From: Eledone cirrhosa
Taxonomy: Eukaryota
NCBI GenBank assembly: GCA_964016885.1
Contig: OZ024756.1
Span: 14,260,001-14,324,000, forward strand
Reading direction: 5' to 3'
Length of the DNA stretch: 64,000 nucleotides
Positions 1 to 64,000 of the stretch are shown one piece after another. The number at the start of each line of letters is the position of its first letter. Position 1 is the stretch's first letter. The translations under genes and the position numbers were made by a program. The notes beneath the pieces were generated by a model. That model saw nothing but the letters and a program-made list of their open reading frames with translations, was not told where the DNA came from and did no database searches.

Positions 1-25
1 CGTACGAACAGACGTCACGTTTATA

Positions 26-65
<40 letters not shown>

Positions 66-140
66 TATAAACGTGACGTATATATATATATATAGAGAGA
101 GCATTGTATTGATCTAAATTGCCCATTATATATATATATA

Positions 141-218
141 AAGGTAAAGGTAACCATAGTGAGTACAGTGAATTTTTTGAAATTTATTTTGAAACTTTTT
201 CTTATTTGCTAAACCTTG

Positions 219-276
<58 letters not shown>

Positions 277-500
277 CAAGGTTTAGCAAATAAGAAAAAG
301 TTTCAAAATAAATTTCAAAAAATTCACTGTACTCACTATGGTTACCTTTACCGAATCGGTTTCGAGTCTCAAACATAAATGGACGGTCCTTGCGGCCTTC
401 CATTGAAAAGATAAACTCTCGTCAGAAGGTTCTTTTCACTTGGAGAATATAAAATTCCCGAGTTCAAATTACGAACTGGCGCTATTCAAAATTGTTCCCG
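141..500 (-). mobile_element. TA-inserted PLE-like short element family N (274-500 plus inverted 3' copy 141-220; second copy 8986-9200)
   Basis: 143-220 is the reverse complement of 274-352 across a (TA)n spacer; carries a hammerhead; diverged copy with deleted core at 8986-9200. Confidence 0.65.
344..430 (-). ncRNA. Type I hammerhead ribozyme motif (family N)
   Basis: Minus strand ACCUU-CUGACGA-GAGU..ACUC-GAA-ACCGAUUCGGU-A/AAGGU: canonical core, 5-bp stem I, GUA site. Confidence 0.8.
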
Positions 501-596
501 AGATATATAAACAAATAACTAATATACGTATAATTAGTTGGCTTAAGTAGCATTGGAAAAATTTGTAGTCGTATTTCACACTATTATTTATTATTA

Positions 597-672
597 TTAC
601 GGGGTCGATAAAATAAAGTACCAGTAATGCACTGGGTAATTGCTGGCCTTGTGCCAAAAGTAGAAACAATTA
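597..672 (+). mobile_element. SINE 3' fragment
   Basis: Matches 3' half of 41918-42104. Confidence 0.75.
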
Positions 673-789
673 TTTATTATTGTTACTAGCAGAAACACAC
701 ATTTCAAACACACACACACATATATATATATACATACATATACATATATTCACTTTTCTTAGACATTCTAATGACATGCCCATAGTATC

Positions 790-2348
<1,559 letters not shown>

Positions 2349-2548
2349 ATATATATATATATAAATATATATATAATTGGATATATAAGAGGGATGGTCA
2401 CAGATATAAGTATACATGTGTTCCAATTGCAAATGACCAAGTCAGCTAGCTAACTTGGTCATTTGCAAAACACCGCTCGGAAAGATTCCCTTCTTTGAGC
2501 TATTTAATTGTAAAAGACTATTTTGAGTTTATAACTCAATCTATGATA

Positions 2549-2645
<97 letters not shown>

Positions 2646-3374
2646 ACATAGAACGAGAAACCAAGGTTGTTAATCCAATTTAATATTTAATCTCTACAAA
2701 TGTATTTGTTTTGCAAATTCCTAGATGGAAAATTGTGTGTTGAAATATATACTTTGGGAGGGTCATGTTGCCAATAAAAACTCACGCACCAGTTGATTTT
2801 CATTTCAATTTTATTACTAGTTAGGTAACTAACCAATTCCTTAGTGAGTTTATTAACCGGATTTTAGTGTCAAATTCCATTGCCAAAGCTTTTTCTGTCA
2901 CATATTCCGTTAACTTCTGAATAAAAGACCACAGAACGGCAGAATGGAGTAAATAAAACAAAACCAAAAATGAAGAGATACAGAGGAACATGAATAATCA
3001 TTGACAAGGTGACAGAATGTGTGACGAAAGAGCTTTCATGAGTAAATATGACAATTAAATAACGATCCGATGATTAAACTAAACTACGAATGGATTAATT
3101 GCCTAACAAATAATAAAACTGAAGAGAAACTCAATTGGGGTGTGTCTCATTATTGTTAGAAACACACATACACACACACGTGTGTGTGTGTGTGTGTGTG
3201 TGTGCATATATGTGTGTGTGTATATATATATATATATATTTATTTATTTATGTAATAAACAACATAAGACAATTATTTCATTTACCAAAGGTTTCACGAG
3301 ACAGACATAACTAAATAGCTCTGTAGTCTACATAGAGCACTCTCCTTTCCTTTACCTATCCTACGGAAACACTT

Positions 3375-3442
<68 letters not shown>

Positions 3443-3465
3443 TGTATATATTTAATATAGAAATG

Positions 3466-3514
3466 GCTTTTACAGGACAAGAACTGTTTCATTCGTAAGA
3501 AATCATCAGGAAGC
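3466..3514 (-). ncRNA. Hammerhead ribozyme-like motif (family F)
   Basis: GCUUC-CUGAUGA-U-UUC UUAC GAA-U-GAAA-CAG..CUG-UA/AAAGC. The copy at ~25225 gives GAAGC, completing stem I. Related copy at 9560-9617. Confidence 0.65.
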
Positions 3515-3837
3515 TGACTGTCCAAATATGGTGGTATTTATATCTTTTCTGGTGGTGGGAGAGGGTGGGGATTGGGATGGGTGGAGGTCATTGGTTGATG
3601 GGTTTAAAGAAAAGGGAATTCTTTAAAAACTATATTTGGAGTAACAAAGGTAGAAAGAGTTCTACAAACAAGTTTATACTGGGGGTGCCACTCCTGATTT
3701 TTGAGGTTCACTTAAGCTAACAATGGCTAATGGTCAGATGCCTACAAACACACACACACACGCACATACATATATACACACATATACATACACATACATA
3801 TGTATATATACATATATTTACATACAGACACATACAT

Positions 3838-3870
<33 letters not shown>

Positions 3871-4053
3871 CATATATACACACATACATATATACATATA
3901 TATACACACACACACATATATACATATATACACACACATATATACACATACATATACACACATACATATATACACATACATATACACACATATATACACA
4001 CACACATACATACACACACACACACATATACATATACACACACACATACATAT

Positions 4054-4103
<50 letters not shown>

Positions 4104-4104
4104 T

Positions 4105-4455
4105 TGTGTGTCTCTGATCAAATCATCGGAATACTGGTATCTGATGATTTGATCAGAGACACACACTGTATTTAAGGTCGAGTGACACAATTTCGAGTGA
4201 TTAGCGGTCTTTAGACTCACCTGCTCAATGAAACAATTGTTAATACTGTAAATAAAGCCCTATTCGTCCATCCGACCACCTTATTCTTCACTGTTTCACT
4301 ACTATTACTCCAAGAATAACCTACATGAGAAGTCTCGCAAGCTCGCTAACTAAGGAAACCTCTTGTTGAGTCAAACAACGCCGTACGTTAAAACTATCCA
4401 TAGTACAGAGTACTCACAACCTCTAACTGGATTACCTAAAATGATAACTTGTTAT

Positions 4456-4460
<5 letters not shown>
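4105..4460 (+). mobile_element. Family L element (relative at 62043-62390)
   Basis: 22-bp inverted repeat at 4106-4164. Shares aataaagccc, tattactccaag, ggaaacntcttgttgagtcaaac and the ttgttatcc terminus with 62043-62390. Confidence 0.6.
4137..4246 (+). ncRNA. Degenerate hammerhead-like motif (family L)
   Basis: GUAU-CUGAUGA-U-UUGA..UCAA-U-GAAA-CAAUUG-UUA-AUAC, with one extra base at the cleavage site. The relative at ~62100 (minus) has GAAACAAUUGUC. Confidence 0.5.
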
Positions 4461-4522
<62 letters not shown>

Positions 4523-4572
4523 TCTTTTACCATTTTATTCGTTTACCTGTTCCAGCCATCCGGATGAGGCCA

Positions 4573-4651
<79 letters not shown>

Positions 4652-4674
4652 TCAAACACATACATATACACATA

Positions 4675-4737
<63 letters not shown>

Positions 4738-4778
4738 ATACACACACACATTCAAACACATACATACATATACACATA

Positions 4779-4841
<63 letters not shown>

Positions 4842-5155
4842 GTTTAAATATATGTGTATATATAAATGTATAAATATATGTGTGTATATATATAGAGAAA
4901 TATATATATATTAAAAAAAATATCTACATATACACATACATATATATACATATATATGCATATACATACACACACACATATATATACACATACATATATA
5001 CACATACATATGCATACATATATACACATACACATATATATATATACATACACACATATATATACACACATATACACATACATATACACACACATATATA
5101 TATATACATATATATATATATACATACTCACACATACACATACATATATGCACAC

Positions 5156-5194
<39 letters not shown>

Positions 5195-5269
5195 CTCACA
5201 CATACACATACATACATGCACACATATATACACATACATACATATATACACATACATATACATACATAT

Positions 5270-5302
<33 letters not shown>

Positions 5303-5437
5303 AAATAATTAAGTCAAATATGTAAAATTTGGCTTCGTTTATTATGAATTATAGATATACGGCTATATATATTTCGGTGACAGCCATCGGTAAACAACGA
5401 ACATATACTCAAAATTTATATATGTATATATATATAT

Positions 5438-5630
5438 AACGAAGGAAATGTGGTAAGGAACCAGGTGGACCATAACGCACCAAAGTACTCAATACTTAGG
5501 GTAGTAGAGTGGGTAATAGGAACAAGTAAGACCCCGACGGCTGAGCTCAAGCCGTTTCGACGGCTAATTCAGTCCAGAGTTAGCCGTCGAAACGGCTTGA
5601 GCTCAGCCGTCGGGGTCTTACTTGTTCCTA
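5438..5630. mobile_element. Family A palindromic element
   Basis: Same termini as 2140-2348; (TA)n flanks. Confidence 0.8.
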
Positions 5631-5719
5631 TATATATATATATATATATATTTATTAAAATAACAGATTGAAGTTTAAGCGAGCCCTCTTTGGATTTTAG
5701 TCTTCAAATTTATTATTAT

Positions 5720-5776
<57 letters not shown>

Positions 5777-6229
5777 TCGGTTATTAGTCTACACATTAAT
5801 TATTATTACTACTATATATATACATATACATACACGTATGCAAACACACACACATATAATATATATATATATGTATATACACACACACATATATATACAT
5901 ATACATACATATATATACATACACACATATATCCACATACATACTTACACGTACGTATACATACATATACATACACACATATCCACATACATACTTACAC
6001 ATACGTATACATACATATACATACACACATATCCACATACATACTTACACATACGTATACATACATATACACACACATATATATACATACACACACACAC
6101 ACACATATATATATATTATATATATATAATATATATATATATATATACACATGTATATATATATATATATACACACACATATACACTTACATATACACTT
6201 ACATACACATGTATATACACTTACATACA

Positions 6230-7570
6230 CAGGCGCAATTCAAGTACGTTATACAGGTGGAAAAAGCAAGTAGGTGAGAAGTACTTACATAACCACAGTA
6301 CCGTGATGCAGCTCGAAATGGAGGCTTGGGTTGAGGGTAGGGGGTAGGTTGGGATGGAGGGGGAGGGGATATTCTCTCGATGGCGTTTCTTTTGTAAATT
6401 ATCCATCTGGTTTCAACACTGGCTTAAGATATTTGTAAGTTGTAAAGCTTTTGTGCATGCAGTTCGGGCAGTGTTCAGAGACTTTGAGCAGTGTTGGGGC
6501 CCTTGACAAACAGAATTTCGTAGCTCTCTGAAAAACAAAGGTCGCAACACTTGTTTCCTCCCATGTATGAGTGCGCTTTCTGGAGTAATTTCCATTTGAG
6601 AGTGAAGTTCATCTTGAGGTCCCAGACATAGGAGGCGAGTGTTGTCTGATTGGATTTGTCCGGTCTTCTGAAAGAGTGGGTATGGGCATACCACCGGGTC
6701 TTAAAATTGTTGGAAGTCATTCCGTTATAAGTCTTTTTGTTGTTGTCACCAATGCCTGAGACGACATCACATTTATATACGATGTCATTCGCCAGGCATT
6801 TGTTTTCGAGTGGGCAAGCTTTCGTATTTTGGCAATTGCACAAAGCTCCCGTCCGGGGATTGGTTTCGGAGGGAGTAGGCTTATTTAATTTTGTAGTGTT
6901 GAGATTGGCTATATTCCTAGCTAGGTTAGGTGTAGTGGAGTAGGAGAGTCTTATCATATTCTTATTAAAGATAGTGTAGTACCTATGTTGTGTAGGGAAG
7001 TGTTTATACAGCAATTTGAAGAAAGTCCTAGCTATAGGTGTAGAAACCTCTCTGTTGAAGGGGAGTTGTACCAACTAATCTGCCTATGCCTATTTCTCCT
7101 AGGTAGTCTTGTGGGTGATTTCTAGATAAGTAATCATTTCTTTAAAGCCATTGCCGGCGAGGGCGTCGTTGTAGTAAGGGGTAGATGCGCTAAAGATATC
7201 TTCATTGGCTGAGAGACCGGAAATTCTGAGTGAGACGCTTTTAACTAAATTATCAGTGATGTTTTGGGGGTGTTTCGAACTAACATTTATGTATCTGAGG
7301 GACTGGTTAGGTTTGAGGTATGGGTAATAGAGGGAAGTATCTAAGTAAAGAGTGACATCTAAAAATTTGACCCAGGTCATATTAGATTCTATGGTTATTC
7401 TAAATCCTAGATTATGGAAGAACGAGCTTAAGTTTCTCCGAAACCCATCAGTGGCTCTGGGGTTAACCTTGTGCAAAGCGAAAAGGCCATCATCTCGGTA
7501 TAATCCTCCAGTTAGGCCCGTGAAGAGGTTCTTCAGGTGGTATAAGATGTACAGGCCCACGAGAGGTCGC
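6230..7570 (-). pseudogene. Decayed, 5'-truncated Penelope-like element (RT C-terminal part + GIY-YIG endonuclease)
   Basis: ORF 7099-7560 has GLYRDDG, KFLDVTL and YINVSSKHP (PLE RT). ORF 6475-7074 has CNC..CPL...C, IVY..YNGMT..FKTRW..H and CDLC..E (PLE GIY-YIG with Cys-rich linker). Frame is broken between the ORFs. Confidence 0.88.
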
Positions 7571-7634
7571 TAAATTCAACCGAGTCACTTGCCCCCATGC
7601 TGTCGTCAAAGACTGTAGAAAGGTGTGTTTCGGG

Positions 7635-7665
<31 letters not shown>

Positions 7666-8617
7666 CACCCTGAAACACACCTTTCTACATATATAAAAGA
7701 AAATTTCGCTCTACATGGCTGAATACAATAAATGTAATCTGAGTTTTTCGAATATTAATAACATTCGATTCGTTTTCAATTATGCAAACAAGCCTCAATT
7801 TTATAGCCATGTCAGTAGAATAAACACTTCATTCTTGCTCTTATGTTGGCATGTGCGAACAGAACTGCAGACACTAATGTTTCTGGGTATCACCCTTCAT
7901 CAGTACAGCTCACTGTTCACCTGGCAAACTGTCATAGATAGTGAAAATATATGCTATTTTCAAAAATACACAGTGACTGATCGGCCTGATTTGCATATTA
8001 GCAGATCCACTGATAAGCCAGATTTGCATATCAGCAGACTGGCCAGTCAGTTTCCTGTATACGAGCGATAAATGGCCGGCTTTGCCAAATTCAAATAAAA
8101 AAGAAAACTTTTTTAGCTCTACATGGCTGAGAGTTTTTCGAATATTAATAATAACATTCGATTCGTTTGCAATCACTGTGTATTTTTGAAAATAGCATAT
8201 ATTTTCAATCAACGACTGCCTGGGAACACTGACTCCATTTGAGGTGATTCTTACAACACAAACATACTGTAGGTAGAACTAAACAGACCGCAATACGTTG
8301 TAAATATGAAATGTTGAAGGAATTGAATGCTTCAAACTAAGAAGGTTATTAAAGTTCTACTCTCCATTCCAACACATGCACCTCTCACATTGCTTACATA
8401 ATGTACGCACCACGCACCACCTCTCAATACTATTACAGAGATAGATCGAAAAGCTAGATTAGAATGAAATTAAATCAGATTTATTTCGTATTTGCCGTGT
8501 AATCAGTAGAAGTTTCACCGTGGGGTAGAGAATCCTAATATCAATATCTACTTTACTTAAATATAAAGTACTAATTTGAATAATGGTACTGCTGGTCTTA
8601 ATTAGTTACATATCATT

Positions 8618-8739
<122 letters not shown>

Positions 8740-8940
8740 CAGCGAGATTCGGATTTCGGCTGTGGTCAAAACAAAGCGAAACGCAATATCCGAGTTATGG
8801 TGGCAAGCGCTCCATGGACCAAATAAAGACCAGAGCAATAAACATAGGTTATAAAGGCCAAACAAACTGAGATGGCGGTCAAGAAGCCATCAACCACCTA
8901 AGCCAAAAAGACGAGGCAAGCCAAATAGGTCAAACAAAAT

Positions 8941-8987
<47 letters not shown>

Positions 8988-9199
8988 CAAGGTTTAGCAA
9001 ATAAGATAAAGTTTCAAAATAAATTTTAAAAAATTAACTGTACTTACTATGGTTACCTTTACCGATTCGGTTTCGATTCTCAAAAATAAACGGAGTCCAT
9101 ACGGCCTTCGTTGCAAAGAAAGAAGGATCTTTTCATTCGGGGAATATAAAATTCTCGAATTCAAATTACGAACTGGCGCTATTCGAAATTGTTCCCGAG

Positions 9200-9545
9200 A
9201 TGAGAGTAAATGAAGTGGAATCAATTTTTTCAAGGGCCGAGTATAAAGATAAAGACAGAGGCAAGGAGGTCAAATGGCTACTGCTATAACTAGCAGCAGT
9301 CAGAACGACCAAATTTTTCTCAACATAGAGGAGATTAGTAATAATAGGATATGTGTTCCTACACGCACAGGCGCTAAGGGACACAGGTATTGTCCAACTG
9401 TATGCCAATGTGGTTCAATGGCAGGTTAATAAATTAACGAGCCAGAACATAATTTATTAACCTGCCATTGAACCACATTGGCATACGGTTGGACAATACA
9501 TGTGTCCCTTAGCGCCTGTGCGTGTAGGAACACATATCCTATTAT
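9200..9545. mobile_element. Asymmetric palindrome family P
   Basis: ~95-bp near-perfect arms 9341-9435 and 9451-9545 ending in (TA)n; unpaired tail to the left. Confidence 0.7.
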
Positions 9546-10231
9546 ATATATATATATAGAAATGCTGTCTAGAGGACTAGAACTGCTTCATTCGTAAGAA
9601 ATCATCAGGAAAGCCATCCATATATGTTTTAAAGTATGAGTGTGTGCGTGTGTAAATGTGTGGGTGGCTGTATTTGTAGCGATGATAAAAAATCTAAGAA
9701 AATTCTTTATGTATATAAGCAGAGTTAATATTTACCTATTTATTATAAATCTATACAATATTACATCTGCAACCAATTGTTACATGAACCAACAAATCCT
9801 ACAAAACTACAAACGATAGCCGTTGAGCAAATTCTCAGCCAAAGTTACGTTTACAGCGATAAGAAATGAAAATAAAGTATTTGTATACATTTTTGCCTGT
9901 AGATATGACTAACAGCTAGCGTTTGTTGTGTGGCAGGCTTTGTTACTTCATGAAACTATTGGTTCCAAATATATCGTGTGTACAGAGCCGGATGGTTGGA
10001 ACAGGTAAAAGAGTAAATGTTGATGGATGTGAATCCGAAATATATAGCGACAATTAAATCTCTCCCAAGGTAACTCTATCTCGTGTTATTATTTTTATTT
10101 TTTACGCTCTTTCCTACGTTCTTCTACACACTATACATCTCATTCTACATTCACTTACATCTCTCTCTTCACCACCGGATCTTGTTACCCGGAGAATTAC
10201 TCCTCTGCATTGTTGAGGCTTCCCAAACGAC

Positions 10232-10291
<60 letters not shown>

Positions 10292-10383
10292 ATATAGAAA
10301 AGCTTCTGAAGCTTTTCTATATTAAAACATTTATACTCTGCTATGTATTGAGTACCTGACTTACTCTGGTTACCCCCGGAATA

Positions 10384-10429
<46 letters not shown>

Positions 10430-10432
<3 letters not shown>

Positions 10433-10747
10433 AGGGAGTGTAACTTGGAGTTACTGTAGGTTCACCCGGGTGAGCACTCGATGTTTAGGTTCACTTCAGT
10501 GTCGAGGTGTAGAGCTAGACAGAGTGTATTACAGTTAAATAAGATAACAAGGATGATTGGTTGCTCTTTCATTACGTTTATTGGATTCTTCCATTAACAT
10601 TACAAGGGGTCTGACGAGCCGCGGATTACAGAGTCAGGTCAGATCGATACAGATCGAACCTTGAGCTTGTCAGTGGCGAAACGCGCGTCACCAACCAATA
10701 AACGTAATGAAGGAGTAACCAATCGTCCTTGTTATCTTATTTAACTA
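10430..10747. mobile_element. Asymmetric palindrome family E with hammerhead
   Basis: Arms 10533-10584 and 10696-10747, (TA)n flanks. Confidence 0.75.
10608..10692 (+). ncRNA. Type I hammerhead ribozyme motif (family E)
   Basis: GGU-CUGACGA-GCCGC..GUGGC-GAA-ACGCGCGU-C/ACC followed by AAUAAA: canonical core, palindromic stem III, GUC site. Confidence 0.8.
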
Positions 10748-10766
10748 TATATATATATATATATAT

Positions 10767-10940
10767 AACGAAGGAAATGTGGTAAGGAACCAGGTGGACC
10801 ATAACGCACCAACGTACTCAATACTTAGGGTAGTAGAGTGGGTAATAGGAACAAGTAAGACAAGTAAGACAAGTAAGACTCAGTCCAGAATTAGCCGTCG
10901 AAACGGCTTGAGCTCAGCCGTCGGGGTCTTACTTGTTCCT
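10767..10940. mobile_element. Family A element with internal acaagtaag triplication
   Basis: Same termini as 2140-2348. Confidence 0.75.
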
Positions 10941-11180
10941 ATATATATATATACATACTGCTGGACCAAAGATACTGATTAGCATAGAGCTTCTATAAAC
11001 TTTACCAAGATATATATTGGTAAAGTCCAATATAATCCAACATAAATACGTCAATACTCATCCTTTTCCATTTTTAGAGGGTTTTAGTCAAAAATACAGC
11101 GAAAGCTTCTATTTCTATTAAATTTCAAACTTCACTTGCTGTTTCAAAACAAACTTATATATCCGGTGTTTTGTTATAAT

Positions 11181-11530
11181 AATTGTTTCTACTTTTGGCA
11201 CAAGGCCAGAAATTATCCAGTGCATTACTGGTACTTCATTTTATCGACCCCGTAAGGCGGGTGTTTTGTTATAATAATAAACAAGACAGACGGTTTCAAA
11301 TAGGGATGTACAAATGAAACCGTGGATTGGCAGTATAGGTAGAGGGTCGGACGCCATGCTTTGTAGCCCTTTATGATCTAAGTTCAAATCCCGCCGAGGT
11401 TAACTTTGCCTTTCATCCTTACGGAGTCGATACAATAAAGTACCAGTAATACACCGAGAAAGAATTGCTGGCCTTGTGCCAAAAGTAGAAACAATTATAT
11501 ATATATATATAATAAACCGGCTCTCTTGTT

Positions 11531-11569
<39 letters not shown>

Positions 11570-11880
11570 TAATTGTTTCTACTTTTGGCACAAGGACAGC
11601 AATTATCCCAGTGCATTACTGGTACTTTATTTTATCGACCCCGTAAGGATGAAAGGCAAAGTTAATCTCTTGTTTATCATATATATATATATATAATTTT
11701 CTACTTTAGGCACAAGGACAGCAATTACCCAGTACATTACTGGTACTTTATTTTATCGACCCCGTAAGGATGAAAGGCAAAGTTAACCTCGGTGGGATTT
11801 GAACTCAGACTGTAAAGGGACGTAACTATGCTAGAAAGCATGGCGTCCAACCCTCTACCGATACTGCCAATTCACCGCCC
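11181..11880. mobile_element. Cluster of four SINE copies (11181-11256 -, 11322-11496 +, 11570-11667 -, 11695-11880 -)
   Basis: Each matches the SINE consensus. Confidence 0.85.
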
Positions 11881-12099
11881 ATATATATATATATATATAT
11901 AAACACACGTTCACATATTCACACACACACACGCGTGCGTGCGTGCGTGCGTGCGTGTGCGTGTGCGTGTGTCACTGAGTAGAATGCAGAATTCTACGAT
12001 TAATTAGTTCTTCCTTGCCTTACCTCCACCTGTAACATTGGAATAGCAAACTACCAAACTGGGAGTGACGTTTCTATTGTAATAAAGAAAGGGCGATGT

Positions 12100-12538
12100 G
12101 AGGGTGGGGATGGAGGGAGTGGGGGGTGAATGGGGGGAGTGGAGTGGATGGTGGAGTGGAGTGGAGTGGAGTGGAGTGGAGTGGAGTGGAGTGGATGGTG
12201 GGGTGGATGGTGGGGTGGGGTGGATGGTGGGGTGGAGTGGATGGTGGGGTGGAGTGGATGGTGGAGTGTATGGTGGGGGGGGGGGGTGGATGGTGGAGTG
12301 GATGGTGGAGTGGATGGTGGGAGTGGATGGTGGAGTGGATGGTGGAGTGGATGGTGGGAGTGGATGGTGGGGTGGTGGAGTGGAGAGGGAGGAGTGGAGA
12401 GGGAGGAGTGGATGGTGGGGGTGGTGGAGTGGAGGGGGTGTAGTGGATGGTGGGAGTGGGGTGGAGTGGTGGGAGTGGATGGTGGGGTGGTGGAGTGGAG
12501 AGGGAGGAGTGGAGGGGGTGTAGTGGATGGTGGGAGTC
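12100..12538 (+). repeat. G-rich low-complexity (GGAGT/GGATGGT) repeat
   Basis: Direct reading. Confidence 0.9.
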
Positions 12539-12627
12539 GTAGAATACTGGTAACAGATTCCAAGTAGCCAAGTTCTATTGTAAAGTAGTTGAATGCCAAG
12601 TACGACGGAGGGAGAAAGTTAGTGATA

Positions 12628-13524
12628 GTGGCTGTGGTGGTGGTGGCGGCGGTGGCTGTGGTGGTGGTGGTGGCTGTGGTGGTGGTGGTGGTGGTGGTGG
12701 TGGTGGTGGCTGTGGTGGTGGTGGCTGTGGTGGTGGTGGTGGCTGTGGTGGTGGTGGCTGTGGTGGTGGTGGTGGCTGTGGTGGTGGTGGCTGTGGTGGT
12801 GGTGGCTGTGGTGGTGGTGGCTGTGGTGGTGGTGGTGGCTGTGGTGGTGGCTGTGGTGGTGGCGGCTGTGGTGGTGGCTGCTGTGGTGGTGGTGGCTGTG
12901 GTGGTGGTGGTGGCTGTGGTGGCGGCTGTGGTGGTGGTGGCTGTGGTGGTGGTGGTGGCTGTGGTGGCGGCTGTGGTGGTGGTGGCTGTGGTGGTGGCTG
13001 CTGTGGTGGTGGCTGCTGTGGTGGTGGTGGCTGTGGTGGTGGTGGTGGCTGTGGTGGTGGTGGCTGTGGTGGTGGTGGCTGTGGTGGTGGTGGTGGCTGT
13101 GGTGGCGGCTGTGGTGGTGGTGGCTGTGGTGGTGGCTGCTGTGGTGGTGGCGGCTGTGGTGGTGGTGGCTGTGGTGGTGGCGGCGGCGGCTGTGGTGGTG
13201 GTGGTGGCTGTGGTGGTGGCGGCTGTGGTGGTGGCTGTGGTGGTGGTGGTGGCTGTGGTGGTGGTGGCTGTGGTGGTGGCTGTGGTGGTGGCGGCTGTGG
13301 TGGTGGTAGTGGTGATATTGGCTGTGGTGGTGGTAGTGGTGATATTGGCTGTGGTGGTGGTGGTGGCTGTGGTGGTGGTGGCTGTGGTGGTGGCGGCTGT
13401 GGTGGTGGCTGTGGTGGTGGCGGCTGTGGTGGTGGTGGCTGTGGTGGTGGCGGCGGCGGCTGTGGTGGTGGTGGTGGCTGTGGTGGTGGCGGCTGTGGTG
13501 GCGGCTGTGGTGGTGGCGGCGGCG
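12628..13524 (+). repeat. Cryptic (GTG)n/GCT trinucleotide repeat
   Basis: Direct reading; produces the poly-Val/Ala ORF. Confidence 0.92.
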
Positions 13525-13706
13525 GTTATATTGTAATAGTTCTGATAGTTGTGAGAGTGAAAGAATGAGGCGGCGGTGGTGGGGGAAGATTACGAAAGGA
13601 ATCTTGCCAGAGATTTCAGTGGTTTTATGGTAGCACAGCTTGCCTCGTGTTTAGTGTGCGACTTATAACACACAGTAAGTGTATATCCATTTGAATTTAG
13701 AAGCAC

Positions 13707-13739
<33 letters not shown>

Positions 13740-14085
13740 ACAGAGACACACAGAGACACACACACACACATACACAGGCACACAAACACACGCACACACA
13801 CACACATACACATAAACACACGCACACACACACACAGGCACACAAACACACGCACACACACACACACACACACTTTGAAAATCTCCAACTGATGCTCCGA
13901 ATCGGCCCCTCACTCTTACTGAAACAGTTCTAGTCCCGCAGAAGTCATTTCGATAATCAAAGATGCCCAAACTCTAACAACGTATTGTTAACTGTGCTCA
14001 CCTCCCGATGTACATCGGGAATCCACCGATATATTCTTTTACCTGTTCCAGCTGTCCGGCTAAGGCCATGCTGGGGCACCGTCCT

Positions 14086-14115
<30 letters not shown>

Positions 14116-14119
<4 letters not shown>

Positions 14120-14309
14120 AAAATGTTTAACCCTGACGGCAGAGCTCAAGCCGTTTCGACGGCTATTTCTGGACTGAAATAGCCGTCGAATAGGCTTGAG
14201 CTCTGCCGTCGGGGTCATACTTTTTCCTATTTCCCACTCTACTATCCTAAGTATTGAGTACTCTGGTGAGTTATGGTCCATTTGGTTCCTTACCACAATT
14301 CCTTTGTTA
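14116..14309. mobile_element. Family A element (diverged subfamily, opposite orientation)
   Basis: Inverted arms around ctggactgaaatag; (TA)n flanks. Confidence 0.75.
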
Positions 14310-14436
14310 TATATATATATATATATATATATATTGCGATGAAATACCAATGATGGTTGGCAAATCACTGATGAGGGACTAATTTTATAATATGTAACCC
14401 ATGTGCAACCACGCAGTTTTCCTCTTTCTTCCCATG

Positions 14437-14474
<38 letters not shown>

Positions 14475-14628
14475 CATATAATTTACTACTTTAAATTAAG
14501 TCTGTCAAACCATATTGCTGTAGTTAGTATTTTTTCACCCTAGCAAACCTCGTCCTTTACAATTCGGACACATGTATGTTTATATTAGTGTTTATCTCTC
14601 TTGTATATTCTATTATATTACACGGCTA

Positions 14629-14813
14629 GGTGAATTGGCAGTATCGGTAGAGGGTCGGACGTCATGCTTTCTAGCATAGTTACGTCCCTTTACGGTCTGA
14701 GTTCAAATCCCGCCGAGGTTAACTTTGCCTTTCATCCTTACGGGGGTCGATAAAATAAAGTACCAGTAATGTATTAGGTAATTGCTGGCCTTGTGCCAAA
14801 AGTAGAAACAATT
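14629..14813 (+). mobile_element. SINE with 19-bp target-site duplication
   Basis: ATTATATTACACGGCTAGG at 14612-14630 and 14811-14829. Confidence 0.88.
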
Positions 14814-14869
14814 ATATTACACGGCTAGGAAAAGCTTTTTTCTAAGAGCTATTTTGAGTTTCTAACTCA

Positions 14870-14905
<36 letters not shown>

Positions 14906-15119
14906 GCACACATACATATATATGTCTGGGTGAGTGTGTGCGTATGAACATGTGTATATATGCGTGTGTATGCGTTTAAGAGCGTGCATGGGCATGTGTG
15001 TGTGTGTGTGCTCGGAAGCAGACAAATATGATAATAGAACACGGAATGTTAGGTTAAGAATCTGGTATGTAGCTGATGTTTGTGGAGAGTTGTAGTATAA
15101 GATATGGGATGTATGCATC

Positions 15120-15168
<49 letters not shown>

Positions 15169-15256
15169 TACATATATATGTATGTATACACATATACATA
15201 GATACTTATGTATATATAATACATGTATGTATACACATATACATAGATACATACTT

Positions 15257-15292
<36 letters not shown>

Positions 15293-15499
15293 ACGAAGGA
15301 GGTGTGGTAAGGAACCAGATGGACCATAACACACCAGAGTACTCAATACTGGGGTAGTAGAGTAGGTAATTGGAAAATGTTAGACCCCGACGGCAGAGAT
15401 CAGCATTTTACCAGTTTTACCAATAAGACTTGGGATAGTAGTGCGTAAATATATAGTCTGGAATTTGCTGTCGAATTTAGAGTTCAGCCGTCAGGTCCC

Positions 15500-15595
<96 letters not shown>

Positions 15596-15599
15596 GAAC

Positions 15600-15878
15600 G
15601 TACCTGGTATGGCGCCGTTGTAGTAACTGGCATAAATGAATAATATATATATATTGCAAGAGATGTCAACATGAATGGACCTCTTATTTTTATCTAAAGA
15701 CATTTTTTCCAATTCCATCCCGCCCGTCCCCTCAATCTATTTTATTTCTCATTCTTTGTTCTGATGAAGGACTAGCGTCCGAAACGTTAAGACCCTCTTC
15801 CTGCTATATCAAGCGTTAACCTAATATATACCTTCCATATACTGTACCGATTGTTTTGTTATTTCTGTTTACCTTTTG
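15600..15878 (+). mobile_element. Family O pLTR-like element with minimal hammerhead (copies 16690-16770, 52425-52630 minus)
   Basis: High identity between copies; hammerhead at 15757-15792. Confidence 0.65.
15757..15792 (+). ncRNA. Minimal Penelope-type hammerhead motif (family O)
   Basis: CUGAUGA-A-GGAC UAGC GUCC-GAAACGUU-AAGA; a mutated second copy lies on minus at ~52513-52548. Confidence 0.7.
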
Positions 15879-15928
15879 CATACATACATACATACATACA
15901 TACATACATACATACATACATACATACA

Positions 15929-16533
15929 TGGTGGCTGCCAACTCGTTTTCGAGTACGGCCACTACTTTATATCCATGTAGGAGAACTCCTACCGATGCGC
16001 TGAACGAGTGTGACTTTTTAGTCCATCCAGCGACTTGAAAACTCTGGTACAAACACTACACTTGTGACAATTATTGACACATAGTGCTGGGCCCATGGTA
16101 CCATGTGACGACAAGTGCAGAGAGATCTCCAGCTATAAAGCAATGCCTGTGCCGTGAAGCTTTTATAGTAAGCAAAGGCACTGCACAAAGCCAGTCCCAC
16201 TCTTTTAACCAAGATGATATTTACCAAAAAGAAGAACAAGTCAACATCATTGGATACCATCAGGGTTGCAGGTGTTATATCAGAGTTTTCCTTCTAGAAT
16301 TCTGCCTTCACAAAGGCTAAGGGGTCGTCTCTCCCGGTGATTTTGGATGACCATTGACTCTTAAGAGCTCCTTTGCCCTTTGACAGGTTTTGTTTTTAGT
16401 CCTGCAGGATGTCCAAAGTCACCCTCCTCACCAAGAAACCTTGGTGGGGTTGCCAGTTTAGTGTCCAACGACCCGACGATGAGACAGGTTGTACTGGGAT
16501 ACATGTTACCAGTAGCACCAACTGGTGACCTGA
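15929..16533 (-). mobile_element. Bipartite non-autonomous RTE-derived element (~600 bp)
   Basis: 5'-UTR-like head joined to an ORF 3' end (CSVCTRVFKSLDGLKSHTRSAHR*, C2H2-like) and short 3' UTR followed by (ATGT)n; five copies in the window. Confidence 0.65.
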
Positions 16534-16619
16534 CATACATACATACATATATATATACATTCATATATATGTATATATATGAATGTATATATATATGTAT
16601 GTATATATATATATGTATG

Positions 16620-16683
<64 letters not shown>

Positions 16684-16768
16684 CATATCTGCCTGCTATA
16701 TCAAGCGTTAACCTAATATATACCTTCCATATACTGTACCTATTGTGTTGTTATTTCTGTTTACCTTT

Positions 16769-16856
<88 letters not shown>

Positions 16857-17400
16857 CCTAGGAATGTATGTATTTGTGTACGTCTATATGTATCTACGAG
16901 GGAAGGAAGTACATTCCGAGTGTGGTAGCTATGCAATGCGCACCCATTAAAGATGGAAGAATTATCATAAATATTTTATAGTTACTCATTAGAGTATTCA
17001 CGTATCATAATGGAGAAAACAATTTCCCCATCGACTGTTGTGAAATGTTATGGCAATTGTTGTGATGTTGTGATGTTGTGAGATAAGAGCAATATAGCCC
17101 GAAGCTATTTATATTATATGACATTGGATTAGACTGGAAATGGCTAAATCGTTAGATTTCATAAAATAGTTTGCCGTACTTTGATATAGCTGTTTCCATT
17201 CGGAGTTTAAAAGAGCCGAAACACTATCATGAGGGAAGGGAGGGAGGGGTGGTGGTGGGGAGGGGGTGTTGGATCTCTGAAGATCTTCTGCTGTCCAACT
17301 CTCTTGAGAGTTTCTTACGACTGCTATACTTTCAATAAACGTAGCATTTCTCTCAACAAAATAACATATTAATAATATGTTGTATAATCAGAAAGTTCCG

Positions 17401-17450
<50 letters not shown>

Positions 17451-17452
<2 letters not shown>

Positions 17453-17492
17453 CATCATCATTATCATCATCATTTTTACGTCCGCTTTTCCC
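17451..17492 (-). mobile_element. Extreme 3' tail fragment of the RTE family (or its SINE partner)
   Basis: Reverse complement reads ggaaaagcggacgtaaaaatgatgatga..., matching the tail at 39040-39080. Confidence 0.55.
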
Positions 17493-17494
17493 TG

Positions 17495-17806
17495 ATATAT
17501 ATATATAATATATATATATATAATATATATATACATATATATAATATAATATATATATATATACATATATATATATTATATATTATATATATATATATAA
17601 TATAATATAATATATATATAATATATAATATATATATACATACATATATATATATTATATATTATATATATATATATATATATAATATAATATAATATAT
17701 ATATAATATAATATATATATATACATATATATATTATATATTATATATATATATATATATAATATAATATATATATACATATATATATTATATATATATA
17801 ATATAT

Positions 17807-17859
<53 letters not shown>

Positions 17860-17969
17860 ATATATATATACATATAATATATATATACATATAATATAAT
17901 ATATATATATACATATTTATATATATATATAATATATAATATATATAATATATATTATATATATACATA

Positions 17970-18012
<43 letters not shown>

Positions 18013-18319
18013 TATATATATATAATATATACATATATATAATATAATATAATATATATACATATATATAATATAATATATATACATATATATAATATAT
18101 TATATATATATATAATATAATATATATACATATATATATTACATATGATATATATATAATATATATATTATATATTATATATATATATTATATATATATA
18201 TATATTACATATTATATATATACATATATATATAATATATTATATATATATATTATATATATATATATAATATATATATATCATATAATATATATAATAT
18301 ATATATATATAATATATAT

Positions 18320-18351
<32 letters not shown>

Positions 18352-18504
18352 ATATATATATATATAATATATATATATATATAATATATATATATATATA
18401 TAATATATATATATATAATATATATAATATATATATATATATAATATATATATATATAATATATATAATATAATATATATATACATAATATATATATATA
18501 ATAT

Positions 18505-18536
<32 letters not shown>
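17495..18536. repeat. Degenerate (TA)n/(TAA) field
   Basis: Direct reading. Confidence 0.95.
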
Positions 18537-18763
18537 ACCATGTCCATTACGAGCTAAGGATCCGCTAAGGTGAAACAATTGTTCTCGGTATGGTGAACTA
18601 ACTATTGTGTAACCACTACTACCTAACTCGTCCCATGGACTAAGTGCTCTACCACTACGGATATTACCTTCCAGTGTTATATATAATATATATATATATA
18701 TATATAATACCACATTTCACGATCAAGGCTCAGATTGTAATATATAGACCCATATTTATATTA

Positions 18764-19199
18764 ATAATTGTTTCTACTTTAGGCACAAGGCCAGCAATTC
18801 ACCAGTGTATTACTGGTACTTTATTTTATCGACCCCGTAAGGATGAAAGGCAAAGTCAACCTCGGCGGGATTTGAACTCAGATCATAAAGGGATGTAACT
18901 ATGCTGGAAGAAGCTGAGCGTGGTTCAGACACATCTTTATATTAATAGCAGTGGTTGAGCGAAGTTTAACATCTATATATTAATAATGGTGCTTGAGCAA
19001 GGTTTAGCCATCTATATATTAATAATTGTTTCTATTTTTGGCACAAGGCCAGCAATTATCCCAGTGTATTACTGGTACTTTATTTTATCGACCCCGTAAG
19101 GATAAAAGGCAAAGTAAACCTCGGCGGGATTTGGACTCAGATCATAAAGGGACGTAACTCTATGCTACAAAGCATGGTGTCCGACTCTCTACCGATACT
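18764..19199 (-). mobile_element. Two SINE copies (18764-18908, 19023-19199)
   Basis: Reverse-complement match to consensus; the second lies within the first units of the 39-bp array. Confidence 0.85.
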
Positions 19200-21937
19200 A
19201 TATTAATAATGGTGCTTGAGCAAGGTTTAGCCATCTATATATTAATAATGGTGCTTGAGCAAGGTTTAGTCATCTATATATTAATAATGGTGCTTGAACA
19301 AGGTTTAGCCATCTATATATTAATAATGGTGCTTGAGCAAGGTTTAGCCATCTATATATTAATAATGGTGCTTGAGCAAGGTTTAGCCATCTATATATTA
19401 ATAATGGTGCTTGAGCAAGGTTTAGTCATCTATATATTAATAATGGTGCTTGAACAAGGTTTAGCCATCTATATATTAATAATGGTGCTTGAGCAAGGTT
19501 TAGCCATCTATATATTAATAATGGTGCTTGAGCAAGGTTTAGTCATCTATATATTAATAATGGTGCTTGAGCAAGGTTTAGTCATCTATATATTAATAAT
19601 GGTGCTTGAGCAAGGTTTAGCCATCTATATATTAATAATGGTGCTTGAGCAAGGTTTAGCCATCTATATATTAATAATGGTGCTTGAGCAAGGTTTAGTC
19701 ATCTATATATTAATAATGGTGCTTGAGCAAGGTTTAGTCATCTATATATTAATAATGGTGCTTGAGCAAGGTTTAGCCATCTATATATTAATAATGGTGC
19801 TTGAGCAAGGTTTAGCCATCTATATATTAATAATGGTGCTTGAGCAAGGTTTAGCCATCTATATATTAATAATGGTGCTTGAGCAAGGTTTAGCCATCTA
19901 TATATTAATAATGGTGCTTGAGCAAGATTTAGTCATCTATATATTAATAATGGTGCTTGAGCAAGGTTTAGCCATCTATATATTAATAATGGTGCTTGAG
20001 CAAGATTTAGTCATCTATATATTAATAATGGTGTTTGAGCAAGGTTTAGCCATCTATATATTAATAATGGTGCTTGAGCAAGGTTTAGTCATCTATATAT
20101 TAATAATGGTGCTTGAGCAAGGTTTAGCCATCTATATATTAATAATGGTGCTTGAGCAAGGTTTAGCCATCTATATATTAATAATGGTGCTTGAGCAAGG
20201 TTTAGCCATCTATATATTAATAATGGTGCTTGAGCAAGATTTAGTCATCTATATATTAATAATGGTGCTTGAGCAAGGTTTAGCCATCTATATATTAATA
20301 ATGGTGCTTGAGCAAGGTTTAGCCATCTATATATTAATAATGGTGTTTGAGCAAGGTTTAGCCATCTATATATTAATAATGGTGCTTGAGCAAGGTTTAG
20401 CCAACTATATATTAATAATGGTGCTTGAGCAAGGTTTAGTCATCTATATATTAATAATGGTGCTTGAGCAAGGTTTAGCCATCTATATATTAATAATGGT
20501 GCTTGAGCAAGGTTTAGCCAACTATATATTAATAATGGTGCTTGAGCAAGGTTTAGTCATCTATATATTAATAATGGTGCTTGAGCAAGGTTTAGTCATC
20601 TATATATTAATAATGGTGCTTGAGCAAGGTTTAGCCATCTATATATTAATAATGGTGCTTGAGCAAGGTTTAGCCATCTATATATTAATAATGGTGTTTG
20701 AGCAAGGTTTAGCCATCTATATATTAATAATGGTGCTTGAGCAAGGTTTAGTCATCTATATATTAATAATGGTGCTTGAGCAAGGTTTAGCCATCTATAT
20801 ATTAATAATGGTGCCTGAGCAAGGTTTAGCCAACTATATATTAATAATGGTGCTTGAGCAAGGTTTAGTCATCTATATATTAATAATGGTGCTTGAGCAA
20901 GGTTTAGCCATCTATATATTAATAATGGTGCTTGAGCAAGGTTTAGTCATCTATATATTAATAATGGTGCTTGAGCAAGGTTTAGTCATCTATATATTAA
21001 TAATGGTGCTTGAGCAAGGTTTAGCCATCTATATATTAATAATGGTGCTTGAGCAAGGTTTAGCCATCTATATATTAATAATGGTGCTTGAGCAAGGTTT
21101 AGCCAACTATATATTAATAATGGTGCTTGAGCAAGGTTTAGCCATCTATATATTAATAATGGTGCTTGAGCAAGGTTTAGCCAACTATATATTAATAATG
21201 GTGCTTGAGCAAGGTTTAGCCATCTATATATTAATAATGGTGCTTGAGCAAGGTTTAGCCATCTATATATTAATAATGGTGCTTGAGCAAGGTTTAGCCA
21301 TCTATATATTAATAATGGTGCTTGAGCAAGGTTTAGTCATCTATATATTAATAATGGTGCTTGAGCAAGGTTTAGTCATCTATATATTAATAATGGTGCT
21401 TGAGCAAGGTTTAGCCATCTATATATTAATAATGGTGCTTGAGCAAGGTTTAGCCATCTATATATTAATAATGGTGCCTGAGCAAGGTTTAGCCAACTAT
21501 ATATTAATAATGGTGCTTGAGCAAGGTTTAGTCATCTATATATTAATAATGGTGCTTGAGCAAGGTTTAGCCATCTATATATTAATAATGGTGCTTGAGC
21601 AAGGTTTAGTCATCTATATATTAATAATGGTGCTTGAGCAAGGTTTAGCCATCTATATATTAATAATGGTGCTTGAGCAAGGTTTAGCCAACTATATATT
21701 AATAATGGTGCTTGAGCAAGGTTTAGTCATCTATATATTAATAATGGTGCTTGAGCAAGGTTTAGTCATCTATATATTAATAATGGTGCTTGAGCAAGGT
21801 TTAGCCATCTATATATTAATAATGGTGCCTGAGCAAGGTTTAGCCAACTATATATTAATAATGGTGCTTGAGCAAGGTTTAGTCATCTATATATTAATAA
21901 TGGTGCTTGAGCAAGGTTTAGTCATCTATATATTAAA
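19200..21937. repeat. 39-bp minisatellite, about 70 units
   Basis: Unit ATATTAATAATGGTGCTTGAGCAAGGTTTAGYCATCTAT; diverged units at 18935-19025. Confidence 0.97.
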
Positions 21938-23092
21938 AATGGAATTTGAGCGACGTTTATCTCCATTTGTATTTTTTACTTTCATTCTGGTAGAAACACG
22001 TTTAAAAAACAACAGATAGTGGCATTATTTCTTCATATTTCTAACAAATTGATCAATGTTTCAAATTCCCCATCAAATCACTTCATTAGAAAATCGATGA
22101 AATAAATAATTCATTTCACACACACGCACACATATTCACGGAGTATATACACTCACATATCTACAAATATACACATGTATATACTATACACAACACACTC
22201 GGAAATATAGTTTTTAAGAATACTCTGTTAATTATATATATATATATATATATATAATGGTATAATAAATGTATGGAACTAACACATCGTTACTAATAAT
22301 TTTATGACAGTTTTTTTTAATACAGTCAATCATTGGACGATATAAAACGAGCGTCCTTCAACAAACCCACACCATCTTAGACATATACAATTTGAAACAC
22401 AGAGGAAAATATTTAACTTAATTTAAAAAAAAAAGATAATATGATAGGAACTTATATAATATTTGTGAAATGAAAAGAAAAAGACAAAACATAGAAACGA
22501 CTTAATTAAATTGTTTCTAAAAACTCGACACATCTTAAAGCTGGGTGTTTATCTATTTCGCCTTCTTGTTCCCTTACCAGGTAAATACAGCTTCTCAGAC
22601 GATAAATATGAAGCGAAGAGTGCGCACCCTACATCCGGGGTATTTGGTGGTAAGGGCCGACGTTTTTAGTGTTCTACCACTGTTGTTCCTGTTCTTGTTG
22701 CAACCAGCACCAACTAGTTTTCTTACAATGGCTGTTATTTACTGTTACTCAATTTATATTCAATTTGTCTTGTTTTTCGTTGCTTATTTTTACAATTAAA
22801 ATTTGAAAAAAAAAAGAGTAAATTAACTGAATTTATACATTATCATGTGATCAGATTCGGATTTATTTATTTATTTTGTGGTTTGTTTTAGCACTTTTTT
22901 GTACGTTGTAGCATTTCTTTCACCAGTGAGAAGCCAATGGCCCGAAAAATTGTGACGTTAAAAATATATGATCACTAGCGCGCTCACATACATATATACA
23001 TACACACACATATATAAATATGTGTATATATATGTATACACACACATATGCATATATATACACACACATATGCATATATATATACACACATA

Positions 23093-23145
<53 letters not shown>

Positions 23146-23147
23146 GC

Positions 23148-23180
<33 letters not shown>

Positions 23181-23498
23181 GTAATAATAATAAATGTGAA
23201 GACTAAAATCCGAAGAGGGCTCGATAAGGATAATATATATATCAAAATATATAAAACCATAGAGCAAATATTTATTAAAATAACAGATTAAAGTTTAAGC
23301 AAAGAATCGCTGCTTTCACCCTTAACGGAATCTTCTGAAACTAAAAAAAAAAAAAAAAATCAATCTGTGGACGCAGAAGTAAATATTTCGAAAAACGTTG
23401 GTTCTTTATAGAAATATTCAGGTGTTGTTTCTGCTTGTTGATTAAAAGTCTATAGAGTGCTCAACGAGTGCTCAAAGAACATTAATATATATATATAT

Positions 23499-23867
23499 AA
23501 CGAAGGAAATGTGGTAAGGAACCAGGTGGACCATAACGCACCAAAGTACTCAATACTTAGAGTAGTAGAGTGGGTAATAGGAACCAGTAAGACCCCGACG
23601 GCTGAGCTCAAGCCGTTTCGACGGCTTGGCAGTATCGGTAGAGGGTCGGACGCCATGCTTTCCAGCAGAGTTACGTCCCTTTACGATCTGAGTTCAAATC
23701 CCGCCGAGGTTGACTTTGCCTTTCATCCTTACGGGGTCGATAAAATAAAGTACCAGTAATGCACTGGGTAATTTGCTGGCCTTGTGCCAAATGTAGAAAC
23801 AATTATTAGTCCAGAATTAGCCGTCGAAACGGCTTGAGCTCAGCCGTCGGGGTCTTACTGGTTCCTA
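23499..23867. mobile_element. Family A element with a SINE at the inversion point
   Basis: Left arm ends ..gacggct, SINE 23627-23807, right arm starts agtccag at 23808. Confidence 0.8.
23627..23807 (+). mobile_element. SINE at centre of family A palindrome
   Basis: Consensus match, lacks the first ~10 nt, no visible TSD. Confidence 0.85.
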
Positions 23868-23925
23868 TATATATATATTATATTAATGTTCTTTGTATAT
23901 ATATATATATATATATTAATAAACA

Positions 23926-23969
<44 letters not shown>

Positions 23970-24466
23970 TGTTCTTTGTGTCTTCGTAAATAATTTGCAG
24001 ATTGTAGCAATCTTTAAACTTCTTCGATTCTGTAGTGAATCGAAATAAACCCAAACACGTTATTGATCCTCTCCTAGGGCTTACTTACACTATATATACC
24101 ATAGCTTCATGTATGTGGCTTCTCACTGTTGCTTAAGAAAATTACAATGATAAGATTTTGTTTTTAAATGTCTGAAACAAACATTTGCGCTTTTGTTGCT
24201 TTTCAAAATGGCTTCCACGCAGATATTTTCGTCTTCCTTGTTATTTCTGTTATTATTGTTATTGTTGCCGCTACGCTTTACCGCTGGTAAATACTTCCTG
24301 CATCTTTTTGCAAGCTTGCACTCAGTATCATATGTATGCATGCATGTAAGTATGTGTATTATATATACATATATACATATGTATGTGATATATATATATA
24401 TATATATGCATACATGTGCATATATTTATAAATATAAATATATATTCTACACATATACAGACACAA

Positions 24467-24541
<75 letters not shown>

Positions 24542-25142
24542 TTTGAGTGTGTGTCGTGTGCAAACTACATCCTCACAGATGAGCTGCGATGCATCATGGG
24601 TGATGTGCTCTCGGGTCATGAGGTGTTTGTGTTTGTAGAAGACAACGGGGAGGAGGAGGAGGGATCAACATCGGAGCGGTGTTAGCGGGGATGCAGACTT
24701 AGACAAGGTTGTATGGAAAGCAACATTTACCTATGCAATATGGCATCGCTATCTTCACGATCTTGGCTGGCCAAAAGTAGGGCTACGGCATTTATAGCGA
24801 GACCAGGGGTGACGGGGAACCTCTAGCCATAAGGCCCGCATGTGGCCTAATGAGATATCAAATACTGCCTTCTGAAAGAAGCACACAGTTCGTTAAAATA
24901 ACTTGTTTAGAGAGATCATATTTTTGTTTCGAAATGTGGCCTTATTGGAAATCGGTTAATTCCATTGCGGCGTTCCAGTATAAGAATGTCCCTTACTCTT
25001 CAGCAAGATACCAGTATCATTACAGGGGCCGCCAGGATGCAGACGAACATAGCATTGGACTGCTCTAGGATTAGGAACTCCAGGTCTTCCTACATCTCTC
25101 GCACCCCCCGGCGTCTATCTCTCACACACAATATATATATAT

Positions 25143-25300
25143 AAGTCCGGGTTCAATCGGAGTTAACCACAGTAAGTAAGGTACTCAAAACATTAGTAGA
25201 GTGTATACAACAAATTTAATAATGGCTTCTACAGGACTAGAACTGTTTCATTCGAATGAAACAGTTCTAGTCCTCTAGAGCCATTTTTATATTAAATTTG

Positions 25301-25303
<3 letters not shown>
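25143..25303. mobile_element. Asymmetric palindrome family F (relatives 3452-3530, 9556-9620, 10289-10390)
   Basis: Arms centred on cattcgaatg; (TA)n flanks. Confidence 0.7.
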
Positions 25304-25355
<52 letters not shown>

Positions 25356-25358
<3 letters not shown>

Positions 25359-25586
25359 GGTAGTAGAGTGGGTAATAGGAACGAGTAGAACCCGACGGCT
25401 GAGCTCAAGCCATTTCGACGGCTAATTCTGGACTAAAAAAAAAAAAAAAAAGTCCAGAATTAGCCGTCGAAACTGCTTGAGCTCAGCCGTCGGGTTCTAC
25501 TCGTTCCTATTACCCACTCTACTACCCTAAGTATTGAGTACTTTGGTGCGTTATCGTCCATCTGGTTCCTTATCACATTTCCTTCG

Positions 25587-25588
<2 letters not shown>
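25356..25588. mobile_element. Family A element with poly(A) spacer
   Basis: Arms ..tctggact (A)17 gtccaga..; (TA)n flanks. Confidence 0.8.
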
Positions 25589-25674
<86 letters not shown>

Positions 25675-25839
25675 GTGTGTGCATGCATGTGTGTGTGTAT
25701 GCATGTATGTATGTGTGTGTGTGCGTGTGTATGTAGAAAAACGTAGGAAAATATCTGGGAAAATAACTTAGAAGGTAAAATACTCCTATAGACGGAAAAA
25801 GTAACCAGCAGCCGCTATAACGATTTGAACTCGGTACCC

Positions 25840-25895
<56 letters not shown>

Positions 25896-26308
25896 TATGT
25901 ATATATATATGCATGTACAAGTATACTTAATATTATTTAGCCAATCAGCATCAACTATTTATTAATTCCTATTACTGCACAGATCACATTTGCCTTTTTA
26001 CGTCACACATCACATGGTATTCTTATTGTTGCATGGTTGAATAATCAGTGTTGCATTATGGCGCCCATTTGTATCTTCCACGCTATCACCATCATCATCA
26101 TTATCATCATCACCAACACACTCACCAGTATATCGGAGTACATGGGATGTGAATGAAGAGAAATGCATCAGGTATGTGTCAGTTCTGCACATTGCAGAAG
26201 GGTGCGCAGTATATAATCTACCACATGCAATTTTCTGGATATAGGAAACGGGACGACCGAATCATCGAACATAGAAGGGGCAGGAAAAAAATTTGAAATC
26301 ATTATCAG

Positions 26309-27336
26309 GGATTGACAGTATCGGTAGAGGGTCGGACGCCATGCTTTGACGCATAGAGTTACGGCCCTTGCCATTCTGAGTTCAAATTCCGGCGAGGTTA
26401 ACTTTGCCTTTCGTCCTTACGGAGGTCGATAAAATAAAGTACCAGTAATGCACTGGGATAATTGCTGGCCTTGTGCCAAAAGTAGAAACAATTATCAATA
26501 ACTAAGGGACAAGTGTATGTCCCATTGCCCGGAGGAGGAGCAAAAAGAAAAAGTATTATGAGAATAATTGTTTCTACTTTTGGCACAAGGCCAGAAATTA
26601 TCCCAGTGTATTACTGGTACTTTATTTTATCGACCCCGTAAGGATGAAAGGCAAAGTTAACCTCGACGGGATTTGAACTCAGAATGGCAAGGGATGTAAC
26701 ACTATGCGTCAAAACATGGCGTCCGACCCTCTACCGATACGGCCAATCCATAATAATGGTTTTTGATGTAGGCACAAGGCCAACAATTTGGGAATGGAGG
26801 GGAAAGTCGATTAAATCGACCCAAGTGTGTTACTGGTACTAAATTTTATCGAGCCCGGTAAGGATGAAAGGCAAAGTTAACCTCGGTGGGATTCGAACTC
26901 AGAATGTAAAGTACCGTAACTCTATGCTGCAAAGCATATTGCCCGACGCTCTACCGATTACTGAGATCATAAAGTGAGGTAACTCTATGCTTCAAAGCAT
27001 GGCGCCCGACCCTCTACCGTCAGTATAATAATGTAAAAGTAAAAAGACATCTATCGATCGTCATACTCACACCCCATTCGCTTAGCGAGTTGGAACTCGT
27101 CAGATCGGACCAAGGAAACAATGTTTCCATTGGTCTTTCCTTTGCTGGCATTGTGGATTGGCAGTATCAGTAGAGGGTCGGACGCCATGCTTTCCAGCAT
27201 AGTTACGTCCCTTTACGATCTGAGTTCAAATCCCGCCGAGGTTGACTTTGCCTTTCATCCTTACGGGGTCGATAAAATAAAGTACCAGTAATGTACTGGG
27301 TAATTGCTGGCCTTGTGCTAAAAATAGAAACAATTA
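26309..27336. mobile_element. Cluster of four SINE copies (26309-26493 +, 26566-26749 -, 26752-27020 - longer variant, 27153-27336 +)
   Basis: Consensus match; the third copy has an extra internal segment and a duplicated head. Confidence 0.85.
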
Positions 27337-27434
27337 TCTAGTTGGAATTCCTCGTTATAAAAAACAATTAAAAAAGCTAGACACTGCAGACTCACGATAT
27401 GACAGAGACAAGTTCTAAGTATTTTTGTCGACAC

Positions 27435-29365
27435 TATATTATATATATATATTTATATGTGTGTGTGTGTCTGTGTGAAATTATATATATATATATATAT
27501 ATATATACAGATATATACATATATACTCGTATATACACATAAATATATACATATATATATATACATATGCATACATATATATATATTTATATGTGTGTGT
27601 GTGTCTGCGTGAAATTATATATATATATATACAGATATATACATATATACTCGTATATACTCATAAATATATACATATATATATATATATACATATGCAT
27701 ACATACATATATATATATATATACATATATAAACATAAATCTATACATATACATATATACATATACAAACATAAATATATACATATACATATATAAACAT
27801 AAATATATACATATACATATATATATATATACATATATAAACATATATATATATACATATATAAACATATACATATATATATACATATATAAACATATAT
27901 ATATATATATACATATATAAACATATATATATATACATATATAAACATATATATATATACATATATAAACATATATATATATATATATATATACATATAT
28001 AAACATATATATATATATACATATATAAAAATATATATATACATATATAAACATATACATATATAAACATATATAAACATATACATATATAAACATATAT
28101 AAACATATATATATATATATATACATGTATATATATATACACATGTATATATATACATATATACACATGTAAACATATATGTATATATGTGTATATATAT
28201 ATATATATGTATATATATACATACGTATATATACATGTATATATACATACATATATACACATGTAAACATGTATATGTTTATATGTGTATATATATATGT
28301 ATATATATATACACATGTATATATATACATATATACACATGTAAACATATATACATGTATATATATACATACATATATACATATATATGCATATATACAC
28401 GTATATGCATATATACATATATATATTTATAGACATATATATATATATGCACGTATATACATATATATATATATATATGCACGTATATACATATATATAT
28501 ATATATATGCACGTATATACATATATATATATATACATATATGCACATACATAGCTATATATACATACATATATGCACATATATACACATGCATATATGT
28601 ACACATATATACACATATATACATATGCACATATATACATATATACACATATATACACATATATGCACATATATACATATATACACATATATGCACATAT
28701 ATACACATATATATATACACGTATATATACACATATATACATATATATACATAGATATACACATATATATATATATACATATATATACATAGATACACAG
28801 ATACATATATATACATAGATATACAGATACATATATATACATAGATATACACATATATATATACATATATATATACATAGATACACACACATATATATAT
28901 ATACATATATATACACATACATATACATAGATACACACATATATATACATAGATACACACATATATATATATATACACATATATATACACATATATATAC
29001 ATAGATACACACACATATATATATATATACATATATATACACATATATATACATAGATACGCACATATATATATACATATATATACACATATATATACAT
29101 AGATACACACACATATATATATATATACACATATACACATATATATACATAGATACACACATATATATATATATATATACATAGATACACACATATATGT
29201 ACATAGATACACACATATATATATACATAGATACACACACATATATATATATGTACATATATACATACATATATATACATATATATACATATATATACAT
29301 ATATAGATACATATATATATACACATATATATATATACATGTATATAGTTATATATATATAAATA
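27435..29365. repeat. Compound (TA)n/(CATA)n microsatellite field
   Basis: Direct reading. Confidence 0.95.
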
Positions 29366-29514
29366 TAACAACGACACAGACATCTGAAATCGCTCATCAG
29401 AATGAAGTTTTATTTGCAGTGGATGTAAGATATGGATTTCAAAACAAGGGCAAAAACAATGAAAGCGAGGCTGATATAAATTAAAATAACGGACGTAGTG
29501 TAATAGGAAAAATA

Positions 29515-29554
<40 letters not shown>

Positions 29555-29672
29555 GTTTAACAAGGTTCAATGAATTCATCAATGAATAAAGTTTCACAAT
29601 AGATTAGAAGCACTCTACAAAGTGTTTTCTGGAGTTATTAATATTACTTCAAAATATTATATTTTATTATAC

Positions 29673-29741
<69 letters not shown>

Positions 29742-30185
29742 ATATATATATAATATATATATATAATATATATATAATATATATATATATAATATATATA
29801 TAATATATATATATAATATATATATAATATATATATAATATATATAATATATATATATATAATATATATATATATATAATATATATAATATATATATATA
29901 TATAATATATATATATATAATATATATAATATATATATATAATATATATAATATATATATATAATATATATAATATATATATATATATAATATATATATA
30001 TATATATAATATATATATATATATATAATATATATATATATATAAGTATCTACTCACGCATATACTTTTACTCACAAACATACACATAAACATAGGTACA
30101 TGTACCCACACACATATACATACATACACACGTACATGTGCACACACATATATACATACACATACATATATACATACACACGTAG

Positions 30186-30302
<117 letters not shown>

Positions 30303-30364
30303 AACATATAAAATAAAATAATTAAGTCAAATATTTAAGATCTGGCTTCGTTTATTAAAGATGT

Positions 30365-30419
30365 ACTGCTATATATATTTCGGTGGCAGCCATCATTGGC
30401 TGTGACCTCTTCAGGCAGT
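30365..30419 (-). ncRNA. Inverted copy of family B hammerhead
   Basis: Near-exact reverse complement of 30621-30675. Confidence 0.8.
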
Positions 30420-30620
30420 CCGAATTGGTGTGGGAAAGACAGCTACACATGTTGTTGAAGTGTGTTTTACTCCGTCAATACTCCGATATGTCCAGCTCCT
30501 GGTTGGGTTGTTATTTCTCAGAGAAATAACAACCCAACCAGGAGCTGGACATATCGGAGTATTGACGGAGTAAAACACACTTCAACAACATGTGTACCTG
30601 TCTCTACCACACCAATTCGG

Positions 30621-30675
30621 ACTGCCTGAAGAGGTCACAGCCAATGATGGCTGTCACCGAAATATATATAGCAGT
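30621..30675 (+). ncRNA. Type I hammerhead ribozyme motif (family B)
   Basis: ACUGC-CUGAAGA-GGU-CACAGCCA..UGGCUGUC-ACC-GAAAUAUAUAUA/GCAGU with a perfect 5-bp stem I. Confidence 0.82.
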
Positions 30676-30848
30676 ACATCTTTAATAAACGAAGCCACAT
30701 TTTACCTATTTGACTTAATTATTTTACATTACTCCGGAGTAACCAAACCGATCTGCGTACTTCGTTGAGTGCTCCAATCTGCATATTGAGGTATCGGTAA
30801 ACAACCAACATATACTCAAAATTTATACATACATATATATATATATTT

Positions 30849-30883
<35 letters not shown>

Positions 30884-31072
30884 CATGCCCACGCACACAC
30901 ACATGTGTATAAATACACATATACATATATACATACACAGACATACACTAACATACATACGCACACATATAAAAGATACAATCATAAGCACAATTCAGTA
31001 TGTATCTGAATAAGCAGACAAGCAAAAAATAAAAATAAAAATAAAAATCGTAAGGTTTAACTATGAACGAAC

Positions 31073-31598
31073 GTTCGTGTCTTCGAGTATGGCCATTGCA
31101 CGATATACCATTATTAATAATTGTTAATTAATTCTATCGTGCAATGCCTGTGCGTGAAGATATTTTTTAAAGTGAGGAAAGACTGTGCACTGAGCCAATC
31201 CCACTCTCTGAGTGACAGTAGCTATAACCCTAAAAGAAGAAAAGATCGACAGCATCGGTAACTACTGAGCCGCAGGTTTTATATCGGAGTTATCCCAGTT
31301 TCCTGAGTTGCCTCCTTCTAGAAGAATGCCCTGACAAAGGCTACGGGTCCTTCACTCCCAGTGGTTTAACTGCGCGGTACATGTGTATTTAAATATTTAC
31401 ACACTTTCGGATAGCCGCTGACTCTTATGAGTTCTTCCGCCCTTTGTCAGGTTTTGTTCTTTGTCCTGCAGGGTGTCTAAAATCACCCTCCTCACCAAGT
31501 AAATTTGGTGGGGTTGCCGGTTTAGTCGCCGACGACCCGACCATGCGATATGTTGTACTGGGTTACATGTTACCAGTAGCACTCATGAGTGACCCGAC
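31073..31598 (-). mobile_element. Diverged subfamily of the bipartite RTE-derived element
   Basis: Colinear similarity to 15929-16533 (caccctcctcaccaag, ggtggggttgcc, catgttaccagtagcac). Confidence 0.6.
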
Positions 31599-31599
31599 A

Positions 31600-31808
31600 T
31601 ATAAATATACATACACATATATAAATACACACATATATATATATACACACATACACATATATATATAAATATACACATACATATATAAATACACACATAT
31701 ATATATAAATACACACATATATATATATACACACATACACATATATATATAAATATACACATACATATATATATTTATATATATATATACATATAAAAAT
31801 ACACATAC

Positions 31809-31841
<33 letters not shown>

Positions 31842-31965
31842 CATATACACATACATATACACATATATATATATATACATATACACATACATATATATAT
31901 ATATATAATACATATATATATATATACATATATATACAGATATATATATATACATATACATATAT

Positions 31966-32006
<41 letters not shown>

Positions 32007-32281
32007 TATATACATATACATATACATATATATATAAATATACATATAAATATACATATATATATATATACATATACATATATATATATATATACACATA
32101 CATATACATATATATATATACACATACATATATATACATACATATACACATACATATACACATACATATACATATATACATATACACGTACATATATACA
32201 TATACATATATATACATATACATATATATATATATATACATATATATACACGTACATATATATATATACATATACATATAC

Positions 32282-32344
<63 letters not shown>

Positions 32345-32943
32345 CATATATATACATATATATACATATATATATACATATATATATATACTTATATATA
32401 TATACATACATATATATACATATATATATACATATATATATATACATATATATATATACATATATATATATACATATATATATATACATATATATATATA
32501 TACATATATATATATACATATATATATATACATATACATATATATACATATATATATACACATACATATATATACATATATATATATACATATATATATA
32601 CACATACATATATATACATATATATATATACATACATATATATACATATATATATATACATACATATATATATATACATACATATATATACATATATACA
32701 TATATATATATATATACATATATATACATATATGTATATATATATATGTATATATATATATATGTATATATATATATGTATATATATATACATATACATA
32801 TATATATGTATATATATATACATATACATATATATACATATACATATACATATATACATATACATATATACATATATACATATATATACATATACATACA
32901 TATACATACATATACATATATATATATACATATATATATATAC

Positions 32944-33006
<63 letters not shown>

Positions 33007-33043
33007 CATATACATATATATATATACATATATATATATATAC

Positions 33044-33090
<47 letters not shown>

Positions 33091-33768
33091 AACATATATA
33101 CATATACATATATAAACATATATACATACATATATACATATATACATATATATACATATATACATACATATATACATACATATATATACATATCCATACA
33201 TATATACACTTATATACACATATACACATATATATACACACATATATATATACATATATATATACACACATATATACACATATATATATATACACACATA
33301 TATATACACATATATATATACACACATATATATACACACATATATATACACATATATATATATACACACATATATATACACATATATATACACACATATA
33401 TATACACATATCTATATATATACACACATATATATATATATATACACATATATATACACACATATATATACACATATATACACACATATATATACGCATA
33501 TATATATACACATATATATATACACATTTATATATATACATGTGTATATATAAACACATATATATATATACACACATATATATATATATACACATATATA
33601 TATACATACACATATATATATACATACACATATATATATATACACATATATATACACACATATATATACACACATATATATACACACATATATATATATA
33701 TATACACACATATATATATACACACATATATATATATATATATATACACATATATACATATATACACA

Positions 33769-33806
<38 letters not shown>

Positions 33807-34280
33807 CATATAAAGACATATATATATACATATATATATACATATATACATATATCGCCTTCAAGATACACCCAAGGCTTGGGCCCCGTGCAATCCGTCC
33901 CATTCAAAAATCTAAATCGCAACTCATAACAACAATACGGCACAATTATTTCACCTCAATCGGCCCTGCTCTCTTCAACATCACACCAGGAAACGTCAAA
34001 ACAGAAACTGACCACACAAAATTCAAGAAGTCTTTGGACAAATACCTCCAAGTAATCCCGGACAAACCACCCACACCCGGATATGTCTCCGCAAACAGTA
34101 ATTCTCTTCTCGAATGGGCCATGGTGCCCAAATCCTGAATTGAAAGACTTCGCCAGGTGGTGCTATTAAGTTAGACATGGCCTGGGCCAATACTGGCCAA
34201 AACATTTCAAAGTTATTCAAAGTTACATATAAATACATTTATATAAATACATATAAATACATATATATATATATAAATAC

Positions 34281-34311
<31 letters not shown>

Positions 34312-34735
34312 CATATAAATACATATATATATATACCCATACACATATATATATATACACATATATATATACACACATATATATATACACACATATATAT
34401 ATACACATATATACACATATATACATATATATACATATACATACATATATATACATATAAATACATATATATACATATATATACATATACATACATATAT
34501 ATACATATACATATATATACACCTACACACATACACAAACACCAAAAAGTAGAAACAATTATACATTTATATACATATATATATACATAATATATATGTA
34601 CATATATGTATATACATATATATATATACACATATATATATACATATATATATATACACATATATATATACATATATACATATATATTCACACATATATA
34701 TATACATATAGACATATATATATATACATATATAT

Positions 34736-34808
<73 letters not shown>

Positions 34809-34959
34809 TATACATATACATATATACACATATATATATACATATATACATATATATTCACACATATATATATATACATATAGACATATATATATATATA
34901 TACATATATATACACACATATATATATATATACATATATATACATATATATACACACAC

Positions 34960-35004
<45 letters not shown>

Positions 35005-35129
35005 CACACATATATATATATACACATCTATATATATATACACACATATATATATATACACATATATATATACATATATATACACACACACATATATATA
35101 TATATATATACACACACACATATATATAT

Positions 35130-35162
<33 letters not shown>

Positions 35163-35276
35163 CACACACACACACATATATATATACATATACACACACA
35201 CACATATATATACATATATATATATATACATATACACATATACACACATATATATATATACATATATATATATACA
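31600..35276. repeat. Compound (TA)n/(CA)n microsatellite field containing the CR1 fragment
   Basis: Direct reading. Confidence 0.95.
33854..34226 (+). mobile_element. 3' end fragment of a CR1-group LINE
   Basis: 33854-34138 reads ..[44 protein letters not shown]..stop, a typical CR1-group C-terminus, followed by a short 3' UTR with tandem ttcaaagtta tail. Confidence 0.75.
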
Positions 35277-38200
35277 CGGACCAATCATAAGCCATAATAC
35301 GTGGACCAATCATAAGCCAGAGCCCCCCCCCCCGCATCACCACCATTATTATAAGCCAGAGCCCCCACCCCCACCCCACGCATCACCATTATTATTATTA
35401 CGCGGACCAAATCATAAGCCAGAGGCCTATACTATCGCTTGCCCGGTTGCCTTCGATATATGATGGATGGATGGATGGACGGACGGACTGCGGAATCCTG
35501 GAGAGCGGAAGGGAGAGAAAAATCTGGACGCCCAGAGCGAAAATGCCAAAGTTAAAGTCAAATTCACCTCGTGGACGAGAATGCGAGCACTCCTCTTTGT
35601 TTCGTCCGCGGATGGCTAACATAACCCTATCTCCTCCCGCCCCCCACCACCCCCACCCTCCAAACGCAACCCAAAACTTCAGAGTTGGTACCATAAATGT
35701 AGGCACCCTAAAGGGTCGCGCTAACGAGGTTGTAGAAATGCTTGAACGTAAGGAGGTCGATGTTTGTTGTATTCAAGAGACCAGGTGGAGGGGTGGGTCT
35801 GCTAGATTCATTGAGGGTAAAAAACGATGTTATAAGCTTTTCTGGGTGGGAAACGACGATGGGCTGGGTGGAGTAGGAATCATGGTAGCAGAAAAGTGGG
35901 CAGATAAGATAATAGACGTAAATAGAGTGAACGACAGAATAATTAAAATAAGACTTGTCCTCAATAGAACTACGGTGACAGTAATATCTGCGTACGCACC
36001 CCAATCCGGACTGCCCGGCACTATAAAAGACAGATTCTATGAGACACTGTTGCTAACTACCTCCCAAATATCTGACAGTGACTATATAATTATTGCAGGC
36101 GACCTAAATGGTCATGTTGGACAACATTGTGACGGCTACGACGAAATCCATGGAGGCTATGGGTTTGGTACTAGAAATGAGGAAGGCTCCAGAATTCTGG
36201 AATACTGTGATGCAAATAACCTAACTATCTGTAACACTAACTTCAAAAAACGTGACAATCACCTGATTACCTATAGATCCGGGGAACACACAAGCCAGGT
36301 AGATTATATCCTTACCAGAAGACGTGACAGAGTGTCTGTTGTAAACACTAAATCCCTCCCCCATGAAGAATGCACCTCCCAACATAGACTGATAATTAGC
36401 GACCTCACAGTCAGGACGAGACGTACCCGACAGCAGAAGAGGACTATCCTCAGGAGGAAAATATGGAAACTAAAGGACCCCACAGCCAGAAATAAATTTC
36501 AAAGCATATTACTTGATGCTTTCGACAGTAAGGAAGAGCATCTAGAATCGGACAATATAGAGGGACAGTGGAAATTTCTGAAAGCAAACCTGCTGTTGGC
36601 GACAGACGAAGTCTGTGGCTGGAGCAGGCCTGTAGGCAGGAGGAGAGTAACATGGTGGTGGAACAATAGGGTGGAGGGGTCAATTAAGGCCAAAAAGCAG
36701 GCTTGGAAAGTATGGCGGGATGGGGGAAGTAGAGTAGACTATCAAGTGGCCAGGAGGGAAGCTAGGAGAGAAGTGTACTTAGCAAGAAGGGAAGCTGAGG
36801 AAAGAAAGTTCAAGCATGTTCTACAACGCGATGACCAAAAACGTGAGGTGTTCAGGATTGCCAGGCAATGCGTCAAGGAAAACCGTGATATTGTCGGGGA
36901 GAAGTGTGTACTTAACGATGATGGCATACTTGCCATCACCGACACTGATAAGAAGGTAGCTTGGAAGTGTCACTATGAAAGGCTACTAAATGAGGAGAAT
37001 AAATGGGAGAAAGACAGTCTCCCCCATATCGACCCGATAGAGGGACCAGCAGTGTTAGTCGAGGGGAGTATAATAAGTAAGGCAATCAAGGATATGAAGA
37101 CTGGTAAGGCGGCTGGGCCTTCGGAAATAGTTGCTGAGATGCTGAAGGCATCTGGCACGGTGGGACACACCATGGTCACCCGCATAGTTAACCAAGTCGT
37201 ACAGAATGGGGTTGTTCCGAAGGACTGGCATAGCAGCATCATCGTTAACTGTTACAAGGGTAAAGGAGACGCCCTAGATAGGAGTAACTATAGAGGCATT
37301 AAATTAATCGACCAGGTCATGAAGGTCACGGAAAAAGTAATAGCGCAACTAATCAGAGAGAGAATTGATCTAGATGAAATGCAGTTCGGGTTTGTGTCAG
37401 GCAAAAGCACCATAGACGCTCTTTTCATAGTACGACAACTACAGGAGAAGTACCTAGCTAAAGGTAAACCCCTCTACTTAGCTTTTGTCGACCTGGAGAA
37501 AGCCTTCGACAGAGTCCCCCGCTCCATTATCTGGTGGGCTCTTAGAAAACTAGGCGTTGACGAATGGCTTGTGAGGGCTATACAAGCCATGTATAAAGAA
37601 ACAGTCAGCAAGGTTAGAATTAACAACGAATATAGTGAAGAGTTTAGCGTAAAAGTTGGCGTCCATCAGGGCTCTGTTCTCAGCCCCCTACTATTTATTA
37701 TTGCCCTTCAGGCTATAACAGAGGAGTTCAAGACAGGCTGCCCATGGGAACTCCTATACGCAGACGACCTGACACTCATAGCGGAATCAATGGCCGAGCT
37801 AGAGAAGAAATTCCAAACATGGAAGCACGGCCTAGAGTCAAAAGGACTTAAAATTAACCTGGCTAAGACCAAAGTTCTAGTTTGTAGGAAAGAAAACAAG
37901 GCGGCGGTCCCTTCTGGGAAATGGTCGTGCTCGGTATGTAGGAAAGGCGTAGGTAGAAACTCCATCTTATGTCCTAAATGCAAAGTATGGGTGCATAAAA
38001 GATGTAGTGGGATCACAGGTAAGCTAACTAAGAACATAGACTTTACATGTGGCCGGTGTTCTGGTGCAATAAGTAGCAGCAAGTGCCCACAAAATACTAG
38101 CTCTTTCAATTGCGCAGAGGGTTCTATAGAAATAGTGGACAGCTTCCGTTACCTGGGCGATAAAATCAGCAGTGGGGGAGGGTGCTCTGAAAGTACTGTA

Positions 38201-39080
38201 GCTAGAGTCAGAACTGGTTGGAAAAAGTTCAGAGAGCTTATACCACTATTAGCTGCTAAAGGGTTCTCCCTAAAAATGAAAGGCAGGTTGTACGATGCCT
38301 GCATACGAACAGCAATGTTGCATGGTAGTGAGACCTGGGCATTGTGTGCAGAGGATATACGCAGACTAGAGAGGAACGAAGCTTGCATGCTCCGCTGGAT
38401 GTGTAACAGTAATATACGTGAACGGCAAAGCATAAACGAACTAAGGAAAAAATTAGAGATAAGAGGGATCAGATGTTGTTTACTCGAGAGAAGGCTGCGT
38501 TGGTATGGACACGTGATGCGCATGAAAGTCGATAGCTGTATTACAAAGTGCAGGGCAATAAAGATAGACGGTAGCCACGGAATAGGCAGACCTAGAAAAA
38601 CATGGGATGAGCTGATAAACTCCGACCTCACACACTTACACCTCTCCAAGACAATGTCACTGGACCGTGACCTTTGGCGGTACTCAGTAACAGAGAAGAC
38701 CCGCCTTGCCAGTAGGCATCTCTAACAAACTACACCCCGTCCCGCCACCACCCCCACCCCATCCACACCACCCCGTTCTATGTAAAGTTATGTTGGTGCC
38801 GCGCCATCCAGGCCGAAACAAATGAGATCGTGTAGGTGTCACGACAAAAAAACACACAGTCCACGCTGTAATGTGGCCGTGTAGGCAACACGGTAAAAAC
38901 CTCCCAGACCCACACTGTAAATGTGGTTGGTGTTAGGAAGGGCATCCAACTGTAGAAAACCTGCCAGACAGTCCTATGCGAGCAAGACAATCACTCTTGC
39001 CTCAAGTGGGACTACCCCCGTCCAAACCCATGCAAGCGTGGAACACGGACGTTAAACGTTGATGATGATGATGATGATGA
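35277..39080 (+). mobile_element. Full-length RTE-clade non-LTR retrotransposon inserted in TA/CA microsatellite
   Basis: 5' UTR with repeated ccaatcataagccagag units, a single long ORF, and a 3' UTR ending ...ggacgttaaacgtt(GAT)n at ~39060-39080. TSD cannot be resolved inside the microsatellite. Confidence 0.93.
35471..38725 (+). CDS. RTE LINE polyprotein: APE endonuclease + reverse transcriptase + PHD-like Zn finger
   Basis: APE motifs GTINVGTL, CIQETRW, SAYAPQ, AGDLNGHVG, QVDYIL, SQHRL. RT motifs NYRGIKL, QFGF, AFVDLEKAFDRV, GVHQGSVLSPLLF, LYADD, FRYLG. RTE C-terminus GSETW, RLRWYGHV, GRPRKTW. No stops. The track start at 35447 is TTG; first ATG is 35471, alternative 35543. Confidence 0.95.
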   Translation: MDGRTDCGILESGRERKIWTPRAKMPKLKSNSPRGRECEHSSLFRPRMANITLSPPAPHHPHPPNATQNFRVGTINVGTLKGRANEVVEMLERKEVDVCCIQETRWRGGSARFIEGKKRCYKLFWVGNDDGLGGVGIMVAEKWADKIIDVNRVNDRIIKIRLVLNRTTVTVISAYAPQSGLPGTIKDRFYETLLLTTSQISDSDYIIIAGDLNGHVGQHCDGYDEIHGGYGFGTRNEEGSRILEYCDANNLTICNTNFKKRDNHLITYRSGEHTSQVDYILTRRRDRVSVVNTKSLPHEECTSQHRLIISDLTVRTRRTRQQKRTILRRKIWKLKDPTARNKFQSILLDAFDSKEEHLESDNIEGQWKFLKANLLLATDEVCGWSRPVGRRRVTWWWNNRVEGSIKAKKQAWKVWRDGGSRVDYQVARREARREVYLARREAEERKFKHVLQRDDQKREVFRIARQCVKENRDIVGEKCVLNDDGILAITDTDKKVAWKCHYERLLNEENKWEKDSLPHIDPIEGPAVLVEGSIISKAIKDMKTGKAAGPSEIVAEMLKASGTVGHTMVTRIVNQVVQNGVVPKDWHSSIIVNCYKGKGDALDRSNYRGIKLIDQVMKVTEKVIAQLIRERIDLDEMQFGFVSGKSTIDALFIVRQLQEKYLAKGKPLYLAFVDLEKAFDRVPRSIIWWALRKLGVDEWLVRAIQAMYKETVSKVRINNEYSEEFSVKVGVHQGSVLSPLLFIIALQAITEEFKTGCPWELLYADDLTLIAESMAELEKKFQTWKHGLESKGLKINLAKTKVLVCRKENKAAVPSGKWSCSVCRKGVGRNSILCPKCKVWVHKRCSGITGKLTKNIDFTCGRCSGAISSSKCPQNTSSFNCAEGSIEIVDSFRYLGDKISSGGGCSESTVARVRTGWKKFRELIPLLAAKGFSLKMKGRLYDACIRTAMLHGSETWALCAEDIRRLERNEACMLRWMCNSNIRERQSINELRKKLEIRGIRCCLLERRLRWYGHVMRMKVDSCITKCRAIKIDGSHGIGRPRKTWDELINSDLTHLHLSKTMSLDRDLWRYSVTEKTRLASRHL

Positions 39081-39193
39081 CACAAATATAAATATATATA
39101 TATATACACACATATATATATACACAAATATATATATATACATATATATACACATATACATATATATACACACACATATATATACATATATAT

Positions 39194-39251
<58 letters not shown>

Positions 39252-40784
39252 TCACATATATATACATATATATACACATAGATATATACATATATATACA
39301 CATATATTTATATACATATATATACACACATATATTTATATACATATATATACACATATATATATACATATATATACACATATATATACACACATACATA
39401 CATATACAAACATACATATATACATATATATACACACATACATATATACATATATATACACACATATATATATACATATATATACACACATACATATATA
39501 TATGTACATATATGTATATACATACACATATACATATATGTATATACATACACATATACATATATGTATATACATATATGTTATATACATATATGCATAT
39601 ACATATTAATTCATATATATATACACATATATATATGTATTTAGTAGATAAATTATGTAATATTCATTCATTATTTATTCAAAGTAACCCAACTTATTTC
39701 ACAAACGGACGCACTCCTTACTTTATTATAGTTTAGATTTTATCCATTTCTTCATTTACTTCTACCTTGAACACTCTCTATTATTTAACCACGAACACTC
39801 TCTCTCATGTTAAACACCCTGAAAATTGTTACATATTCAACACCTATTTTATTTTATCTTATTTTACACTTATATTATTCACTTATTGACTTCATAATTT
39901 CCTGAACACTCTCTCTTATTTTAACCACCCTGGGCCTTTTTCACATACTTTCAACACTTATTTTATATCACAGTTATATTTTTATTTTTCACTCCTTTAC
40001 TGAGTCCTCTTAATTCTTAAGCCACCCATATATGTATTTTTGTAGGTGACCATGTGTATGTAGGCATACAATTGTATGGCCGTAAGTTCGCGCTAATGTA
40101 TGTATGTATTTGTATGTACGTGTGCATGAATGTATATCTATCTTTATGTAAGTGTGTATACGTATGTATATGTATGTGTGCGTTTATATATGTATAACAT
40201 TTTCATTTATATATATATATATATATATAGTTATGTAATAAACAACATAAGATAATTATTTCATTTACCAATGGTTTCTTGCAGACAGATACTTATGTCT
40301 GTCTTCATTCATCAGAAGAAATATTTATTTAATATGGAATAGTGATATAGATTTGAAAACACAGTTTAGGATAAATGAAAGTGAGGCTGAAATAAAATTG
40401 AGGGGAGAAAAATATATAAATATCCAAAAACGTAAACATACACAAACTCACGCATTTAAACTATAACAAAGGAAGGTCTGAGGGACTGCGTACGGTTCAT
40501 TTTTTATCCCGTTAGTAAAATAAGTTGGATTACTTTGAATAAATAATGAATAAATATTACATAATTTATCTACTAAATTTCGTAAACAAAAATAATTTCG
40601 TAAAAATAAATAATTTAAAATTGACTTCTTTTCAAAGTTGCACTTCCGGTATTTCGTTGCCACCACCACCACGTCAACTACCATATATATAGAAAGAGAG
40701 AGTGTGTGATGTCAACACTTCCGGTGGCGATCACTTAAATAAACATACTCATTTTCTGTCACTAATTTACTTCTAATGCAGTTT

Positions 40785-41143
40785 ATATATAATATCGTCT
40801 TTTTTTAATGTATCATGGATTACGTTACTGATTACATAAGACAGTGTAACGCAGTCTTCGTTCAATTTCTGTGTATATTGTCAATTACGATTTTATTTGA
40901 TCACATCTACATGCATATATACTTGCGTATAATATCAATATACACACTACACATGCTAGCAGATATATAATATCGTCTTTTTTTAATGTATCATGGATTA
41001 CGTTACTGATTACATAAGACAGTGTAACAACGTCTTCATTCAATTTCTGTGTATATTGTCAATTACGATTTTATTTGATGTATCATATCTACATGTATAC
41101 ATACTTGCGTATAATATCAATATACACACTACACATGCTAGCA
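40785..41143. repeat. Tandem duplication of ~180 bp
   Basis: atatataatatcgtcttttt...cacatgctagcag occurs twice head-to-tail. Confidence 0.85.
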
Positions 41144-41917
41144 GAAAACCACCCTATCTGGTGGTTTTTCTGCTAGCATTTATAATAGTACGTAAACATA
41201 TACATTCACACATAAGTATATGTGCGTCTGCATGGAAATACACATACACACATATATATACGTGCGATCTGCCCATACAAACATGTGTATAAATACATAC
41301 GCACATCTGCCTATACACGTACGTATACACAGACATACATAAGTTCACACACAGGCACGCACGCTTACACTTAAGTGTACACATAGACGTAATCGTAAAG
41401 ATATATATATACACACACAGACATAAATACAAACGACGATAGACACATGCAAAAATCTAACTGGGAAGTAGTTAGTGGAACAGATATAAATAAAAAATAA
41501 AAAAAAAAAAAAAAAAAATTAAATATAAATATATATATATATAACGTATTAAAAAAATAATGAATAAAACAATGAAACAGTTCCTTATATTAAACAAAAA
41601 AAGTTCATTATTTAACGATCGTTTCTAGGACATATATGTGTTAGAATTGGCATGCATATTCAACAGATCTATGTACAAAATTATACAAAATTATACAAAC
41701 TATCAAATTTAGGACACTACTGTAAACTCTTGGTAGATTTATCTACATATATATATATAACCAAAGATTAATATAGTTCATTGATTACTCAATGAATATA
41801 GTTTTACAATAGATTAAAAGCACTCTGCAAGAAGTTTTCTGGAGTTATTAATATTATACGAAATATTAATAAATGAAGACATTCACATAATCAAAATATA
41901 TGTTTTATTATATATAT

Positions 41918-42104
41918 GGCGGTGGATTGGCAGTATCGGTAGAGGGTCGGACGCCATGCTTTCCAGCATAGTTACGTCCCTTTACGATCTGAGTTCAAAT
42001 CCCGCCGAGGTTGACTTTGCCTTTCATCCTTACGGGGTCGATAAAATAAAGTACCAGTAATGCACTGGTTAATTGCTGGCCTTGTGCCTAAAGTAGAAAC
42101 AATT
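41918..42104 (+). mobile_element. tRNA-derived SINE, full-length reference copy
   Basis: Box A TGGCAGTATCGG, box B GTTCAAATCC, central gactttgcctttcatccttacggggtcgataaa..agtaccag (resembles the MetaSINE domain from memory), tail agaaacaatt(at)n. Confidence 0.88.
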
Positions 42105-42275
42105 ATATATATTTCGGAGGTACTGTGCTGTGTTTTCAGTACGTCCTCGTCAGATAAAATACATGAATTGATGTATGACATACCTCAACGGTCTTGATGA
42201 TTCAATTCCAGTACTGCCAATACTGGAATTGAATCATCAAGACCGTTGAGGTATGTCATACATCAATTCATGTAA

Positions 42276-42336
42276 TTTATCTGACGAGGACGTACTGAAA
42301 AAAACAGCACAGTACCTTCGAAATATATATAATGAA
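42276..42336 (+). ncRNA. Type I hammerhead ribozyme motif (family G)
   Basis: UUUAU-CUGACGA-GGA-CGUACUG..CAGUACC-UUC-GAAAUAUAUAUA/AUGAA. The inverted copy (~41905-42157) is split by a SINE. Confidence 0.75.
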
Positions 42337-43366
42337 ACATATATTTTGATTATGTGAATGTCTTCATTTATTAATATTTTGAATAATATATATATATAAA
42401 TATAATTTCAGCGAGATCGTATTTCGGCGGGGAACAAAAACAAAGCGAAACGCAATCCTCGAGATATGCGGCTAGCGCTCAATGGACTAAAAGAAGACTA
42501 GAGCAATTAACATACAAATATATATCCATACACACATACGTATATATACACCAACACACACACATATACGCATATATACACCAACACACACACACATACA
42601 TACAAACACACACACACATATATATATGTGTGTGTTTGTATATATATACTTATATATATACACATACATACATACACATACCCACATAAGCACATACATA
42701 TATATATAGAGAGAGAAAGAGAGGGAGAGAGACACACAGACACACACACACATATATATATATATATGTATGTATGTATAGACACGTAAAAGTACATAAA
42801 CCCGCACACACATAAACATGCATACATACAATAAAAATAACCGTAATTATAAATATGTACACATATAGACAAAAAAGTATACACGCATATACATATATAC
42901 ATGCATACACATACATTTATATATACATACATACGCACACACACACATATATATATATACATACATACACACGCGTACATGCACATAAATATACATATAT
43001 ACATGCGTATACACATATATATATACACCCGCACGTACACAATATGAGTGAGAGGACATAACACACGTACATACACACACACACACAAATATATATATAT
43101 AAATGGAAAAGAATGAAACGAAATTTCATTTCTCACTCTTAGTACGGCTGATACTTAAATATAAGTATGTATACGTACATACATATATGTGTACAGACGT
43201 ACAGTAATATATATACATACATGCACATATATATATATATATATGTACGTATGGGTTTACCGAACATTTATTATAATGTTCGGCTTGTTTGTAAACAAAC
43301 CGCCCGAATTACGCCGTACAGTGCTCGGAAACCAGCGTCGCCTTTTTGTTCAACACTGACACAAGA

Positions 43367-43409
43367 ACGATGTACTAGTTTCAAGCTTATTAGCTATCGT
43401 CAGCATCGT
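43367..43409 (-). ncRNA. Hammerhead ribozyme motif (family M)
   Basis: ACGAUG-CUGACGA-U-AGCU AAUA AGCU-U-GAAACUAGUA/CAUCGU with a perfect 6-bp stem I and palindromic ACUAGU stem III. Confidence 0.75.
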
Positions 43410-43646
43410 ATACCTTCCTGTCAGATGATTGAACGTTTGAAAGTATATACTTTCCTTATGCATATTAACGGCTGAGCAGCCTAATTTGCATATCGAGTGA
43501 GTTAGTCGGCCGGGCGTACCGAAAACGATAAATGGAAAAGAATGAAACGAAATTTCATTTCTCACTCTTGGTACGGCTACTCAGCCGTTAATATGTATAA
43601 GGAAAGTATATACTTTCAGACGTTCAATCACCTGGCAGGAAGGTAT

Positions 43647-43689
43647 ACGGTGCTGACGATAGCTAATAAGCTTGAAACTAGTACAGCGT
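43647..43689 (+). ncRNA. Inverted copy of family M hammerhead
   Basis: acggtg ctgacga t agct aata agct t gaaa ctag ta cagcgt. Confidence 0.7.
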
Positions 43690-43829
43690 TCCTTTGTCAG
43701 TGTTGAACAAAAGGGCAACGATGGTTGCTAAACACTGTACGGCTTAATTCGGGATGTTTGTTTACAAACAAACCGAGCATTATAATAAATGTTCGGTAAA
43801 TCCATACGTACATATATATATATGTGCAA

Positions 43830-43897
43830 GTATGTATATATATACATACTACTGTACGTCTGTATACATATATGTATGTACGTATACATACTTACAT

Positions 43898-43934
<37 letters not shown>

Positions 43935-46144
43935 TACATACATACTACTGTACGTATGTATACATATATGTATGTACGTATACATACTTACATTTATATA
44001 TATATATATATATACATATACATACACACATATACATACATACATACTACTGCACGTCTGTATACAATATGTATGTACGTATACATACTTACATTTATAT
44101 ATATATATATATATACATACACACATATACATACATACATACTACTGTACGTCTGTATACAATATGTATGTACGTATACATACTTACATTTATATATATA
44201 TATATATATATATACATACATACACACATATACATACATACATACATACATACTACTGTACGTCTGTATACATATATGTATGTACGTATACATACTTACA
44301 TTTATATATATATATATATATATACATACACACATATACATACATACATACTACTGTACGTCTGTATACAATATGTATGTACGTATACATACTTACATTT
44401 ATATATATATATATATATATACATACACACATATACATACATATACATACTACTGTACGTCTGTATACATATATGTATGTACGTATACATACTTACATTT
44501 ATATATATATATACATACACACACACATATACATACATACATACATACATACTACTGTACGTCTGTATACATATATGTATGTACGTATACATACTTACAT
44601 TTATATATATATATATATACATATACATACACACATATACATACATACATACTACTGCACGTCTGTATACAATATGTATGTACGTATACATACTTACATT
44701 TATATATATATATATATACATACATACACACATATACATACATACATACATACATACTACTGTACGTCTGTATACATATATGTATGTACGTATACATACT
44801 TACATTTATATATATATATATACATACACACATATACATACATACATACTACTGTACGTCTGTATACAATATGTATGTACGTATACATACTTACATTTAT
44901 ATATATATATATATATATACATACACACATATACATACATATACATACTACTGTACGTCTGTATACATATATGTATGTACGTATACATACTTACATTTAT
45001 ATATATATATATATATATACATACATACACACATATACATACATACATACATACATACATACATAGTACTGTACGTCTGTATACATATATGTATGTACGT
45101 ATACATACTTACATTTATATATATATACATATACATACATACACACATATACATACATACATACATACATACATACATAGTACTGTACGTCTGTATACAT
45201 ATATGTATGTACGTATACATACTTACATTTATATATATATATATACATACACACATATACATACATATACATACTACTGTACGTCTGTATACATATATGT
45301 ATGTACGTATACATACTTACATTTATATATATATATCTATATACATACACACATACATATACATACATACATACATACATACTACTGTACGTCTGTATAC
45401 ATATATGTATGTACGTATACATACTTACATTTATATATATACATATACATACACACATATACATACATACATACTACTGCACGTCTGTATACAATATGTA
45501 TGTACGTATACATACTTACATTTATATATATATATATATACATACATACACACATATACATACATACATACATACATACATACTACTGTACGTCTGTATA
45601 CATATATGTATGTACGTATACATACTTACATTTATATATATATATATATACATACACACATATACATACATACATACTACTGTACGTCTGTATACATATA
45701 TGTATGTACGTATACATACTTACATTTATATATATATATATATATACATACACACATATACATACATATACATACTACTGTACGTCTGTATACATATATG
45801 TATGTACGTATACATACTTACATTTATATATATATATATATATATACATATACATACACACATATACATACATACATACTACTGCACGTCTGTATACAAT
45901 ATGTATGTACGTATACATACTTACATTTATATATATATATATATACATATACATACACACATATACATACATACATACTACTGCACGTCTGTATACAATA
46001 TGTATGTACGTATACATACTTACATTTATATATATATATATATATATACATACATACACACATATACATACATACATACATACATACATACATAGTACTG
46101 TACGTCTGTATACATATATGTATGTACGTATACATACTTACATT

Positions 46145-46176
<32 letters not shown>

Positions 46177-47917
46177 TACATACATACATACTACTGTACG
46201 TCTGTATACAATATGTATGTACGTATACATACTTACATTTATATATATATATATATATATATACATACATACACACATATACATACATACATACATACAT
46301 ACTACTGTACGTCTGTATACAATATGTATGTACGTATACATACTTACATTTATATATATATATATACATACACACATATACATACATACATACTACTGCA
46401 CGTCTGTATACAATATGTATGTACGTATACATACTTACATTTATATATATATATATATATATACATACATACACACATATACATACATACATACATACTA
46501 CTGTACGTCTGTATACATATATGTATGTACGTATACATACTTACATTTATATATATATATATACATACACACATATACATACATACATACTACTGTACGT
46601 CTGTATACAATATGTATGTACGTATACATACTTACATTTATATATATATATATACATACACACATATACATACATACATACTACTGTACGTCTGTATACA
46701 TATATGTATGTACGTATACATACTTACATTTATATATATATATATACATACACACATATACATACATACATACTACTGTACGTCTGTATACAATATGTAT
46801 GTACGTATACATACTTACATTTATATATATATATATATATATACATACACACATATACATACATATACATACTACTGTACGTCTGTATACATATATGTAT
46901 GTACGTATACATACTTACATTTATATATATATATATACATACACACATATACATACATACATACTACTGCACGTCTGTATACAATATGTATGTACGTATA
47001 CATACTTACATTTATATATATATATATATATATATACATACATACACACATATACATACATACATACATACATACTACTGTACGTCTGTATACATATATG
47101 TATGTACGTATACATACTTACATTTATATATATATATATACATACACACATATACATACATACATACTACTGCACGTCTGTATACAATATGTATGTACGT
47201 ATACATACTTACATTTATATATATATATATATATATACATACATACACACATATACATACATATACATACTACTGTACGTCTGTATACATATATGTATGT
47301 ACGTATACATACTTACATTTATATATATATATATATATACATATACATACACACATATACATACATACATACTACTGCACGTCTGTATACAATATGTATG
47401 TACGTATACATACTTACATTTATATATATATATATATATATATACATACATACACACATATACATACATACATACATACATACTACTGTACGTCTGTATA
47501 CATATATGTATGTACGTATACATACTTACATTTATATATATATATATACATACACACATATACATACATACATACTACTGCACGTCTGTATACAATATGT
47601 ATGTACGTATACATACTTACATTTATATATATACATATACATACACACATATACATACATACATACTACTGCACGTCTGTATACAATATGTATGTACGTA
47701 TACATACTTACATTTATATATATATATATATATATATACATACATACACACATATACATACATACATACATACATACTACTGTACGTCTGTATACATATA
47801 TGTATGTACGTATACATACTTACATTTATATATATATATATACATACACACATATACATACATACATACTACTGCACGTCTGTATACAATATGTATGTAC
47901 GTATACATACTTACATT

Positions 47918-47940
<23 letters not shown>
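43830..47940. repeat. Compound minisatellite (~85-105 bp unit, roughly 40-45 copies)
   Basis: Core tactactgtacgtctgtatacatatatgtatgtacgtatacatacttacattt + variable (TA)n/(CATA)n. Confidence 0.95.
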
Positions 47941-47954
<14 letters not shown>

Positions 47955-47965
47955 GTATGTATGTA

Positions 47966-48019
<54 letters not shown>

Positions 48020-48255
48020 TGTGTCTGTGTCTGTGTCTGTGTGTGTGTGTGTGTGTGTACACATATATATAGGCGGACAAACTATATATACTCACACACA
48101 CGCAGATAGGTGTATATATACACACAAACATACATACATTCGTATGCATATATGTATAGACACACGGTGACGCTAATATGGGTAAGGATATGGCGACAGG
48201 TCCACGCGCAAAAGAACATTAATACAGGTAAAGAGATGCGGGTAGAAAAATTAGA

Positions 48256-48778
<523 letters not shown>

Positions 48779-48792
48779 ATATATATATATAT

Positions 48793-49015
48793 ATTTATTA
48801 AAATAACAGATTAAAGTTTAAGCAGAGAATCGCTGCTTTCACCCTTAACGGATCTTCTGAAACAGAAGATCCCGTTAAGAGTGAAAGCAGCGATTCTTTG
48901 CTTAAACTTTAATCTGTTATTTTAATAAATATTTGCTCTACAGTTCTTATATATTTGATATATATTTATCCTTATCGAGCCCTCTTTGGATTTTAGTCTT
49001 CAAATTTATTATTAT

Positions 49016-49020
<5 letters not shown>
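48793..49020. mobile_element. Asymmetric palindrome family J (copies 23180-23340, collapsed 5650-5725)
   Basis: Arms centred on atcttctg aaa cagaagat; the tail ends attattattacta(TA)n. Confidence 0.75.
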
Positions 49021-49049
<29 letters not shown>

Positions 49050-49054
<5 letters not shown>

Positions 49055-49313
49055 TGTAATAAACAACATAAGATAATTAATTCATTTACCAGTGGTTTCT
49101 TGATGACAGATTTTATATCTGTCTTCAGTCGTCAGAAAGAATAACATGGAATCTTATTCTTTCTGACGACTGAAGACAGATACAAATATCTGTCATCAAG
49201 AAACCACTGGTAAATGAATTAATTATCTTATGTTGTTTATTACATAACTAAAAAAGCTCTGTAGCCTACATAGAGAACTCTCTTTTCCTTTACCTTTCCT
49301 ACGGAAATACTTC

Positions 49314-49320
<7 letters not shown>
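49050..49320. mobile_element. Asymmetric palindrome family H (collapsed copy 3248-3375; partial 40230-40325, 49352-49400)
   Basis: ~95-bp arms around 49148; hammerhead-like motif. Confidence 0.78.
49156..49219 (+). ncRNA. Hammerhead-like motif (family H)
   Basis: AUUCUUU-CUGACGA-C-UGAAGACAGAUA..UAUCUGUCAUCA-A-GAAACCACUGGUA/AAUGAAU. Inverted copy 49079-49142; relative at 40258-40322 (-). Confidence 0.6.
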
Positions 49321-49347
<27 letters not shown>

Positions 49348-49397
49348 GAATACCACTGGTAAATGAATTAATTATCTTATGTTGTTTATTACATAAC

Positions 49398-49429
<32 letters not shown>

Positions 49430-49452
49430 TACACACATACATATATATATGT

Positions 49453-49700
49453 ATAATAAAGAAGAAATTAAAAGATGGTTAAAAGAGTTCCATATATTTT
49501 ATTATGCGCATTTCGAATACAAAATCATCCTTGTCCCAGGATGATTTTGTATTCGAAATGCGCATAATAAAATATATGGAACTCTTTTAACCATCTTTTA
49601 ATTTCTTCTTTATTAAATATACTCCAGTTCTACGAACTGTTGAGTGCTATTTATCTGATATATGCATAGTTTTATTGTTCTACAATATTACTCACCTTCT
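49453..49700. mobile_element. Asymmetric palindrome family D
   Basis: ~78-bp arms around 49534; hammerhead 3' half GAAAUGCGCAUA followed by AAUAAA. Confidence 0.75.
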
Positions 49701-49748
<48 letters not shown>

Positions 49749-50144
49749 ACACATACATGCGCCCACATACAACCATAAGCAAGTAGAGGTACAGAGACAT
49801 ATACAAGCACCCGCATATACATACGTACACATACATCCATACATAGACGTACCTACACGTACGTGTACGCACGCATACATATGTATGTATAGACATACTT
49901 AAGACAAACAATATATGGAACTAAGTGAGGAAACACTCAATTATAAAAATGACATAAAAAAACGTATAAATACTTGAAACATGGTGGGTATGTAAGGACA
50001 AGGGGGAGGGTATAACTAAAAAAAATATAATATAAAATGAACACGTGGGGGAGAAAAAAGTGTATAAATTAATAGATGTGGAGGAAAGTAAATGTTTATA
50101 AATAGATCTGTATGTTAGCCATCTTGTTTTTATATATATAATAT

Positions 50145-50324
50145 TAATTGTTTCTACTTTTGGAACAAGGTCAGCAAATGCCCAGTACATTACTGGTACT
50201 TTATTTTATCGATCCCGTAAGGATGAAAGGCAAAGTTAACCTCGGGGATTTGAACTCAGAATGGAAAGGGCCGTAACTCTTTGCGTCAAAGCATGACGTC
50301 CGACCCTCTACCGATACTGCCAAT
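50145..50324 (-). mobile_element. SINE with TSD ttagccatcttgtttt
   Basis: TSD at ~50115-50130 and ~50330-50345. Confidence 0.85.
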
Positions 50325-50590
50325 TAATATTAGCCATCTTGTTTTAAGTATGATTTCTCTCTTAAACTTGTCTAAATTTATCTAAATATACTTCTGGATA
50401 GGGAACTTATCAATGAAAGGGTGTAATGAACTGAATGGTTTGTGGAATGAATAGTTATGCCCTTTGAACGAACTTATGACCTGTGAGCTGGTATTCCGCC
50501 ATCTTATCATTTCAGTCATCTCTCGCAAACTACCAGTATTTTTTCCTACTATTATTTTTAACGATGTCTATGTATATCTTCTCTCTACAG

Positions 50591-50705
50591 GGAACTAAAG
50601 GGCATTCAGTTTTGAAGAAGAAGACGTACGTTGCTGGAAGGAGACCATCTCTTGACGTGGAGGATATTGTCATTCAGAAAATGCCCATCTCCCGGAAGAC
50701 AGTTG
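50591..50705 (+). CDS. Probable internal exon of unidentified host gene (GTKGHSVLKKKTYVAGRRPSLDVEDIVIQKMPISRKTV)
   Basis: Pyrimidine tract + ctacag acceptor, GTAAGT donor at 50706, open frame, unique non-repetitive sequence; ends in phase 1. Confidence 0.7.
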
Positions 50706-50999
50706 GTAAGTGATGTCCCTAGCACTTGAACAAGATATTAAACTATCTTGGAAACTAAGTTATCTTGGTTTTCTTTTGCTACAGAGTAACTAAAAGAAAA
50801 GGCAAGCTGGGTGTAGCTGTAGCTTTGAAACGTAGGCCATAGTAAGCGTAGACTAACATAATAATTATCCTTAGATAAACCTCATAATACAGAACCACAT
50901 ATAATTTATATATAACTATACAAAATTACAACCACAATTTATACCGAACAACACGCATTTAGAGAACTATATATATATGCATCTATATATATATATATA

Positions 51000-51393
51000 T
51001 GGTGGCTGCCCTCGTTTTCGAGTACGGCCACTACTTTATATCCATGTAGGAGAACCCCTACCGATGCGCTGAACGAGTGTGACTTTTTAGTCCAGCCAGC
51101 GACTTGAAAACTCTGGTACAAACACTACACTTGTGACAATTATTGACACATAGTGCTGGGCCCATGGTACAAGTGCAGAGAGATCTCCAGATATAAAGCA
51201 ATGCCTGTGCCGTGAAGCTTTTATAGTGAGCAAAGGCACTGCACAAAGCCAGTCCCACTCTCTTAACCAAGATGATATTTACCAAAAAGAAGAACAAGTC
51301 AACATCATTGGATACAATCAGAGTTGCAGGTGTTATATCAGAGTTTTTTTTTTCCTAGAATTCTGCCTTGACAAAGGCTAAGGGGTCATCTCT
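51000..51393 (-). mobile_element. 5'-truncated bipartite RTE-derived element
   Basis: Near-identical to 15929-16333. Confidence 0.65.
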
Positions 51394-51949
51394 CATATAT
51401 ATATATAAGTATGTATACGTACATACATATATGTATACAGACGTACAGTAGTATGTATATATATATATGTACATACATGCACACATATATATATATGTAC
51501 GTATGGATTCACCGAACATTTATTATAATGCTCGGTGTGTTTGTAAACGAAAATCCCGAATTAAGCCGTATGTATGTACGTATACATACTTATATTTAAG
51601 TAACAGCCGTACTAAGAGCGAGAAATGAAATTTCGTTTCATTTTTTCAGTTTATATATATATATATACGATATTAATATATATACGATATTAATAAATGG
51701 AAACTATATTTATAAAAGGGTACGTCAAAGCTTATTTGTAAAACTGTTATATATTGTATTTTGTCTGATGAAGGCATACATTAATTTAATTTGGTATCCC
51801 TGAAATATGTATAATGAAATAAATATGGTTTTATAAATATAGTTTCCATTTATTAATATCGTATATCTACTCCAAATACTTGTCGAGTGCTTTATATCAG
51901 TTATAAAAATATTTACTTGTTGTATCCCAACAATTTTAAATAGAACTTT

Positions 51950-52061
<112 letters not shown>

Positions 52062-52075
52062 CATACATGTATATA

Positions 52076-52423
52076 CCTGCAACCCTGATGTTATCCAATG
52101 ATGTTGACTTGTTCTTCTTTTTGGTAAATATCATCTTGGTTAAGAGAGTGGGAATGGCTTTGCTCACTATAAAAGCTTTGCTCACTATAAAAGCATCACG
52201 GCACAGGCATTGCTTTATATCTGGAGATCTCTCTGCACTTGTCGTCACATGGTGCCATGGGCCCAGCACTATGTGTCAATAATTGTCACAGGTGTAGTGT
52301 TTGTACCAGAGTTTTCAAGTCGCTGGCTGGACTAAAAAGTCACACTCGTTCAGCGCATCGGTAGGGGTTCTCCTACATGGATATAAAGTAGTGGCCGTAC
52401 TCGAAAACGAATTGGCAGCCACC
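52076..52423 (+). mobile_element. 5'-truncated bipartite RTE-derived element
   Basis: Reverse complement of 15929-16272. Confidence 0.65.
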
Positions 52424-52629
52424 ATTTGAAAGGTAAACAGAAATAACAACACAATCAGTTCAGTATATGGAAGGGATATATTAGGTTAACGCTTGATATA
52501 GCAGGAAGAGGGTCTTAACGTTTTGGACGCTAGTCTTTCATCAGAAGAAAGAATGAGAAATAAGACAAATTAAGGGGATGGATGGGTTGGGATTGGAAAA
52601 AATGTCTTTAGATAAAAATACCAGGTCCA

Positions 52630-55630
<3,001 letters not shown>

Positions 55631-55923
55631 GGATAAAAGAGAAAACACAGTTAAACATTATAAAAAGGATTTTATCCAGATATTTACGACCGTTTCATTG
55701 GTAAGCGCAACCTTATATTGCTATACTGCAAATAGCAGCCACTCAAAAATAATTGTTGTACACGTCCAAATTTTCAAAATAGTGGATTACAATAACCAAT
55801 TTTCTGCTTCCCTAACTATATATAAATATGTATGTATATATATATATATTAATGTATGTATATATATATATGCATGTATATATATATATATATATAAATG
55901 TACGTATATATATATATGTATAC

Positions 55924-55998
<75 letters not shown>

Positions 55999-55999
<1 letters not shown>

Positions 56000-56610
56000 G
56001 TTACCAGTAGCACCGGTTGGTGCTACTGGTAACATGTATCCCAGTACAACCTGTCTCATGGTTGGGTCGTTGGCGACTAAACAGGCAACCCCACCAAGGT
56101 TTCTTGGTGAGGAGGGTGACTTTGGACATCTTGCAGGACTAAAAACAAAACCTGCCAAAGGGCAAAGGAGCTCTTAAGAGTCAATGGTCATCCAAAATCA
56201 CCGGGAGAGATGACCCCTTAGCCTTTGTCAAGGCAGAATTCTAGGAGAAGGAAAACTCTGATATAACACCTGCAACCCTGATGGTATCCAATGATGTTGA
56301 CTTGTTTTTCTTTTTGGTAAATATCATCTTGGTTAAGAGAGTGGGACTGGCTTTGTGCAGTGCCTTTGCTCACTTTAAAAGCTTCACGGCACAGGCATTG
56401 CTTTATATCTGGAGATCTCTCTGCACTTGTCGTCACATGGTGCCATGGGCCCAGCACTATGTGTCAATAATTGTCACAAGTGTAGTGTTTGTACCAGAGT
56501 TTTCAAGTCGCTGGCTGGACTAAAAAGTCACACTCGTTCAACGCATCGGTAGGGGTCCTCCTACATGGATATAAAGTAGTGGTCGTACTCGAGAACGAGT
56601 TGGCAGCCAC
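55999..56610 (+). mobile_element. Near-full bipartite RTE-derived element with 5' inversion hairpin
   Basis: Starts tgttaccagtagcacc ggtt ggtgctactggtaaca; Zn-finger remnant at 56469-56552. Confidence 0.65.
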
Positions 56611-56664
56611 AATATATATATGTATTTATATATATAAATGTATGTATATAGATATAAATGTATG

Positions 56665-56723
<59 letters not shown>

Positions 56724-56754
56724 GTATTAATTTTTCGTTTCTATTCTATTCTAG

Positions 56755-56894
56755 TCGAATACTCTTACCCTCAGACGGGGTACAACCATCAAGCTTCGGC
56801 CTACTCAAGCGCCGTTGTTGACGATTGCTACGACCTCCACAATCACTCCAGAGGACGTGACCATCACCTCCTCAGGAAGATGAACAACGCATTG
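56755..56894 (+). CDS. Probable next exon of the same host gene (VEYSYPQTGYNHQASAYSSAVVDDCYDLHNHSRGRDHHLLRKMNNAL)
   Basis: ttctattctag acceptor, GTGAGT donor at 56895; the phase-1 start joins 50591-50705 in frame without stops. Confidence 0.7.
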
Positions 56895-56933
56895 GTGAGT
56901 GACTCCAACATGCCTTCACTGCATACCTTGATT

Positions 56934-56989
<56 letters not shown>

Positions 56990-57646
56990 CATACACGCTT
57001 CACACATACATAGACACGCACACGGGTTAATACATGCATCACACATACATACACACATGCATCACACATACACGCTCATGCTGTCTCGCCCACTGACGTA
57101 TACAAAAGAACCATATCCTCACATAGTTAACTGGATCTCCATCGGATTCAACGATGAGCGTTCCAGTTGTTAGATCACATAGAATGATATATATGGTGAA
57201 TAATGTTTAGACAGTGTGAACATGTAATGTTGCGGTGTTCATGGTTTTCCGAATCACGGCAGTCTACATCAACTCGCATTTTTTTCTCCCTTCACTTTGA
57301 GTTGATGAGAAGTACATAATTCACATGGCTAGAACGCAGATAACTTTTGCAAGCAACATTCTGGCATAATCAGATTTGAGTGTTTAACATTCCCCAAAAC
57401 ACAATGGGAAACTGCAGTGGATTTCATGTCTCCATCCATCAATGTATATATCTAATAGGGATATTAATGGTGTTAGCAACACATTGATACTATATATATT
57501 TTTATATATTAGAGACAAAGCTTAGCTTTGTTTACAAACAGCAGAGAATTTGAAAATTTGATAGTGAAATAGTGCTTCCGCCGTATTTTGACTAAGTAAA
57601 TTGGCCTAATAGTTGGACCCCAGATTAGAAAAAAATGGATGAGCAT

Positions 57647-57722
57647 TGACGTACATGGGACGATACGAACCCACATCTTTGGCTATCATGACCCCCGTGC
57701 TAACCATTTACACCAATACGTC
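57647..57722 (-). pseudogene. tRNA-like sequence (pseudogene or SINE head)
   Basis: Acceptor stem GACGTAT/GTACGTC, D arm GTG TAAATGGTTAG CAC, T arm GGGTTCGTATC; anticodon stem does not pair. Confidence 0.5.
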
Positions 57723-58374
57723 ACCCACCCAAAATGCCATTCAATTTGAAGCTATATAATCATAGCGTATGAATACATATACAGATATATTAGATACAAA
57801 GCTTAGCTTTGTTTACAAACAGCAGATAATTTGAAAATTAGATAGTGAAATAGTGCTTAGCCTAAGAGTAGTTTGTCCCAGTTTCAAAAGGTGTTAAACG
57901 ACTGAGTATAAGACTGCCCCTTCATGAACGAGATATCAGTCCATTGACAGGTTAACCCTCAGATTCTGTTGGTGGTACTTGGTATGAATATCCGCAGCAG
58001 AGTGGTCTGGCAAGGGAGACACGTGAAATGAAATGTATTGCGCAAGGAACCATATGGTCGGAGATTGGAAGCCACAAAATTAAGGTCGTGAGCCCAACAC
58101 GAGAGGGACACACTTTCACAACACATTAACTACTGAGGTACACGCTTACACAACAATAGCTAGAGAGGTACACACACAACTAGAGAGGTACACACTTACA
58201 CAAAAACTAGAGAAGTAGACGCTTGAACAATTACTAACACAAACATATAATAAAAGAAATACAAAACAACAAAAACAAGCCAGATATACACTCTCATAAA
58301 ATGGGGACATATCACATATTTCTTTATTCTTTTCACATTTCTTGACACATTCTATATTAATTTCACAAAATACA

Positions 58375-58426
<52 letters not shown>

Positions 58427-58614
58427 TGTTTTATATAAATTGTTTTATTTAAATGATTTATTATAATATACATATGTAAATTTCTTTGTTAATTTCGATA
58501 ATTTAATTTCAAATGGAAAACTAATTTATTTATTTTGTGAAATCTCTATTCCAGTATTAATGTTCATTTATGTAAATGTATAAATATCTTTCTTTTATTT
58601 TTAAAAAATGTATG

Positions 58615-58668
<54 letters not shown>

Positions 58669-59530
58669 TTTTATTCCTATATAAACCTAACTTTATATAT
58701 ATATATAAATATATATGCATACATATATATACACAAATATATATATATATTATATATGTATTATAAACATATATAATTATTATATATATAATGTATATTT
58801 TATACACATGTATATATTAAAGATATATATATAAAACTATTTTTTACCATTTAAACAGCAAGGTAAATATCGATGCAATATTTGTTTTGTTTTGGAAATG
58901 CCATGTGAAAAAAAATGCTAAAAAAAATTGCAAAAACCAAACAAAATCCCCAAAGGGGAAAAGTTAAAGGGGCAATAATTCGTATAAAAATCAACAAACA
59001 AAGCTGTAAAAGAGTGAAATTTAAATATTTTTTATTGTTTAACTGTTTTATATTATTTTTATCCCGTAATTTTCCCGAATGAGAAATAATTAGACCAAAG
59101 ACCTAAAAACGATAGTAGGACATTTTGAATTGCTCAAGAAGGGTAAATTATTATCACAATAACGTTTGTAAGAAAGCAATAAAAATAATAACCTATATAA
59201 ATATATAACACCAACTACAAAATGGCTACTAATAAATATTTTTAGTTCGTTTTCTACTATTAAAAACAAAAGGCTTTTTAAACAGTTTTTCATTGTTTTA
59301 ACTTTTGTTTCTTTCTTTTATCAATTTCTCCCCCACCCCTACTTCTTTCTTTCTCTTTCTTTCCTCTTCTGTGTTTAAAATAATGAGGAAAAAATATAAA
59401 GTTTACCGTTAAAAGATCGACGATTGCTATCACTTCCGACCTACCTATCTTCTAAATTTTCATAGTTGACAACAAAATTAATTACTGTGGTTTATATATA
59501 TACATATTATATATAAATATATGCCTGTAA

Positions 59531-59563
<33 letters not shown>

Positions 59564-59708
59564 CGCATATATCTATATGTACATATACATGCACACATAC
59601 ATACATATATCGATTGCCCTCAAAAACGATCGTAAAACAACAGATAAATTAACTACATCCACTTGTCTTATTGTTTCATTAAATACATATATACACGCAC
59701 ATACACAC

Positions 59709-59745
<37 letters not shown>

Positions 59746-60505
59746 TAATTGTTTCTACTTTTGGCACAAGGCCAGCAAATACCCAGTGCATTACTGGTAC
59801 TTTATTTTATCGACCCCCGTAAGGATGAGTACCCGATATTTAGGGTAGTAGAGTGGGTAATAGGAAAAGAGTCAGGATCTCGACGGCTGAGCTCCGGCCG
59901 TTTCAACAGCTGGATCCGAATCTAGCTGTCGAAACGGCCGGAGCCCTGCCGTCGGGGTCCTGACTCTTTTCCTATATATATATATATATATGTTATTGTA
60001 TATTATAATATATATATATAAGGGCAGTGGATTGGCAGTATCAGTAGAGGGTCGGACGCCATGCTTTCCACCATAGTTACGTCCCTTTACGATCTGAGTT
60101 CAAATCCCGCTAAGGTTGACTTTGCCTTTCATCCTTACGGGGTCGATAAAATAAAGTACCAGTAATGCACTGGGTAATTGCTGGCCTTGTGCCTAAAGTA
60201 GAAACAATTATAATATATATACATTTATATATATTATAAACATACTTATATATCCATTTTATATTATGATATATAAATGTATAATATTTATATGAATATA
60301 TCATACACCCACACACATAATATTTATGCACATTATATCAGAGGGTCGGACGCCATGCTTTGATGCAATGAGTTACGTCCCTTTACGATCTGAGTTCAAA
60401 TCCCGCCGAGGTTAACTTTGCCTTTCATCCTTACGGGCTCGATAAAATAAAGTACCAGTAATGTACTGGGTATTTGCTGGCCTTGTGCCAAAAGTAGAAA
60501 CAATT
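59746..60505. mobile_element. SINE copies (59746-59828 - partial, 60022-60209 +, 60340-60505 +)
   Basis: Consensus match. Confidence 0.82.
59838..59974. mobile_element. Diverged family A element fused to a SINE fragment
   Basis: tagggtagtagagtgggtaatagg... inverted arms ending tttcctata. Confidence 0.65.
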
Positions 60506-60570
60506 ATATATAATATATAACCGAAATTTTGTTTTAAAAAGTATATAATTAGTATTTAAAGAGACAAAAC

Positions 60571-60603
<33 letters not shown>

Positions 60604-61117
60604 CAGCAGTAGCAGCAGTAGTAGTAGTAGCAGTAGTAGTAGTAATGTAGTAGTAGTAATGTAGTAATAGTAATGTAGTAGTAGTAATGTAGTAGTAGTA
60701 GTAGTCGGTACTCTCTTGGTTCTGTTTTATACGTTATATTTGTAATGTTTTACTGAGTATAGATTTAATTTGTGATGTTTGTGTTTGACAGCAGACGACC
60801 TATTGGTTATGTGTCTGACAGTATATACGCTTGCATTGGTGATGTGTTTGATAGAGTGTAATGTCTGTTGGTGATATGTTTGACAGAGTATACGGAATAA
60901 TGGTGTTTGGTAAAACTGTATAATAACGACAGATCGGTAATGATCAATATTGATAAATATCATTTTACAATATATTCATTTGTACCCCTCTCCCCTCTCC
61001 ACACTATATACTACCGACAAATTTCGTGTATACTAAAAATAATGTATACATATGTACAGCCTCTCTGTCTGTCTCTCGCTCTCTCTATGTATATATATAT
61101 ATATACACACACACACA

Positions 61118-61152
<35 letters not shown>

Positions 61153-61153
<1 letters not shown>

Positions 61154-61638
61154 TACAATATTAAATAAATGGAAAACTATATTTATAAAACCATATTTAT
61201 TTCATTATATATATTTCGGGGATATCATATTAACAATATGCTATGCCTTCATCAGACAAAATACAATATAAACAGTTTTATAGATAAATAGATTCGACAT
61301 ACCGTAATAAACACCGACTTCATTTGAAGAGGTTTACGCTAGCAGTGAACATTTTCACTGCTAGCGTAAACCTCTTCAAATGAAGTCGGTGTTTATTACG
61401 GTATGTCGAATCTATTTATCTATAAAACTGTTTATATTGTATTTTGTCTGATGAAGGCATAGCATATTGTTAATATGATATCCCCGAAATATATATAATG
61501 AAATAAATATGGTTTTATAAATATAGTTTTCCATTTATTTAATATTGTAAATATACTCCAAATATTTGTCGAGTGCTTTTATATCAGTTATAAATATTTA
61601 CTAGTTGTAACCCAACAATTTTAAATATAACTTTACAT
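61153..61638. mobile_element. Family C palindrome, near-perfect ~195-bp arms
   Basis: Centre agcagtgaa catt ttcactgct at ~61351; (TA)n flanks. Confidence 0.85.
61440..61505 (+). ncRNA. Hammerhead motif (family C, second palindrome)
   Basis: Matches 48668-48733; inverted copy at 61199-61263. Confidence 0.72.
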
Positions 61639-61645
61639 ATATATA

Positions 61646-61723
<78 letters not shown>

Positions 61724-61726
61724 AAT

Positions 61727-61821
<95 letters not shown>

Positions 61822-61827
61822 AATATA

Positions 61828-61859
<32 letters not shown>

Positions 61860-62042
61860 AATATATATATATAAATATATATCTATTGTTATACTCATAT
61901 CAAAAATCTCGCAAAACTAATATATATATATATATATACAAATAAATATATATATATAAATAAATATATATATATAAATAAATATATATATATATATATA
62001 TACAAATAAATATATATATATAAATAAATATATATATATATA

Positions 62043-62390
62043 AATCAAGAAAGAAGAGTGACATGGTTTGCTATACAATAAGGGCTTTATTCACCTTGCT
62101 GACAATTGTTTCTCTGAACTGGTAGGTCTAGAGATCGCTACCCGCCTGTTTTTGCGTCAATCGAAGCCATTATTGTATAGCAAACCATGTCACTCTTCTT
62201 TCTTGATTTATTATTACTCCAAGTGTAAACTACATAGAAATCACCGCGTACTCGCAGCGTAGTCGCAGCATCACTATGGAAACGTCTTGTTGAGTCAAAC
62301 TTAGCCAAGCGTTGGTACTATCCACTACTCGGAGTACCCTAACTGGACTTCATCTAAGTGGACTACCTATAATAATAATTTGTTATCCCG
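62043..62390. mobile_element. Family L asymmetric inverted element
   Basis: 36-bp arms 62043-62080 and 62171-62209 plus a long tail. Confidence 0.7.
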
Positions 62391-62391
62391 T

Positions 62392-62529
<138 letters not shown>

Positions 62530-62635
62530 AATGGATTTTAAGCCAATCATTTGTGAAATATACGTAACTGGTCGGTAATCAATAAAAGCATTCATGTGAA
62601 ACTTTATATTTATATATATCAACTAGAAATCGATT

Positions 62636-62670
<35 letters not shown>

Positions 62671-62676
<6 letters not shown>

Positions 62677-62924
62677 AAGAACACAAGAGCGTCTACAACA
62701 TCAAAAGATTTTTATTGGCTAACAATGTTTCTTCCTTACGTGTAACCGTAAGATTCGTCAGAGCTATAAAAGGGGTTTGATTGGTGTTAAATCTTTTGAT
62801 GTTGTAGACGCTCTTGTGTTCTTTTTCATATATACGGCTCTGCTCCAAAGCATAGAGCTAATTATTATGCTGCCAATACCTTAATGGGACACGGGTATAT
62901 AATACCTAACTCCTATTAACCTAA

Positions 62925-62930
<6 letters not shown>
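62671..62930. mobile_element. Family I asymmetric inverted element
   Basis: 41-bp arms 62671-62711 and 62789-62829, with a hammerhead-like motif in the spacer. Confidence 0.7.
62717..62765 (-). ncRNA. Hammerhead-like motif (family I)
   Basis: AGCU-CUGACGA-A-UCUUACG GUUACA CGUAAGGA-A-GAAACAUUGUU-AGCC, then AAUAAA. Confidence 0.55.
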
Positions 62931-63007
<77 letters not shown>

Positions 63008-63125
63008 AAATAAACATATGAAACAATCACAGGGAATAATTCTGCAGTGGATATGGCGCATGTCGCTCTGACATGACACCCTGAATTTAATTTTGGATAT
63101 ATATATATATTCATATATATATATA

Positions 63126-63470
63126 CAGTTGTCCCCCGGTATTCGCTAGGGTTACGTTCCTAGAGCACCCGCGAAGAATGAAAAAACCGCGTGGTCCATA
63201 AAAATGCCTATAAACGTCAAAATATAACGTAAAATATAATTTTTAAAATGGCGAGAGTCTCATGCGAAGAGGAGTCGGCTGGCAAATATAGTATATTGTT
63301 AATAATTTAACGTTACAAAAATATATATTGCCACGGAGAAATCCATAAAAATAATCACAGAAGATATTTACAATTCCGCGAATATGCGGTGGTTCCCACG
63401 AACAATTATTAGTTATGTTCTAAGGAAAATTCCGCAAATAACCGGTACCACGAATGCCGGGGGTACACTG
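63126..63470. mobile_element. Tc1/mariner (pogo/Tigger-like) MITE
   Basis: Imperfect TIRs cagttgtcccccggtattcg / cgaatgccgggggtacactg flanked by TA; no ORF. Confidence 0.75.
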
Positions 63471-63476
63471 TATGTG

Positions 63477-63514
<38 letters not shown>

Positions 63515-63572
63515 TCCGTTGGTCTTTCCAATTGCTAATACTATCTATCGGTCGCAACTCCAGGTAGAAGAA

Positions 63573-63691
63573 GCAACGTGAAATAAAGTGTCTTGCTCAA
63601 GGACATAACGCATCGCCTGGTCCAGGAATCGAACTCACAACCCTTACGATTTTGAATCCAATTCTCTAACCACTCAGCCACACGCCTTCAC
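63573..63691 (-). mobile_element. Second tRNA-derived SINE family (CORE/V-like central motif), 5' part
   Basis: Minus strand: TGGCTGAGTGG box A, GTTCGATTCC box B, then tgtccttgagcaagacactt. Confidence 0.7.
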
Positions 63692-64000
63692 TATATATAT
63701 ATATATACATATTTATACGATAAGAAATATCTATATTTATCGTTTTATGTAGCTATAAGCTGCGATATCTCTTTTAAACTGTGGAACGGAGAACAGTATG
63801 ATAAGCGGAGTTTGATGAGTGCTAACAAAGTCAAGAATCCTTCGTTAGTGCTGATAGTCAGTTAGGCGCTCCTCTGTGAATATTTGGAATAAATATACTT
63901 CCAAGATATATTTCCCTTTTGATATCAAACCACCACATGTCGCTCCCAGATTCTACGATATAAAGCAATTTATTTTAAGCGTTTATATTTAACTAAAAAC

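Follow-up and report, generated by a model that had tools for sequence, protein, structure and literature searches.

The palindromic insertions that Penelope-like retroelements (PLEs) of the Hydra clade have left in Eledone cirrhosa end at two positions, each just ahead of one of two copies of a covarying bulged hairpin in the element's 5' leader. The two ends of one insertion are strictly paired, one lying at hairpin 1 and its partner at hairpin 2 (the 1+2 rule), and the paired arms share variants. We infer that a single RNA is probably bound at its two hairpins by two protein copies, which prime reverse transcription on each nicked strand of the target.

The hairpin motif and its sites in the window

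The window, i.e. the whole stretch of 64,000 nucleotides that was analysed, comes from a host genome of 3.0 Gb; TA microsatellites are abundant in it and it contains many short palindromic insertions. The focal one belongs to family B. Its inverted arms span 30314-30726 with 95.9% inverted identity and a perfect central palindrome, its tail-less end corresponds to 30726, 4 nt ahead of the stem, and its features were as follows.

30314..30519, minus strand: tail-less inverted arm, with an outer end that maps 4-5 nt 5' of hairpin 1
30521..30726, plus strand: direct arm (5' leader, or pseudo-LTR, of a Hydra-clade PLE)
30731..30772 (stem 30731-30770), plus strand: hairpin 1, with ACTC, a 7-bp upper stem and loop, a TT bulge and GAGT followed by a conserved GC; scripted stem test
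30727..30824, plus strand: one-sided tail of 98 nt, unpaired, running into the microsatellite
30621..30675, plus strand: predicted minimal hammerhead, with core CTGAAGA at 30626-30632, GAAA at 30659-30662 and a palindromic stem III
30365-30419, minus strand: predicted mirror copy of the hammerhead
5298..5422, no strand assigned: second family B insertion, with the hairpin-1 end on the left and, on the right, no more of the tail than its final ~36 nt; these parts do not overlap

The hammerheads were called from their layout, which matches that given in PMC4209133 and in File S2 of PMC8557442. The focal tail ends 3-5 nt short of the hairpin 2 position known from read-through copies of family B; an ACTC near 30814-30817 was ruled out as hairpin 2 of this family. 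The two focal arms (30314-30345 versus 30695-30726) carry differing subfamily variants over the last ~25 nt, where seven other family B pairs agree; two templates or a later conversion are possible causes.

When the window sites were compared side by side, the motif proved to be a 4-bp stem (NCTC/GAGN') with a 2-nt 3' bulge and a variable, covarying upper stem-loop. The bulge bases are TT, TC, TA or CA, and GAGN' is usually followed by RC. A preceding sequence-only reading had listed 13 such hairpins at the arm ends of about 11 families and had overlooked the bulge, the upper stem and the second hairpin copy. Its coordinates stood for 12 of the 13 sites, which passed a scripted stem test; the thirteenth, the family F site at 25181-25202 (minus), failed the strict test and was recovered by the covariance model described below. 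The sites outside family B were the following.

2187..2212 (stem 2212-2189), minus strand: family A hairpin 1; scripted stem test
near 5482-5516, 14230-14264, 15336-15369, 23543-23577, 25510-25544 and 10811-10845: further copies of family A hairpin 1
61555..61576 (stem 61555-61574), plus strand: family C hairpin 1; scripted stem test
48417-48447 (minus) and 51863-51893 (plus): further copies of family C hairpin 1
49621..49647 (stem 49621-49645), plus strand: family D hairpin 1; stem test, fold z -4.35
10474..10525 (stem 10525-10476), minus strand: family E hairpin 1, long loop; stem test
10335..10355 (stem 10335-10353), plus strand: family F hairpin 1; stem test
25178-25208, minus strand: second copy of family F hairpin 1; covariance model
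41820..41845 (stem 41845-41822), minus strand: family G hairpin 1, CA bulge; stem test
62216..62295, plus strand: family L hairpin 1, long insert in the loop; stem test
3318..3340 (stem 3318-3338), plus strand: family H hairpin 1, GCTC/GAGC; stem test and covariance model
62837..62858, plus strand: family I hairpin 1; stem test
48935..48982 (stem 48935-48980), plus strand: family J hairpin 1; stem test
9318..9334, minus strand: family P hairpin 1, TCTC/GAGA, 1-bp upper stem; stem test
8804..8842, minus strand: tail hairpin of an additional family missing from the earlier reading; covariance model
42472-42510, minus strand: second copy of the tail hairpin of the family at 8804..8842

Covariation of the outer pair, the feature first noticed, holds mainly in the host (8 A-T, 3 G-C and 1 T-A in the window), 31 of 36 non-host instances being G-C; the upper stem holds more of the informative covariation. 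The further claim that the families share no other similarity was wrong: hammerhead cores and clade-defining ORFs are common to them, and the tails of C and G cluster together.

The sense strand of the focal hairpin 1 folds with z -2.03 and its antisense strand with z +0.67; sense folds of seven other instances gave z from -4.35 to -0.69. The lowest-energy fold of family A hairpin 1 is another structure (z -0.72), and hairpin 2 of family B folds weakly (z -0.69). Loop length is free: hairpin 2 of the H-like family and of family Q has a loop insert of 55-60 nt (L193, L208, L212), and hairpins 1 of E and L are likewise extended. Variants seen in host loci include GTTC/GAAC (L240, L219) and a 1-nt bulge (L275, L051). 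Splice-site and coding roles for the motif were ruled out, as it lies 5' of the start codon and its stem lengths vary freely. An Rfam scan of the window gave 1121 matches, and in each of the 150 listed a microRNA model hit a repeat or palindrome with a score below threshold.

Which elements the palindromes belong to

The palindromes are the ends of Penelope-like retroelements, and sequence motifs tie five families to Hydra-clade ORFs. The family F palindromes correspond to the 5' leader ahead of a 714-aa ORF in which RWR, DKT and the linker CxCX5C, with no CCHH, were read by eye. This ORF is 40-44% identical to 1312 relatives, and its Pfam GIY-YIG match is weak (E 0.027). Families A and B run into ORFs with RWR and DKT, the H-like family and family Q into ORFs with RWK; family C runs into a similar N-terminus, of which only the start is visible. 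Intact frames are available for family A and the H-like family. Of the features that set the Hydra clade apart, RWR/RWK and DKT instead of DKG are present in F, A and B, RWK in H-like and Q, and the CxCX5C linker without CCHH in the family F protein. The layout agrees with the one that defines the clade, a single ORF with RT followed by a C-terminal GIY-YIG in an element of ~3 kb or less; the tandem unit of family A is ~3.5 kb. No ORF was linked to D, E, G, I, J, L or P, which were known here from their ends. The predicted hammerhead core layout was recognized in the window families B, C, H, I and F, and the core of family A is degenerate. One ORF remnant was found in the window.

6402..7563, minus strand: disrupted Hydra-clade ORF, 3' portion, sharing 79% identity with the protein of family F

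At G000:C1:91475110-91488767 (L299-L306) and in L285 there are head-to-tail arrays of family A units, ~3.54 kb apart, and 257-bp mini-tandems in which both hairpins are retained.

The motif is enriched at arm ends in the host genome

Tailed palindromes were collected with a motif-blind detector that used TA flanks and inverted arms as its sole criteria. The survey comprised the window and 128 genome stretches of 9.9 kb (1.27 Mb), 104 of them at round coordinates and 24 neighbouring the window. After removal of duplicates, 96 palindromes with tails of 25-260 nt were kept. The focal element, whose left flank departs from a pure (TA)n run, was for that reason missed. As TA flanks are demanded, the count speaks to the occurrence of insertions in (TA)n, not to a preference.

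The strict motif lay within 15 nt of the arm end in 44 of the 96 palindromes, against 0.44 ± 0.68 (maximum 3) in 300 dinucleotide shuffles, so that the association noticed in the sequence-only reading is well above chance. Outside the window, the figure was 32/77. Counted by tail cluster, the motif was present in 14/39 clusters, and in 7 of the 11 with at least two members. The distance from arm end to motif, first put at 2-7 nt, turned out to be broader: measured from the innermost end that the junction allows it is 1-12 nt (mode 7-8), and with TA microhomology counted it is -1 to 9 nt (mode 4-5). Among the palindromes without the motif were a family of 13 members, another of 4, decayed copies and singletons whose status as PLE ends is doubtful.

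The motif recurs and covaries in other organisms

An alignment of 47 related proteins led to 78 metagenome loci. After four ORF-internal matches had been removed by eye, 63 hammerhead copies were left at 54 of these loci, in 31 non-host families. A sequence-anchor search placed a first motif ~45-65 nt past the hammerhead in 23 of the 31 families and a second motif in 13; among the 8 families without it, several are truncated ahead of the site or show a variant in the 3' half. The two hairpins are 55-74 nt apart in 16/17 cases (one was mis-anchored), and 8/10 tails end 51-68 nt past copy 1. Among the 3' copies, five end 0-3 nt ahead of copy 1 and one ends 1 nt ahead of copy 2; in seven, divergence prevented mapping.

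As MAFFT left the stems of variable-length instances unaligned, covariation was counted by anchors. With no pairing imposed, upper pairs 1 to 3 were formed in 32/36, 23/34 and 18/24 non-host instances at a 2-nt bulge, where the first upper pair far exceeded its frequency at bulges of 0, 1, 3 or 4. Permutation gave p ≤ 3e-4 for each of the first three upper pairs in these 36 instances, which include related, non-independent families. Hairpin 2 by itself showed no significant covariation in its 13 instances. Stem mismatches to Watson-Crick pairing were G-U in five cases versus A-C in one, a small G-U excess. A model-fitted alignment was 96.5% paired, and none of 500 shuffles scored as high; this alignment leans to the structure and includes the training sequences, and three base-stem pairs are invariant.

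A covariance model was then trained on 8 non-host instances, and its matches in the window were counted at E up to 5. Of 19 matches, 15 belonged to the listed families, 2 to a new family, 1 lay beside a TA run and 1 in a LINE ORF; 18/19 were thus element tails or next to TA runs. Long-loop instances, the focal hairpin included, were missed by this model.

The motif is also legible by eye in the published consensi Hydra-2_Amil, Hydra-2_Ajap and Hydra-1_Ajap, the last with two copies at its 5' end (PMC8557442). In the same source, Hydra-1_Amil has the motif with a G-U pair, Hydra-1_Crog has a possible variant, and Hydra-1_Obim stops before the motif. The published consensi with the motif come from coral and sea cucumber. 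Taken together, host enrichment, the end maps given below, recurrence outside the host and covariation support the earlier view of a conserved structural cis signal linked to arm ends.

A second hairpin lies just past the tail end

From the hairpin pair in non-host loci, a hidden second hairpin was predicted just past each host tail. Host loci were searched for the tail end followed by any two G/C bases, the motif itself not being required. These motif-free searches then found the predicted hairpin 2 in families A, C and the focal family B. It is visible in the full-length loci of H-like and Q, so that intact elements of A, B, C, H-like and Q all have a second hairpin just past the tail end; in family C, 2/20 loci read through past that end. 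In A, B and C the outer pair is A-T in hairpin 1 and G-C in hairpin 2, and the upper stems differ. In family F hairpin 2 is degenerate, with its 3' half only. In the families read through to ORFs, hairpin 2 is located 25-90 nt ahead of the start codon.

The distance between the hairpins is 67 nt in H, 76 nt in Q, 78 nt in A, 91 nt in C and 99 nt in B, and tail lengths follow this spacing: as intact elements have hairpin 2 just past the tail end, the tail is as long as the distance between the hairpins. Tails of motif-bearing families are mostly 60-100 nt, and up to ~210 nt in L. Hairpin 2 is conserved and lies at the same offset as hairpin 1, yet tail-ended insertions never include it. Its action must therefore come no later than the copying step, and the RNA is the simplest place for it.

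Insertion ends obey a 1+2 rule

TA-joined 3' ends of loci from the motif-blind survey were placed on read-through references. Ends fell within -12..+3 of hairpin 1 or 2 in 60/61 cases for A, 25/25 for C, 6/6 for Q and 5/7 for H; family F gave two clusters, at -17..-3 and +58..+64. End positions were sharp to 1-3 nt. Among 38 insertions with two ends, one has an off-site end, and the other 37 have one end at each site (37/37), none being 1+1 or 2+2. Outside the window the pairing held in 27/27, where independent starts would give at most half. Furthermore, across all host loci the closest match of an arm was its own partner in 17/19 palindromes of family A and 13/14 of family C; the identity of paired arms could alternatively come from gene conversion.

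The inner (5') ends of 21/22 site-1 copies of family A lie at -60 to -75, and those of 3/4 in F at -69 to -72, in both ~30 nt past a TATA-like box in the references (e.g. window 2135-2348 and 5433-5631; L303, L036). These clustered ends likely represent run-off at the transcription start, and many of the short palindromes may thus contain the mRNA leader in full.

Families without the motif

The 13-member family was recognized by eye as Neptune-type from its CX4CxxC linker and CCHH. It obeys 1+2 pairing in 6/6 insertions without the motif; both ends precede ATATCG, and 22/33 ends are at these sites. A TATC/GATA analogue in this family was rejected, as a second subfamily breaks the pairing and ends elsewhere. 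Family N also lacks the motif, as had been recorded before. The motif is therefore not needed for a tail in all clades and is, so far, a Hydra-clade solution.

Loci L311, L317 and L319 (G000 C1) show that this Neptune-type PLE is abundant and has long Asn/Thr/His-rich inserts in its N-terminal half; the second subfamily has other tail ends. At 43096-43811 of the window, a family N end with a hammerhead and no motif is followed at 43860-47950 by its arm, amplified into a ~91-bp tandem array of ~4 kb. At 141-520 and 8993-9201 a TA-flanked family has a short arm with no motif after it. Other features of the window include an intact-looking 1144-aa LINE ORF at 35291-38725 (plus), with an endonuclease and an RT whose region carries an inserted PHD finger; a 39-bp tandem repeat (x70) at 19158-22019, readable as a 953-aa open frame; and a dispersed ~190-bp repeat in more than 12 copies (597-677, 11322-11510, 26296-27340, 41922-42112, 60027-60520), which often sits in the palindromic TA run of hammerhead stem III.

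How the hairpins may set both ends

For the signal, the sequence-only reading had proposed the positioning of second-arm priming, RNA 3' processing or nicking by the GIY-YIG endonuclease. Positioning of priming fits best, except that it is not specific to the second arm, as the second copy marks the tail end; RNA 3' processing and DNA nicking are the rivals. In the mechanism that we consider probable, the motif would act as RNA, as a pair of bulged stem-loops 55-100 nt apart between hammerhead and start codon. Each hairpin would be the likely binding site for one copy of the RT-endonuclease protein, and the bound copies would probably, by analogy, form a dimer. Each copy would prime just 5' of its own hairpin from one nicked strand of the (TA)n target. 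The cDNA from hairpin 2 would copy the tail and displace the cDNA from hairpin 1, and joining of the two at their 3' ends would give the head-to-head palindrome, with an unpaired tail equal to the hairpin spacing. As the hairpins are in the 5' leader, ordinary transcripts would yield abundant short palindromes; full-length copies would require a tandem read-through RNA. Several observations count against this mechanism: family F has two sharp end sites but half a hairpin 2, the Neptune-type family pairs 1+2 with no such motif, hairpin 2 taken alone gave no significant covariation, the folds of family A hairpin 1 and family B hairpin 2 are poor, the focal arms differ close to their end, and published tails are shorter than these.

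The same geometry would arise if the RNA were cleaved just 5' of each hairpin and copying proceeded from ordinary RNA 3' ends, at site 2 and then at site 1. Ends sharp to 1-3 nt would suit such cleavage, as would the RNA-seq 3' ends in Anolis, which map to the start sites (PMC11167929). However, the same source reports in vitro initiation by the Anolis protein at internal positions of RNA that is uncleaved, and the cut would take the conserved hairpin off the piece to be copied. Moreover, the end maps contained no end at the hammerhead cut region, 40-60 nt upstream, which also rules out hammerhead cleavage as the source of the ends. We regard RNA cleavage as unlikely.

Improbable too is a scheme in which site 2 alone primes, fold-back or template switching of the first cDNA follows, and the tail-less end arises where the GIY-YIG endonuclease recognises hairpin 1 in DNA and cuts on its 5' side. 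It would account for arms from one template, for the 1+2 rule and for perfect central palindromes such as that of the focal copy. Endonuclease resolution has been suggested (PMC8557442), and the Drosophila virilis endonuclease reportedly needs the tail to recognise its substrate (cited in PMC11167929). Against this scheme, hairpin 2, which has the same motif, is absent from the inserted DNA, and the focal antisense strand folds no better than shuffles. In 3/38 pairs, the tail-side part stops short of hairpin 1 and the parts do not overlap, the other 35/38 reaching or overlapping site 1; in 15/38, the inner ends differ by >10 nt. Neither feature is given by a simple fold-back.

Very unlikely, finally, is that the hairpins do other work (translation, packaging, hammerhead folding) while annealing of the (TA)n primer to adjacent AU-rich patches sets the ends: hairpin 2 is indeed close to the start codon, a modest 3-5 nt TA microhomology is found at 7/12 end sites against a background of 0.24, and F and the Neptune-type family are sharp-ended without a full second hairpin, but two end sites have no microhomology in the reference copy, the many other AT-rich patches in the leaders are never used, and the ~5-nt offset is constant at both sites over spacings of 55-99 nt and across phyla.

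Relation to known systems

In L1 twin priming, both target strands prime on one RNA, which produces an inversion; one start uses the poly(A), the other a match that occurs by chance inside the RNA, and the resulting parts are free of overlap. In the insertions described here each start is internal and at a fixed position, and overlap of the parts is usual. In LINE/R2 3' recognition RNAs and telomerase RNA, a structure bound by the RT positions the template. There it is a single RNA structure at or near the 3' end, whereas here it is doubled, in the 5' leader, and lies 3' of each start.

The Hydra clade consists of C-terminal EN+ PLEs (Craig et al. 2021, PMC8557442). The families described here have in common with it the RWK-type motif, DKT, CxCX5C without CCHH, the hammerhead and (TA)n targets, as well as an inverted truncated copy with a one-sided tail. 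The canonical PLE tail, a one-sided extension on an inverted 5'-truncated copy, is thus present, at a length that differs: the published tail is 30-40 bp and is put down to endonuclease resolution, with no tail hairpin in the part of PMC8557442 considered here, in contrast to the 60-100 nt that predominate here. In Adineta vaga, Penelope insertions likewise have an inverted pLTR, an optional tail and junction palindromes (Arkhipova et al. 2013, PMC3846280); they were explained by self-priming on an antisense template, and a tail hairpin was not found in the part of that report considered.

The closest parallel to the mechanism that we favour is Poseidon PAc of Anolis carolinensis, for which two internal RT starts bound the tail in vitro (Frangieh et al. 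2024, PMC11167929). Cutting and extension take place on each of the target strands, the template must reach beyond the start on its 3' side, as far as +172, and a dimer is predicted. The two PAc starts resemble the two fixed positions described here, which were mapped from insertion ends. In the PAc template, AUCUC at +125-129 can pair, by eye, with GAGAU at +159-163, or UCUC with GAGA at +136-139. This candidate stem lies 7-14 nt 3' of the start at +111-118 and has no equal copy at the other start in the template as published there; it is a lead. Tentatively, programmed double priming by a protein dimer on two hairpins may be a more general device, with NCUC/GAGN', perhaps also present 3' of a PAc start, as an ancestral RT-positioning motif of the sister group of telomerase that could be transplanted for two-ended DNA insertion; we hold this extension possible and somewhat doubtful.

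Architecture, hammerhead, clade and the two internal starts are already published. In the literature searched, which includes the parts considered of PMC4209133 and PMC2377424, no description of the hairpin was found. Two bulged hairpins per element, their constant offset from the insertion ends and the strict 1+2 pairing are, within that literature, apparently new.

The PLE tail and the head-to-head insertions had no mechanism, and the 2024 in vitro study left open the signal that sets the starts. The hairpin pair likely tells the element's enzyme where copying starts, which would explain the one-sided tail. A doubled covarying motif at a fixed offset from the ends offers exact mutations to test and makes tail length predictable from sequence; it also provides a diagnostic for annotating Hydra-clade ends across animals. 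Finally, it bears on how an RNA template is positioned in the closest relatives of telomerase.
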